Below are positions 1 through 62,841 of a stretch of 62,841 nucleotides of DNA, piece after piece. Each line of letters begins with the position of its first letter. The first letter of the stretch is position 1. The notes under the pieces are model-generated. The model had not been told where the DNA came from. It worked only from the letters and a program-made list of their open reading frames with translations, and did not search any database. The DNA is from Clostridiales bacterium DTU073 (lineage in GTDB: Bacteria; Bacillota; Peptococcia; DRI-13; DTU073), in contig LFSF01000038.1 of NCBI GenBank assembly GCA_001512665.1, positions 104,793 to 167,633 of the forward strand. Reading direction: 5' to 3'. The position numbers were made by a program, and so were the translations under genes.

Positions 1-360
1 AATGAAGGAATGATGGTCGTATTTTCACGTGATATACCATTATTGGTAAGCCAGACCATTAAAGAACAAATTGAACAATTTATTGGAGCATATCAGCTAA
101 CGCTTTCTGATATTACTCGTTTTATCACACATCCGGGAGGAACAAAGGTATTACAGGCATATGAAAAAGCCTTAAATCTTAAAAGCAATGACCTGGCTTT
201 AGCTAGAGATGTACTTAAAAATCATGGTAATATGTCTTCTTGTACGGTCTTATATATCTTGGAACGTGAATTACAGAATATTCATGAGACGGGGGAATAT
301 GGGATCGTGCTGGCTCTTGGACCCGGTTTTTCCTGTGAGCAGGTGTTGTTACAATGGTGA
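1..360 (+). CDS. bpsA: Type III polyketide synthase (chalcone-synthase-like), C-terminal part; 5' end lies outside the window
   Basis: Frame is open from base 1; HPGG, GNMSS and GPGFS motifs of type III PKS; followed by an ICMT-family gene as in Bacillus bpsA-bpsB. Confidence 0.85.
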   Translation, partial: NEGMMVVFSRDIPLLVSQTIKEQIEQFIGAYQLTLSDITRFITHPGGTKVLQAYEKALNLKSNDLALARDVLKNHGNMSSCTVLYILERELQNIHETGEYGIVLALGPGFSCEQVLLQW

Positions 361-893
361 CCTGGTTTACAGTAATAATAACCTTTGTAATCATCCAACG
401 CATTGTGGAATTAGTTATAGCTGAGAGAAATACTAAATATGCTAAATCCCTGGGAGGTTATGAAATCGGGAAAAAACACTATCCGTTAATGGTTCTCTTA
501 CATCTAACCTTTTTTATTTGTTTAATTATGGAGACTATTATGAGAGGGAATTGGCAAATAAAGCCTGTCTCCATTTTTTTAATCTGTTTCTTAATAGCCC
601 AAATTTTAAGATTTTGGGTTTTAGCCAGTTTAGGGAAAATGTGGAACACAAGAATTATTATTATCCCAAATAGCAAACCTGTTACTAGTGGTCCTTATCG
701 CTATTTTAAACATCCTAATTATTTAATTGTAATTATAGAAATTGCTACCTTACCGCTTTCTTTTGGAGCGTTAGGAACAGCAATTATCTTTAGTGTGCTT
801 AATCTAATTATGCTGAAAAAAAGAGTAAGAGCAGAGGAGGAGGGGTTATCACAAATTCCTGCTTTTAGAGAGCATTTTGCATTAAAATTTTAA
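354..893 (+). CDS. bpsB: Isoprenylcysteine carboxyl methyltransferase family membrane protein (BpsB-like)
   Basis: Hydrophobic; WNTRII and GPYRYFKHPNY motifs; overlaps the PKS stop. Confidence 0.85.
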   Translation: MVTWFTVIITFVIIQRIVELVIAERNTKYAKSLGGYEIGKKHYPLMVLLHLTFFICLIMETIMRGNWQIKPVSIFLICFLIAQILRFWVLASLGKMWNTRIIIIPNSKPVTSGPYRYFKHPNYLIVIIEIATLPLSFGALGTAIIFSVLNLIMLKKRVRAEEEGLSQIPAFREHFALKF

Positions 894-990
894 TTGAAAA
901 CAAGGATTTTCAAATATTTACTATTAATAATCTATCGTAATAATAAAAACAATATATTTAAGTAGTATAAATTTTTCAAGGAGGACTTTA

Positions 991-1353
991 ATGTTTAAGA
1001 TATCTACTGACGAAAAAAAGAGTAATAATAAACAGCAAACTGCTTATGTAGGAGAGGGTGTTAGTATTACACCAATGCCGGTAACAATGATGGAAACAGT
1101 AACGATAGAATATGACGGATTATTATCACAAAATAATACAGATAACATTTATCTTCATGTTGGTCATGGACTCAGTGATTACTGGACAAATGTTCAGGAT
1201 ATACCGATGAAAAAAACAAATAATGTTTGGAGTGCTAGTATAATTCCTTCAGATTCACGCTTGAATTTTTGTTTTCATGATGGTGCTAATAATTGGGATA
1301 ATAATAATGGACATAATTGGAGTCTCACAGTCCATAATGGAAAACAAATATAA
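991..1353 (+). CDS. Stand-alone starch/carbohydrate-binding module protein (CBM25/CBM53-like)
   Basis: YLHVG..W, FCFHDG.NNWDNNNGHNW motif; GGAGG RBS. Confidence 0.75.
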   Translation: MFKISTDEKKSNNKQQTAYVGEGVSITPMPVTMMETVTIEYDGLLSQNNTDNIYLHVGHGLSDYWTNVQDIPMKKTNNVWSASIIPSDSRLNFCFHDGANNWDNNNGHNWSLTVHNGKQI

Positions 1354-1380
1354 ATTATTCGCTTTTATATTATAAAGCAA

Positions 1381-1418
1381 AGAGACTAGGGGGTTTTTAC
1401 AAAACACCCAAAGTCTCT
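1381..1418 (+). terminator. Probable intrinsic terminator hairpin
   Basis: AGAGACT...AGTCTCT outer stem with an imperfect inner stem, followed by a T-rich tract. Confidence 0.5.
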
Positions 1419-1566
1419 ATTATTTTGCTCATTACTCGACAATTTTTTACTATTTATCAATAGTTTAGCTTGTGGTTAGTGGAAGAAAGTGTTAAGATAT
1501 TGAACAAGATTATTTTTTAAAAAAGTTCATAAATAATAGATTTGTTAATAGAGGAGGAAGGAAATA

Positions 1567-2589
1567 ATGGAAAATACAGAAAAGGAGAGTTTTTTACGGA
1601 GAAAAAACATCATATTTTCGTTAAAACGTTATGGTATTGATGCATTAGGAGCAATGGCTCTTGGTCTGTTTGCTTCTTTGATTGTTGGATTGATTCTTGA
1701 AGTATTGGGTGAACAATTAGGGCTTCCCTTTTTAATTGAGTGTGGCTCAAAAGCAAAAGCCATGATGGGGCCGGCTATTGGAGTTGCTGTTGCACATGGA
1801 TTACAGGCTCCCCCATTAGTACTTTTTGCTTCAACTATTACCGGAATGGTAGGGGCAGAACTTGGTGGACCTGCCGGTTGTTTTGTCGCAGCTGTTATAG
1901 GTACGGAATTTGGTAAAATAGTTTCCAAAGAAACTAAAGTTGATATTATCGTAACACCGGTTGTCACAATTATCACCGGTGTAGCAACCGGTATTTTTAT
2001 TGGTCCTGCGATTAATTCTTTTATGGTTTGGTTAGGAGCAGTGATCATGAGTGCTACTGAATTAAGACCTATTCCCATGGGTATTTTAGTATCTGCAATT
2101 ATGGGACTAGCTTTGACTGCACCAATATCTAGTGCCGCCTTGGCCATTATGCTAAACTTAGGTGGAGTTGCCGCCGGTGCAGCAACAGTTGGCTGCTGTG
2201 CCCAAATGGTTGGTTTTGCCGTGGCCAGCTACAGAGAAAACGGCTGGGGAGGTCTAATTTCACAAGGTCTAGGTACATCAATGCTTCAAGTTCCTAATAT
2301 TATTAAACATCCGCTAATTTTAATACCGCCAACTTTAACAAGTATGATTTTAGGACCACTAGCTACTACTGTTTTAGTCATGGAGAATATTCCGGCAGGC
2401 GCAGGAATGGGAACCAGTGGTTTGGTTGGTCAATTTGGTACAATCGAAGCTATGGGAGCAACTACAGATGTCTTTATTAAAATGGGATTATTACATTTTG
2501 TACTTCCGATAATAATCACTTTAATTATTTCTGAATTTATGCGGAAAAAAGGATGGATTAAGTTTGGCGATATGAAATTAGACATCTAA
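1567..2589 (+). CDS. Orphan PTS EIIC-like (PfoR/PfoS-type) membrane transporter
   Basis: Multi-TM, Gly/Ala-rich; GLGTSMLQVPNI and GAGMGTSGLVG motifs; no IIA/IIB partner adjacent. Confidence 0.8.
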   Translation: MENTEKESFLRRKNIIFSLKRYGIDALGAMALGLFASLIVGLILEVLGEQLGLPFLIECGSKAKAMMGPAIGVAVAHGLQAPPLVLFASTITGMVGAELGGPAGCFVAAVIGTEFGKIVSKETKVDIIVTPVVTIITGVATGIFIGPAINSFMVWLGAVIMSATELRPIPMGILVSAIMGLALTAPISSAALAIMLNLGGVAAGAATVGCCAQMVGFAVASYRENGWGGLISQGLGTSMLQVPNIIKHPLILIPPTLTSMILGPLATTVLVMENIPAGAGMGTSGLVGQFGTIEAMGATTDVFIKMGLLHFVLPIIITLIISEFMRKKGWIKFGDMKLDI

Positions 2590-2598
2590 ATTATCGTT

Positions 2599-3480
2599 TT
2601 ATGGCACAAATACCTTGATCTTTTTTTGCAGAAATTTTATTTTTACAGGTAAAGAGGGACCTTTTTCTCCATCCACACTTAAAATTACATCATCAGGCCC
2701 TTCAATAAAACATTCTTTAGCTTTTAAGCGTAAAGCATGTTTAGTATTAAGTGATTCTTGACTTAGAGCTCGAAAGAATAAACTAGCAAGATCAATATGA
2801 TAACAGTTTTTAATAATAACCATATCCATCAGACCATCGGAAATATCGGCATCTTTAATCAAATTTGTAAACCCTCCTCCTTGAGTACCGTTGAGGATAC
2901 AGAAGAGGAGGCCTTTGACATTAATACACTCAGTTTCCGTTGTGATTTTTAAAGGGAAAGGTTTTTTATGGGCCACTTCCCCTAGTGCTTTTAAATAATA
3001 GGCAAGGGGGCCGAAATTACGCTTTAATTCATCCTGTGTATTAAAGGAAACATCAACAAAAAGACCACCGGCACACGTATTTAAAAAATAAAGTTCATCA
3101 TTAATTATTCCCAGATCAACGTCTAAGGTTTTACCGGTAAAAATAGTATTGAGACAATCAACTAATTTATTAGGGATTCGTAGACTATTAGCAAAATCAT
3201 TACATGTTCCGGCAGGAATAACCCCAATTGGCATATTATAATTATTTTTTAAGAGAAAATTAACCGTGGTATTTAACGTGCCATCACCACCGGATATAAT
3301 AACATAATCAAAATTATTTAATTCCAGTGTTGCTAAAAACTTATCATTGGAATTTTTAGCAATTCTATAAGGAAATAAACAAACATCATTTTCTTGAGCT
3401 GTTTTTAAAATTAAATCAAGCCGCTGAAGAATACGAGAACCACCAGAATTAGGATTATAAACGAATAAGGCTTTTTTCAT
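2599..3480 (-). CDS. YegS/BmrU/DgkB-family lipid (diacylglycerol) kinase
   Basis: NPNSG, GGDGT, PAGTCNDFA and DGE motifs. Confidence 0.9.
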   Translation of the reverse strand: MKKALFVYNPNSGGSRILQRLDLILKTAQENDVCLFPYRIAKNSNDKFLATLELNNFDYVIISGGDGTLNTTVNFLLKNNYNMPIGVIPAGTCNDFANSLRIPNKLVDCLNTIFTGKTLDVDLGIINDELYFLNTCAGGLFVDVSFNTQDELKRNFGPLAYYLKALGEVAHKKPFPLKITTETECINVKGLLFCILNGTQGGGFTNLIKDADISDGLMDMVIIKNCYHIDLASLFFRALSQESLNTKHALRLKAKECFIEGPDDVILSVDGEKGPSLPVKIKFLQKKIKVFVP

Positions 3481-3751
3481 TTAAATTAACCTCCGAATAT
3501 TTTCCGAGTATTTCCTGTTATCACAATTATATCTTATAAAACTGTTCAAAGCTAATCTTGTTATAAAAAAACAAGGTATAAACACCTTAGGTATATAATT
3601 TTAATCGATTGTAGGGCATTTTAAGAGGTCGTTTTTTAGCCGATATTTTAGTCGATATAAAAAAGCAGTATAATGCAGTACTATTTTATATATTTTAAAT
3701 CTTGATAAAGAGGAAAGAGGTTATCCCGAAAAATTGCGTTAAAATTTTCTT

Positions 3752-3779
3752 AGTTTACATAATACCTATTATCGGAAGT
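3752..3779 (-). other. dif: Chromosomal dif site (Xer recombination site)
   Basis: Reverse strand reads ACTTCCGATAA-TAGGTA-TTATGTAAACT; the XerD-side arm matches the B. subtilis dif as I recall it (ACTTCCTAGAA-TATATA-TTATGTAAACT); intergenic; gene strand bias flips here. Confidence 0.85.
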
Positions 3780-3863
3780 GAAAATAAAACAATTTTTCAC
3801 TAATTTGAGAGAGTTGATACTGCCCAAACAAATTACGAATCAATAACGGCTTCAGAAAATAAC

Positions 3864-4625
3864 TTATATTAATTGCTTGCGCTGATTAAAAAAAGTCCGA
3901 TAAGCCAAAAAGCAAGCCGTAAATGAAGCAATTGCCGTGGTTGAAAGCATCATAAAAGTCACCATGAGTTGATATCTGATTGCCATTATTGGTGAAACTC
4001 CTGCTAAAATCAAACCTGTCATCATCCCTGGTAAGGCAACTATGCCTAAAGTCTTGGCTGAATCAATGGTAGGCAACATCCCTGTCCGAATAGAATCTTT
4101 AAGTATTTCTATAGATGCCGGTAAAATATCTGCGCCAAGCGCTAGTTTTGTTTCAACCTCTTCCCTTTTATCCATAAAATCTGTCGATAACCGTCGATAA
4201 CACAAACCTAATGCCACCATGGCATTACTAATGATCATTCCTCCTATAGGAATAATTTGAAACGGCTCATAGTGAATAGCCCCGGAGAATAACAGAATTG
4301 ATAAGGTAATTATTGTGCCGGCGGCAATCGCCACAAAGGAAATTAATAACCCCCTTTTGATATTTTGGCCTCTTTTGGTCGCATTATAAGCTGCATTAAA
4401 AGTCATAATCATCAGTAGCCCTGTCGTAAAAACAGGGTTTTTTTGACCAAAAATATATTCCAAAATATAGCCGACGAGAACCAGTTGAATTATGGCCCTC
4501 CCCACACTAATGATAGTCTCCTTTTCCAATCCTAATTTTTGGTAATAAGAAAACAGAAGAGAGATGGCTACTAATGATGAGGCGATTAATAATGAAGAAA
4601 TACTAATTGTTGTTCCTGGATTCAT
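3864..4625 (-). CDS. fetB: ABC transporter permease FetB/YbbM (UPF0014)
   Basis: RAIIQL, IIPIGGMIISNAM and LPGMMTGLILAG motifs. Confidence 0.9.
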   Translation of the reverse strand: MNPGTTISISSLLIASSLVAISLLFSYYQKLGLEKETIISVGRAIIQLVLVGYILEYIFGQKNPVFTTGLLMIMTFNAAYNATKRGQNIKRGLLISFVAIAAGTIITLSILLFSGAIHYEPFQIIPIGGMIISNAMVALGLCYRRLSTDFMDKREEVETKLALGADILPASIEILKDSIRTGMLPTIDSAKTLGIVALPGMMTGLILAGVSPIMAIRYQLMVTFMMLSTTAIASFTACFLAYRTFFNQRKQLI

Positions 4626-5278
4626 TTTAAGACCTCCCTTGTTTTGATTTTACCCTGCTCCAATGATAATAAAATATTGGCATATTTTCTACTTTGTTCA
4701 GGACTATGCGTTACCCATAAAATCGTCATTCCTGTTTGATTTAACGTGTAAATTTCTTTTTCTACAAGTTCGGTATTAGCTACATCCAAAGCCGAAGTTA
4801 CTTCATCCAACAATAGAATTTCCGGTTTGAATAATAATGTTCTAATCAGAGCTATTCTCTGTTTTTCACCTCCGGAAAGACTTTGTACCCTATTTTTAAG
4901 GATTTTCCCATCAAGATTAAATCTGGATAATAATGTTTGTACTCTGGCTAAGTCAATTTTCTGCTTTCTGATTAAATACGGAAAAGAGAAATTGTCCTCT
5001 ACTGTCTCTCCGAAAAGATAAGGTGTCTGTGCACAATAGGCAATTCTTCTCCTTAAATCTAAAGGATTATATTGTTTAATATCTTTACCTTTAAAAAGAA
5101 TTTTCCCTTGCGTAGGACTTAGTAAATGGCAACAAAGTTTTAATATTGTACTTTTCCCGCTACCGGAAGGTCCTACTAAAGATATAAAATCACCTGCAGC
5201 AACTTTTAAGGATATTTCTTGGAGGATTAATTTCTTCTCATTTTGGTATGATACTTTTTGCATTTCTAGCAAAGACAA
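4622..5278 (-). CDS. fetA: ABC transporter ATP-binding protein FetA/YbbL
   Basis: Walker A GPSGSGKS, LSGGEKQR signature, DEVTSALD; overlaps fetB by 4 nt; TTG at 5278 is well spaced from GAGG (alternative GTG at 5287). Confidence 0.85.
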   Translation of the reverse strand: MSLLEMQKVSYQNEKKLILQEISLKVAAGDFISLVGPSGSGKSTILKLCCHLLSPTQGKILFKGKDIKQYNPLDLRRRIAYCAQTPYLFGETVEDNFSFPYLIRKQKIDLARVQTLLSRFNLDGKILKNRVQSLSGGEKQRIALIRTLLFKPEILLLDEVTSALDVANTELVEKEIYTLNQTGMTILWVTHSPEQSRKYANILLSLEQGKIKTREVLK

Positions 5279-5305
5279 TTTGCCCACCTCTGAATTTCCG
5301 CTGTT

Positions 5306-5333
5306 AAAAAGCTATCGTCTTTTAGACGATAGC
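5306..5333 (-). terminator. Intrinsic terminator between the Cys-rich ORF and fetA
   Basis: Perfect 10-bp stem GCTATCGTCT/AGACGATAGC followed by a T5 tract on the - strand. Confidence 0.7.
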
Positions 5334-5370
5334 ATAATTTTTATGGCCAGGTTTATTTTATTGCTTTGAT

Positions 5371-5556
5371 TTATTTGTATACTGTAGCTTTCTCCGGATC
5401 AGTAATAATATCCGTAATTTTTATAGCGCGATAATCACCTTCGTCAAGACATTCACAGCAATTATCACAGATTTTAGTTGAATCTAAGTCACAATAGTTA
5501 CATTCACTACAGTTATCACATAATTTATTTTCATCCAGCACGCATAATTTAGGCAT
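5371..5556 (-). CDS. Small Cys-rich hypothetical protein (9 Cys, internal repeat)
   Basis: GGAG RBS; C-x-LD-x2-K-x-CDNC-x-EC unit occurs twice. Confidence 0.7.
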   Translation of the reverse strand: MPKLCVLDENKLCDNCSECNYCDLDSTKICDNCCECLDEGDYRAIKITDIITDPEKATVYK

Positions 5557-5585
5557 CTGATTTACTCCATTTCGATTAATTATTA

Positions 5586-5995
5586 TTAATTTCGGTCGTC
5601 TCGTATTATTTCTTCTTTACAATGATTTGTTGAACGTTCATCATTATTAGATCTCAATTTAATTGCAGTTTGATGTTGTTCTGCAAGTGGCTTTCGCGTC
5701 TCAATTTCAGAATCTACCAATTTATTTTTTCTATCATTTAAAACATTCGTTAGCAACTTCGTATCTCTTAATTTCCTATTTATTATTATTTTTTGTGCTT
5801 GCAATAAAAAATAGTAATACATCGGATTTTTTAGCCTAAATTGCATTTCTATATTATCCAAAGTTGCATCCAAATTTTTTTCAAAATCTTGAAAAAACGA
5901 TCAAAAATTTTTTCTAACTTATCTACAGTCTTATTAAGGGTGTTATATGCAGCAATATCTGCTTTTACAATTGCTTTCTTCAGGAAATTCTTCAT
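5586..5995 (-). pseudogene. Hypothetical gene apparently frameshifted at an A7 tract (5875-5881)
   Basis: GGAGG RBS and ATG at 5995 open a 48-aa ORF ending at 5849; one extra A would join it to the 5586-5873 ORF. Confidence 0.5.
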
Positions 5996-6049
5996 TTTTA
6001 ATACCTCCCATCAGACTGCAATTGTCTATTATTTTCAGATTATCTTATC

Positions 6050-6376
6050 CTAATTATAACAAATTTTTTTGTCAAAGTATAGCGGAATTTCCAGAACATC
6101 TCCCGGATATATTACGGCAGATGTTTTTCGGTTGTGTTCCAAAATCAAATTTATGTATTGACGAATATCTATTCTATCATTGGTAAACCTTTTTGCAATC
6201 TTCCATAAGGTATCGCCTTCTTCTACAATTACAGCAATATATTCAGTCGGTGTGTGAGCCTCTAAGACTGTAGGTTTCATTTGTAAGACAATCAGACAGA
6301 AAAATAATAAAATAAACATTAAGCTATTTCTTCTTCTTTTTCTCAGCATTTTTCTTTGTTTTCTTTTTTCGTTCAT
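6050..6376 (-). CDS. yneA: LysM-domain SOS cell-division inhibitor, YneA-like
   Basis: N-terminal TM segment, LysM (V.EGDTLWKIA...IYPGDVLEIP); divergent from lexA. Confidence 0.8.
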   Translation of the reverse strand: MNEKRKQRKMLRKRRRNSLMFILLFFCLIVLQMKPTVLEAHTPTEYIAVIVEEGDTLWKIAKRFTNDRIDIRQYINLILEHNRKTSAVIYPGDVLEIPLYFDKKICYN

Positions 6377-6390
6377 GAAAATTCATCTCC

Positions 6391-6471
6391 AAACATTTGT
6401 TCTGGTAATTAGTTTAACAGAACTTTTGTTCGGGGTCAAGTCTTTTAAGAAATTTTTTCGAACGAACGTTT
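6391..6471. promoter_or_regulatory. Three LexA (Cheo/SOS) boxes in the yneA-lexA divergent promoter
   Basis: AAACATTTGTTC (6391-6402), GAACTTTTGTTC (6420-6431), GAACGAACGTTT (6460-6471); Firmicute consensus GAAC-N4-GTTC. Confidence 0.85.
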
Positions 6472-6531
6472 GCAAAGAATTAAAAATTATGGTACAATTT
6501 TCTAAAGGATTAAAAGCGAGGTGTTCGAAAA

Positions 6532-7158
6532 ATGCTGGAAGACATTAAAGACTTAAGTGAGCGACAAAAAGCGATTCTTAAGGTTATTATTGAAGAAACA
6601 ACTTGCAAAGGATATCCTCCTACAGTTCGTGAAATTGGTGATGCTGTCGGCTTAAGTTCCAGTTCAACCGTGCATAATCATTTAAATCAATTAGAGAAAA
6701 AAGGATATATAAAACGAGATCCAACCAAACCCAGAGCAATTGAAGTAGTTAACAATTTCAATAAAATCAATAAGCAATTAATAAATGTACCCGTTGTTGG
6801 ACGTGTTACTGCCGGAAGCCCTATTTTAGCCGTAGAAAATATTGAAGATACCTTCCCCCTCCCTCTCGACTTTACTAATACCGAAGATGTATTTATGCTA
6901 AATATCGTGGGCGATAGTATGATCAAAGCCGGAATTTTAGACGGTGATCTGGTGATTGTCAAAAAGCAAAACACAGCTCAGGACGGAGAAATTGTGGTTG
7001 CTCTTATTGAGGATGAAGCAACTGTGAAACGATTTTATAAAGGCTATAACTATATACGCCTACAGCCGGAAAATGACTATTATTCGCCCATTATTATCAG
7101 AGCCCACCAAGATTTCCGCATTTTAGGTAAAGTTATCGGTCTTGTTCGTAGAATTTGA
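6532..7158 (+). CDS. lexA: SOS repressor LexA
   Basis: [17 protein letters not shown] cleavage site, GDSM catalytic Ser, TVKR Lys. Confidence 0.97.
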
Positions 7159-7196
7159 ACAGCTTGCTTGATAAGAAGAAGCAAAATTATGTAGGG

Positions 7197-8291
7197 TTAG
7201 ACCCCATAAGTAGTAATACTTTTATTCTTTTCTTCAAAATGTTCTATCGCCAATTTTACTAATTTAGAAGTAAGTTCATCTAAAGGAATACCCGAATGTT
7301 CCCAGAGTTTTGGATACATACTAATGGAGGTAAAGCCAGGTAATGTATTGATTTCGTTGATAAGAATCTCCTTGGTATCCTTAGTAATAAAGAAATCCAC
7401 CCGAGAAAACCCTGAACAATCAATAGCTTTGAAAGCTACAATCGCCAACTCCTGTATTTTTTTAATTTGTTTTTCTTCTAGCTGCGCAGGAATAATAAAT
7501 CGTGTTTTATCGTTGATATATTTATCCACATAATCATAGAATTCATTACCGGGTATCACCTCACCGGGTAATGAAGTAATGGGTTCATCATTACCCAAAA
7601 CACTAATTTCAAATTCTTGTGCTTCTACCCCTTGCTCTATGATAATCTTGCGATCATAACGAGCAGCCAGGGGTAATGCCTCTTTCAGTTGTTCTCGCGT
7701 AGATGCTTTGGAAATTCCAACACTTGAACCTAAATTAGCCGGTTTAACAAAACAAGGATAGCCAAGCTCAGCTTCTGTTTTCTGAAGTACAGCATGGAGA
7801 TCCTTTTCTATTTCACTGCGTAAAATCGAAAGATAAGGTACCTGAGGTAATCCGGCCTGAGCAAAAAGATTTTTCATGATTACTTTATCCATTCCGGCAG
7901 ATGAAGCCAAGACACCGCCACCTACATAAGGTACATTAGCCAGTTCAAACAAACCCTGAATTGTACCGTCTTCACCAAAAGTACCGTGCAAAACCGGGAA
8001 AAAAACTTGTGCCCGGGAAAGCGGTTTTAAATCAGGTAAAGAATAAATAGTGCCGTTCGCCATGGGATTGGGTAAAATTGTTACTTTGTTTTCCGGAAAT
8101 TCTTCCGGAGTAAATGTTGGTATCTTCTCAATGGGAATAGGACCATACCATTGTCCGTCTTTTGCAATACCTATCGGAAAAACATCATATTTTTTCTTTA
8201 AGCTACGAGCTACAGTATAAGCAGAATTTCTGGAAACCTCATGTTCCCCCGAACGACCGCCAAAAATCAAAGCGACTTGGAACTCGGACAT
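7197..8291 (-). CDS. ddl: D-alanine--D-alanine ligase
   Basis: GGRSGEHEVS, LHGTFGEDG, GSSVG and NEINTLPG motifs. Confidence 0.95.
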   Translation of the reverse strand: MSEFQVALIFGGRSGEHEVSRNSAYTVARSLKKKYDVFPIGIAKDGQWYGPIPIEKIPTFTPEEFPENKVTILPNPMANGTIYSLPDLKPLSRAQVFFPVLHGTFGEDGTIQGLFELANVPYVGGGVLASSAGMDKVIMKNLFAQAGLPQVPYLSILRSEIEKDLHAVLQKTEAELGYPCFVKPANLGSSVGISKASTREQLKEALPLAARYDRKIIIEQGVEAQEFEISVLGNDEPITSLPGEVIPGNEFYDYVDKYINDKTRFIIPAQLEEKQIKKIQELAIVAFKAIDCSGFSRVDFFITKDTKEILINEINTLPGFTSISMYPKLWEHSGIPLDELTSKLVKLAIEHFEEKNKSITTYGV

Positions 8292-8355
8292 AGAACCTCC
8301 CCCACCTTTCTTTAGATAAATTAAATTGATAAATAAGTCTTTTAATAGTAATAGT

Positions 8356-9636
8356 TTATGCTGATTTTGTTTTTCTCATTTCTTCAGCGGCTAAGAGTAA
8401 GCCCGTTTTAATTTGACCAAGAGATAAACCACCTTGCAAATAAATATTATATGGAGGTCTAATCGGACCATCAGCGCTTAACTCAATTGATGACCCTTGA
8501 ATAAAAGTGCCGCCTGCCATCACTACTTCATCTACATAACCCGGTAATAAAGCGGCTTCCGGCTTAACATAAGCATCTAAAGGACAGGCCTTTTGCAGGC
8601 CCTGGCAAAAGGAAAGCATTAACTCCCTACTCCCTAAATTTATGGCTTGAATAATATCGGTGCGCTCTTCATCATATTGAGGAAGTACAGGATATCCCAA
8701 CAACTCAAAAAATTTAGCGGCAAGAACTGCCCCTTGTAAGGCTTCACCCACAATTAACGGAGCAATAAATAATCCTTGATAGGCCGGACGATTGAAATTT
8801 AAACTTGAGCCTACCTCCAAATCAATTCCCGGTGCAGTCAAACGTAAAGCAGCTTTATTGATCAGTTCTTCTTTGCCGGCAAGATAACCTCCGGTTAAAG
8901 CCAATCCACCCCCGGGATTTTTGATTAAAGAACCGGCAATTAGATCTGCCCCTGCTTCTATCGGTTCCTGTGCTTCTACAAATTCGCCATAGCAATTATC
9001 AACCATACAGATAACATGCGGGAAACGATCTTTAACAGATTTAATCGCCCGAGCTAAATCGGCAATCTTAAAAGAAGTTCTCCACTGATAACCTTTGGAA
9101 CGCTGGAAAAAAACCATTTTCGTTTTCCCACTTATACTACTACAAACTTGTTCCAGATCAATTTCTTGTTCTTTAAGCAAAGGGATTTCACGATAATCTA
9201 TCCCATATTGCCTTAAAGAGCCCTCTTCACCTTGTGTTCCAATTACTTTAAGTAACGTATCATAAGGTCGACCTGTGGCCACAATAAGTTCGTCGCCGTT
9301 TTGCAAATTCCCGAATAAACCTAGAGAAATGGCATGAGTCCCAGAGACAATTTGAGCCCGTACTAAAGCCTTTTCCGCTTTAAAAATAGTGGCATAAACC
9401 TTTTCCAGTTTATCCCGACCCTCATCTCCATAGCCGTAACCTGTTGAACCGTTCAAATGAAAATCAGTGATTCTATTCTGTTGAAATGCTCGTAATATTT
9501 TTAACTGATTATTTTCTACACTCTCTTTTATTTTTTGAAAATACGGCTGACAACTGGTGCAAGCAATCTTCATTGTTTCAATAAGTTGCTCATTGATCAG
9601 AAATTCTTTATGTAAACGGTCATAAAATGTATTAAT
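8356..9636 (-). CDS. YnbB-like PLP enzyme (methionine gamma-lyase / aluminium-resistance family); start uncertain, possibly ATT at 9636
   Basis: GYGYGDEGR, VSGTHAI, DNCYGEFVE, GSLIKNPGGG and GSSIELSADGP motifs. Confidence 0.85.
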   Translation of the reverse strand: MNTFYDRLHKEFLINEQLIETMKIACTSCQPYFQKIKESVENNQLKILRAFQQNRITDFHLNGSTGYGYGDEGRDKLEKVYATIFKAEKALVRAQIVSGTHAISLGLFGNLQNGDELIVATGRPYDTLLKVIGTQGEEGSLRQYGIDYREIPLLKEQEIDLEQVCSSISGKTKMVFFQRSKGYQWRTSFKIADLARAIKSVKDRFPHVICMVDNCYGEFVEAQEPIEAGADLIAGSLIKNPGGGLALTGGYLAGKEELINKAALRLTAPGIDLEVGSSLNFNRPAYQGLFIAPLIVGEALQGAVLAAKFFELLGYPVLPQYDEERTDIIQAINLGSRELMLSFCQGLQKACPLDAYVKPEAALLPGYVDEVVMAGGTFIQGSSIELSADGPIRPPYNIYLQGGLSLGQIKTGLLLAAEEMRKTKSA

Positions 9637-9759
9637 GATTCTCGCCTCCGCTAGAAATAAAATACTTGCCAAATTTAACTTAGTAAAAATTATAGCACAA
9701 AGCTCGGCAAAAAGGAATGAGCCTATACGGCTCATTAGTTTTTACCTTTTGTTCATTTT

Positions 9760-9909
9760 TTACCTGTCACGGGCTTCGTCAAATTTTCCCACAAGAGCTC
9801 CGCAAGAAGAACACATCACGAAATGCTCTAATGGTTCTTTCTCATTTATAGAGTGATCCATAATTTGAAAAAAACGATGTTGACATTTTGGGCATGCTCT
9901 TAGGGACAT
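9760..9909 (-). CDS. Small zinc-ribbon protein (49 aa)
   Basis: GGAGG 7 nt before ATG 9909; CPKC...CSSC pair. Confidence 0.6.
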   Translation of the reverse strand: MSLRACPKCQHRFFQIMDHSINEKEPLEHFVMCSSCGALVGKFDEARDR

Positions 9910-10075
9910 AGAAAAACCTCCTGTATTATCATTTCCTTTGCATAAAAAATAGCAGATTACATCTCTACATATCTTTCCCGAAAAAATGGATAAATATAAG
10001 GACAAAGAAGGGGCAATTTATCAAGGAATATTAAAATTACTCCAGACAAATACTATAAGATACGGAGGTGAAGCT

Positions 10076-10243
10076 ATGAGAAAAAATAAAATCAGCTGGG
10101 TGATTGCCGGATTAGGTGCAGCAGTAACAGGAATAGGTTCACTGGTACGCGGACCCTTAGGTTCAGGTTTGAAAGGTTTTGGACTTGCCCATATACTTTT
10201 AGGTACACTGGATATGTTTAGGCCTTCCAAACGTCATCGCTAA
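10076..10243 (+). CDS. Small Gly-rich membrane protein (55 aa)
   Basis: GGAGGTG RBS before ATG 10076; two hydrophobic segments, GFGLAHILLG. Confidence 0.65.
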   Translation: MRKNKISWVIAGLGAAVTGIGSLVRGPLGSGLKGFGLAHILLGTLDMFRPSKRHR

Positions 10244-10319
10244 TTTTCGTTCTACTTTCATCTTGTTATGTTACAATCATTATCTTTCCCATTTTTTATT
10301 TATTGTGAGTTTTATTAAC

Positions 10320-10353
10320 AAATCCGCTTTCATTAGGCTTTGAAAGCGGATTT
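10320..10353. terminator. Bidirectional terminator-like hairpin overlapping the mscS stop
   Basis: AAATCCGCTTTCA / TGAAAGCGGATTT inverted repeat between convergent genes. Confidence 0.55.
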
Positions 10354-11445
10354 TGCCTTTTCAGGATGGTCATAAATTATTTTTCTACTTGGTAAGGCAA
10401 TAGTTACACCTTCTTCTTCTAAAATACCCATTATTTTTAAATTTATATCTTCTTTAACTTGTAAATACTCACCCCAAACAGTAGTTTTGGTGAAGAAATA
10501 CAAGAAAATCATTAAACTATCTTCCCCAAAATTATCAAAACTAACGAAAATAGTTTCTTGATGAACTCCCGGATGTTCTTTTAACATTGCTTTTATTCTG
10601 GAGATACAATTTTCTATTTTTTCTCTGGGTGTTGTAATAGCAATTCTTAAATTAAAAGTGATTTGACGTTTGCCCCTTTTGGACCTGTTATTAATTGATT
10701 CTTTGGCCAAGGTAGAATTAGGAACGGTTACTAATGATTGATCAAAGGTTCTAATCTTGGTACTACGAAACCCCAATTCTTCTACTGTACCTTCCACACT
10801 TGGAGTTTTAACCCAATCTCCTATTGAAAAAGGTTTGTCAAAGACAATGACAATTCCCCCAAAGATATTCGATAAACTGTCTTGAGCAGCTAAGGCAAAA
10901 GCTAAACCTCCTAGGCCCAGACCGGCAATTAAACCATTAATATCATAATCCCACTCTTGCGCAATTATGGTTATGGCAATTAAAACTAGGATAATCTTAA
11001 TAAATTTAGAGATAAAAGAGAATAGTATTTTATCGAGTTGGATATTGGCTTTATCTTGAATCTTTTTAAATAGTACAGAATCCACATCAGATAAATCATA
11101 AAGTCCCCAAGTAAACAAAAAGACCAAGACAGTACGAAATAATTTACTGATTAAAATCTGCTTCTCCAAAGATAATGGGAAACAATTTATAGCAAGATAA
11201 AAACCGAGAATTACAAAAAAGAATTGCATGGGTTTTTTAAAAGAAAGTAATATTTTTTCGGCCAGCTCCAAATGGGTATGAAAAAAAACCTTTAAAAGGA
11301 GCTTAAAAATAACCTCTGTAAAGAATTTTTTTGTAACTAAAAAAAAGAGAAACACAAGTAAAGCTAAGATAAAATTTTTTAGAAAAAGAGGTCCCATAAT
11401 TAAGAAGTTTTGGAGCAAATCCATGAAACTATGAAAGAATTCCAA
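10333..11445 (-). CDS. MscS-family small-conductance mechanosensitive channel
   Basis: AGLGLGGLAFALAAQD, KPFSIGDW, GFRSTKIRTFD and VPNS motifs. Confidence 0.9.
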   Translation of the reverse strand: MEFFHSFMDLLQNFLIMGPLFLKNFILALLVFLFFLVTKKFFTEVIFKLLLKVFFHTHLELAEKILLSFKKPMQFFFVILGFYLAINCFPLSLEKQILISKLFRTVLVFLFTWGLYDLSDVDSVLFKKIQDKANIQLDKILFSFISKFIKIILVLIAITIIAQEWDYDINGLIAGLGLGGLAFALAAQDSLSNIFGGIVIVFDKPFSIGDWVKTPSVEGTVEELGFRSTKIRTFDQSLVTVPNSTLAKESINNRSKRGKRQITFNLRIAITTPREKIENCISRIKAMLKEHPGVHQETIFVSFDNFGEDSLMIFLYFFTKTTVWGEYLQVKEDINLKIMGILEEEGVTIALPSRKIIYDHPEKAKSAFKA

Positions 11446-11542
11446 AAAAACAAACCACCTTTCATCAATCTTTTATGCTTAATTTTTTATATTTTCTTCT
11501 ACATAAATTTAACAAACCCTGCTAGAAATCAAGAAAGCCTAT

Positions 11543-12517
11543 CTAATCACCTACTCGATAAATGTCCTGCCAGGTAATTAACATCAAATCATTACGAGTA
11601 ACATGAAGTTGATTAACTAAACGGACTGCCTGCTGACGAATAGCTTTTTCAATTAAATTTCTTACTAATCGGGCATTACCATTGTGTTCTTTCCTGATAA
11701 ATATTTTTTTAATTAAAACACTTTCTAACTCCTTTTTTGCCTCCTGCGACAATTGATATTCTCTTTTATGTAACATTTGTTCGGCTATAGCTAGTAATTC
11801 TACAATACTATAGTCTGGAAAATCGATATGTAAAGGAAAACGAGAACGTAATCCGGGATTTGTTTCCAAAAACCACGTCATTTCCTCTTTATATCCGGCG
11901 AGAATAAGAATTAAATTATCTTTATAATCTTCCATAGCTTTAACTATGGTATCTATCGCTTCTTTACCAAAATCTTTTTCTCCGCCACGGGCTAAAGAAT
12001 AAGCCTCATCAATAAAAAGGACACCACCTAAAGCATTTTTGATTTGTTCACGGGTTTTTATCGCAGTATGACCGATATATTCGCCTACCAGATCTGCTCT
12101 CTCTAACTCTATAACATGTCCCTTTTTCAACAGCCCCATTTCTTTAAAAAGATTACCCATAATGCGAGCAACAGTAGTTTTCCCCGTACCGGGATTACCG
12201 CTGAAAATAGCATGAAGAACTAGTGTATCATTTAATAAATTCTCTTTTTCTCTTCTCCTTTGAATCTCTATATAGGCCTGCAATTCATAAATTAGACGCT
12301 TCACCGAATCTAACCCGATTAATGAATCTAATTCCTGTAAAATTTCCCTAACTTTTTCGGAACGTTGAGCATTCAGATTATTTTGAGCTTTGTTTTTTTC
12401 CGTATTTTTATATAAATAGAGACCGGACGTATTCTTTGAGGTTTTCACCGGATTATTAATGACCAAATGGGGTGTTTCAACCTTATGTTGCGGATGAAAA
12501 GAAAGACGAATAGACAA
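11543..12517 (-). CDS. spoVK: Stage V sporulation AAA+ ATPase SpoVK
   Basis: GNPGTGKT, RADLVGEYIGHTA, FIDEAYSL, NPGLRSRF; follows hfq; TTG start inferred. Confidence 0.9.
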   Translation of the reverse strand: MSIRLSFHPQHKVETPHLVINNPVKTSKNTSGLYLYKNTEKNKAQNNLNAQRSEKVREILQELDSLIGLDSVKRLIYELQAYIEIQRRREKENLLNDTLVLHAIFSGNPGTGKTTVARIMGNLFKEMGLLKKGHVIELERADLVGEYIGHTAIKTREQIKNALGGVLFIDEAYSLARGGEKDFGKEAIDTIVKAMEDYKDNLILILAGYKEEMTWFLETNPGLRSRFPLHIDFPDYSIVELLAIAEQMLHKREYQLSQEAKKELESVLIKKIFIRKEHNGNARLVRNLIEKAIRQQAVRLVNQLHVTRNDLMLITWQDIYRVGD

Positions 12518-12630
12518 ACCTACCACCACCTTCAATGAAACAAATCACTTAACAATTCAAATTATGCGAAATAAAGCTAATGGTGCTTGGTAGGTTTGTA
12601 TCAGTCTTATTAAATTATATTTTGAGATCT

Positions 12631-12873
12631 TTACTGCGCTTCATTAGAGTCTTGGTTAAAATTAATCGCTTTTAAAGGTGAAATAGTAGAAATAGCATGT
12701 TTATAAATTAATTGCTGCTTCCCTTCTACGTCTAAAATAACTGTAAAATTATCAAAGCCCTTAACACTTCCTTTTAACTGAAAGCCATTAATTAAAAAGA
12801 TGGTTACGGGCACATTTTCCTTCCTAATTTGATTTAAAAAATTATCCTGCAGATTAATTTGTGGTTTAGTCAC
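12631..12873 (-). CDS. hfq: RNA chaperone Hfq
   Basis: [27 protein letters not shown]. Confidence 0.97.
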
Positions 12874-12929
12874 TCAAATCCCTCCAATTTTCAGTTCGAA
12901 ACTCAAAAACTTCATTTATTTATTCTCCA

Positions 12930-13871
12930 TTATAGACTAATAGTCCTGCCAATAAAATCCATTATTTCTGAAGTCAATTTTGCAAAATTTTGCTCAAGAT
13001 GGTCAGCAGCAAACCATTTTATTCTCTGGTCACGTCTAAACCATGTTAATTGGCGTTTAGCATAACGCCTTGTTTCCTGTTTAATTAATGCCACTGCTTT
13101 CTGTAAATCATACTCTCCGTTTAAATAACCACATAATTCACGATAACCAATACCTTGCATTGCAGGTAAATCCGGAGAGTATCCTTTTGCCAAAAGCCCT
13201 TTCACCTCCTCTAATAATCCTTCAGCCATCATTTGCTCAACTCGCTTCTCAATTCTTTGATATAACAAAGAACGATCTAAAGTTAAACCGATCATAGCTA
13301 AATTATATAAGGATTCTTTTTGCTTTGTTGCTTTTTTATTTTCGGAAATAGGTTTTCCTGTTAGATGATAATATTCAAGGGCTCTGCAAACTCTTTTTCG
13401 GTCATGTGGATGGATTTTCTCAGCAGAAACCGGATCAACATTGCGTAAAAGCTGAAATAAATGATCTTCACCTTTTTCCTCTGCTAAGGCGTAAAGCTTA
13501 CGCCGATAGGGCAAAATATCTTTTTGTTCAGTAAACTCATAAGGATCGATCACTGCTTGGATATATAAACCTGTACCGCCTACTAAAAAAGGAAGCTTGC
13601 TTTTACCCGCAATCTCAGAAATTTTATTTCTGGCCAAGCTTTGAAAATCTGCCACACTAAAAGGCTCATCAGGGTTTTTAATATCAAGAAGATGATGAGG
13701 GATTCCTTTAGTTTTTGCAGGTTTTATCTTAGCTGTACCAATATCCATGCCCCGATAAATCTGCATCGAATCAGCAGAGATGATTTCTCCACCCATTTTT
13801 GCTGCAAGTTCAACAGCAATTTTTGTCTTTCCGGATGCCGTGGGTCCAAGAATTACCACTAAAGGATGCAA
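12930..13871 (-). CDS. miaA: tRNA dimethylallyltransferase
   Basis: GPTASGKT, DSMQIYRGMDIGTAK, VGGTGLY, YAKRQLTW. Confidence 0.97.
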   Translation of the reverse strand: MHPLVVILGPTASGKTKIAVELAAKMGGEIISADSMQIYRGMDIGTAKIKPAKTKGIPHHLLDIKNPDEPFSVADFQSLARNKISEIAGKSKLPFLVGGTGLYIQAVIDPYEFTEQKDILPYRRKLYALAEEKGEDHLFQLLRNVDPVSAEKIHPHDRKRVCRALEYYHLTGKPISENKKATKQKESLYNLAMIGLTLDRSLLYQRIEKRVEQMMAEGLLEEVKGLLAKGYSPDLPAMQGIGYRELCGYLNGEYDLQKAVALIKQETRRYAKRQLTWFRRDQRIKWFAADHLEQNFAKLTSEIMDFIGRTISL

Positions 13872-13925
13872 CCTTAATCTCCCTTCTTTCTATTTTTACC
13901 ATTTTTACTTCATTTTATTTTTACT

Positions 13926-15812
13926 TTAGAAACGATGAAAAGCTTTAAGTATTTCTCGATTAGTAATTTTAAAGATAATCGGTCGCCCATGCGGACAAGT
14001 TAAAAAATTTTGGGCATGACTTAAATCGTACAGAAGATGTTCCATCTCCTGCAAAGAAAGTTTTGTATTAGCTTTAACTGCCATTTTACAGGAGGAATGG
14101 ATGAGAAATTCTTTTTTGATATCAAGTGCATCAGTTTTACCTTTACTGTTTTCCAGATGTTCGAGTAATGAATAAAAGAAATCTTGTGGTTCTTCCTGAA
14201 CACCTGAGGGAATGGCTCTGAGGAGATAACTTCTCGGACCAAAATGTTCAATGATAATCCCTAAATCCACTAAAGGCAAAATATACTTGAGTACAGCTTC
14301 CTCTTCTAAAAGAGTAAAATGCAATGCTACAGGATTTAGCAGTACCTGACTTTCCAAGCCCCCCTTAGTTGCTTGTTCCTGTAGTCTTTCAAAAATCACC
14401 CTTTCGTGAGCGACGTGCTGGTCAATTATATATAAACCTTCGTCCCCTTCCACTAAAATAAAAGTTTTCCTAAATTGGCCAATCACTTGACATGATTGCA
14501 AGTTAAGGGTTTGTGTTTGATTTTCCTTAACTTCGACCTTAGCATCGGTTCTAATTGCAGTCTCAGGACTAGCTGCAGTTATAGCTTCAGTACCGGTCTC
14601 AATTACAGTTGTATTATTTGTTACCGAGATAAGCGCATCATTAGGTTGAGCGGGAAGAGGCTCAGGCTGCTCCCAAGCATAAAAATTATGAAAGATTTCC
14701 TGCACACCCTTGCCTATACTCCCTCTACTGTCTTTAGTTTCCGCTTTTATTTCACTTTTAGTTTTAGCTTTTGTTTCAGAAACCTCTAAAAACTCCTCCG
14801 GTTCGATAATATACCGAGGTATTTTTTGCTGTTTGATTAATTCTTCCTGAAGAATGATACATAATTCTTTTACTACAAGAGGATTACGCAGTCTCACTTC
14901 TAATTTACTGGGATGTACATTTACATCAATAGATGATGGGTCTAAAGAAAGATTAAGAACACAAAGAGGAAACAAACCCTTAGGAAGAAGATTTTGGTAG
15001 GCCTCTTCCACAGATTTGCTTAACTCTTTAGCATATACACGCCGTTGATTAATAAAAAAGTGCATTGCTTTTCTATTGGTTCGATGATAAGTAGGTAAGG
15101 TAATATACCCGGAAACCTTACCACATGACAGTTCTTCATTAACCTTAATCAAAGCTTCATTTACATTATTGCCATAAAAATATTCCAACAAATCAGGATG
15201 CGACATAATTCCTGTCGTATTTAGAACCTCTTTTCCATCGCGAAGTAAGCGAAAATCTATTTCAGGATGACTTAGGGAAAATTGCATCATTAATTCGTGA
15301 ATCAATCCACACTCATATTTTTCGCTGCGTAAAAATTTTTTACGGGCAGGAGTATTAAAAAATAAATCAGAAACAATAATCGTTGTCCCAACAGGAGTTC
15401 CGACCGGTTCCAATACAGGATCTTGATCACCGGCAACGGAAAGTTTAACCCCGTAATCAGACGTATGTTCTCTTGTTAGTATTTCAACTTTTGCTACAGA
15501 GGTGATACTGGCCAAGGCTTCACCCCGAAAGCCTAAACTTTGTAATCTGTCCAAATCGCTTATATTCTTAATTTTACTGGTAGCATGACGTTTAATGGCC
15601 ATAATTACATCTTCTTTAGACATACCACAACCATCATCAATAACTTTAAGCAGTTCCAATCCGCCATTGATTATTTCCACTACTATTTTTTTTGTACCGG
15701 CATCTAAAGAATTTTCCACCAGCTCCTTTACTACAGAAGCCGGTCTCTCAATTACTTCGCCTGCAGCGATTTGATTGGCAGTTAATTCATCAAGAAGGTG
15801 TACCTTGGACAC
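13926..15812 (-). CDS. mutL: DNA mismatch repair endonuclease MutL
   Basis: IAAGEVIERP, GFRGEAL, DQHVAHER endonuclease motif, CPHGRP; GTG at 15812 follows a GGAGG RBS. Confidence 0.97.
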   Translation of the reverse strand: MSKVHLLDELTANQIAAGEVIERPASVVKELVENSLDAGTKKIVVEIINGGLELLKVIDDGCGMSKEDVIMAIKRHATSKIKNISDLDRLQSLGFRGEALASITSVAKVEILTREHTSDYGVKLSVAGDQDPVLEPVGTPVGTTIIVSDLFFNTPARKKFLRSEKYECGLIHELMMQFSLSHPEIDFRLLRDGKEVLNTTGIMSHPDLLEYFYGNNVNEALIKVNEELSCGKVSGYITLPTYHRTNRKAMHFFINQRRVYAKELSKSVEEAYQNLLPKGLFPLCVLNLSLDPSSIDVNVHPSKLEVRLRNPLVVKELCIILQEELIKQQKIPRYIIEPEEFLEVSETKAKTKSEIKAETKDSRGSIGKGVQEIFHNFYAWEQPEPLPAQPNDALISVTNNTTVIETGTEAITAASPETAIRTDAKVEVKENQTQTLNLQSCQVIGQFRKTFILVEGDEGLYIIDQHVAHERVIFERLQEQATKGGLESQVLLNPVALHFTLLEEEAVLKYILPLVDLGIIIEHFGPRSYLLRAIPSGVQEEPQDFFYSLLEHLENSKGKTDALDIKKEFLIHSSCKMAVKANTKLSLQEMEHLLYDLSHAQNFLTCPHGRPIIFKITNREILKAFHRF

Positions 15813-15838
15813 AACACACCTGCCCCTCCTTTTTTGCA

Positions 15839-17164
15839 TCATTTACCAGCTTGTTCCATTAAATATTGATCATTCTTTTTATCTTGTAAGTAATAGTAAT
15901 CATATACTTTTTCCTTTGTTTCCTTTTGCCACAATTCATAGCCAAATTCTTCACATTTTGAGCAAGCATATATGGGAATACTAATTCCTTTAATACCACA
16001 ACTCCTGCTAAAAGTTTTATCACTTTCTGAAATCACTTGATAAATACCGGGACAATCCGGACAATAATAAACAAATTCTTGCTGCTGCTCGCGAATATTG
16101 TCTGTATCATAATAAATATTACGGCTGCGATTATAAAGCATCTTTCCGGAAAACAGTTGTTCTTTGTCGGGAGGATTTGCAGAAAACATATTTTGCCAAT
16201 AGTTTATTAATCTGTCTATGTAGTTAGTAGTATCAGCAGTTTGCTTAAGCTCTTCCCGCCGATAATAGGGTTCAACAACCTTACTGTAATCTTGACCTGC
16301 CAAAGCCAGCAGAATACCTAAATTTACATACGGTAGAGCTGTTTCAATGGCATAACCACCTTCTAAGACAGCCAAATCAGGTTTTAATTCTTCAGTGATT
16401 TTCGCATATCCTTGGCTGCTAACCAGCATATTGGCAAGAGGATCAGTGAAATGATTATCCTGACCGGCGGAATTAATTACTAATTCCGGAGCAAATTTTT
16501 TTAATAACGGGCGGACTATTTTCCGCCACACTTTAAGAAAACCCTCATCAGTTGTACGCGGTGGGAGCGGTATATTAATATTGCTTAAATATGCACCCGG
16601 TCCACCTGCTTCTTCAACAAATCCTGTACCCGGATAAAGGGTGCGTCCATCCTGATGCAACGAAATAAATAAAACGTCAGGGTCATGATAAAAAATATCC
16701 TGTGTACCGTCACCATGATGTACATCCGTATCAACTATGGCAATCTTTCTGATGTTATATTTCTTGCGGAGGTATTCAACAAGAATAGCTTCATTATTGA
16801 TATTGCAAAAACCCCTGTTGCCATGCACAACCCGCATAGCATGATGCCCGGGGGGACGAACTAAAGAAAAGCCATTTTTTATTTCCCCCGCCATAAGTGC
16901 ATCACCTAATTTAAGCGCACTTCCGGCAGAAATAAAATGTGCAGAGGTAGTTTGTGTTTCCACATTAGGTACACAAAAATGCACTCTTTGAATATCCTTT
17001 TCTTCAGCAAGGCGAGGTGTATATTCAACAATATTACTATTGTCCAGAATACCTTCTTCAAAAATCTGATCTCTGGTATATAAGAGACGCTCTTCCCGTT
17101 CAGGATGAGTGGGGCTAATAGCCCAATCAAAGGCAGGGAAAAAGACTAATCCTGTCTTACCCAT
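15839..17164 (-). CDS. Histone-deacetylase-family amidohydrolase with C-terminal CxxC...CxxC extension
   Basis: RPPGHHA, GFC, DTDVHHGDGTQ, SAGQD and LEGGY motifs; tail contains CPDC and CSKC. Confidence 0.9.
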   Translation of the reverse strand: MGKTGLVFFPAFDWAISPTHPEREERLLYTRDQIFEEGILDNSNIVEYTPRLAEEKDIQRVHFCVPNVETQTTSAHFISAGSALKLGDALMAGEIKNGFSLVRPPGHHAMRVVHGNRGFCNINNEAILVEYLRKKYNIRKIAIVDTDVHHGDGTQDIFYHDPDVLFISLHQDGRTLYPGTGFVEEAGGPGAYLSNINIPLPPRTTDEGFLKVWRKIVRPLLKKFAPELVINSAGQDNHFTDPLANMLVSSQGYAKITEELKPDLAVLEGGYAIETALPYVNLGILLALAGQDYSKVVEPYYRREELKQTADTTNYIDRLINYWQNMFSANPPDKEQLFSGKMLYNRSRNIYYDTDNIREQQQEFVYYCPDCPGIYQVISESDKTFSRSCGIKGISIPIYACSKCEEFGYELWQKETKEKVYDYYYLQDKKNDQYLMEQAGK

Positions 17165-18833
17165 CTGACCTCTCCTCCTTAATAAAGGTTCTGATCCCAG
17201 GAACTGTTTGCAAACCTATTTGAAAAATTCTCCCTTTGGTCTGCCAGTCTCGAACTATATTAAATCCTTCTTCATACAAAGTTTCAATAGGCATATCTTT
17301 GGCCAAATTCCATTCTTTTGCTGTAGCTTTAAAAACCATTAAGAAAAATTTTTTAGCTTCTTCCACATGTTTTAGCGGTTGAAGCAATGTACCCTGTAAA
17401 CCGCCAATATTCGTAGAATAAGTCTTTCTCTCCGTATCTGCAAAAAAATCCACTTTTAAAGTAGGTTTTGCTAACGCCGCACCAATCGCATTAGCTACCG
17501 CATAATGCTGCGGAATAATGACCTGCCATTTTTTCTTTTCTGCCCAATACTTACCGATGCCCCCAGACGGTCCTCCCAAACAAAGCAAAGTTTGCGGGCG
17601 TTGCTTCTTGGCCGCTAGAACTTGCCAAATCCGATAAGCAGGTTCCTCCTCCCAAGCATGAAACATAGCTTCTAATTTCGCTTCTAACTGTTCTACAAAC
17701 AACTCTAAAACCTGTTCGGAAAATTGTTCAGGGGTAAGTTGTAATTCTGCAGCAATTGCTTCGACCTGTTCTTTAATCAAATCCCGGGAAGCAATTGTAC
17801 TATAACCACTATACACCAGAATATCAGTAACAGTAAGCGTGGGACCACCTACACATAATGCTGGCCCCTGTCTTTTCGTAAAACAAATTTTCCCCTCCTC
17901 TATGGTTATAGAGGTGTCTCCACCTAATTCTAGAGAAGCTACGGCTAGTGAACGCACCGGAAGAGGATAATTATTAATAGATGCCCCTCTTTCCGCCAAG
18001 AGTGGTTTTCCCCGTAAAAGCAATGCTAAATCTGTAGTTGTACCGCCAATATCAACTACAACAGCCGTCGCTTTTTCATCTAAACAAGCCAGCGAACCGA
18101 GCGCACTGGCCGCGGGTCCGGAAAAGATTGTTTCTAAGGGATAACGCAGGGCAACATTAATAGGTAATGTTCCTCCGTCAGCTTTTAACATATAAACAGG
18201 GCAATCTAAACCTAACTTGGTGAGAGTATTATTTATATATTTTTGAAAAACATGACTGGCCTCCCGTGTTGCCAGAGTATAGAAAGCACCATTTGCTCTG
18301 CGTACCCAATTCAATAAACCACTTACTTCATAACTAGCTAAAACCTTCACTTGAGGATAGTATTTTTGAATATACTCTACGATTTGCTTCTCTAAGGAAG
18401 AATTTCTTTGACTAAATTTACAAGCAACAACTAAATGGTGAATGTTCTTTTCTAAAAAATATGTACAGGCTTCCTTTACTTCATTTAAATCTACAGACTC
18501 TATTACTCTGCCTCGATAGTCAACCGCACCTCGTAACACTCTATAAGGGCCGGCAAAGTTAAGCTGTTCTGGATTAGCACCCGGGCCGGGAAGCAAAAGC
18601 ATCCCCGTTTGCGGTAATCTTTCTTGTGTAATCAAATTAGTGATTAAAGTAGTACTCAAGGTCACCTGTTCTACCTTTTGCGGATCAAGGTCCGTTAATA
18701 TTTGTTTTAAAGCTTCTTCTATGGAAAACGAGATTTCTTCATCTGTCCGAACTTTAACTGCTTTAATTACTTCCTGTCCGGAGATAACTACTCCGTCAGT
18801 AAAAGTACCGCCAATATCAATACCTATTAACAA
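17157..18833 (-). CDS. Hydantoinase/oxoprolinase A-subunit-like ATPase (ASKHA fold)
   Basis: GIDIGGTFTD, SGPAAS, DIGGTTTD, GP..GGP.TVTD and ANAIGAA motifs. Confidence 0.9.
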   Translation of the reverse strand: MLIGIDIGGTFTDGVVISGQEVIKAVKVRTDEEISFSIEEALKQILTDLDPQKVEQVTLSTTLITNLITQERLPQTGMLLLPGPGANPEQLNFAGPYRVLRGAVDYRGRVIESVDLNEVKEACTYFLEKNIHHLVVACKFSQRNSSLEKQIVEYIQKYYPQVKVLASYEVSGLLNWVRRANGAFYTLATREASHVFQKYINNTLTKLGLDCPVYMLKADGGTLPINVALRYPLETIFSGPAASALGSLACLDEKATAVVVDIGGTTTDLALLLRGKPLLAERGASINNYPLPVRSLAVASLELGGDTSITIEEGKICFTKRQGPALCVGGPTLTVTDILVYSGYSTIASRDLIKEQVEAIAAELQLTPEQFSEQVLELFVEQLEAKLEAMFHAWEEEPAYRIWQVLAAKKQRPQTLLCLGGPSGGIGKYWAEKKKWQVIIPQHYAVANAIGAALAKPTLKVDFFADTERKTYSTNIGGLQGTLLQPLKHVEEAKKFFLMVFKATAKEWNLAKDMPIETLYEEGFNIVRDWQTKGRIFQIGLQTVPGIRTFIKEERSDG

Positions 18834-18836
18834 AAA

Positions 18837-21527
18837 TCATCCCTCCTTTTTGGCAGAATCTTTCAGCACTTTCTGCTGTAATTCATAAAATAGGTTTAAA
18901 GCCTCAATAGGGGTCATTGTTAACAAATCCGGTGCTAAGATCGCACTTTCCAAGGCGTTTTTTTCCGCTCGCAATTCTTTGATTATCTCTTGGAGCTTCC
19001 TAAGCTCGTCCTGGCTTTGGGTATGATTAGGTGATGCATCTCCCTCTGCTTTAAAGCTCACATTTTTTATGTTCTGGACATACAGGGTTTTGTTACCGTT
19101 TTTTTCTTTCTCAATACTACTTAGAACTTCTTTAGCTCGATCCACAACCTGTTGTGGAAGCCCGGCCAATCTGGCTACCTGAATCCCATAACTTCGATCA
19201 GCGGCACCGGAAACAATTTTATGTAAAAAAATAATCTCTTCTCCTATTTCTTTTACTGATACAGAATAATTTTCTACATTTTCATACAAACTACTTAAAC
19301 GGGTTAATTCATGATAATGAGTAGCAAAAAGAGTTTTTGCTTTAAGTTTTTTAATCAAATATTCACTCACTGCCCAAGCCATACTTAGACCGTCATGGGT
19401 ACTGGTTCCCCTTCCCACTTCATCCAAGATTACCAGGCTATAAGGAGTAGCATGATTCAAAATATTGGCAACCTCATTCATTTCCACCATAAAGGTACTT
19501 TGTCCACTACGCAAGTCATCATTGGCACCTACTCGGGCAAAAACACGATCGCGAATAGAGAGCACAGCTTTCCTCGCCGGAACAAAGCTGCCCATTTGTG
19601 CCATAATCACAGCTAAAGCCACACTGCGGCAATAAGTACTTTTTCCGCCCATATTTGGACCGGTAATCACATAAAAATCATTTTGCTTAGGCATATCCAG
19701 ATCATTGGGGACATAAGCGGTAGCGGTCAAAACCTTTTCTACTACCGGATGCCTCAAATCTAGAAATTGTAGGTAATTTTCCTCTTTATCCAAAAGCTGT
19801 GGCCGTACATAGGAATTCTGAACGGCTACTTCAGCTAATGATTGCAAAACATCTACTTGTGCAAGAATTTCCGAGGTTTTTTGCACGCGCTGCGCTTCTT
19901 TGCCCAATTCATTAAGAAGATTTTTGTAGATTTCTTCCTCAAGGGGAATTAACTTTTCTTCTGCCCCAAGAACTTGACTTTCTAAGCGTTGTAATTCTTC
20001 AGTTATATACCTCTCCCCATTAGCCAGGGTCTGTTTTCTTTGAAAATAATCCGGAACAAGTTCTAAATTCGCCTTCGTTACCTCAAAATAGTAACCGAAC
20101 ACTTTATTAAAACCGATTTTTAAGGATTTTATGCCTGTTTTTTCTTTTTCCTCACTTTCTAAACGGGCAATCCATTCCTTCCCTTTTTCACTGGCTTCCC
20201 TTAAATCGTCGATTTGTTGATTGTATCCCCTTTTGAAAACACCACCGTCTTTTAAATTATAGGGAGGATTCTCTACCAAAGCTGCATCTAATAAAGAGAT
20301 CACATCAATTAAAAGGTCTAAATTATTCTTCAGAGTAGTAAGATATTGTGAATGTTTAAATACATCTAAAAGCTCCTTAAGCTCCGGCAATACCTGCAAA
20401 GAGTTTTTCAAGGAAAGTAATTCCTGAGGATTAGCTCGTCCATACAAAACACGAGTCATTAATCTTTCCAAATCATAAATCTTTTCTAAACAGCTGCGAA
20501 TTTTTTGCCTTTCAGACCAACTTTCACTTAATACCTCAACTGCATCCAAACGGCTTTCCAGTGTTTTTATGTCGGTCAACGGATTCTGCAGCCAAAGCTG
20601 TAAAAGTCTTGCTCCCGCAGCAGTTTTCGTCTTATCCAATAAATCTAATAAGCTGCCTTTACGTTCATTGGAGCGTATTGTTTTGGTTATTTCTAAATTT
20701 CGGAAAGTTGTCGCATCCAAAGCTAAGTATCTTTCCGGATAATAAAACTGTAGTTTTTTTATCTGCTGCGGGGCAGCCTTTTGGGTATCTGTTAAATACC
20801 TTAAAATTGCTCCGGCGCAAGATATTGCTTGTCTCTGATTTTGACAACCACAGGCCTCCAAAGAAGATACCTTAAAGTGATTGAGAATAATTTGCCTTGC
20901 ACTTAAGTAGGCAAACGCCTCTTGATGATATGGTGTAACCAAAACTCCATCTAAATAAGGCCATATTTGCTCGAAGTTTGACTCAGCACCCTCCGGATAG
21001 AGTATTTCCACAGGGTGTAAGCGCAATAATTCATCCCGCAGAACTTCAAATCCTTCAGAACCGCTTAGTTCACTGAGCCAAAACTGACCGGTTGAAACAT
21101 CACAAAAAGCCAATCCCCAAACATTCTGCTGGCGTGATAAAGCGACTAAATAGGAACTGGTTGTTTCTTGTAATAGTGGAGAATCAATGGCTGTACCCGG
21201 AGTAACAACCCTAATTACCTCGCGCTTGACAATTCCTTTACATTGTTTAGGGTCTTCCATTTGCTCACAAATGGCCACCTTATAACCTTTTTTAATCAGC
21301 TTAGCCAAATAATTATCTACCGCATGATAAGGTACTCCACACATGGGAACACGGTCCTTCTTGCCAGCATCGCGGCCGGTTAAAGTAATATCTAATTCCC
21401 GGGAAGCTAATAACGCATCCGGTCCGAACATTTCATAAAAATCGCCTAAACGAAAGAAAAGAATAGCATCAGGATACTGCTCCTTTATTTTCTGATACTG
21501 TTTCATCATAGGGGTTTGCCCTAACAT
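18837..21527 (-). CDS. mutS: DNA mismatch repair protein MutS
   Basis: TPMMKQY, GDFYEMF, TGPNMGGKST, DEVGRGT, SYGIQVA. Confidence 0.98.
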   Translation of the reverse strand: MLGQTPMMKQYQKIKEQYPDAILFFRLGDFYEMFGPDALLASRELDITLTGRDAGKKDRVPMCGVPYHAVDNYLAKLIKKGYKVAICEQMEDPKQCKGIVKREVIRVVTPGTAIDSPLLQETTSSYLVALSRQQNVWGLAFCDVSTGQFWLSELSGSEGFEVLRDELLRLHPVEILYPEGAESNFEQIWPYLDGVLVTPYHQEAFAYLSARQIILNHFKVSSLEACGCQNQRQAISCAGAILRYLTDTQKAAPQQIKKLQFYYPERYLALDATTFRNLEITKTIRSNERKGSLLDLLDKTKTAAGARLLQLWLQNPLTDIKTLESRLDAVEVLSESWSERQKIRSCLEKIYDLERLMTRVLYGRANPQELLSLKNSLQVLPELKELLDVFKHSQYLTTLKNNLDLLIDVISLLDAALVENPPYNLKDGGVFKRGYNQQIDDLREASEKGKEWIARLESEEKEKTGIKSLKIGFNKVFGYYFEVTKANLELVPDYFQRKQTLANGERYITEELQRLESQVLGAEEKLIPLEEEIYKNLLNELGKEAQRVQKTSEILAQVDVLQSLAEVAVQNSYVRPQLLDKEENYLQFLDLRHPVVEKVLTATAYVPNDLDMPKQNDFYVITGPNMGGKSTYCRSVALAVIMAQMGSFVPARKAVLSIRDRVFARVGANDDLRSGQSTFMVEMNEVANILNHATPYSLVILDEVGRGTSTHDGLSMAWAVSEYLIKKLKAKTLFATHYHELTRLSSLYENVENYSVSVKEIGEEIIFLHKIVSGAADRSYGIQVARLAGLPQQVVDRAKEVLSSIEKEKNGNKTLYVQNIKNVSFKAEGDASPNHTQSQDELRKLQEIIKELRAEKNALESAILAPDLLTMTPIEALNLFYELQQKVLKDSAKKEG

Positions 21528-21584
21528 TCTCCGTCGTTCTCCTCCTTTCTTTTCTTTCTCTTCTCATTTTACTAGCTTCTTGTT

Positions 21585-22904
21585 TTATTTTAATTTCCCT
21601 TTTAAAACCCAAGTCTGAGGATCAGTTATTTCTACATCTACAAATTTACCAATCAACTCTTTCGAGCCCGCAAAGAGTACAGTTTTATTCGTTGCTGTTC
21701 GACCTTCTAAGATTGCCTGGTCTTTTTTACTGCAGCCATCTACTAAAACTTCAACAACTTGTCCTTCCAACTGAGAATTTATCGCTAAACTGATTTCGTT
21801 TTGTACTTGCATAAGCTGCTGTAAGCGACTTTTCTTTACAGCCAATGGAATCTGGTCTTTCATTTTGGCCGCCAGAGTCCCGGTACGAGCTGAATAAATA
21901 AAAGTGAACGCCGAATCAAAACGCAACTCCTTCACTAACTCTATAGTATCTTGAAAATCTTCATCAGTTTCACCCGGAAAACCGACAATAATATCCGTAG
22001 TAATACTTGCCGAAGGAACATATTCTCGTACTGTTTCCACTAATTCACGGTAATGCTCCCTTGTATATCCGCGGTTCATCTTTTGCAAAATTTTATTGCT
22101 CCCTGATTGCAAAGGAAGATGAAAATGTGGGCACACTTTAGCTAACCCACTGATTGTTTTAATTAAATCAACATTAAAATCACGTGGGTGTGAAGTCAGA
22201 TAACGAATTCTCTTTAAGCCCTCAATCGCATTAACTTGCTCTAATAAATGAGCAAAAGTCACGGGTGGATCAAAGGTCTTGCCATAGGAGTTAACATTTT
22301 GTCCTAAGAGCATGACCTCTACAACCCCGTCTGCAACCAGGTCTTTTATTTCTTTGAGAATATACTGCGGTTCCCGACTTTTTTCCCGCCCCCGTACATA
22401 AGGAACAATACAATATGTGCAAAAATTATTACAACCATAAGTAATGTTTACCCGAGCTTTAAAAGGCACTTCCCGTACAGTCGGTAAGTCCTCTTTTATC
22501 TCCTGCAAATCAGCTAAAATCTGAGTCTGCGGAGTTTTCGTTTCTTCTAACTTTTTGATGAGCTCAGGTAATTGATCCAGATTATGCGTACCAAAAATCA
22601 AATCCACATGTGGTGCACGACGATGTATCTTTTCTGCCATTTTTTCTTGTTGCACCATACAGCCACATATCCCGATAATCAAGTCTGGTTTTTCGGCTTT
22701 TAATTCTTTTAATTCTCCAACCTGGCTCAAAACTTTATTCTCGGCTTTTTCCCGAATACAACAGGTATTAAAAAGAATAATGTCTGCATCGAATAATTCA
22801 GCGGCGGGAACATATCCTGTTTTTTGTAAAATACCGGCTAATGTTTCGGAATCTCTTTCATTAGCCTGACAACCAAAAGTCAAAATATAATACTTTTTGT
22901 CCAT
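21585..22904 (-). CDS. miaB: tRNA ms2i6A37 methylthiotransferase MiaB
   Basis: TFGCQAN, NTCCIREKAE, radical-SAM CNNFCTYC, C-terminal TRAM. Confidence 0.95.
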   Translation of the reverse strand: MDKKYYILTFGCQANERDSETLAGILQKTGYVPAAELFDADIILFNTCCIREKAENKVLSQVGELKELKAEKPDLIIGICGCMVQQEKMAEKIHRRAPHVDLIFGTHNLDQLPELIKKLEETKTPQTQILADLQEIKEDLPTVREVPFKARVNITYGCNNFCTYCIVPYVRGREKSREPQYILKEIKDLVADGVVEVMLLGQNVNSYGKTFDPPVTFAHLLEQVNAIEGLKRIRYLTSHPRDFNVDLIKTISGLAKVCPHFHLPLQSGSNKILQKMNRGYTREHYRELVETVREYVPSASITTDIIVGFPGETDEDFQDTIELVKELRFDSAFTFIYSARTGTLAAKMKDQIPLAVKKSRLQQLMQVQNEISLAINSQLEGQVVEVLVDGCSKKDQAILEGRTATNKTVLFAGSKELIGKFVDVEITDPQTWVLKGKLK

Positions 22905-22943
22905 AGATGCTACCTCATTTTATTTTTCTTATAGTATACCACA

Positions 22944-23801
22944 TTAAGTACAGAGTAGTTGTTTTATTCGCGGTAGCATCTCAACTGTTGCTTTATAACC
23001 GCAGTTAATAAGATAATCTATTTTACTAAAATCAGCTACCTGAACATAATTAAACTCAGGAGAAATAATTAAGTCTGCAGAAGCAATACTCGGCCTGGTA
23101 ATCTGATAAACCATTAAATCAATAGACTGAAGAGCAATTTCCAAAATATTATCAACATAAGGTACAGGTTTACCGCTATAACTCAGATTTACCGCAACTA
23201 CCTTTTTTGCTCCCATCATCCGGGTAATTTCCACAGGTAAATTAGCCCTTACCCCACCATCTACTAACCTCATCCTTTTTATTATTTTAGGCTTAAAAAT
23301 ACCGGGGAGAGAAATACTAGCTCTAATAGCTTCAGATAAAGTCACATCATGAAGAAAAACATAATCGTTTCTCATTAACAAACGATTTGGTAAGGAAGTA
23401 AACACCACAATATTTGTATTATTAATATCCACAGCGGTTATTGCTAAAGGCATTTTAATCTTATTTATTTTAATACCTTTAGTTAAATTATATAGATAAC
23501 GTTCAAAATAATCACCTTGAATCAATCCGCTGGTTGTTGGCTTCCCGGAAAACAAAATATTAATTAAAGATGAAAATATCCCCATAAAATCAACATCAAA
23601 TTGTTTTTTACTGATTTGTTTACCAATTAACCTAAGCTCTTGAGGAGTATATCCATACGCATACAAACCGGCAACAATAGAACCGGCACTTGTACCGGAA
23701 ATAAAAGCAGGCTTAATCTTTGCTTCATGTAAAGCTTGTAAAACGCCGATATGAGCACATCCGCGCACACCACCACCTGAAAGGACCAGTCCTAAGCTCA
23801 T
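22944..23801 (-). CDS. Patatin-like phospholipase
   Basis: SGGGVRG, GTSAG and DGG motifs. Confidence 0.9.
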   Translation of the reverse strand: MSLGLVLSGGGVRGCAHIGVLQALHEAKIKPAFISGTSAGSIVAGLYAYGYTPQELRLIGKQISKKQFDVDFMGIFSSLINILFSGKPTTSGLIQGDYFERYLYNLTKGIKINKIKMPLAITAVDINNTNIVVFTSLPNRLLMRNDYVFLHDVTLSEAIRASISLPGIFKPKIIKRMRLVDGGVRANLPVEITRMMGAKKVVAVNLSYSGKPVPYVDNILEIALQSIDLMVYQITRPSIASADLIISPEFNYVQVADFSKIDYLINCGYKATVEMLPRIKQLLCT

Positions 23802-23928
23802 TCAACGTTCCCCCTCTCTTATGGAAAGCTGTTATTACACTATATGAAAAATAACAATACAGTGTTTTTCAAAATCAAGTAAAGAACATTTATTTAAGAA
23901 AGGAGGATAAAAGATCTTTAAGATTATC

Positions 23929-24897
23929 TTGAAGCGGATAACATTTGTTTTTTTCTTTTTCCTTTTCTTTTTCTCCCTCATCTACAGTACGCATCCGGCA
24001 ACATACGGAATAGAAGCAAAAAAACATCCGGATAACTGTCTGTGTAGTAATCATGAAGATTTCCCCGATTTATACCAGAATGCACCTCATAATCATGAAT
24101 CAGCTGTGCAAGAATTACAGCAGGTACTTTATGACTTAGGATATTATCAAGGCGATATCACCGGAATTTATGATGAACATACTACTAAAGCTGTTAATGC
24201 CTTTCAAAAAAGTATGGGCTTAGCCACAGACGGTAAAGTTAAATATCATGTTTGGCTGAAACTAGCCGAAGCTGCTGAAATGAAAGTATCTAGAAATAAA
24301 CTGTCAGCACCTACCGGAGATATTTGCATCGTTATTGATACCTTTCGTCGAACACTTACCGTGCTCAATGATCAAAAACCTTACGCTCAATTCCCTGTTG
24401 CTATCGGTAAAGCCAAAACTCCTTCCCCTATTGGTAATTGGAAAATCATTAATAAAGGTGCTCATTGGGGTACCGGTTTTGGTACACGTTGGCTAGGTCT
24501 TAATGTTCCTTGGGGAGTTTATGGGATTCATGGCACTAATAAACCATGGTCTATTGGAACAATGGCCAGTCACGGCTGTTTTCGCATGTTTAATAAAGAT
24601 GTGGAAACTATTTATCCTTGGGTCAAAAACGGTACACCCGTAATTGTCATCGGCAATCCCATAGGTTATATGGCAGGAGGATTACAACGATTAAATGTAG
24701 GAGATAAATGTTCCGCTGTAACCATGGTTCAAGAAAAACTATGGCGCAAAGGATTATACACCGGAAAGCCCGATGGGATTTTCGGACCCGGTACAGAAAA
24801 AGCCGTAAAAGAACTGCAAAAAAAATATTCATTACCAATCACAGGTCAAGTCGGTTATCAGGAATATGAAGTCTTAGGTATTTTACAAGCAAAATAA
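23929..24897 (+). CDS. Secreted L,D-transpeptidase (YkuD) with two peptidoglycan-binding domains
   Basis: Signal-like N-terminus; YGIHGTN..ASHGCFRM; PG_binding_1-like repeats on both sides. Confidence 0.9.
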   Translation: MKRITFVFFFFLFFFSLIYSTHPATYGIEAKKHPDNCLCSNHEDFPDLYQNAPHNHESAVQELQQVLYDLGYYQGDITGIYDEHTTKAVNAFQKSMGLATDGKVKYHVWLKLAEAAEMKVSRNKLSAPTGDICIVIDTFRRTLTVLNDQKPYAQFPVAIGKAKTPSPIGNWKIINKGAHWGTGFGTRWLGLNVPWGVYGIHGTNKPWSIGTMASHGCFRMFNKDVETIYPWVKNGTPVIVIGNPIGYMAGGLQRLNVGDKCSAVTMVQEKLWRKGLYTGKPDGIFGPGTEKAVKELQKKYSLPITGQVGYQEYEVLGILQAK

Positions 24898-24898
24898 G

Positions 24899-24931
24899 GA
24901 AAGTGCCTAGCAATTTGGCACTTTCTTTTTA
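24899..24931. terminator. Terminator between convergent genes
   Basis: GAAAGTGCC/GGCACTTTC stem plus T tract. Confidence 0.7.
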
Positions 24932-24954
24932 CTTACTTACTTATTTTGCAAAAC

Positions 24955-26478
24955 TTATATTGCTTGAATATGTGAACTTGAATTTGCTATGTCTGTCTTT
25001 TCAACATATGCTATATCTTTGCACAATACTTTAATCTCTTTTACTTCTGGATCTTCTGTCCCTTGCAGTTCCGCATTTTCTTTCCTCAAGATATTGACAT
25101 AATCGATGATTTCACGAGTAATCCTTTCTCCCGGACAAAGAATGGGAATACCGGGAGGATAAGCCATAATTGATTCTGCACTAATTTCTCCTTCTGACTC
25201 ATTAAGAGGAATAGTTTTAACTTCAGCATAAAATGCCGCCCGCGGAGAAATAACCATTTCCGGTATTTCCGGCAAGGGAATAAAATATTTGAAGACATTC
25301 TTTACTTTTCTTTCATTTGCAATTTCTCTAAACGCATTAATCAGTTTCGTAAGACTCTGGCGGTCATCACCTAAACTAACCAATGATAAAACATTAAAGA
25401 GGTCAGAGAGCTCTACTTGGATCTGATATTTCTTGCGAAGAATTTTTTCCACTTCAAAACCGGAAAGGCCTAAGGCTTTTACATTAACCACGATTTTAGT
25501 GGGGTCAAAGGCGTAACATCCCGGTTGCTGCAAAACCTCTTCCCCCATAACGTATAACCCGTCAATTTTATTTAATTCTTCACGAGCCCACAAAGACAAA
25601 TCATAAATTTCGCTAATAAGCTTCTCGCCCTTTTCTGCCAACTGTTTACGAGCAATATCCAAAGAGGCCAGAAGAATATATGAAGGACTGGTTGTCTGAG
25701 TTAAGTTTAGCACCGCCTTTACTTTTTGAGGATTAACTAAATCTCCCTGATGAAGCAACATAGAACTTTGAGTTAACGAACCGCCAAGCTTATGTGTACT
25801 GCTTGCGGACAAGTCTGCTCCGGCTTCCATAGCTGAGACAGGTAAACGGGAATCAAATTTCAAGTGAGCACCATGCGCTTCATCCACTAAAACCGGTTTT
25901 CCAAAAGCATGAGCAAGATTAACAATAGTTTGTAACTCAGAAGCAATCCCATAATAGGTCGGATTAATTAAAAAGACAGCTTTAGCCTCAGGGTGTTTTT
26001 TCAAAGCTTTGGCAACTGTTTCCGGGGTTACTCCCATGGCAATACCCAAAAAATCATCTATTTCCGGTTCAATGTAGATGGGTTCAGCACCACTGAGAAT
26101 AATACCGCCAATAGCAGATTTATGAGCATTACGCGGGATAATGATCTTATCACCGGGTTCACAAACACTCATTATCATCGCTTGAATACCATAGGTAGTT
26201 CCATTTACTAAAAAATAGGCATTATCCGCCCCATAAAGCTGAGCGGCCAAATCTTGTGCTTCCTTTATCACACTTACAGGATTACAAATATTATCCAAAT
26301 CCTCCATACAGGTCAAATCAATTTTTAAACAATCTGCTCCTAATAACTTTTCTAATTCTGGATTACCTTTACCTTGCTTATGACCTGGTACATGAAAAGA
26401 GGTGGTACCGTCCAAGGAATAATTTTTTAAAGCATTATAAATTGGTAACCGACTTTGATTAAATGTTTGATTGAGCAT
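24955..26478 (-). CDS. speA: Arginine (Orn/Lys/Arg) decarboxylase, PLP fold I
   Basis: FHVPGHK, LVNGTT, DEAHGAH, STHK, TTSPSY, YPPGIP. Confidence 0.85.
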   Translation of the reverse strand: MLNQTFNQSRLPIYNALKNYSLDGTTSFHVPGHKQGKGNPELEKLLGADCLKIDLTCMEDLDNICNPVSVIKEAQDLAAQLYGADNAYFLVNGTTYGIQAMIMSVCEPGDKIIIPRNAHKSAIGGIILSGAEPIYIEPEIDDFLGIAMGVTPETVAKALKKHPEAKAVFLINPTYYGIASELQTIVNLAHAFGKPVLVDEAHGAHLKFDSRLPVSAMEAGADLSASSTHKLGGSLTQSSMLLHQGDLVNPQKVKAVLNLTQTTSPSYILLASLDIARKQLAEKGEKLISEIYDLSLWAREELNKIDGLYVMGEEVLQQPGCYAFDPTKIVVNVKALGLSGFEVEKILRKKYQIQVELSDLFNVLSLVSLGDDRQSLTKLINAFREIANERKVKNVFKYFIPLPEIPEMVISPRAAFYAEVKTIPLNESEGEISAESIMAYPPGIPILCPGERITREIIDYVNILRKENAELQGTEDPEVKEIKVLCKDIAYVEKTDIANSSSHIQAI

Positions 26479-26625
26479 TTAATACCACCACCTTTATGAA
26501 TATTTTTACGAATATTTTATGTGACGAAATCATTTAACCATATTTTTATAGCTTATGCAATGATTTTTTTTCGTAAGTTTAACAATACTAATGATAGAAA
26601 AACTATCTTAGAAAGAGGCATTTTT

Positions 26626-27663
26626 ATGGCAAAAAAAACGAATTTTTCCTCCTTTAATTTACATCTTAATAAAGCTATCGGAATAGACTTAGGTACAGCT
26701 AATGTTCTTGTTTTTATCAAAGGCAAAGGTGTCATTACAAATGAACCATCCATAGTTGCTTTTAATACTATAACCAACGAAATTTTTGCTGTAGGAAATG
26801 AAGCCTATGAAATGGTGGGTCGTACTCCTAAAAATATTCGCATAATTAGGTCTCTAAAAAATGGGGTAATTGCAGACTATAACACCACCAAAATAATGCT
26901 CAAATATTTTATTTCTAAAGCACTTAAAGGTCTGAACCTGACCAAACCTAAAGCTTTTATCAGTGTACCTATGGGGATAACTGATGTGGAAAAAAGATCA
27001 GTTAGAGAAGCTGCCAAACAATCAGGTACTCAAGATGCCTATTTAATTAGTGAACCTATAGCAGCTGCTATAGGTGCCGGTTTACCTGTCAATGAGCCGC
27101 AGGGCAGTATGATTATCAATATTGGTGGAGGAACATCAGAAGTCGCCGTTATCTCGCTGGGTGGTATTGTTGTAGGTAAATCCATCCGTTTAGGTGGAGA
27201 TGCTCTCAATGAAGCTATTAGTAGAGGAATTAAAAAAATTACTAATATGGAAATCGGTGAACAAACAGCAGAAAAAATTAAAAAAGAAATAGGATATGCC
27301 ACTGATCCTCCTCACGATGTAAAATATCTCATTAAAGGTCGGGATCTGGCAACAGGTTTACCTAATGCTGTTGAGATTGGTGCAAAAGAAATAACAGAGG
27401 TCATTACTGAACCTCTGTATTCAATCATTGAAGGAATTCATTCCACTTTAGAAAAAACTCCTCCCGAATTAGCCGCCGATATTATGCAAACAGGTATCAC
27501 CTTAACCGGCGGTACTGCACTTTTGAAAAATATTGATACCTTATTATCCTCAGCCTGTAACATCCCCGTAAACATCGCAGAAGAGCCCTTAACCTGTGTC
27601 GTAAACGGCATCGGCAAAGCTTTCGAAGATGAACAATTATTACAAAAGCTGGCGTTAGCTTAG
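26626..27663 (+). CDS. MreB/Mbl-family actin-like protein
   Basis: IGIDLGTAN, EPIAAAIGAGL, IGGGT and LTGG motifs; ATG 26626 follows GAGG. Confidence 0.9.
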   Translation: MAKKTNFSSFNLHLNKAIGIDLGTANVLVFIKGKGVITNEPSIVAFNTITNEIFAVGNEAYEMVGRTPKNIRIIRSLKNGVIADYNTTKIMLKYFISKALKGLNLTKPKAFISVPMGITDVEKRSVREAAKQSGTQDAYLISEPIAAAIGAGLPVNEPQGSMIINIGGGTSEVAVISLGGIVVGKSIRLGGDALNEAISRGIKKITNMEIGEQTAEKIKKEIGYATDPPHDVKYLIKGRDLATGLPNAVEIGAKEITEVITEPLYSIIEGIHSTLEKTPPELAADIMQTGITLTGGTALLKNIDTLLSSACNIPVNIAEEPLTCVVNGIGKAFEDEQLLQKLALA

Positions 27664-28733
27664 TCTGACAAAACTGTATCTAGACTCTTCACAAACTGTT
27701 CCATATACTGATGTGGCCCAATAGTAACTCTAAGCCATTCCGGTAAACCAAAAGATGCTGTATTACGCACGAGAATCCCTTCTTGCAAAAGCTTTTCACA
27801 AACTACAGCAGCATTATTTACCTTTACGAGAAGAAAGTTTGCTTGAGAAGGAAGTACCATTAGTCCTCTCTGTCTTAATTCTTTCGTCAGCCACTCTCTT
27901 TCCTGAACTGTTTCTTTAATTACTTTCTGTGTATATTGCTCATCCTGCAAAGCCGCTGTTGCCGCAATCTGTGCTAGAGTATTGACATTATAAGGTTGAC
28001 GAATTTTTTCCAGCTCTCTGATCACTTCTGTTCCAGCTACCGCATAACCAATTCGGAGGGCAGCTAAGCTATAGACCTTAGAAAAGGTACGCAGGATAAT
28101 TAAATTAGCATATTTCCTCAATAACTCCGAAGAACGTGGAAAGTTTGGCTCTGTTGCATATTGACAATAAGCTTCATCTAAAACTACCAAAATTTCCGGT
28201 GGCACTTTCTGCAAAAATTGCTCAAAATCTGTATGACTAAAAAAGGTGCCGGTGGGATTATTGGGATTACATAAGAATACCATTTTCATATGAGGATGAA
28301 GAGATGCAGCTATTTCCTCCAAATTTAACACTAATTCCTTTTGCGGAACAAAGGTTACCTTACCGCCGTTTATGGTTACCGATGAAGCGTAAGAACTAAA
28401 GGTAGGTGTGGGAATTACTACCTCATCCCCCGGATTTAAAAAAGCGGTTGCTAACATCTGAATAACCTCATCTGCCCCATTACCCAGGCAGAAGTTTTCC
28501 ACCGGCAATGCCCAAAGTATACTGAGGGCTTTTTTTAATTCCTGTGCTGCTCCGTCTGGATAAAATTTTAGCTGATTAAGGCCGTTCTGTAACGCATTTC
28601 TTGCTGACGGGGCCGGTCCCCACAGACTTTCATTGGCCGATAGCTTGATAATTGTTTTACCAACCTCTTGTTCTAACTGCTCATGTGTCATTCCCGCATC
28701 ATAAGGAACTAAATTTTGAATACTATCACGCAT
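27660..28733 (-). CDS. hisC: Histidinol-phosphate aminotransferase (intact copy)
   Basis: KLSANE, GNGADE, CNPNNPTG, LDEAY, RTFSKVYSLAALRIGY. Confidence 0.9.
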   Translation of the reverse strand: MRDSIQNLVPYDAGMTHEQLEQEVGKTIIKLSANESLWGPAPSARNALQNGLNQLKFYPDGAAQELKKALSILWALPVENFCLGNGADEVIQMLATAFLNPGDEVVIPTPTFSSYASSVTINGGKVTFVPQKELVLNLEEIAASLHPHMKMVFLCNPNNPTGTFFSHTDFEQFLQKVPPEILVVLDEAYCQYATEPNFPRSSELLRKYANLIILRTFSKVYSLAALRIGYAVAGTEVIRELEKIRQPYNVNTLAQIAATAALQDEQYTQKVIKETVQEREWLTKELRQRGLMVLPSQANFLLVKVNNAAVVCEKLLQEGILVRNTASFGLPEWLRVTIGPHQYMEQFVKSLDTVLSD

Positions 28734-28873
28734 CTGTAAGATATCCCCCTGCTTTTTGCTTTGATTTTATCATATTTCTTCCCCGATGTCCCTCTCAGGT
28801 GTGTCTATTTTTTAGCACATCCACTCTGTTGCCACATTATTCGCTTATAGCATAAAAATACGTCTCTAAATAT

Positions 28874-29221
28874 TCACAGATCTAGATATATCTTTATTGC
28901 TGTTCTTATCTGTTCTTTCATTTCATCTGTATTAATACTGCCACATTTCTCCCCCAGTCGTTCTTTAGCAATTGCTCTAATCTGATGGGCCATAGCTATT
29001 GAATCTTTAGGCAATCCTGTTACCTTTGAACTTAGTAATACCTCAATGGGATAAACTTTTCTACCCTTTTTTATTGAAGTGAGCGATAATATAGTTACTA
29101 TCGGTAATGCTTGATTAACTTCTTCTGCTGATACAACAAGGACTGGTCTTATCCCGGCTTGTTCAGACCCTTTCGTGAGCGTAAGGTCTGCCCAGAAAAT
29201 TCCCCATTGGTAATCTACCAT
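28874..29221 (-). CDS. MazF/PemK-family type II toxin
   Basis: GSEQAGIRPVLVVS and QIRAI..ERL motifs; overlaps the upstream small gene. Confidence 0.9.
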   Translation of the reverse strand: MVDYQWGIFWADLTLTKGSEQAGIRPVLVVSAEEVNQALPIVTILSLTSIKKGRKVYPIEVLLSSKVTGLPKDSIAMAHQIRAIAKERLGEKCGSINTDEMKEQIRTAIKIYLDL

Positions 29222-29487
29222 TCTCTCTCTCCCCTTGCCGTTTCTAGATCGGAGGCTTTAAAAGCACACATGCTTTCTTCTAAATCTTGCATAAACAACG
29301 GATCTTTTGCTACTTTCATCATTTCCCTTTTTAATTTTTCTTTTTCTATCTTCACTGAATATTCTTCTAGCGCCTCTCTTACTCCGGCACTTACTGAAGG
29401 TATATAATTATTTTTGGCGTAAATCTTATACTTTTCCATTAAATCAATTGGTAATGAAAAGGTAACATTTTTAACCTTTGTCGCCAT
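29215..29487 (-). CDS. Putative ribbon-helix-helix antitoxin
   Basis: KNVTFSLP beta-strand, then helices; acidic tail; coupled to the toxin. Confidence 0.75.
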   Translation of the reverse strand: MATKVKNVTFSLPIDLMEKYKIYAKNNYIPSVSAGVREALEEYSVKIEKEKLKREMMKVAKDPLFMQDLEESMCAFKASDLETARGEREW

Positions 29488-29502
29488 ATAAAACACCTCT
29501 CA

Positions 29503-29544
29503 AGTTATATTGGTTATTTTTATTGTATAATAACCAATATAACT
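29503..29544. promoter_or_regulatory. Palindromic operator upstream of the TA operon
   Basis: Perfect 16-bp inverted repeat AGTTATATTGGTTATT-N10-AATAACCAATATAACT. Confidence 0.65.
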
Positions 29545-29566
29545 ATGCAATAACTTATTAAATAAT

Positions 29567-31113
29567 GATAGTGTCAACTTACTGTAGGAAAAAAGAAAAT
29601 AGATTTTCCCCATAGTTATCACAATCATAGTCCCCGCACAGACTTCATCAACATTGAGGTCCAATTCTTTTTGCCAATGTTTAAAGCCGTTAGATTATCC
29701 AATGTTTCATGGCTAGACTTTAGATGTTTCTTTACAACACGATTATCTAACTTGATGATACGCTTTTCTTGGACCTGTGCTTCCTTGTGCTCCATCATGT
29801 ATTCGCATATATTCCCGCCATTAAAATCGAAGATTCGGAGCCTTGCCATTTGTTCCATCCCGTCTTTTGACCAGCCCTTAGGTCTAGAGCTGAGTCTATC
29901 AGATAGAACATGACTTATGTGACCCTCTGCACTGCAACCAATATTGTATTTGCTCTTTTGACGTTGAATTGCACCCCAATTGTTCAGGATGTATTTCTTG
30001 ACCTTTTGCACTTCTTGGCGTTTATTCTCGTTTTCTGTGGTTCTTATTATAATATCGAGTAGGTCTACAGTTGCCCTTTTCATCCCCTTGTTTATGTAAT
30101 GCCACAGAGGTTCCCGAGCATAATCCATATGAGCTGTAGATATTCTAACACTTTTTGCTAAGTGGAATTTATCAAGGATATATACTGATTTTTCTATCCA
30201 GTTTAAGCCTTCTTTAATCCAGGATGCTCCATCTCCTGAAATTATTACCTTGATGATTGCCTCGCTGTTGTAGGCCTCGTCTATATACCTTGCTACATCT
30301 AACCAAAGTTCTTCACTGCTTTGATTGGCTGCGGTAAAGTAACGGACATTTAAGAGCTTGTTACGGTTCTTAGAAACTGCTTGCTTTCCCTCATGAACAT
30401 AGATCATTTTTACTATGGATGATTTCCCATTTTGTTGGGATACATGGTCTTCATCGGCTTCGATGTAAATTACAGGTACATCCCGCTTGGTATTCTTTAT
30501 TACCACTGCTTCATTAGGAATGGCTCCTAGCTTCCGAATTTCGTTCATAACTGTCGTTTTACTGTTAATGCCGGTGAATGATGCCTGTTCTGCTGCTTGT
30601 TGGTATGAGCTGTGGGTAGCATTTGCTACAAGCAATGCGCCCACATTTAGATCCTTTCTCTGATGGGGTTCTATACCTACTAATTCATCTGATAAAAAAG
30701 CATATTCTTTGGTTTTTTTGTGGGTATAATATGTCCTTCGATAGGTAACAAGACCCATGGTGGTAGCTACTGAGTTGATTTCGTTATTTCGTTCAACATG
30801 CCAACTTTTCTTTCTATCTTTACTTTCTTTTACGGCTTTATCCAGTGTTTCTAAGGCTTCTCCTATCATCGTAGTGCCTGCCCTATGTAGTACCTGCTCC
30901 AAATTTTTGGTAAATTCACTTAGACTTAGCTTGCCTTCTAAGGCCTGCTGCAAATTTTTTTCGTAACCTTTGATGATTAATTCTAGTGATTCCTGTATAA
31001 TGTTCATGAGAGTAGTCCTTTCTTTGTATAGTTTGATTGTGTTTTTGACGACTTAATCATAACATACAGGGACTACTCTCTTTATTTTTTTCCTACAGTA
31101 ATTTTACACTAGC
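29567..31113 (-). mobile_element. Intact ISLre2-family insertion sequence (1547 bp)
   Basis: Terminal IRs GATAGTGTCAACTTACTGTAGGAAAAAA / revcomp GCTAGTGTAAAATTACTGTAGGAAAAAA; 9-bp target duplication TTAAATAAT at 29558-29566 and 31114-31122. Confidence 0.9.
29625..31007 (-). CDS. ISLre2-family (UPF0236) transposase
   Basis: IEADEDHV, GDGASWI, LDKFHL, GCSAEGHISHVLSDRLSSRP.GWS. Confidence 0.92.
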   Translation of the reverse strand: MNIIQESLELIIKGYEKNLQQALEGKLSLSEFTKNLEQVLHRAGTTMIGEALETLDKAVKESKDRKKSWHVERNNEINSVATTMGLVTYRRTYYTHKKTKEYAFLSDELVGIEPHQRKDLNVGALLVANATHSSYQQAAEQASFTGINSKTTVMNEIRKLGAIPNEAVVIKNTKRDVPVIYIEADEDHVSQQNGKSSIVKMIYVHEGKQAVSKNRNKLLNVRYFTAANQSSEELWLDVARYIDEAYNSEAIIKVIISGDGASWIKEGLNWIEKSVYILDKFHLAKSVRISTAHMDYAREPLWHYINKGMKRATVDLLDIIIRTTENENKRQEVQKVKKYILNNWGAIQRQKSKYNIGCSAEGHISHVLSDRLSSRPKGWSKDGMEQMARLRIFDFNGGNICEYMMEHKEAQVQEKRIIKLDNRVVKKHLKSSHETLDNLTALNIGKKNWTSMLMKSVRGL

Positions 31114-31136
31114 TTAAATAATTATTTCTCCCATTC

Positions 31137-31172
31137 AAAAGGCACTTCTTAATAATTATGAAGCGCCTTTTT
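31137..31172. terminator. Terminator-like hairpin
   Basis: AAAAGGCACTTC...GAAGCGCCTTTT imperfect stem with A/T tails. Confidence 0.55.
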
Positions 31173-31261
31173 TACTTATAGCGATTATTTGGTCAATTGG
31201 TTCTAGAAAAAACCATGAAGTATATAAACATGCCTATAAAAGACGTTGATAATCAGTATAC

Positions 31262-31753
31262 TTACTGATTCAATTCTATTTTTTTATTGCGCTTCTTTCT
31301 TATTCTCCAATAAATTACCGCAAGTAGTAGGGAATAAATTATATTAGGCAGTATAAAATAAATAGCTGAGTATAAAAGCCCAATAGACACACCAAACCCA
31401 ATAAAAATAAAACCTACTTGATCAAGAAGAAAAATAATAACTACATATAAAATATTTAGTCCCCAAGCTAAAGGTAAAACAAATAAACTTTCACAATCAT
31501 TATGTAGAAAATATGCAAAAACTATAGCCCCAAAAACAACAAAAAATAGGTAGCATATTACCAGACTGTCACAAACTTGCGCCATTATTATGCTAAACAC
31601 CAGACACATTACACTTAAAATATTTAAAAAAATACATAGTCCAAATTTAGATGGTTCCCTATATATTTCTTCCATGAGAGGAACTTCGCATTCGATACAT
31701 TCTTGCTCACCCTCCTGATATTGACGACTGCATTTTGGACAAAACATAACCAT
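31262..31753 (-). CDS. Hypothetical membrane protein with N-terminal zinc ribbon
   Basis: CPKC...CIEC, then about 4 hydrophobic segments. Confidence 0.7.
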   Translation of the reverse strand: MVMFCPKCSRQYQEGEQECIECEVPLMEEIYREPSKFGLCIFLNILSVMCLVFSIIMAQVCDSLVICYLFFVVFGAIVFAYFLHNDCESLFVLPLAWGLNILYVVIIFLLDQVGFIFIGFGVSIGLLYSAIYFILPNIIYSLLLAVIYWRIRKKRNKKIELNQ

Positions 31754-31768
31754 CCCCCCCTTTATTTT

Positions 31769-34075
31769 TTAATTATCTATCGCTTTAGGATTTCTGTAGT
31801 CGTAAAAGTCTTTGTTAGGCTCATATTTCTCACCATTAAAGGTAAAGGTTACAGTATCCTTTACAGATTCATATAGTGGTTTGAAATCTTTAACCCAACC
31901 TTTTAATAATTCTTGAGGTTGCGATTCGATGTTAAAAACGATGTCCAACAAATGAGAACTTTCTTTGTTTGGCACAAACTTATAGCTATTCTGATAAAAA
32001 TTATAATTAGGCTTGCCCAGATTAGATTTACCAAGTCCATCATAATCTTCCCAATATAATCCTTCATCAAAAATACATAAAAACTGATTCTCTTGATACT
32101 GATAGATTTTCATATCCTTGTAATAAGGACCGAAAGCAGGCGAACCAAAACCTTCATCTCTGATTAATATTTCTTGTCCACCGTCTGTATCAATATCAAT
32201 TAATTCGCAACTCACTTTATAGTTCTCACAATTAAATACTAACTTGTAGTCTTTTTTATTATTTTCAAAATCTGTCTTTTCCTCTAATACGGCAACCAGA
32301 TGAGTACCATATTGTTCGTCAAGATTACAATAAATAATGCCATGGATTAAATAAGCCTTTTTAAATTTTCCATTTGAAAAAATATCCAGAGGCTTAACAT
32401 CTTCGATCGTCATTCTGTTGATTAAAACATAAGGGTGATCCTTCTCTTGATTGGTAAAGAGATTAGCCAATAAATTCTTTAAAGTATCAGTCTCTAAGTT
32501 AGGTATATGCTCATAATCAATTTTAGTATAATTTTTAGTGTATTTTTTCGTGTTGGTTTTCTCCGGCTGTTTATAATTATAAACTTCTTTATTGGGTACA
32601 TATTCGCTACCATTAAAAGAAAAAACTACTGTGTCTTTTACCGGTTCATAAAATAAATCATAACCTTCTTTTTCCCATTTTCCCCACAATTCCGGAGGTT
32701 GGGTTTCAATCTTGAACACGAGGTCCAATAAATGAGGATTTTCTTTATTCGGCACAAACTCATAGCTATTTTTATACGTATAGGGAGTCGTAATCCCATG
32801 AATGTCGGTATAATCGGGTTCTATAAAATAGACGAGCTCATCCCCAAATAAACTTTGCTCAAAGATAAGTGAATATTCATCTTTCTTATTTTGATATCTA
32901 TAGATGCGCATATTTTGATCATGTTTTTCTTGCGAATAGGAAAAGACAGTTTGTCTTTTAACTACTACTTCCGGTATACCGTCTGCATCAATGTCAATAA
33001 ATTCATAAATATTATCCTCCTTTTTTTGACTTAAACATCCCAACAACTTGACAAACTTGCAAAAAGGCCGATCATCACCGTAACATTCTGTGCATTTTTT
33101 GTTTTCATCGAAAAAGATGGTGATTGTATTTTCTTTTTGCTCATCTTCCGTATTCTCAGGCAGTAACTCTTTATATGCTATTTGGACGAAATAACCATTT
33201 GACCCCTCAGGTAATAAATTAGCCAATTGTTCAATTTCTTCTAATGTCAGACCTTCCCCATTAGTTTTTTTAAGGAAAACCCGCAAGCGATCCTGATAAT
33301 ATAAAGTAGCATAATGACTGCCTTTTAAATCCAACAGATAGGGTAAGTTAGACTTGCTTAAAATCTCGTTAAATTGGTTAACCACCGCACTTTCCTCACT
33401 AGAAGCATAAATCTTTAGAAAATCTGTTCTCCCTATTTTGTCCTCCAAACCTTGTGCTTTAGGGTCATTCTTGAACTTTAAAACAGTTTCCCCTGCCCCG
33501 TGTTTAATTACAATTCGCCCCTCCTGTTTTTTAGGTAATAAATTCAAAAGCTGTTCCACTTCATCTACAGTAAGATTCCCCTCATTAGTTTTCTCTAAAT
33601 ATAAGCGCAAATAATTATATTTATTGCGACGTTCATAATACAAAGTATCATAATGACTATTTTCTAAATCCAAAGAAAAAGGTAATTTTGATTCCATTAA
33701 ATCCTGATTAGCTTGAGTAACCTTTGGGCTTTCATGAGTAGCCGCATATTTTTGAGCATTTTTCTCCCCTATCTCACTTTTTAAATCCATTACGTATGGA
33801 TATAGACAAGCTGTTACTAAAATTAACACCAATGCTAACGCAACAATCCGCCCATTCTTAATAAACCTCTTTCCTATAAAAAGATAGATTGCCACACCGG
33901 CTACCGTTGCTATTCCGATAAATATTGCCAACGGTATATTAGGAGAAAAAAGGTCAAGCATAAAAATACTGAAACCATAAAGATAAATACTAAAAGCAAA
34001 AAAGGCAAAAGAACACAAAACCCCAATAACAACGGCTAAAAGCAAGTATAAGATAATTCCCAACTTTCTCTTCAA
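31769..34075 (-). CDS. Large membrane-anchored hypothetical protein with two pairs of internal repeats
   Basis: 768-aa ORF; 3 N-terminal TM segments; duplicated domains; DxDxDG motifs. Confidence 0.8.
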   Translation of the reverse strand: MKRKLGIILYLLLAVVIGVLCSFAFFAFSIYLYGFSIFMLDLFSPNIPLAIFIGIATVAGVAIYLFIGKRFIKNGRIVALALVLILVTACLYPYVMDLKSEIGEKNAQKYAATHESPKVTQANQDLMESKLPFSLDLENSHYDTLYYERRNKYNYLRLYLEKTNEGNLTVDEVEQLLNLLPKKQEGRIVIKHGAGETVLKFKNDPKAQGLEDKIGRTDFLKIYASSEESAVVNQFNEILSKSNLPYLLDLKGSHYATLYYQDRLRVFLKKTNGEGLTLEEIEQLANLLPEGSNGYFVQIAYKELLPENTEDEQKENTITIFFDENKKCTECYGDDRPFCKFVKLLGCLSQKKEDNIYEFIDIDADGIPEVVVKRQTVFSYSQEKHDQNMRIYRYQNKKDEYSLIFEQSLFGDELVYFIEPDYTDIHGITTPYTYKNSYEFVPNKENPHLLDLVFKIETQPPELWGKWEKEGYDLFYEPVKDTVVFSFNGSEYVPNKEVYNYKQPEKTNTKKYTKNYTKIDYEHIPNLETDTLKNLLANLFTNQEKDHPYVLINRMTIEDVKPLDIFSNGKFKKAYLIHGIIYCNLDEQYGTHLVAVLEEKTDFENNKKDYKLVFNCENYKVSCELIDIDTDGGQEILIRDEGFGSPAFGPYYKDMKIYQYQENQFLCIFDEGLYWEDYDGLGKSNLGKPNYNFYQNSYKFVPNKESSHLLDIVFNIESQPQELLKGWVKDFKPLYESVKDTVTFTFNGEKYEPNKDFYDYRNPKAIDN

Positions 34076-34299
34076 GGATACCCCTCCCCTCTCAAAGTAT
34101 TTGTTCTAATATTTCAATTTCTAACAATATTATACTGTATCCTGACAAATACTTCAATTGCCGACATTTTTTTGCAAGCAAAAGGTGCTTCGCATAAAAC
34201 GAAGCACCTTTTCGAGGAAACGTACCCCTTCCCCAGTCCATGAAAAGATGCTGTACCGTTTCTCCGTTTCTTTCCCTCACTTATACTATTTTAGACTAG

Positions 34300-34350
34300 T
34301 GTATTTGTCAAGTGAAAAGTACCCCACATTTTAATTGAAAAGTACCCCAC
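34300..34350 (+). mobile_element. Orphan IS21-like terminal end
   Basis: Begins TGTATTTGTCAAG; two copies of TGAAAAGTACCCCAC (34313-34327, 34336-34350); no transposase follows. Confidence 0.6.
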
Positions 34351-34365
34351 TTTGGGACAAAAAAA

Positions 34366-34944
34366 TTAATTATTTTTTGCCCATTCAGTTAAAACAACTA
34401 AAGTTTTCGGTGGCACTTTCTGCAAAAACAACTCAAGGTTGGTATGACTAAAAAATGTTCCTGTGGGATTATTAGGATTACATAAGAATACCATTTTTAC
34501 GCCGGGATGAATATAAGCAGCTATTTCCTCCAATTTAAATATTAATTCCTTTTGCGGGACAAACGTTACCTTGCCACCGACAATGGTTACCGAAGAAGTA
34601 TAGGAACTAAAAGTAGGTGAGGGGACAACTACCTCCTCTCCCGGGTCTAAAAAAGCAATAGCTAACATTTGTATAACCTCATCTGCCCCATTACCCAGGC
34701 AGAAGCTTTCCACAGGCAATGCCCAAAGTTTACCAAGGGTCTTTTTTAATGCTTGAGCCGCCCCATCGGGATATAGCCGTAACTGAGTTAAACCTTCTTG
34801 TAACGCTTCTTCTACTATCGGCGACGGTCCCCACAGGCTTTCATTAGCAGATAGCTTAATTATTTTTTTGCCAACCTTTTGTTCTAACTGTTCTATGGTC
34901 ATCCCCGGATCATAGGGGATTAAACCTTGAATACTACTCCGCAT
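34366..34944 (-). pseudogene. hisC: 3'-truncated hisC paralogue
   Basis: Colinear with 27660-28733 up to ...LVVL, then diverges before DEAY; lacks the PLP-binding Lys (RTFSK). Confidence 0.85.
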
Positions 34945-35042
34945 CTGTAACCGTCCTCCATTTTAACTTTTGCAACCATTGCATACCGGTTAATCTCTTC
35001 ATCCTTTTTAACCTCATGAATGCTAAATAAATTGCTTTATGC

Positions 35043-35486
35043 TTAGTGTTTTTCACTCTTTTCCTTTTCCATTCTTACCTTAAACCACTTTAAATGCTCA
35101 TGATCTTCATTCATAATTTGTCTAATTATTACTTGACTGTCTCGGTCCAATTGGTTCAAACGTTCTTCATAAGCATGAATTCCTTTGTCCTCACCATCAT
35201 ATACTTGTTCTAACAATTGATGGGGTCCTCGGATAGAATTAATAACCGACATTATATCAGCCATCATTCCTGGAAAACCTGTCGTAACCTCTGGGTCTCC
35301 ACCTAATTCTCTAATTCTTTCAGATAACATTTCGGCATGTTTCTTATGGTCAGATTCAAAGGTATTTAACATGTTTGCCACTTGTGTATCCTGTTGCAAT
35401 TTCTTGGTTCTGTCATAAACTTGAATAGCCATACGTTCGCCCTTTAGCAATTCATTTAGTTTTTCAATCGTTTGTTGTTCTACCAT
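35043..35486 (-). CDS. Ferritin-like domain protein (DUF2383-like)
   Basis: LNELLKGERMA, DHKKH..L..RIRELGG, GEDKG and DHEH di-iron-type motifs. Confidence 0.8.
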   Translation of the reverse strand: MVEQQTIEKLNELLKGERMAIQVYDRTKKLQQDTQVANMLNTFESDHKKHAEMLSERIRELGGDPEVTTGFPGMMADIMSVINSIRGPHQLLEQVYDGEDKGIHAYEERLNQLDRDSQVIIRQIMNEDHEHLKWFKVRMEKEKSEKH

Positions 35487-35569
35487 CTGTGCAGCTCCTT
35501 ATTGGTAATATTACTATTGCTTATATTATTACCATTTGTTTACCTATAAAATCAACTTCGTCAGTCTGG

Positions 35570-37633
35570 CTAAATTGTATACCCAAATTTCTCCGTAATA
35601 CTAATAACTTTTCCGTTCTGCACTTCAATAAAGTAAGGTATCGTCTGTTGCGAAAGTGGAAAATCATTTAATTTCCCCAAGTGTTTTAAGAATTCAGCTT
35701 TTTGGGTTGTAGTATAGAGTCTGTCACTATCAGATTCTTTTACAAAATAAAGGTCCATATCGGTAAAAATATATTTGACCTCGCCTGTCAGTTCAAAGAC
35801 CGTCTCTTCTTTGTTTTCGTTAATAATTATATAGCCACTTGGCATATCAATGTCCTTTAAACCAAGCTCTGATACCCTTTCTTTGTCTTCCCGTCTCACA
35901 ATTTCAACCTGATCAAAATAGAGAGTATCACCTGCAATGACAATATGCCCTGCTAGTGATTGCGGTTTAGTTTCAGGATGTTCATCAAGCTCTCCTATAC
36001 AGACAGTTTCGGAAGTAGTGTTATAAAAATACAGCATTTTCCCGGTTATATAAATATAGGGTGAATAGGCCTTATCCGATGTTTTAAAAACAACATCACC
36101 CTTCCTGTCAAACACCATGAGCCGGTATTTGGAAGGGGGAGTTTCTTTAAAAGTACAAACCAGATATTCTTCATTATCTCCGCAGAGCTTCATCCCATCA
36201 AGTTCGGCGCCGGAGTTCAAGTTTTCTCCTTTCAGGTTATAGAGGTTCTGATCCAGCCCGTCCTGCCAATAGACATTACCGTTTAATACCGAAAACCTTC
36301 CTATTTTATTTGGCGCCTTTGCCAACTCTTTAAGTAATTCCTCGGTACCGTCACGCAAGGAATAGCGATAAATACCGCCTTCACTTGCATAATAGAGGTG
36401 CTCCCCTTCGATTTGAAAGGCTGTTACCTCCCTTTCACTAATGCGCACGGTTTCATTGGTATTGATGTTCACTTTATATATCCCGGTAGTATATATCCCG
36501 GTGGTGCTTGTGTTTTCAGCCTCAGCCATGATATCAAAGCCCAGGATATAAAGGTCATCACCGACTAAATATACATCCTTTGAAGAACCGCCTCCTCTGC
36601 TCTGATCTTCTCTCACTCTCCAAGCCCAGCCGTAAAGCAGGTCCTGATTCCCCAGGGGATGCCATTCAACATCTTTACCTTGAATAAAAAGATTTCCGGG
36701 ACCAGGAGCTGGCCCCGCCCAATATTTAATGCTTATGTCCCCAAAATTTTTGATATTATATCTGGTGTCATTGAGCAGAGTGGTGGTACCATCATCATTA
36801 AGCCTGATCAGATAATCGGTTCCCATGATAGCTCCGCCCTGGTGGTAGGCTAAAAACATCTGGCCGTCTTCAGCGTAAAGGCTGGCATAAACAAAGGTTT
36901 TCCCGTCCACATCCTGCCACCCGTAGATCAATGCCGGAAGCTGATATACTGCTTTTGTCCTGGAAGTGTCGGCTAATGGGGCCTGAATAATCTGCCCCAT
37001 AGTATCTTCGTAATAAACAAAAGTATTGGTAACTGCCACATTGTTTTTCAGGGTGCCGTCAGCATTTCTGGCCCGGTTTGTTGGCAGATTTTTCTGTATC
37101 ATCTTAATATTATCCGAATCGATCACCAAGCCGTTTTGGCCGTCAAAGGAATAATCCCAGCGAAATTCATTGACACCGAAATTCCAGGTCATGGGGAAAT
37201 AGGTGATCTCACGAAAAGCAAGCAAAGGGTATTCTTCCTTTTGATTATCAACAGCTTTTCCATTGACCATAATAGGAAAGCCAGGTATTACCGCTGTTTG
37301 ATAGCGCTTATTTTTAACTGATGATCGGTATGGTTGATAGGCGACAGTTACATCGGTGGCTTCTATAAACAGACCTTCCGTGTTTCCCCGCCAGTATGAT
37401 TCCAGACCTAGAAACCGGCAGTCATGATAAGTCATGGGAAAATAGGTAATGCCCTTATAAACGAGCAAAGGATATTTACTATAGCTGTTATTAACCTCTT
37501 CCCCATTGAGTGTTACCTTAAACTCAGGCAGCGTCACACTCACTTTATTTCCGGTCTGGGACCCATAAGCCGCCGCTAGTATTGTCATTACTAATACCAA
37601 AATTAAAACCAAATAGGGCAATCTTCTTTTCAT
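35570..37633 (-). CDS. Secreted/surface hypothetical protein with duplicated N-terminal domain and probable beta-propeller
   Basis: Signal peptide; NG..V.N...YPLL...ITYFPMT occurs twice; aromatic/Gly-rich short beta repeats; looks more GC-rich than its neighbours. Confidence 0.75.
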   Translation of the reverse strand: MKRRLPYLVLILVLVMTILAAAYGSQTGNKVSVTLPEFKVTLNGEEVNNSYSKYPLLVYKGITYFPMTYHDCRFLGLESYWRGNTEGLFIEATDVTVAYQPYRSSVKNKRYQTAVIPGFPIMVNGKAVDNQKEEYPLLAFREITYFPMTWNFGVNEFRWDYSFDGQNGLVIDSDNIKMIQKNLPTNRARNADGTLKNNVAVTNTFVYYEDTMGQIIQAPLADTSRTKAVYQLPALIYGWQDVDGKTFVYASLYAEDGQMFLAYHQGGAIMGTDYLIRLNDDGTTTLLNDTRYNIKNFGDISIKYWAGPAPGPGNLFIQGKDVEWHPLGNQDLLYGWAWRVREDQSRGGGSSKDVYLVGDDLYILGFDIMAEAENTSTTGIYTTGIYKVNINTNETVRISEREVTAFQIEGEHLYYASEGGIYRYSLRDGTEELLKELAKAPNKIGRFSVLNGNVYWQDGLDQNLYNLKGENLNSGAELDGMKLCGDNEEYLVCTFKETPPSKYRLMVFDRKGDVVFKTSDKAYSPYIYITGKMLYFYNTTSETVCIGELDEHPETKPQSLAGHIVIAGDTLYFDQVEIVRREDKERVSELGLKDIDMPSGYIIINENKEETVFELTGEVKYIFTDMDLYFVKESDSDRLYTTTQKAEFLKHLGKLNDFPLSQQTIPYFIEVQNGKVISITEKFGYTI

Positions 37634-37691
37634 CTCTCAAATTCCGCCTTTCATGGTTGTTTTTGCAAACCCTGCATTATAATATAAATGC

Positions 37692-38240
37692 TTATTTAAC
37701 AAGCTTGGACATTTCCTTAAACAAAGGAGTTCCTGCTTGCTTTAAGATATCAAATACTACAGTTTCGGTATTAGTCACCACTGCTCCCATTGCTGACATT
37801 AGTGCTAGACCGTTTTGGTAATTTTCCTTAGTGCGTGAGCAGACAGCATCGCCTAAGACAAATACTTGGTAGCCATCAGCTAATAAATCTCTTGTGGTTT
37901 GCAGGACACAAACGTGAGTTTCCATTCCTGCAATTATGACCTTCTTTTTTCCCAGTTTCTTTAAGACATTTTTCACATCATCAGTGTAGCCGGTATAGGT
38001 TATCTTTTCATATACTGCTATATCTCCTAAATTGTCACTAACTTCTGAAACGGTTTTTCCCAGCCCTTTAGGATATTGTTCCGTAACAATTAAAGGAATG
38101 TTTAGTTTGTTACAAAGAGTTAATAAAATGTTGGTATTATGAATTACTGTTTGTCCCTCCAGCATTGCCGGTACTATTCGCTCCTGAATATCAACTACCA
38201 TAAATACTGTTTCATCCTCTGTTAAAATAAACTTATCCAT
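37692..38240 (-). CDS. Isochorismatase-family hydrolase
   Basis: VVDIQER, TEQYPKGLGKTV, GMETHVCVLQT. Confidence 0.9.
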   Translation of the reverse strand: MDKFILTEDETVFMVVDIQERIVPAMLEGQTVIHNTNILLTLCNKLNIPLIVTEQYPKGLGKTVSEVSDNLGDIAVYEKITYTGYTDDVKNVLKKLGKKKVIIAGMETHVCVLQTTRDLLADGYQVFVLGDAVCSRTKENYQNGLALMSAMGAVVTNTETVVFDILKQAGTPLFKEMSKLVK

Positions 38241-38383
38241 ATGACTACTATCACTCCTTTGTATTATTTATCCTGCAGCATCTATATTATATACTTTTCT
38301 CATTACTTATATCGAGGAAAATACCTCTGTTTTTATTCTATATTACTTTGTTAAATTTTTCAAATTATATGATAATTTATCAT

Positions 38384-38417
38384 ATAAAACGCTTCGTAGT
38401 AGTGCGAAGCGTTTTAT
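38384..38417. terminator. Terminator hairpin after the polysaccharide deacetylase
   Basis: 13-bp perfect stem ATAAAACGCTTCG/CGAAGCGTTTTAT. Confidence 0.7.
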
Positions 38418-38453
38418 GGGTTGCATATTGATTTTTAGAGATACCAAAAGCTC

Positions 38454-39245
38454 CTAAATTTCCTCCTTCTTCACCTTCTTCTGAAATCCGTTATTATCGA
38501 TATAATAATTATCTTTATAAATCAGCTCAGAAATAGGTACAACTTTATAACCTTCTTCTTTAAAGTAAACCAATAACCGTTTTAAAGCCTCGGGGGTGTT
38601 CTCTCCATCATTGTGGAAAAGAACAATCGCTCCCGGATGTATTCTTTTGGTAATCCGCTGATACATGGCATCAGCTGAAAGATTCTGCCAATCCAAGGAA
38701 TCAACACTCCACTGGATTGTAACTAAATTCAGATCCGTTGCTGTATTGATAACCAGATTATTGTAGGCGCCGAATGGAGGACGAAAGAGAATCGGTTTTT
38801 GTCCGGTAATCTCGGTCACCATCTGCGCATTGTCTAAAAGCTCCTGTTTGATTTTTTCTTCGTCCAAATCAGTTAACTTAGGGTGATTGGCGGTATGTAA
38901 ACCAATTTCATGTCCCCTCTCACTTATTTCCTGCGCAAGCTCCGGATATTGTTTAAGCCAAATATTCGTTAGAAAAAAGGTCGTCTTAACTTGATGGTCA
39001 TCAAGAATTTGCAGAATCTGCGGTGTACGCGTGTTTCCCCAGGTTGCATCAAATGAAAGGGCTATTTTCTTTTCCTGTGTATCAACAGCATAAATGGGTA
39101 CTAACCTTACACCGGAGATAACGCTGACTACCTCTACAGCCATATTTTTTAAGGGAATTGGAAAGATTGTCAGGATGGCAGTGACTATAACCATAATTAG
39201 AAGGAAACGCGACAATTTATTCTTTGAAAGAAAGATTACAGAAAT
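38454..39245 (-). CDS. Polysaccharide deacetylase, PdaB-like (sporulation); start uncertain, probably ATT
   Basis: ALSFDATWG, HEIGLHTANH, FRPPFG, WSVDSLDW and LFHN motifs; N-terminal TM. Confidence 0.85.
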   Translation of the reverse strand: MSVIFLSKNKLSRFLLIMVIVTAILTIFPIPLKNMAVEVVSVISGVRLVPIYAVDTQEKKIALSFDATWGNTRTPQILQILDDHQVKTTFFLTNIWLKQYPELAQEISERGHEIGLHTANHPKLTDLDEEKIKQELLDNAQMVTEITGQKPILFRPPFGAYNNLVINTATDLNLVTIQWSVDSLDWQNLSADAMYQRITKRIHPGAIVLFHNDGENTPEALKRLLVYFKEEGYKVVPISELIYKDNYYIDNNGFQKKVKKEEI

Positions 39246-39307
39246 AATAATCTCCTCCCCTATTCTTAGTTTATTAATGTTTATTCGTAAAGGGGAAAAG
39301 ATATTAT

Positions 39308-39346
39308 AAAAAAATACTTGGTCAAAATCAAACTTGACCAAGTATT
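39308..39346 (-). terminator. guaB terminator
   Basis: 13-bp stem AATACTTGGTCAA/TTGACCAAGTATT plus T tract on the - strand. Confidence 0.7.
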
Positions 39347-39388
39347 GATATTACTTAAATACCTAATTATCATATGAATGACTATCCT

Positions 39389-40888
<1,500 letters not shown>

Positions 40889-40946
40889 TCATTAAAAAAA
40901 TACGTGTTATTAATATATTAGTGGAATTATACCATAAATTACTTCG

Positions 40947-41225
40947 TTAATCTATCCTCTCTTCCGAAGTACTTTGTTTTTTTAAATTAGCTTGTAATTC
41001 CATAAATCTATAATTATTCTGCATTAGCCACTTTGCGTAGCGTTGATTGTTTAATCTTAACTGCTGTTTTTCTTTTTCTAATTGACTAAAAAGATGCCTT
41101 TTTTCTGTTTCTATCTTTTCAATAAGATTCATTAATATTCTTCTGCTTAATCTCAATTGATTTACCTGTTTTTCTAACTCGATAATCCTCTTTTTATAAA
41201 AAACAAGTTCCTCATGAGCGTTCAA
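40947..41225 (-). CDS. Small coiled-coil hypothetical protein
   Basis: LRLSRRILMNLIE...N.RYAK; GGGAG RBS and TTG start. Confidence 0.7.
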   Translation of the reverse strand: MNAHEELVFYKKRIIELEKQVNQLRLSRRILMNLIEKIETEKRHLFSQLEKEKQQLRLNNQRYAKWLMQNNYRFMELQANLKKQSTSEERID

Positions 41226-41318
41226 CAGTATTCACTCCCGATCCTACGCTTCATCTATACTATAAATATATTACTTAGTATTAATCTTATTCTTAGCAAA
41301 TATTCTTTCCAAAAAGTT

Positions 41319-42209
41319 TCAAATTATTAATGTAGGGTTTGACTGCGGGTTTTTTAATTTTTTTAAACTATTAAAGGGAACTTTCATTTCTCCGAAATTG
41401 GACAGATCTTTTTCTTCATGTCCATGGAAATCAGAACCCCCCGTAATCATTAAATGATACTTCTCTGCCATTTGCAGATAAACAAGCTCATCTGCTTTGG
41501 TATGTTGGGGATGAAAAACTTCGATACCTTGAAGCCCCTTTTCTACTAATAAGGGGATTAGGTAATCACAATTAGACAATCCCGGATGAGCTAATACAGG
41601 TATGCCCTGTGCTTCTTGAATTATTTCCAAGGCCATGCAGGGTGTTAATTTATATCTGGGAACAAATGCCGGACAACCTCTATTTAAATATTTGTTAAAA
41701 GCTTCATCGATTGAGCCAACAATCCCTTTATCCATTAATACTAAAGCTAAATGAACTCTTCCTATATTTGAAACAGATGCTTTTTGTCTAACTTCCTTAA
41801 AGTCAATCTGTATTCCTAAAGTGGCTAGTTTAGCGACCATTTTTTCAATTCTATTTACCCTGGCGTTTTGCAATTGAATAACAGTTTCCCGCACTCGTTT
41901 ATAAGTCCAATCAAAATTATAACCCAATATATGCAACTCACATTCTTCATAAACTGTACTGAATTCTATGCCGGGGAAAAAATCCAGCTCATATTTACTA
42001 CATTCTTGTGCAGCTTCAGCTAATCCCGCTGTTGTATCATGATCCGTGATTGCTAAATAGGAGATGCCCTTTTGATACGCCAGTTTAACAGTTTCACGGG
42101 GAGAAAAAGCTCCGTCAGATGCAGTTGTATGTACATGAAGATCTGCTTTTGGAAAATCTGTTCTATAATCATCAGCATTATTCTTCCGGTAAGATTTGTT
42201 GCAAAACAC
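41319..42209 (-). CDS. PHP-domain phosphoesterase (TrpH/YciV-like)
   Basis: DLHVHTTASDG, ITDHD, LAHP and TGGSDFHG motifs; start uncertain. Confidence 0.9.
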   Translation of the reverse strand: MFCNKSYRKNNADDYRTDFPKADLHVHTTASDGAFSPRETVKLAYQKGISYLAITDHDTTAGLAEAAQECSKYELDFFPGIEFSTVYEECELHILGYNFDWTYKRVRETVIQLQNARVNRIEKMVAKLATLGIQIDFKEVRQKASVSNIGRVHLALVLMDKGIVGSIDEAFNKYLNRGCPAFVPRYKLTPCMALEIIQEAQGIPVLAHPGLSNCDYLIPLLVEKGLQGIEVFHPQHTKADELVYLQMAEKYHLMITGGSDFHGHEEKDLSNFGEMKVPFNSLKKLKNPQSNPTLII

Positions 42210-43128
42210 GAAGATAATTCCCTCCCATTACTTTCTTTATCTCTTCATCTTTCCAGCCAAGCCGAGCCAATCTATTCGCTAAACAAGGAAGATAAGTTCC
42301 ATCTGACAAACCCTGTGGGGTCAACTCTATGCCATCAAAATCAGAACCTAAGCCTACATGGTCAATACCCGCTACCTCCACGGCATGAATAAGATGCCTG
42401 AGTACATCCTCTATCGTAATATTATAAGGATTTTCCCCTAAAAAATGCGGATAAAAGTTAATCCCTACAATTCCTTGTTTCTTTGCCAAAGCCTGCAACT
42501 GAGCATCTGTTAAATTACGAGGATGTTGATGTAAAGAATAACAACTGGAATGAGTAGCAGCAATTGGTTGCGTTGATAAAGAAAGAACTTCCCAAAACCC
42601 ACGTTCAGCCAGATGGGAAACATCTATGAGCATCCCCAGACTATTCATTTCTTTTACTACTTCTCGACCAAAATTTGTTAATCCTCCTCCGGTGTCCTTT
42701 TCCCAAACCCCATCTGCTATTTGATTCCGCTGATTCCAAGTTAAAGTCAAGGAACGAAAACCAAGCTTAAATAAAATTCGTAAGTTGCTGAGTTTCCCCT
42801 CTAAAGCTTCTCCACCTTCAATAGCCAGTAAGACCCGCGGTTCAGAGGAATTTACATCTAGTAAATCCTTTTTAGAAGTTACTGTTAAAGGAAAACCATA
42901 CCCTTCTCTTTGTTGCTGATGAAAATAATCTAATACCTCCAAAACTCGAGACAAGGAACCGAAAGGCTTATACTGTGGTTCAATATATATGGACATAAAT
43001 TGCAGACCAACCTGTCCTTTTTTTAATCTCAGCCAATCCAGATGTCTATCTTCGTTATATTCCCAGAAAGAATGTTTGTTTTTAAATAATTTCAGGAGAG
43101 TATCGCAATGACCGTCAACTATTATCAT
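42178..43128 (-). CDS. Membrane dipeptidase (peptidase M19)
   Basis: DGHCD, IEGGE, LTWN, IDVSH, GLGSDFDG. Confidence 0.9.
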   Translation of the reverse strand: MIIVDGHCDTLLKLFKNKHSFWEYNEDRHLDWLRLKKGQVGLQFMSIYIEPQYKPFGSLSRVLEVLDYFHQQQREGYGFPLTVTSKKDLLDVNSSEPRVLLAIEGGEALEGKLSNLRILFKLGFRSLTLTWNQRNQIADGVWEKDTGGGLTNFGREVVKEMNSLGMLIDVSHLAERGFWEVLSLSTQPIAATHSSCYSLHQHPRNLTDAQLQALAKKQGIVGINFYPHFLGENPYNITIEDVLRHLIHAVEVAGIDHVGLGSDFDGIELTPQGLSDGTYLPCLANRLARLGWKDEEIKKVMGGNYLRVLQQILPEE

Positions 43129-43176
43129 TCCTACACACCCCTACATAAAAAATTTATTACCATTTTAAGTTAAAAT

Positions 43177-43203
43177 AAAAAAGCCTGTTCAATTAAACAG
43201 GCT
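43177..43203 (-). terminator. spoVS terminator
   Basis: AGCCTGTT/AACAGGCT stem plus T tract on the - strand. Confidence 0.65.
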
Positions 43204-43232
43204 CGCTCAAAAACAACAAAAATAACTTTTTT

Positions 43233-43276
43233 CTTATCTGGGTTCGACTATTAGCTTATCTGGGTTCAACTATTAG
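43233..43276. repeat. 22-bp tandem duplication of the spoVS 3' end
   Basis: CTTATCTGGGTTCGACTATTAG then CTTATCTGGGTTCAACTATTAG (1 mismatch). Confidence 0.9.
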
Positions 43277-43516
43277 TTTAATTGCAGTTCTTTCATCTCC
43301 ATCAATAACAATATCCGTAAAAGCTGGAATACAAACTAAATCAATACCACTAGGAGCGACAAAACCTCTGGCAATTGCTACTGCTTTAATCGACTGGTTT
43401 AAAGCACCGGCACCTATAGCCTGAATTTCTGCACAACCCCTTTCTCTAATAACCCCAGCTAATGCGCCTGCAACCGCATTTGGACTAGATTTTGCTGAAA
43501 CTTTAAGAACTTCCAA
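43256..43516 (-). CDS. spoVS: Stage V sporulation protein S
   Basis: MEVLKVSAKSSPNAVAGALAG...IGAGALNQ; TTG 8 nt after GGAGG. Confidence 0.95.
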   Translation of the reverse strand: MEVLKVSAKSSPNAVAGALAGVIRERGCAEIQAIGAGALNQSIKAVAIARGFVAPSGIDLVCIPAFTDIVIDGDERTAIKLIVEPR

Positions 43517-43562
43517 TCTTGTTACCTCCCTCAAATTATATATTACATTTACAATATATTAT

Positions 43563-43591
43563 ATATTCTACTCTAGTTAAAAAATTCCTTT
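43563..43591 (-). promoter_or_regulatory. Putative sigma-H promoter of spoVS
   Basis: AAAGGAATT...GTAGAAT matches the AGGA / GAAT sigma-H consensus; spoVS is sigma-H dependent in B. subtilis. Confidence 0.6.
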
Positions 43592-43656
43592 TTCCTTTAG
43601 AAAAAATTATCATCAATTCTAAAAAATACGCGAATTTTATAATAAATATGGTTTAT

Positions 43657-44439
43657 TTAGTCGAAATAAATCTCTTGAATACGTTCAATATGTACACATT
43701 TACCGGTAGTTTCATCGATTTTTAGCGATACTGCACTAAAAAGAACTTCCCCTTTTGCCACATCAAATCTTATTGGTAACTGAGTAAGGAACCTTTTAGT
43801 AATTGCCTCTTTTTCCATACCTAGTACCGAATTACGTGGTCCGGTCATCCCTATATCAGATATATATGCTGTTCCCTGAGGAAGTATGCGTTCATCTGCC
43901 GTTTGTACATGGGTATGTGTACCAACAATTGCCGACACTTGACCATCCATATACCAACCAAAAGCGATTTTCTCAGAAGTCGCTTCTCCATGGAAATCAA
44001 TAAGAATAATCGGAGTTTCCTGTCTCATTTCTTTGACAAGTTCTGTAGCTTTACGAAAGGGGCAATCCAGTGCGTGTAAAAAAACACGTCCCATAAGATT
44101 GATAATGCCAATTTTCAGCTTATTATGTAGTGTTAAAACAGCACTACCCTTTCCCGGTGCTCCAGGAGGGTAATTAGCCGGTCTGATAATATTAGTTTCG
44201 CGATCAAGGAATTGATAAATTTCTTTCTTATCCCAAGTATGATTTCCTAAAGTAATAAAATCCACCGAATTATTGTATAACTCATAAACTATCTCCGGAG
44301 TAATGCCTTTTCCTCCTGCAGAATTCTCTCCATTGGCCACAATAAAATCATAATGCTCTCTATTAGCCTGAAGATATTGCTTTACCGCATTACGTCCAGG
44401 ACGACCAACAATATCACCTATCATCAAAACATTTAACAT
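43657..44439 (-). CDS. ymdB: YmdB-family metallophosphoesterase
   Basis: IGDIVG.PG, NGEN, TLGNH, DFHGEATSEK, GTHTHV. Confidence 0.93.
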   Translation of the reverse strand: MLNVLMIGDIVGRPGRNAVKQYLQANREHYDFIVANGENSAGGKGITPEIVYELYNNSVDFITLGNHTWDKKEIYQFLDRETNIIRPANYPPGAPGKGSAVLTLHNKLKIGIINLMGRVFLHALDCPFRKATELVKEMRQETPIILIDFHGEATSEKIAFGWYMDGQVSAIVGTHTHVQTADERILPQGTAYISDIGMTGPRNSVLGMEKEAITKRFLTQLPIRFDVAKGEVLFSAVSLKIDETTGKCVHIERIQEIYFD

Positions 44440-44496
44440 ATCTTTCTCCCTTTATTAAGAAGGTCTATATTTTTTATAACTTATTTTTTCCCAAAG

Positions 44497-45024
44497 TTAT
44501 TGTTTAAAAACAAGTACACGCCCATCCTCTCTAAGAGCAATGAGCTCATTATTTAATTTTCGCGCTTGTAAAGTGTCCAACATGCATTTGATATAATCAT
44601 CTTGTAATAAAAGATCTTCTTCTACAAAAACACTGCATTCGTCGCAAATAAGAAGATTCGTAAATTTAGCTTTTAAAAGATTAATCATTAAGGATATTTC
44701 CTTTGGCATTAAGCTTTTCGTATCTCTGGTAATTAACAATCTAGTCAAATTAGGCTCATGTTCAAAATTTATCTCTAAATGTTGAAGACAATCTCTTTTT
44801 TCAAAATATAAATATGTCCTGATACACAAAGACAATTCTTCACTGTATTCTTTTAGAGCTGATTCGGGAATGTTCCCTTGTAAAATAAAACCCATTTTCA
44901 GAGAATTTTCATAAGGATAATAATTTATTGAACATAATTCCGGATAACGAACAAGTAACGAGGTAAGTAAACCTATACTATCTTTTTCATCTTCCGTAAG
45001 AGCTGTTTTTTTTAAAGTAATCAT
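44497..45024 (-). CDS. Hypothetical protein between rny and ymdB
   Basis: 175-aa ORF with GGAG RBS; LLVRYPE and REDGRVLVF motifs. Confidence 0.75.
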   Translation of the reverse strand: MITLKKTALTEDEKDSIGLLTSLLVRYPELCSINYYPYENSLKMGFILQGNIPESALKEYSEELSLCIRTYLYFEKRDCLQHLEINFEHEPNLTRLLITRDTKSLMPKEISLMINLLKAKFTNLLICDECSVFVEEDLLLQDDYIKCMLDTLQARKLNNELIALREDGRVLVFKQ

Positions 45025-45115
45025 ATTTTATCACTCCAGCCTTTTCTAGCTTTTAGTACAGGAATTTATATCTTCTTCATTTTATTACAAAAATCCTTTT
45101 TATTTTAAAAAATAT

Positions 45116-45144
45116 ATAAAAGCGACCTTGAGGGTCGCTTTTAT
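45116..45144 (-). terminator. rny terminator
   Basis: ATAAAAGCGACC/GGTCGCTTTTAT stem. Confidence 0.75.
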
Positions 45145-46688
45145 TATTTAGCATAATCAACTGCTCTGGTTTCTCTAATCACAACAACTTTTATCTGACC
45201 CGGATAATCAAGATTGTTTTCGATTGATTTAACTAAATCGCGAGCCATTGTTACAGCACTAGCATCATCAACTCTGTCAGGTTTAACAATAATTCTAATT
45301 TCACGTCCGGCCTGAATAGCAAATGATTTTTCCACACCTTCAAATGCATTAGCAATTTCCTCTAGTTTGTCTAAACGTTTAATATATGCCTCTAATGTTT
45401 CTCTTCTCGCTCCGGGACGTGCCGCTGATATAGCATCAGCAGAAGCCACTAAAACCGCTTCAATGGATTTAAAAGGTTCATCTCCATGATGGGCGGCAAT
45501 CGCATGAATAACTTCATTAGATTCGCGATACTTTTTCGCCAAATTCGCACCAATAGCAACGTGCGGACCTTCTACTTCATGATCCACGGCTTTTCCAATA
45601 TCATGTAAAAGCCCTGCTCTTTTTGCCAATGCAACATCTACATCTAATTCAGCAGCCATTACCGCTGCTAAATGAGCAACTTCTATAGAATGTTTTAAAA
45701 CGTTTTGTCCATAACTTGTCCTATATTGTAGTCTTCCCAATAATTTAATTAATTCAGGATGCAAGCCATTAACACCAGTTTCAAAAGTAGCTTGCTCACC
45801 TTCTTCTCTAATCTTCTGCTCAATTTCTTTTTGAGCTTTCTCTACCATTTCTTCAATACGGGCAGGATGGATACGTCCATCTAAAATCAATTTTTCTAAA
45901 GCAGTTCGGGCGATTTCTCTTCTAATCGGGTCAAACCCAGATAAAATAACAGCTTCAGGTGTATCATCAATAATTAAATCTATACCTGTAAGTGTTTCTA
46001 ATGTTCTAATATTACGTCCTTCTCGCCCAATAATTCGTCCCTTCATTTCATCATTCGGTAAAGGGACTACAGATACTGTTGATTCTACTACATGATCGGC
46101 TGCACAGCGTTGTATCGCCAAAGAAATAATTTCGCGCGCTTTCTTTTCTCCTTCTTCCTTGGCTTGAGTTTCATATTCTTTGATCAACATAGCCGTTTCA
46201 TGTTTTATTTCTTCTTCAACACGTTTAAGTAGTAATTCACGCGCCTGATTAAAAGATAGGTTGGATATTCTCACCAATTCATCCATTTGCCTTTGTAATA
46301 AATCGGCAACATTTTTCTTTTGCTTTTCCAACTCCTGTTCTAAGTTTTGAATATTTTCTTCTTTTCTTTCAATAACTTCATATTTTCGATCGATAGTTTC
46401 TTCTTTTTGTTGCAAACGGCGTTCTAATCGTTGTAAATCATTGCGCCGTTCTCTAATTTCACGATCTAATTCTTGCCTTATTTTATGGGCTTCTTCTTTT
46501 GCTTCCAAAATGGATTCTTTTTTCTTGGCTTCCGCATTTCTTTGGGCATCTTCCAACATTTTTTTAGCCGCTTCTTCAGCCGAAGCTATTTTGGCCTCGG
46601 CAATTTTTTTTCTAATCATATAGCCCACAAAATAGCCTACACCAAGAGCAACAATTCCAATAACTAAATAATCAATTATCTCGTTCAC
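45144..46688 (-). CDS. rny: Ribonuclease Y (start GTG 46688 or ATA 46679)
   Basis: N-terminal TM, coiled coil, KH ([13 protein letters not shown]), HD (LLHDIGK). Confidence 0.97.
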
Positions 46689-46961
46689 CTCCTCTAATAA
46701 AAAAATAACCGAAGAAGATTCGGTTATCATATAATCTGCCAATACGTTTTTAACGGATCAATAAAAAGACAATAAGCCTATAAAAGTACAGACTAGCAAA
46801 AAATAGATTATCAACCCGCGTAAATTTAGTTTATATATATATTATTAAAAAATATATATGCAAAAACCCAATTGGCAGAAAAAAGTTAAACCGCATTTCT
46901 CCAATTTTATTCTAATTGTTTATAAACTTGCTGTCAAGCAATCAACAACTAATGAAATAAT

Positions 46962-47432
46962 TTAATATGTAAAATTTTCATTTATAATTGTCATAATATT
47001 TGCAGATAAAAAACCTTTGCGCGATAAATGACGTGCTAACATATTTTTTAATTGTTCTGCTGATTTTTGCTTAACTTTGTTCGCTAGATACTTTTCTGCC
47101 AGACGACGCGCTCGTTCAAGTTCTTCTTGTTGGTCATAATCTGTCAAAACTGAGATAATTATTTGCTCAGGAATACCTTTTTCCTGAAGCTTTTTATAAA
47201 GGAAAAAATAGCCATACTGTTTATAATTAGTATAATGATTAATTAAATTAGCAGCATACCTTTGATCATTTAAATATCCCCAAGATAATAACTGAGCAAG
47301 CACTTCTTTAATTTGTTCCCGGCTAAAACCATACTTAACTAAAAAGTTTTCTAATTCTTTTTCACTATAAGCCCGAACTGATAATTTTTTAAGGGCTAAA
47401 GTAAGTGGATTTTTATTCATCTTTATTAACAA
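46962..47432 (-). CDS. recX: Regulatory protein RecX
   Basis: [23 protein letters not shown]; directly after recA. Confidence 0.85.
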
Positions 47433-48411
47433 AGGTTTCCCTAATTTTCATTTCAATTTCATTTGCCAATTCAGGATTGTCTTTTAAATACTTTTTAGTA
47501 TTTTCACGTCCCTGTCCTAAGCGAATATCCTTATAAGAGTACCAAGCACCACTTTTCTCAACAATATCTAAATCTGCAGCCAGATCAATAATACTTCCTT
47601 CCCTAGATACGCCTTCCCCATACATAATATCAAACTCAGCCTGTTTGAACGGCGGTGCGATTTTATTCTTTACAACCTTGATCCTCGTCCTGCTTCCGAT
47701 CATATCATTACCTTGTTTCAATGTTTCTATTTTTCGTACTTCCATGCGTACAGAAGCATAAAACTTTAACGCACGACCTCCGGGTGTAGTTTCAGGATTA
47801 CCAAACATTACCCCAACCTTTTCCCGCAATTGATTAATAAAAACGGCTATTGTATTAGATTTGCTAATGGCTCCTGTAAGTTTACGCAGTGCTTGTGACA
47901 TCAGGCGTGCTTGAAGCCCTACATGGGCATCTCCCATTTCACCTTCAATCTCTGCTCTTGGCACTAAAGCAGCAACTGAATCAACTACTATTACATCTAT
48001 AGCACCACTTCTCACTAAAGCCTCCGCAATTTCTAAAGCCTGTTCACCGGTGTCCGGTTGTGAAATCAGGAGATTATCAATGTCAACACCTAAATTTCTT
48101 GCATAGAGCGGATCAAGAGCGTGTTCAGCATCAATAAATGCAGCTACACCTCCTGATTTCTGTGCCTCTGCAATAATATGTAAAGCAATTGTTGTTTTTC
48201 CGGAAGATTCCGGACCATATATTTCAATAACTCTGCCACGAGGGACACCTCCTACCCCCAAAGCAAGATCCAGTGTTAAAATCCCTGTAGAAATAGTCTC
48301 AACCTGTAACTTAGCCGATGCTTCTCCCAACCTCATAATTGAACCTTTTCCGAATTGTTTTTCAATTGTAGAGAGAGCCATTTCCAGCGCTTTCTGTTTA
48401 TCTCCTGACAT
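47413..48411 (-). CDS. recA: Recombinase RecA
   Basis: [28 protein letters not shown]. Confidence 0.99.
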
Positions 48412-48431
48412 AAAAAATCCTCCTCTATATA

Positions 48432-48481
48432 AAACGTTTGTTCGATATACATATTATAAATAAACTGGAATCACTTGTCAA
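48432..48481 (-). promoter_or_regulatory. recA sigma-A promoter with downstream LexA box
   Basis: TTGACA (48481-48476), 17 nt, TATAAT (48458-48453); GAACAAACGTTT at 48443-48432. Confidence 0.85.
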
Positions 48482-48504
48482 TTTTTATTTCGACAGTTGA
48501 CTCC

Positions 48505-50091
48505 CTAATTTTTAGGTCGGGCTAATTGAGCTGATATCCTTTTTCCTTTGAGCATCTGGCGATTCAAAATATAGATTACCCGATAGCCCATTTCTTCCGG
48601 TACTTCGACAAAAGAAAATTTATCAAAAATGCTGATATTTCCTATTGCTTTAGGCGAAATACCTGTCTCCTCCGAAATAATATTTATTAATTCCCGTACA
48701 GTAATATTTTGTTGACGACCGATCGTAATAAATAGTCGTACCATACCTTCTTTTGCCCCGGTATTGCCAAAACTCCCTGAAAAATCCGTATCGGTAAGCT
48801 CTGTATCTTTTTGAGAAAAAGCATATTTAAGCGCTGCCGCGGCAATATCTTTAGCTGCATGATTTTCCGCTAATTCTTCAACCAAGGCATAATAAGTTTG
48901 TAAATTATCTTCGGCTAAAATATCTTCAATTTCTTTTTTTATTACTCCTTTTTGTTGTTGAACTACTTCTTGAAAAGTTGGGATTGTTGCCATGTTAATT
49001 CGAGTATTAATTAACTTTTCAATCATTCTTAAATGAGGGTATTCTTGGGGAAGGATCAATGTTAAAGCTTTGCCTTCCTTACCGGCACGTCCTGTTCTGC
49101 CGATTCTGTGCACATAAGCCTCAGGATCTAAAGGAATATCATAGTTGATCACATGACTCACCCGATCAATATCCAAACCTCTGGCGGCAACATCCGTTGC
49201 CACTAATAAATCAACATCTCCCCGTCTAAAAGCATTCATGGTTTTATCTCTTTGCGCTTGCGTTAAATCTCCATGTAATCCTTCTGCAAAATAGCCTCTG
49301 ATTTGCAAATTAGCCACTAACTCATCTACACCACGCTTAGTACGACAAAAAACAATGACTGAATCATAATTTTCATAATCTAAAATTCTACAAAGTGCCT
49401 CAACTTTATGACCACGAACGATTTCATAATAATTTTGTTCGATCAGGGGTACTGTTAATGTTTCTTTGTTTACACTTACAAAATGCGGATTTTGTAAATA
49501 TTTTTGAGATAATTTTTGAATTGCTGCAGGCATAGTTGCAGAAAAAAGTAATGTTTGTCGCTCTTGAGGTACATTATTAAGAATCGTTTCGATATCATCA
49601 ATAAATCCCATATCCAACATTTCATCAGCTTCATCTAAAACCACTATTTTAACATTACTCAAATCTAAAGTTTTCCGCTTTAAATGATCTAAAGTCCGAC
49701 CGGGAGTACCAATCACAACATGAACTCCCATTCGTAAAGAACGAATTTGTCTATCTATTGGTTGTCCACCATAAATAGGCAATACTTTTATTTTTCTATA
49801 CCGACCGATTTTGCTGATTTCACCGGCGACTTGAATAGCTAGTTCTCGTGTAGGAGTCAAAATTAAAGCTTGGACTTGCCGCAGCTGATAATTAATCTTT
49901 TCGACAATGGGAATACCAAAAGTTGCCGTTTTGCCTGTACCAGTCTGAGCTTGACCGATCACATCTTTGTTTTCCATAACTATAGGGATCGCTTCGGACT
50001 GAATAGGTGTCGGTTCTTCAAACCCCATTTCTGCTAATGCCTTAGCTATCTCCCTTCTAATTTTCAATTGACCAAAATTATAATCTTTCAT
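48505..50091 (-). CDS. DEAD-box RNA helicase (CshA/DeaD-like, DbpA-type C-terminal domain)
   Basis: AQTGTGKT, PTRELA, DEAD, SAT, HRIGRTGR. Confidence 0.95.
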   Translation of the reverse strand: MKDYNFGQLKIRREIAKALAEMGFEEPTPIQSEAIPIVMENKDVIGQAQTGTGKTATFGIPIVEKINYQLRQVQALILTPTRELAIQVAGEISKIGRYRKIKVLPIYGGQPIDRQIRSLRMGVHVVIGTPGRTLDHLKRKTLDLSNVKIVVLDEADEMLDMGFIDDIETILNNVPQERQTLLFSATMPAAIQKLSQKYLQNPHFVSVNKETLTVPLIEQNYYEIVRGHKVEALCRILDYENYDSVIVFCRTKRGVDELVANLQIRGYFAEGLHGDLTQAQRDKTMNAFRRGDVDLLVATDVAARGLDIDRVSHVINYDIPLDPEAYVHRIGRTGRAGKEGKALTLILPQEYPHLRMIEKLINTRINMATIPTFQEVVQQQKGVIKKEIEDILAEDNLQTYYALVEELAENHAAKDIAAAALKYAFSQKDTELTDTDFSGSFGNTGAKEGMVRLFITIGRQQNITVRELINIISEETGISPKAIGNISIFDKFSFVEVPEEMGYRVIYILNRQMLKGKRISAQLARPKN

Positions 50092-50109
50092 AAATACCCC
50101 TTTCCCGAC

Positions 50110-51369
50110 TCATTCCATATCTAAAAAGTTTTTTAAATATTTCCAGGTTAGATAAAGTGCTCTATGCACACTCCTGAGCCGTATAATTTCTCTGTCACCG
50201 TTAAATTGATATTCAGTACAAATGGTTTGATGCGGAGTAGCTAACGCTATATAAACCAGCCCTACCGGCTTTTCCGATGTACCCCCCGTAGGTCCGGCAA
50301 TCCCTGTTATTCCTATACCTAAATCACTTCCGGTTAGCACTCTGATTCGCTCTGCCATAGCTGAACCGACTTCTCTACTGACTGCACCATGCTTCTCCAA
50401 AAGTTCCGGCGAAACCCCTAACATCTGTGTTTTTACACTATTGGCATAAGATACTACGGAGCCAAGATAAAATTCGGAGGATCCGGGAATAGAAGTAAAG
50501 TATTGAGCCAACATCCCTCCGGTACACGATTCAGCAGTACTGATCTTTAAGTTTTTTTCAAGTAATAATTGGGCAACCGCACCCGTAATCGTTACCTCAT
50601 CTTCTCCAAAAAGATAAGGTGTGGTGCGTTTTTTTATTTCCGTTAAAACAGGAGTGATTTTTCGCTCGAATTCCTCTCTGTTTTCTGCTCTTGTAGTAAT
50701 CCGCAGTTGAATCTCTCCTGTTTTAGCATAAAGAGCTAAAGTTATTTCATCTTGAGTCTCAAAAAGGTCGGCTAGTAATACTTCTAAACTAGGTTCACCG
50801 ATACCCGTAAATTTTAAGACCTTTGAATACAGCATAGCTCGGGATTCAGATTTAAAAGTGTTTTTTATCCAAGGTACCGCATAATTTAAAAACATGTGTG
50901 TCATTTCCTTAGGTGGTCCGGGGAGGACAATAAATGCAGTATCCTCATACTTTAAAGCCATACCTGGGGCTGAACCAAACTCATTAGTTAAGATATAAGA
51001 ATTAGGGATAAAAGCCACCTGTTTAAGATTATTTTCTGTCCATTCATAGCCTGTTTTATTAAATAAACTCTTTATTTTATTTAATTCCTCAGGTACAACC
51101 TCCAAAGGAAGCTGTAAAAATTCTGCCAAGGATTCTTTAGTTATATCATCCTCTGTTGGTCCCAATCCCCCCGTAAGAATCACTAAATCTGCCCTTTTTG
51201 CCGCTATAGCCAAAGCTTGTTTGAGTCTTTCTTTATTATCACCAACTGTAGTATTAAAATAAAGGTTAATCCCTAAAGAAGCTAATTGTTCAGATAAATA
51301 CTTGACATTTGTATTCAAAATCTGTCCTAACAAAATCTCTGTTCCTACGGTAATGATTTCTGCTTGCAA
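50110..51369 (-). CDS. cinA: Competence/damage-inducible protein CinA
   Basis: GTEILLG, GGLGPTEDD, AESCTGG, GIAGP.GG..EKPVG. Confidence 0.95.
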   Translation of the reverse strand: MQAEIITVGTEILLGQILNTNVKYLSEQLASLGINLYFNTTVGDNKERLKQALAIAAKRADLVILTGGLGPTEDDITKESLAEFLQLPLEVVPEELNKIKSLFNKTGYEWTENNLKQVAFIPNSYILTNEFGSAPGMALKYEDTAFIVLPGPPKEMTHMFLNYAVPWIKNTFKSESRAMLYSKVLKFTGIGEPSLEVLLADLFETQDEITLALYAKTGEIQLRITTRAENREEFERKITPVLTEIKKRTTPYLFGEDEVTITGAVAQLLLEKNLKISTAESCTGGMLAQYFTSIPGSSEFYLGSVVSYANSVKTQMLGVSPELLEKHGAVSREVGSAMAERIRVLTGSDLGIGITGIAGPTGGTSEKPVGLVYIALATPHQTICTEYQFNGDREIIRLRSVHRALYLTWKYLKNFLDME

Positions 51370-51477
51370 AATTTACCACCTTCTCCTTCCCACTTGCACT
51401 ATTGTACAGAAAAAATACGTATAAATCAATTATAACAACCTAGCAACCTTAAAACATAAATATTACAAAAAGATCAC

Positions 51478-51505
51478 AAAAAAAGTCCTCTCGTCGAGGA
51501 CTTTT
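51478..51505 (-). terminator. Terminator after the FtsH-like gene
   Basis: AAAAGTCCTC/GAGGACTTTT stem with A/T tail. Confidence 0.7.
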
Positions 51506-51530
51506 AGCAATATATCATGGGAAAAGCTGC

Positions 51531-53021
51531 TTATGCAGACATCTCTTTATGAGCAGAGAGAATCTCCCGAAACTCAATTCCACTAATCTTTTCCTTTTTC
51601 TTCAGCACATCTACTACTTTAGAGATTAAAACATTTTTTCCTTGTAGTATTTCACGGGTTTTGGCTTCTAATTCCTTAATAATTTCCTGACAAACTTGAT
51701 AAAACTCCTGTTCCGGCAAAAGTTCTAAAGAAATTACACCTAATCTAGACAATCCACACGATACAATACGCTGAGTAAGTTCCATTGCTTTTTGAAAATC
51801 GTTGGCAGCTCCGGTACTCCTCTCCAGTAAAAACAACTCTTCACTTAATGCACCGGCTAAAAGAATCATGATTTCTCTTTCTAAATCAGACTTAGTATAT
51901 AGTGTTTGTTCTTCTTTTGGTGTATGCCGCACATAACCAAGGGCATTTCCCCTAGATGTTACGGTAATCTGATCTACGGAACCGGGAGTTAAAATTTCAC
52001 TCATTAAGGCATGACCTGCTTCATGGATAGAAACCCTGTGTAAAGTTTGGGCATTTTTAGCCCGATCAGAAAGTTTTTCTCCTAAAATTACTTTATCTAC
52101 GGCTTCCCTTAAATGAACTTGTTTAATCAATCGGCTTTTTTCACGCAAAGCCAAAATCGCAGCTTCATTAGCTACGTTTTCCAAATGAGCTCCTGAAAAT
52201 CCATAGGTACTGGAAGCAATCTCCTCTAGATTAACCTCTTTATCCAGCGGCTTATTCTGACAATGCAATTGCAAAATAGATAAACGGGAATCCTTATCAG
52301 GAAGATCTACTTTAACCTGACGGTCAAAACGCCCGGGGCGTAAAATTGCACTATCCAGCAAATCAGGTCTGTTGGTAGCCGCAATCAGTAATACCTGCAC
52401 ATCGGTTTGCGTATTCATGCCATCCATTTCCACTAACAATTGGTTCAAGGTTTGGTCATATTCCAAATGACTGGTATTATTGCCTCTTTTTCCACCCAAA
52501 ACCTCGATTTCATCAATGAAAATTATCGCGCGGTGTTTCTTTGAGTTTCTGGCCGTTTCCCGAGCCTTTTGGAAAAGGTTTCTTATCCTTTGGGCCCCCA
52601 CACCTGCATACATCTCAATAAATTCACTACCGGAGGTGGCAATAAATACGGCATCAGAATAACCGGCAGCCGCTTTAGCTAAAAGGGTTTTCCCTGTACC
52701 GGGAGGCCCTGTTAAAAGAATACCTTTAATCGGCCTTATTCCCATTTTATTCACGACATTTGACTTAATTAAAAACTCCAGTGCTTCTTTTAATTCCTGT
52801 TTAGGTGTTTCCAAACCACCAATATCATCAAAACTAAATTTAATATTCTCTACCGTCTTTTGAGCAGTGGTAATGTTGATAAGTCCCTTTTTTCTGGAAA
52901 TCACATACAAAAGATACAGTAGAAATGCCAGAATAATAAAGGGTGTAATATCATAGCCAATATAGATTAAATAGGAGAGGCTGCCAAATAACAAACCCAT
53001 GCCAATTTCCATTTTTCTCAT
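51531..53021 (-). CDS. Short FtsH-like AAA+ metalloprotease
   Basis: GPPGTGKT, FIDE, RPGRFDR, HEAGH zinc motif; short N-terminal TM region. Confidence 0.9.
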   Translation of the reverse strand: MRKMEIGMGLLFGSLSYLIYIGYDITPFIILAFLLYLLYVISRKKGLINITTAQKTVENIKFSFDDIGGLETPKQELKEALEFLIKSNVVNKMGIRPIKGILLTGPPGTGKTLLAKAAAGYSDAVFIATSGSEFIEMYAGVGAQRIRNLFQKARETARNSKKHRAIIFIDEIEVLGGKRGNNTSHLEYDQTLNQLLVEMDGMNTQTDVQVLLIAATNRPDLLDSAILRPGRFDRQVKVDLPDKDSRLSILQLHCQNKPLDKEVNLEEIASSTYGFSGAHLENVANEAAILALREKSRLIKQVHLREAVDKVILGEKLSDRAKNAQTLHRVSIHEAGHALMSEILTPGSVDQITVTSRGNALGYVRHTPKEEQTLYTKSDLEREIMILLAGALSEELFLLERSTGAANDFQKAMELTQRIVSCGLSRLGVISLELLPEQEFYQVCQEIIKELEAKTREILQGKNVLISKVVDVLKKKEKISGIEFREILSAHKEMSA

Positions 53022-53581
53022 ACGTACTCCTCCCCCATTGTCGTAATAATACGATAAGGTAAATCTCTACTATTGATCACTAAATGTGCATATTCATCAC
53101 CTTTATTGGCCGTTACAAAGACAAATTGATTGTCCATTTCTAATTCATAATCTATTTCTTCGTTTTGTGATAATACTGTAAGCTGTTGTGGAAGAGCAGT
53201 AAAATGTCCCGTGTTTATAGCTTCATAAATAGGTAATTTCGCTGCTTTAAGAAATTTTGCCAACTCTTTATTATTAGAATTATTCTTAATATTGACCACA
53301 CAATTTACAACACTATTACTCTTTTGCTCTTCTATTTTATTTAACAAGTTATAAAAACTAGGTTGTAACCCTTTCTGTGAATTAAAATGCGCTGTAATAT
53401 AAAGACTAGTATCGCTTTCTTCAAAATGACATATTTCTACGGTTTCAATCTCGCTAAGCGCTTTTTCTATAGGATTAACATAAATATAACTATCGTATAA
53501 ATAAGTTCCACCAACCAATAGTCCAAAACTTGTTATACCTATAGCTATAATTACGAAAATACGTAAAATTCTCCGCGACAT
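53018..53581 (-). CDS. Membrane-anchored hypothetical protein coupled to the FtsH-like gene
   Basis: Single N-terminal TM; ATGA overlap with the next gene; GGAGG RBS. Confidence 0.75.
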   Translation of the reverse strand: MSRRILRIFVIIAIGITSFGLLVGGTYLYDSYIYVNPIEKALSEIETVEICHFEESDTSLYITAHFNSQKGLQPSFYNLLNKIEEQKSNSVVNCVVNIKNNSNNKELAKFLKAAKLPIYEAINTGHFTALPQQLTVLSQNEEIDYELEMDNQFVFVTANKGDEYAHLVINSRDLPYRIITTMGEEYV

Positions 53582-53670
53582 AACTGACTCCCCTCCCTTC
53601 AAAGTTACTTATACATTATATCATGGCAACCCCTGATTTTCCTTAGTTAAAGGATGGAAATAAAGCGGTG

Positions 53671-53944
53671 TAGACTGTTCTGGATGAAGCACAGAAACTC
53701 TAAACTTCCTTGTTTATGTTAAAATGTAGGCTGCACCGTTTAGAGTTTCATAGCGAAAGACAGGTAAACAGACTGTACGAAGACAAATTAAGAAAGCAGA
53801 GGGACGAACACGACGTGAGTCCCAGCTCTCGCATGTACACGAAGGTACGATCGAGAGCGGTCTGCTTTCTTTTTTGTCGAGTGCTAGTCTGTTCTGGATG
53901 GAGCACAGAAACTCTAAACGGTGCAGCCTACATTTTACATAAAC
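53671..53944. repeat. Structured palindromic element (MITE/REP-like or ncRNA) plus a partial direct copy
   Basis: 30-bp perfect IR (53720-53749 / 53908-53937) extended by 7 bp after a bulge; nested inner stems; 35-bp direct repeat 53671-53705 vs 53885-53919. Confidence 0.8.
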
Positions 53945-54369
53945 CCCCAATACATTAACCCTGCTATAATCAAACGCGAAATTATCCCTGCAGCCAAATC
54001 ATCGGCCATCACTCCCCATCCTCGTGGAAGTGCTTGCAAAGTCCTTACCGGCACCGGTTTTAAAATATCAAAAATACGAAATAAAACAAACGCAGTAATA
54101 AATTGCGGTATCGTATATAACTGCCAAGTAGCACAAAAGACACCACAAAATTCATCAAAAACTATATGGGGACAATCATGTTTTTGAAAAATCAGCTCAC
54201 CTTGCGTGCAAATATAAACGCCCGCAATAATTAACAACAGTATAGCTAACAAATCTAGCCTTAAAAACCAGGCGATGATAATCGCAAACAAACTTCCCAC
54301 TGTTCCGGGACAATAAGGTGAAAGTCCGGTATAAAAGCCAGATGCTAAAAACTTTATTATTCCGTTCAT
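53935..54369 (-). CDS. pgpA: Phosphatidylglycerophosphatase A
   Basis: PGTVGS, HD...IVFDEF.G, FRIFDILKP, GWGVMADD..AG. Confidence 0.92.
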   Translation of the reverse strand: MNGIIKFLASGFYTGLSPYCPGTVGSLFAIIIAWFLRLDLLAILLLIIAGVYICTQGELIFQKHDCPHIVFDEFCGVFCATWQLYTIPQFITAFVLFRIFDILKPVPVRTLQALPRGWGVMADDLAAGIISRLIIAGLMYWGFM

Positions 54370-54890
54370 TCCACTTTTAACCTTATCTTTTTCCTAGCAT
54401 TCAAATAATAATCAATCCCGGACCAAAGAGTAAAGATCACGGCAATATACATGAGATATATGCCAAAAGTAAAATTAAGAAGCGTTACGGTAATGGCAAC
54501 AATTTGGGAAATGGTTTTTAATTTACCTAATTTACTAGCGGCAATAATCACACCTTCAGCAGCAGCAATCGTACGCAGACCTGTAACAAAAAACTCCCGA
54601 CCAATGATAATAAAAGCAATCCAACCGGAAATATCCCCTGATTCAACTAAAACAATCAAAGCCGACGTAATTAATAGTTTGTCTGCTAACGGATCCATTA
54701 GTTTACCCAGATTAGTTATTTGTTTACGCTTACGGGCTATATAACCGTCTAAACCATCGGTACTCGCCGCAATAATAAAAATGGCTGTAGCGATATATTG
54801 ACCATAAGGTATGCTTATTAAAAAAATCAACAAAAATATTGGTATTAGAAAAATCCTTAATAATGTAAGCTTATTCGGTAAATTCATCAA
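54366..54890 (-). CDS. pgsA: CDP-diacylglycerol--glycerol-3-phosphate phosphatidyltransferase
   Basis: NLPNKLT, TDGLDGYIAR, DPLADK. Confidence 0.95.
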   Translation of the reverse strand: MMNLPNKLTLLRIFLIPIFLLIFLISIPYGQYIATAIFIIAASTDGLDGYIARKRKQITNLGKLMDPLADKLLITSALIVLVESGDISGWIAFIIIGREFFVTGLRTIAAAEGVIIAASKLGKLKTISQIVAITVTLLNFTFGIYLMYIAVIFTLWSGIDYYLNARKKIRLKVE

Positions 54891-56223
54891 TAATCTCCCC
54901 CATTAGAGCGTAATTTTCGCTGTGGGTAATTTTAATCTTTATTATATCACCCGATTTAGTCTTAGGCCCTGGTATAAAATAAACAACTCCATCTATTTCC
55001 GGAGAATCCCCTCTGGTTCTGCCTTCCCAAAGTCCTTCATAATCCAAGCTTACACCATCAACAATTATTTCAACTTGTTTATTCAGAAATTGCGCCTGTT
55101 TGTCTGCTAAGATTTCATCCTGTAATTGCCTAGCTTTTTCCAAACGTCTTTGCTTTTCCTCCATACTGATTTGTCTAGGCAATAAAGCAGCAGGGGTATC
55201 CGGCTCTTGAGAATAAGCAAAAAATCCGGCACGGTCAAATTTCACTTCCTGCAGAAAAGCCAATAACTCCTTAAATTGTTCATGAGTCTCTCCCGGAAAA
55301 CCAACAATAAATGTAGAACGTAAAACTATATTAGGAATAAGTTCTCTGACCTTCTTTATTAAATCTAAAATTTGAGCCTTACTCATAGACCTTCCCATTG
55401 CCCTTAAAATAGGATCGGAAATATGTTGTAACGGAAGATCTAAATACTTACATATTTTTTCTTCATCCTTTATCGTTTGTAAAAGCTCAGTTGTGATATG
55501 TTCAGGATAACAATAATGAATTCTCAACCAACGAAGCTGGGGAATTTTCACAAGCTCCCGCAGTAATTGTGGTAATAAATATCTCCCTGCTGAATCCTTC
55601 CCAAAATATGTCGTATCTTGAGCAATCAAAATTATTTCCTTCACACCATTATCCACAAGCCCTTGAACTTCATCAACAATTGACTCGATGGTTCTACTTC
55701 TATATCTTCCTTTTAATTGAGGAATAACGCAATAGGTACAACAGTTATTACAACCCTCCGCTATTTTTACATAAGCATAAGATCTCACCTGTGAATAATC
55801 CCTCTTAACATCATCATCATAAAGATAATTTTCCGGTCTTGTAACCTTTAACACTGGTTTGTCTTTGTTTAACGAAGCTAACATCTCGGGCAACTCTAAG
55901 ATATCACCGGTACCCAGAAACAGATCTACTTCCGGCAAAGAATCTTTCAATTCATGTGCATATTTCTGTACTAAACAACCGACCATGATCAAGTACTTAC
56001 AGACTCCGGTTGTTTTATACCGGGCAAGTTCTAAAATTGTATCAATAGACTCTTGTTTAGCACTTTCTATAAAACCACATGTATTGAGAAGGATAATTTC
56101 TGCACGAGCTAAATCATCTACCGGAATAAAACCTTTATTTTTTAATAAACCTTGTATTTGCTCACTATCAACAGAGTTTTTTGCACAGCCTAAAGTAATA
56201 ATTTTAAAATGTTGCTGTGTCAT
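54871..56223 (-). CDS. rimO: Ribosomal protein S12 methylthiotransferase RimO
   Basis: LGCAKNSVDSE, NTCGFI, CNNCCTYC, PEIDG. Confidence 0.95.
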   Translation of the reverse strand: MTQQHFKIITLGCAKNSVDSEQIQGLLKNKGFIPVDDLARAEIILLNTCGFIESAKQESIDTILELARYKTTGVCKYLIMVGCLVQKYAHELKDSLPEVDLFLGTGDILELPEMLASLNKDKPVLKVTRPENYLYDDDVKRDYSQVRSYAYVKIAEGCNNCCTYCVIPQLKGRYRSRTIESIVDEVQGLVDNGVKEIILIAQDTTYFGKDSAGRYLLPQLLRELVKIPQLRWLRIHYCYPEHITTELLQTIKDEEKICKYLDLPLQHISDPILRAMGRSMSKAQILDLIKKVRELIPNIVLRSTFIVGFPGETHEQFKELLAFLQEVKFDRAGFFAYSQEPDTPAALLPRQISMEEKQRRLEKARQLQDEILADKQAQFLNKQVEIIVDGVSLDYEGLWEGRTRGDSPEIDGVVYFIPGPKTKSGDIIKIKITHSENYALMGEIIDEFTE

Positions 56224-56279
56224 TTACTGCCTCCTGTCCCAAAAATATAAATTTAGTATATAATACGGCTTTACTGAAG

Positions 56280-57080
56280 TCAAAGCTCTTTTATTTCGGC
56301 ATCCTCTAAAATATAAGTCTTGATCACCACAGCTCCTATTTCACCAAGTACACCTAAATCTCTACCATTTAAAAACACCTGCACTTGACCGGCATTACCT
56401 AATTTAACAGAAATTTTTTGCCGATCAGTAAAACTAAGTTCCTCGCCTTTAACAATCGTCCTGCGATAAATAAATTCATCAGCGTTATTTTTTACTTCAA
56501 CCCAACAACGATCGTCAATACATTTTAATGTTAATTCAATCATCTCTATTTCTTCATCCTGAGTTTGACCTTGTTCAGGTGGGTATCCTTCAAAATCTGT
56601 CACATCTGGTTGTTCCTGCTCTTGTTCCCATTCAGTTAGTTCTTGTTCATCATCTTCAACTTGTTCTTCTTGTAGTACAATCCCTTTATCCTCACTGTTA
56701 GGAAAAGGATTTAAATATTGTTGATAGATAGTTGACATTGCAAATAATAAAACTATCGATAATATCCCCAGTACTATTCCGGTTTTACGTTGTGGAGCAG
56801 ATTTTAGCTCAATTTTTTCCGGAGGAGGCTGTTGTGGCTGAGGTTTCGGTTTAAGGTCGTTTATTAAATACAAAACATATTCACTCTTTTCTAATCCTAA
56901 ATAACGACAATACGTTCTTAGAAAACTTTTCATATAGATATAATTAGGAAAAACCGTCCACAGTTCATTTTCCATAGCTTCTATATAATCTTTTCTTATT
57001 TTTGTCTCATTGGCCACTTGTTCTATCGTCAAAGATTTTTGAAGTCTAGTTTTTCTAAGAATGTCACCAAGCCTTTCCAC
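56280..57080 (-). CDS. rodZ: RodZ-like HTH / TM / DUF4115 protein
   Basis: N-terminal HTH (ETKIR..YIEAME), TM segment, CWVEV...LGNAG. Confidence 0.85.
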   Translation of the reverse strand: MERLGDILRKTRLQKSLTIEQVANETKIRKDYIEAMENELWTVFPNYIYMKSFLRTYCRYLGLEKSEYVLYLINDLKPKPQPQQPPPEKIELKSAPQRKTGIVLGILSIVLLFAMSTIYQQYLNPFPNSEDKGIVLQEEQVEDDEQELTEWEQEQEQPDVTDFEGYPPEQGQTQDEEIEMIELTLKCIDDRCWVEVKNNADEFIYRRTIVKGEELSFTDRQKISVKLGNAGQVQVFLNGRDLGVLGEIGAVVIKTYILEDAEIKEL

Positions 57081-57220
57081 ATTTTCGCCTCCTCTCTTTT
57101 TAATTTATTTTTCTTATTAACTTATTAATTATTTTAAAGTGCACACTCATTCATTATATTTCTTTCACCAAAGAAGTTCTATAAATATATCACAATTTTA
57201 TTGTCCAGATCTTTGCAGAT

Positions 57221-59449
57221 TTAATTATCCTTGCCAAATTCCTTATAATACTCATCCCAATTCATCAGGATGGCACGTGGTTTACTACCTTCATAACTGC
57301 CAACGATCCCCTTATCTTCTAATTGATCTATAATTCTTGCCGCTCTGGTATAACCGATTCTTAAACGTCGTTGCAGAAGCGAAATTGATGCCTGTCCACT
57401 TTCAATAAACAGCCTGGTCGCTTCAGCCAATAAAGCGTCTTCCTCCTCTTCAGATGAATTATTTGTCTCAGTTTCTTCTGTATCCCAAGATTCAACATAA
57501 TCAACAGACTTATTTTGGGCCTTAAGATATTCTACGAGAAGTTCAATTTCCTGATCAGAAACATATACTCCCTGAACTCTAATAGGTTTCGCCATTCCCG
57601 TAGGATAAAACAGCATGTCTCCTCGACCTAATAACCGTTCTGCACCGCCCATATCTAAGATTGTACGAGAATCAGTTTGCGAAGAAACAGCAAAAGCAAT
57701 TCTGGAAGGAATATTTGCTTTTATTACTCCGGTAATAATGTCAACTGAAGGTCTTTGTGTCGCTACAACTAAATGAATTCCGGCGGCCCTAGCCATTTGG
57801 GCAATTCGGCAAATAGCATCTTCCACATCAGCCGGCGCAACCATCATCAAATCCGCTAATTCATCAATTAAAACAACAATGTAAGGTAATTGCGGGGGCT
57901 TTTCATCTGAAGTCTCTTTTTGTAAAGCTTGATTATAACGCTGTATATCCTTTACACCCATTCCGGCAAAAAGTTCATACCTGCTTTCCATTTCATGAAC
58001 AACCCAACGCAAAGCACTGGCGGCTTTCTTAGGATCAGTAACTACAGGGGCAAGTAAATGAGGCACCCCATTATATGTAGAAAGCTCCACAACCTTGGGG
58101 TCAATCATAATCAATTTTACTTCATGGGGATAAGCCTTATATAAAATACTGGCAATTAAAGAATTCATACAAACACTTTTTCCCGAACCTGTAGCACCGG
58201 CAATCAACAGATGAGGCATTTTGCCTAAATCAGCCACAATGGGATTCCCGGCTATATCCTTACCTAAAGCAACCGTTAATTTAGAACTGGAATCCTGAAA
58301 ATGTCCACTTTCTAAAACTTCCCGTAAAGTTACCATGGCTATTTGTTCATTAGGTACTTCTATCCCTACGGCAGCTTTACCCGGAATAGGGGCTTCAATG
58401 CGCACTTGCGGTGTGGCTAAAGAAAGGGCGATGTCGTCTGCAAGATTAACAATCCGACTAACTTTAACTCCTGAAGGAGGCTGGATTTCAAATCTGGTAA
58501 TACTAGGTCCTCTGCTCACTTGAGTAACTTTAGCTTTAACATCAAAGCTTTCTAAAGTTTCTTCCAAGGTCCTTATTTTATCGGTTATATCTTTATTTAA
58601 TCTGGAACTCTTAACTTTTGGCGAACTCTTTAATAAATCCAGCGGCGGTAGACGAAATTCAGAATAATCGGTTTGCTTAACCTCCTGATTCGCAAAATTA
58701 TCATTTTTGACGATAACCGGAGATGTATGAATATTAGCGATTTCCGGTTCTTCATCTTCATCTTCTTCTTTTTCATTTTCATAATGATTAATAATCACCG
58801 GTTTATGTAAATTTTTATCCGACTTATTTTTAGTTCTTTTTTTAATTTTATTTTCTTCATCTTCTTCATACTCTTCAAAAAGAAAATCAATCAAACCTTC
58901 CCATGTATTAACAAAAAAACTCCTTAACCAAACAAAAAACTGTTTAACTAAATCACCTAAACTTTTCTTCAGAATGCCTACAACAGAAGCAATAATCAAT
59001 ACAACCAAAAAGATATATGACCCGCCACTGCCAAAAAGCAGTACCGAAAAGCGTGAAACAAGCGCACCAATAATTCCTCCGCCGGCACCTGCCCATCCGG
59101 AAGCTAATGTCTGAGCTTCTATCGGTTGTTCTAAATGAAGCAAGGCTAAAATTGACAACAAAATTACTATTATTGAACAAAAAGCAAGGTAATCAATTTT
59201 CAACCTTTTGACTAATTTGCCAATTCCGGCGATGAAAAGAATTATGGGGATAAGTATTTTTCCTGTACCACATAAGCTATTTAATATATAGCACATAAAA
59301 TTTCCAATGGCGCCGATAGAAAAAGAAGGCTCACTATCAAAACTTTCCTGCCATAAACAGAAGAAAAGAAAGATCGATAACGCCAAAAGAAAAATACCCA
59401 TTAGTTCTTGTTTTATTTCATTTTTAGTTGACGTTTTGACTTTAGGCAT
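57221..59449 (-). CDS. ftsK: DNA translocase FtsK/SpoIIIE
   Basis: N-terminal TMs, [21 protein letters not shown], gamma domain [14 protein letters not shown]. Confidence 0.96.
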
Positions 59450-59474
59450 AATTTCACCTCATTACTATATTTTA

Positions 59475-59678
59475 CTATATTATTTTACTCCCCGGTTGAC
59501 AAGCACTATTTAAAAAATGAGCCGGGTCAGTACTTAATACTCTCTCTACTACATTTGTTCCCTGTACTACTTTCATTTGTACCGGTATTCCCTGCACTAA
59601 ACCTTCCATAATTTGTATTTTATCACGTTCTTCCACGTACCATAATACTTCCGGCGGTACTGGTGTATAAATTATCAT
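59475..59678 (-). CDS. ylzJ: YlzJ-like protein
   Basis: [16 protein letters not shown]....PG; lies between tepA and spoIIIE. Confidence 0.85.
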
Positions 59679-60406
59679 TGTAATGGCCTACCTCCCGTTT
59701 TTTTAAGTTTGATTAATTCCTTAAGTTTATTTACAGCTTGTGAAAGACTGCCTAATTCATCGATTAAGCCAATATTAACAGCATCTTTACCTACTAATAC
59801 CGTACCAATATCTCGTGCAAGATCACCTGTGCGAAACATCAATTCACGGAAATCTTTTTGGGAAATCTTAGAATGTTTTTCCACAAACTGAACCACTCGA
59901 TCCTGCATTTTATCTAAGTATTCATACGTCTGGGGAACACCGATAACCAATCCCGTCAACCGTATAGGATGAATGGTCATAGTTGCAGTATGTGTAATAA
60001 AAGAATAATCTGCAGCTACGGCTATAGGCACACCGATACTATGACCTCCTCCTAAAACAATCGAAACCGTTGGTTTAGACAATCCGTCAATTATTTCTGC
60101 TATAGCTAATCCAGCCTCCACATCTCCACCAACCGTATTTAAAATAATCAATAATCCCTCAATTTGCGAACTTTGTTCTACTGCTACCAATTGAGGAATT
60201 ATATGTTCGTATTTTGTAGTTTTATTTTGTGGAGGTAAAATCAAATGACCTTCTATTTGACCAACAATAGTTAAACAATGAATGTTTGATGTTGTCTCCT
60301 CAGGAACCTGTGAAACCCCCAGTTCCTTTATATTTTCATTTACTAATTGCTTAGTATTTTGCTCTTGTGTAAATTCATTAGTTATTAATGTTCTTTTTCG
60401 TGGCAA
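59675..60406 (-). CDS. tepA: ClpP-like protease TepA
   Basis: [33 protein letters not shown]. Confidence 0.92.
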
Positions 60407-60458
60407 AGAATCTTCTCCCCTCTATAATTAATCTCTTTGCTAGCATGCGTAATTGTAT

Positions 60459-60487
60459 AAAAAAAATGCGTTACTAAGAACGCATTT
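60459..60487 (-). terminator. rnj terminator
   Basis: AAATGCGTT/AACGCATTT stem plus T tract on the - strand. Confidence 0.6.
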
Positions 60488-60529
60488 ATCATATAACCTA
60501 TACTTCTATCATTATTAATGATATTAAAT

Positions 60530-62194
60530 TTAAACCTCCATGATAATAGGTATAATCATGGGCCGCCTCTTTGTTTTTTCATAAAGAAATTTACCTAATG
60601 TATCCCTGATTTGAGATTTAATTGTCGACCAATCGGTAATACCCTTTTCAAAACAATTATCTAAGACAATTTTCACCTTTTCTCTGGATTCTTCCATTAG
60701 TTCTTCCGACTCCCGCACATAAACAAAACCGCGGGATATCACATCCGGACCTGAGAGCACTAAATTTGCCTCTTTATCAATAGTAACCACAATAATAAAA
60801 ATACCGTCTTGAGATAACTGTTTTCTATCTCGTAAAACAATATTACCAACATCGCCCACGCCTAACCCGTCAATCAGAATTCTCCCAGAGGTTACTCTAC
60901 CATTAATCACACCTTTTTTAGAACTAAACTCTAATATCTGTCCATTTTCAGCGACAAAAATGTTTTCCTCAGGTATACCCAATTGAGCAGCCAGTTTGGC
61001 ATGTTTGACCAAGTGACGATATTCTCCGTGTACAGGAACAAAGAACTTAGGTTTTACTAAATTAAGCATTAATTTTAATTCTTCCTGACTGGCATGACCC
61101 GAAACATGAATACCACTTACAGATTCATAAATCACCTCAGCTCCTAAATAAAAAAGCTGATTTATTGTTTTAGCTACTAATTTTTCATTTCCAGGTATGG
61201 GATGAGCAGATATAATCACCGTATCACCAGGAGATATTTTTACTCTTTTATGATCAGCCATAGCCATCCTAGTCAAGGCAGACATCGGTTCACCCTGACT
61301 TCCTGTAGTAAGGATAGTAATCCGCTCATTAGGATAAGAAAAGATTTCATCTATACTTAATAAAACATTTTCCGGGATAGTTAAATACCCTGTTTCATGA
61401 GCAATAGTAGCTACATTAACCATACTTCTACCTACGATAGCCACTTTTCGGTTGTATTTATAGGCGGCATTAATCACCTGTTGAATACGGTGTACATTTG
61501 AAGCAAAAGTGGCGACAATAATTCTCTCTTTAGCATTACGGAAAATCTCGTCAAATGATTCACCAACGGCACGTTCAGAAAGTGTATAACCGGGCCGTTC
61601 AACATTCGTACTATCAGATAGTAAAACAAGTACTCCTTTTTTACCATATTCGGCAATAGTAGCAAAATCTGTGACTTCTCCATCCACAGGAGTTTGGTCG
61701 AATTTAAAATCAGCCGCATGTAAGACTACTCCTACCGGAGTATGAATTGCTAATCCAACAGCATCAGGGATACTGTGACTAACCTTAAAAAACTCCACAC
61801 TTAAATGTTTGCCTAGTTTAATTTTGTCTTTTGGTTGTACAGGTATTAATTTAACATTAGCTATATCGTTTTCTTTTAACTTTTCTTCAACCAACCCTAG
61901 GGTAAGTCTAGTCCCATATACGGGAACATTAATTTCCTTTAACACATAGGGTAATGCCCCAATATGATCTTCATGACCATGTGTTAGGATAATACCTTTG
62001 ATCATATCCTTATTTTCAATTAAAAAAGTAATATCGGGAATAACAATATCTATTCCCAGTAATTCATCCTCAGGGAATGATAGTCCGGCATCAATCACCA
62101 TGATTTCCTTATCATAACGAACGGCCATCATATTTTTCCCGATCTCTCCAAGGCCGCCCAAAGGAATCAATGCTAGTTTGTTTTTTTCAGCCAT
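60530..62194 (-). CDS. rnj: Ribonuclease J
   Basis: LGGLGEIGKN, THGHEDHIG, TGSQGEP, HVSGH. Confidence 0.97.
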   Translation of the reverse strand: MAEKNKLALIPLGGLGEIGKNMMAVRYDKEIMVIDAGLSFPEDELLGIDIVIPDITFLIENKDMIKGIILTHGHEDHIGALPYVLKEINVPVYGTRLTLGLVEEKLKENDIANVKLIPVQPKDKIKLGKHLSVEFFKVSHSIPDAVGLAIHTPVGVVLHAADFKFDQTPVDGEVTDFATIAEYGKKGVLVLLSDSTNVERPGYTLSERAVGESFDEIFRNAKERIIVATFASNVHRIQQVINAAYKYNRKVAIVGRSMVNVATIAHETGYLTIPENVLLSIDEIFSYPNERITILTTGSQGEPMSALTRMAMADHKRVKISPGDTVIISAHPIPGNEKLVAKTINQLFYLGAEVIYESVSGIHVSGHASQEELKLMLNLVKPKFFVPVHGEYRHLVKHAKLAAQLGIPEENIFVAENGQILEFSSKKGVINGRVTSGRILIDGLGVGDVGNIVLRDRKQLSQDGIFIIVVTIDKEANLVLSGPDVISRGFVYVRESEELMEESREKVKIVLDNCFEKGITDWSTIKSQIRDTLGKFLYEKTKRRPMIIPIIMEV

Positions 62195-62458
62195 TATAAA
62201 CCTCCTTATTAATTTTTAAATAGTATGCACAAAATAACAACGAATCCATAAAGCTTTTGCTTTGTAATCCGCTCATAGATTAAAATTTATAATATGAAAA
62301 AAACCTTCTCTGACGTCCGATCAGAAGGTTTTTCATACCCCAAAAATACCGCTCTGATTAGCCACTTGCTATATTATAACCCATTTTCAAAGCAGATACA
62401 AGCAACCAAAAAATTAGCTATTTTTGGTTGCTTACTAATTTTATATATTTTTTTATTA

Positions 62459-62629
62459 CTATCTGGCAAGACCTTTCTCGTTTAAATTTTTCCCAGATTT
62501 TTTTTCAAAATTATTAGTGTTAGTATGATTATGTTTACTGCTAATCTTTGCAAAATTACTATCTAGAGTATAATTCTTTCTTTCGTATGAGGAGACTTTT
62601 TCAATCCGTTCTCTATTCCACATATCCAT
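62459..62629 (-). CDS. Possible small hydrophilic protein (56 aa), not in the ORF track
   Basis: AAGGAAGG directly before ATG; MDMWNRERIEK...GLAR then TAG; followed by hairpin 62401-62432. Confidence 0.35.
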   Translation of the reverse strand: MDMWNRERIEKVSSYERKNYTLDSNFAKISSKHNHTNTNNFEKKSGKNLNEKGLAR

Positions 62630-62841
62630 ACCTTCCTTCTCTTTAAATATTTTAATGAGCTAACCGTCCAAATTTATTACTTATTATTGTACTATATAAA
62701 CTAATTTTTTGTCAATTTATATTTATTTTGACTATTCTTATAATAATTAAACTAATCCAGACAATAATTTTCATTAAATAAAAGGGTTCTATAATAAATG
62801 TTGGGGTAAGTAAAAAGGAAAACAAATAAAAATATAGAAAA

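Follow-up and report, generated by a model that had tools for sequence, protein, structure and literature searches.

In the 62,841-nucleotide window (i.e., the whole stretch of DNA analyzed, from Clostridiales bacterium DTU073), a gene for a HyuA-like ATPase subunit and a gene for an HDAC-like protein are embedded in the order miaB-mutS-[HyuA-like]-[HDAC-like]-mutL-miaA-hfq, on the minus strand throughout (Table 1). The HyuA-like gene begins with TTG 3 nt past the mutS stop, with a purine-rich ribosome-binding site upstream, and overlaps the HDAC-like gene by 8 nt; mutL begins with GTG 26 nt past the HDAC stop or, alternatively, at an in-frame ATG at 15842 that overlaps this stop. Coordinates reproduce the layout, spacings, overlap and TTG start described in an earlier note made from the letters of this DNA, and its remark that the mutS-mutL stretch holds no obvious terminator agrees with our terminator scan, which lists no minus-strand terminator-like site in 12000–23600. 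The speA gene lies ~6 kb upstream, on the far side of miaB, a patatin gene and one gene that runs the other way. Metatranscriptome contigs (4 runs from 3 studies) cover each gene in part, with DNA carry-over possible; one spans HDAC-mutL and one HyuA-HDAC, and such contigs give neither strand nor a single transcript.

Table 1. Positions within the window of the two genes and their surroundings
Feature	Position	Strand	Basis
speA	24955-26478
miaB	21585-22904	minus
mutS (flanking context, outside the module)	18837-21527	minus	NCBIfam PRK05399/TIGR01070, above cut-off
HyuA/OplA-type ASKHA ATPase subunit, 558 aa	17157-18833	minus	Pfam PF05378+PF01968
HDAC/AcuC-fold zinc amidohydrolase (predicted), 441 aa	15839-17164	minus	Pfam PF00850
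C-terminal beta-sheet domain of the HDAC protein, ~residues 343-441	15839-16138	minus	Invariant residues and model
mutL (flanking context, outside the module)	13926-15812	minus	TIGR00585, above cut-off
miaA	12930-13871	minus
hfq	12631-12873	minus

Features of the two proteins

The HyuA-like protein combines PF05378 and PF01968 with the ASKHA phosphate-1 and phosphate-2 motifs, as expected of a HyuA-type A subunit, and is ~140 aa shorter than the canonical ~690-aa HyuA subunits, whose C-terminal barrel domain it lacks. Among 80 orthologues, D6, D261, P240 and D268 are invariant and D13, K27 and T265 are at least 90% conserved; in this order they align to D11, D295, P272, D302, D18, K32 and T299, catalytic and substrate-site residues of CapA, which is crippled by mutation of its catalytic Asp pair, kept here (PMC8453981). 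The best Foldseek matches of the model (pLDDT 92.8) are N-methylhydantoinase 9h03, acetone carboxylase beta, Apc and CapA, and every one of the closest structures is a subunit of a complex. Against curated cut-offs of 1000, 1250 and 1500 for CapA, ApcA and ApcC the protein scores only 72, 39 and 34 bits, and its similarity to the MfnF-like family TIGR03123 is weak (E 4e-4, under the cut-off). The CapB-contacting helix of CapA aligns to residues 368–403, a segment ending in a family-specific conserved motif.

The HDAC-like protein, which profile comparison finds unrelated to the HyuA-like one, has an HDAC fold (model pLDDT 89.4; closest folds Kdac1/HdaH, VIA Z 38.6, rmsd 2.5, 322 aligned) with Asp-His-Asp zinc ligands, His dyad and catalytic Tyr; H107/H108, D147, H149, D236 and Y271 are invariant in 80/80 aligned orthologues. 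It carries RPPGHH and EGGY motifs, which have been linked to robust acetyl removal (PMC11532494), and has no NCBIfam equivalog match at E 0.01. Its L1 loop (residues 8–38) is near-invariant from archaea through Desulfovibrio, and its L2 loop is shortened.

An extra C-terminal region with CPDC and CSKC had been noticed earlier and proves a conserved trait: its cysteines (C368/C371 and C401/C404) are invariant in 80/80 orthologues, as is Y352-D353-T354 of the YDTD motif, and the domain is folded in the predicted model, with CxxC...CxxC a predicted structural zinc site. Searching 1.84 billion representatives with this tail gave 102 matches, and the six inspected are fragments or frameshifted forms belonging to this family. 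Residues 342–440, searched within the whole protein rather than folded alone, best match 1t6a_A (VIA Z 6.8, rmsd 2.7, 74 aligned); the tail's Atlas matches are all <0.9. We rejected the tail as an essential docking module, since archaeal sister HDACs are tail-less and pair all the same.

Inter-chain covariation over 272 pairs (Neff 179) gave HyuA V527–HDAC I273 as the top pair by mean-field DCA (z 11.2), a size swap (V/I 172, I/V 62, I/I 26, V/V 9) in which concordant independent pairs stand at 6:0. A tree-based test of all 136,656 column pairs ranked it 147th (z 3.8, against a null maximum of 6.0 +/- 0.6), with 0/136,656 above the null's 95th percentile. This covariation, between the 524–535 hairpin of the HyuA-like protein and the loop following the catalytic Y271 of the HDAC, is a lead only.

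Distribution and genomic setting of the pair

The survey of co-occurrence and neighborhood that the earlier note proposed reveals a strict pair. Each gene occurs in 141 of 351 sampled phylum genomes and both in 140, the two unpaired cases (one per gene) sitting at contig ends; in a class sample of 72 genomes each occurs in an identical 29, and G067 has an ATPase fragment alone, at a contig end. Always single-copy, the pair has the ATPase gene directly upstream of the HDAC gene in 137/139 phylum loci, and adjacency holds in 75/77 named GTDB loci and 72/75 metagenome loci. Stop and start codons overlap in most bacterial loci, which suggests 1:1 synthesis, and natural fusions (P0121 and P0122, from a single lineage only) bear both domains. 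Split genes retain the partner elsewhere in the genome, as in two rumen Desulfovibrio genomes, O. alaskensis G20 and probably D. vulgaris Hildenborough; the archaeal sister version, which is without the Cys4 tail, is split in 6/16 loci. Such non-adjacency in several Desulfovibrio-type genomes, the split archaeal loci and the single-lineage origin of the fusion speak against a single complex.

Beyond the ~40% of sampled phylum genomes that carry it, the pair is present in Methanosarcinales and in Desulfobacterota (20% of a sample), with orthologues in O. alaskensis G20 and N. vulgaris Miyazaki. Its function is probably constitutive housekeeping, i.e., disposal of some damaged or dead-end metabolite. 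Four observations lead to this view: the housekeeping operons in which it is found are unrelated to one another; the loci surveyed show no transporter, regulator or downstream catabolic gene that recurs beside it; genomes as small as 1.3 Mb keep it; and Desulfovibrio mutant libraries show it to be dispensable. Its neighbor genes do not point to any one class of substrate.

Hydantoinase B (PF02538), reported earlier as missing from the window, is absent from the whole genome (96.4% complete) as well. The earlier note had also considered a dedicated HyuB encoded elsewhere; only 2/29 pair-bearing class genomes have a HyuB, each next to its own canonical HyuA, and no cognate metal subunit of this kind, adjacent or fused to the pair, was found in the source genome or in these 29.

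The mutS-pair-mutL arrangement occurs in 55/126 phylum loci and 19/51 families, and is thus not limited to one lineage, a limit that the earlier note had thought would remove a repair link. Together with the tight gene spacing, this frequency is what favors a direct service to mismatch repair or to MiaA/MiaB (e.g., deacylation of MutS or MutL), which we nevertheless regard as extremely improbable. The pair lies elsewhere in 68/126 phylum loci and in all named Methanosarcinales and Desulfobacterota loci, with no mutSL or mia neighbors at the named Methanosarcinales loci; at 5 loci that no longer contain mutS and mutL it is flanked by miaB (or ymcA) on one side and miaA on the other, and in pair-less relatives with a mutL match mutS is directly beside mutL (4/4). 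The link is separable both ways—some relatives drop the pair and keep mutS-mutL, others drop mutSL and keep the pair—and so a role on repair proteins, including the acylated lysines once suggested as substrate, is unlikely. The position between mutS and mutL is probably an old insertion in part of Bacillota with no mismatch-repair role.

A candidate ATP-dependent amidohydrolase and competing readings

The reading that we favor, with confidence evenly balanced, is that the pair constitutes one housekeeping two-subunit ATP-dependent amidohydrolase with an HDAC fold in place of HyuB. Its substrate would be a small metabolite with a chemically stable amide or lactam group; the HyuA-type subunit would phosphorylate this group, and the zinc subunit of HDAC fold would then hydrolyze it, doing the work of the HyuB that is missing. 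Complex formation, phosphoryl transfer and hand-over of the intermediate between subunits are steps that we infer. CapAB and acetone carboxylase offer an analogy: phosphorylation takes place in their A-type subunit, and the reaction is completed 40 Å away in a separate subunit that carries the metal (PMC8453981, PMC5543143). A change of metal subunit from HyuB to an HDAC fold is thus mechanically plausible. The earlier note's idea that the HDAC replaces the B subunit gains from co-occurrence, adjacency, fusion, intact catalytic residues and the lack of HyuB, while the Cys4 tail turns out to be unneeded for pairing. HDAC folds cleave ordinary acyl-amides ATP-free, and the ATPase requirement is therefore an assumption.

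Two readings dispense with a joint ATP-driven reaction. The HDAC could, though this is rather unlikely, be a protein-lysine deacylase that the ASKHA protein regulates by sensing nucleotides or activates by means of ATP. AcuB and AcuC of Bacillus are the model for this: there a nucleotide-binding partner merely regulates a bacterial HDAC (PMC13039410)—a precedent that speaks against ATP-driven catalysis. The RPPGHH and EGGY motifs would fit such a deacylase, as would the acetyl-CoA synthetase genes that immediately precede the pair in 3 loci, the ADP-forming acyl-CoA synthetase that follows it in 3 and hosts like Syntrophomonas that are rich in acyl-lysines (PMC9676460). However, the ASKHA protein retains the full HyuA fold and phosphoryl-acceptor-site residues, beyond nucleotide-binding loops, and a short L2 with a near-invariant L1 would better suit one small substrate or fixed partner than many proteins. 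It is likewise unlikely that the proteins are consecutive, physically independent enzymes of a two-step pathway, i.e., a deacylase and an ASKHA protein that acts on its own, like MfnF, as kinase or coupling enzyme. Strict co-occurrence is equally well accounted for in this way, and the split genes and weak TIGR03123 similarity agree with it, but the fusion in one lineage, the stop/start overlap suggestive of 1:1 synthesis and the ATPase's closest structures, all complex subunits, do not.

Other readings differ in substrate. It is quite unlikely, though still a lead, that the HyuA kinase subunit sits on the rim of the HDAC zinc site and that the complex opens a stable cyclic amide in a nucleoside that is damaged or modified (dihydrouridine-like or hydantoin-type). 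This would account for neighbors such as mutSL/miaAB, Ogg, endonuclease V, UvdE, RdgB, RlmN, adenine deaminase, nucleoside phosphorylase and 2-thiouracil desulfurase, and for the solved fold closest to the ATPase, 9H03, having been crystallized with dihydrouridine; if true, it would fill a gap in the housekeeping by which anaerobic bacteria and archaea clean up nucleosides, and would make the pair an ancient ATP-powered HDAC. Yet repair, nucleotide clean-up and RNA-modification genes make up ~12/80 annotated direct-neighbor clusters versus 6/61 control genes, which is not distinguishable in a hand count of Pfam-annotated clusters outside the mutSL block (controls at least 2.5 kb away, 95/112 control clusters submitted, category picked post hoc, E-value cut-offs unequal). 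Recycling of acetyl-polyamines or N-acetyl-beta-lysine is very unlikely: speA and a spermidine synthase in the genome, a carboxynorspermidine-synthase-like gene directly downstream of the HDAC gene at one locus (L079), agmatine deiminase/CN-hydrolase downstream in 2 archaeal sister loci and EpmA (beta-lysine ligase) downstream in 20 loci are set against L243 in place of a Glu gatekeeper, no AblB above cut-off in the genome and the superfluity of ATP for simple acetamides. Against both this reading and the acyl-polyamine alternative of the earlier note stands the missing extended L2 loop that gives bacterial deacetylases polyamine specificity. Still less probable is a 5-oxoprolinase of a third type, serving anaerobes without PxpABC and OplA; the source genome has neither PxpA nor HyuB, and CofE-like gamma-glutamyl ligase and glutamate synthase genes neighbor the pair in three loci, but such a replacement failed as a candidate because the PxpA distribution is not complementary (12/29 pair-bearing versus 4/43 pair-lacking class genomes). 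A link to Wood-Ljungdahl ACS or AblB was also rejected, neither being found in the source genome.

Comparison with known systems

Literature searches found no earlier description of the pair, and GapMind 2026 (PMC13759103) does not mention it. Were the two-subunit amidohydrolase reading true, this would be the first HDAC-fold enzyme to be powered by an ATPase subunit and the first HyuA subunit paired with a metal subunit other than HyuB (none of either found in the literature searched)—a new pairing of two well-studied folds, and an unrecognized housekeeping reaction in sulfate reducers, syntrophs and methanogens. The reading can be put to direct test: a natural one-chain fusion is on record, and both G20 and D. 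vulgaris Hildenborough have mutant libraries.

The pair shares with CapAB (PDB 6YRA), N-methylhydantoinase (7HK5, 9H03) and OplA the A-subunit fold (Foldseek TM 0.66–0.67, query length), both phosphate loops, the two CapA-critical Asp and the substrate-site Pro and Asp. Unlike HyuA/HyuB enzymes, it has an HDAC-fold partner in a genome devoid of HyuB, a shorter, barrel-less A subunit and no transporter or catabolic cluster that recurs nearby. Acetone and acetophenone carboxylases (AcxABC, Apc) likewise have an ASKHA phosphorylating subunit (TM 0.65–0.74), but the pair is without their HyuB-type metal (Mn) subunit. The acetone carboxylase assembly includes a Cys4 zinc module (PMC5543143); the pair's Cys4 domain is fused to the HDAC, and the acetone carboxylase gamma subunit is absent among the structural matches listed, for which this domain was not searched alone.

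With the bacterial classical zinc deacylases (Kdac1, HdaH, AcuC, ApaH) the HDAC-like protein shares fold, zinc ligands, His dyad, catalytic Tyr, RPPGHH and EGGY, at just 24–32% identity, whereas the extra Cys4 domain and obligate ASKHA partner set it apart. Its L2 loop is ~26 residues shorter than that of HDAC6 and, unlike that of ApaH (cluster 4), lacks the extended polyamine-specificity segment as defined in PMC11532494, whose main text mentions none of "hydantoinase," "Desulfo" and "Methanosarcina." AcuB-AcuC of Bacillus (PMC13039410) is likewise a bacterial HDAC, bound by a nucleotide-binding partner of the same operon; AcuB, however, is a CBS-ACT inhibitor, while the partner in our pair is an ASKHA enzyme with its catalytic residues retained.

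Genomic setting and the mutS–mutL position

The minus strand carries the gene series miaB–mutS–HyuA-like–HDAC-like–mutL–miaA–hfq, and profile searches upheld the family assignments claimed for this block in the earlier note. The tight spacing described there is borne out by the coordinates (mutS/HyuA gap 3 nt, HyuA/HDAC overlap 8 nt, HDAC/mutL gap 26 nt), and a terminator scan, in agreement with the lack of an obvious terminator described there, lists zero minus-strand terminator-like sites within it. The DTU073 genome (1.67 Mb, 96.4% complete) carries one PF01968 gene and one PF00850 gene. The absence of hydantoinase-B from the window extends to this whole genome, where profile searches found no PF02538 (HyuB) gene and no PF03746 (PxpA) gene.

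Features of the window, with Pfam results where available
Feature	Position	Strand	Length	Pfam
HyuA-like	17157-18833	-	558 aa	
HDAC-like	15839-17164	-	441 aa	
ORF	31769-34075	-	768 aa	no match at E 0.001
UPF0236 family protein	29625-31007	-		PF06782

In 30 related loci a putative SAM methyltransferase gene (PF04445) separates mutL from miaA; it is missing here (window 13871-13926), as is a ymcA-like gene found between miaB and mutS in 19 loci. The UPF0236 protein is presumably transposase-like; another copy of this family adjoins the pair at locus L128.

The placement of the pair between mutS and mutL is old, not local: it was seen at 55 of the 126 phylum loci that have enough flanking sequence on either side and at 33/63 named loci, and its occurrence in 19 of 51 phylum families disposes of the possibility that it is confined to this lineage. 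The mismatch-repair link proposed earlier fared less well, as pair and mutSL are separable in both directions and 68 of the 126 loci hold the pair in other contexts. Among pair-less relatives, mutL was found in 4 of 5 searched, and mutS adjoins mutL in 4/4, in the same miaB–miaA block. At five loci (L030, L081, L107, L232 and L241, three from one family) the pair stays in the miaB–miaA block and mutS and mutL are gone from it. Genome G071 gave no mutL match at E 1e-30. With the link breaking both ways, pair and mismatch repair were therefore probably lost independently.

Co-occurrence and distribution

The earlier note's suggestion that the two genes belong together holds up in the survey. In the class, the HDAC occurs in 29/72 genomes and the ATPase orthologue in the same 29; in an even sample of 351 genomes of the phylum, each gene is present in 141 and both in 140, with the two mismatched cases located at contig ends. 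As the genomes include non-independent kin, these counts and those below describe a pattern and are no statistical test. Both genes are single-copy in each bearing genome. The ATPase gene lies directly upstream of the HDAC at 137/139 phylum loci with room, at 72/75 metagenome loci and at 75/77 named GTDB loci (Desulfotomaculaceae, Syntrophomonadaceae, Thermincola, Desulfobacteraceae, Desulfovibrionaceae, Methanosarcina and Methanosaeta); in the non-adjacent cases the partner is located elsewhere in the same genome. HyuB occurs in 6/72 class genomes, and in the 2 of these that bear the pair it adjoins a separate canonical HyuA. In two database proteins (P0121 and P0122, 1152–1202 aa) HyuA and HDAC domains are fused in a single chain; they cluster with MBC7341852.1, apparently as one Clostridia lineage; they share a low-complexity linker and we count them as one event.

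Beyond the phylum, full-length HDACs were found in 30/151 genomes of a second phylum (that of genome G076) and 11/151 of an archaeal one (that of G075). Another 32/151 genomes of the latter carry a sister HDAC clade (~360 aa, 41–51% identical) with a longer L2 loop and no C-terminal four-cysteine tail (CPDC/CSKC); a HyuA gene, shorter at ~480–530 aa, lies directly upstream in 10 of 16 sampled loci (L323–L338). At sister loci L323 and L331 an 8-oxoguanine glycosylase gene is among the neighbours; at L326, L332, L333 and L334, which have their HyuA gene at another site, an endonuclease V gene is. A quick tree with midpoint rooting places Methanosarcinales HDACs (L016, L027–L066; ~520–545 aa, with an N-terminal extension) among those of Bacillota, which is suggestive of transfer from bacteria.

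The Desulfovibrio G20 HDAC orthologue shares 50% identity across 434 residues, and Dde_2337 is the sole G20 gene described as histone deacetylase. This gene and both G20 hydantoinase genes are classed as dispensable (PMC4045070). In Hildenborough the same class is given to DVU2139, DVU2240 and DVU0029 (PMC10102598); judged by its annotation and its 439-aa length, DVU2139 is probably the HDAC orthologue.

Conserved folds and residues

For the HDAC-like protein, every sequence of the orthologue alignment keeps the zinc ligands (D147, H149, D236), the dyad H107/H108 and Y271, and the L1 loop (residues 8–38) is nearly invariant. L2 falls short of its HDAC6 counterpart by ~26 residues and of that in the archaeal sister by 18. 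Its structure model (pLDDT 89.4) matches Kdac1 and HdaH. Residues 343–441 form a separate sheet domain in the model, with four invariant cysteines; structural and Atlas searches gave no convincing match to this domain, and when 1.84 billion representatives were searched, the six matches examined proved to be pieces of its own family.

Both ASKHA phosphate loops are conserved across 80 HyuA-like orthologues. D6 and D261 correspond to CapA D11 and D295, two residues at which mutation leaves the caprolactamase almost inactive, and D13, K27, P240, T265 and D268 to CapA D18, K32, P272, T299 and D302 (CapA residues named in PMC8453981). The model (pLDDT 92.8) has as top structural matches (TM 0.65–0.74) N-methylhydantoinase 9H03, acetone carboxylase beta, Apc and CapA; the 9H03 structure was deposited with dihydrouridine. 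The protein lacks the C-terminal barrel of these characterised subunits and scores far under the profile cut-offs set for them. The long CapB-contacting helix of CapA aligns with residues 368–403, which terminate in a motif specific to Bacillota and Methanosarcinales members.

Substrate leads, mechanism and known systems

Across 328 loci, 465 co-directional direct neighbours fell into 178 clusters, among which no transporter, regulator or catabolic gene recurs; the largest besides mutS and mutL are EpmA (20), RlmN (9) and MurB (8). The EF-P beta-lysine ligase EpmA lies directly downstream of the HDAC in its 20 loci (including L014, L017, L021, L023 and L149), the four named ones being Desulfobacteraceae or Deltaproteobacteria, and RlmN is likewise downstream in its 9. 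Nucleoside or repair genes recur (Ogg, endonuclease V, UvdE, RdgB/Ham1, RNase PH, adenine deaminase, nucleoside phosphorylase, HIT, thymidylate kinase, 2-thiouracil desulfurase, TrmO and RlmN) and make up ~12/80 annotated clusters by hand count; because a control set gave 6/61, we treat a nucleoside-related substrate as a lead, not a result. Replacement of 5-oxoprolinase failed as an idea, since PxpA is present in 12/29 pair-bearing versus 4/43 pair-lacking class genomes. The acyl-polyamine alternative gains from a spermidine synthase in the DTU073 genome and loses from the absence of the polyamine-specificity loop described in PMC11532494. In searches of the same genome no gene reached the AblB cut-off, and acetyl-CoA synthase CdhC was not found.

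The scheme proposed for CapAB and acetone carboxylase has the A-type subunit phosphorylating the substrate, which would then pass along a 40 Å channel and reach a metal site that belongs to a different subunit (PMC8453981 and PMC5543143). By analogy, the simplest reading is a CapAB-type scheme with the HDAC-fold zinc site as second station: within a putative HyuA–HDAC complex, phosphoryl transfer from ATP on the ATPase subunit would activate an amide so stable that it resists simple hydrolysis, and its cleavage would be completed by the HDAC zinc-bound water. One main rival holds that the two proteins are independent consecutive enzymes, an arrangement for which MfnF is a precedent. In the other, the HDAC would be a protein deacylase under nucleotide control in the manner of AcuB–AcuC, a reading favoured by that precedent (PMC13039410) and by an acyl-lysine context (PMC9676460).

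Literature searches, whose coverage left out most subscription papers, found no published description of the pair, and the GapMind 2026 main text makes no mention of hydantoin, HDAC or AcuC. New here are the extent of the mutSL position and its separability in both directions, the co-occurrence in 140 of 141, the fusion, the archaeal sister pair that lacks the tail, and the test in which the oxoprolinase idea failed. We judge the pair to be real, widespread and undescribed, and probably a two-gene enzyme module. On the CapAB-type reading it would work like HyuA/HyuB enzymes but is not a member, because it has no HyuB of its own; set against the zinc hydrolases, the HDAC-like gene is not an ApaH and is a true member of the classical zinc deacylase family.
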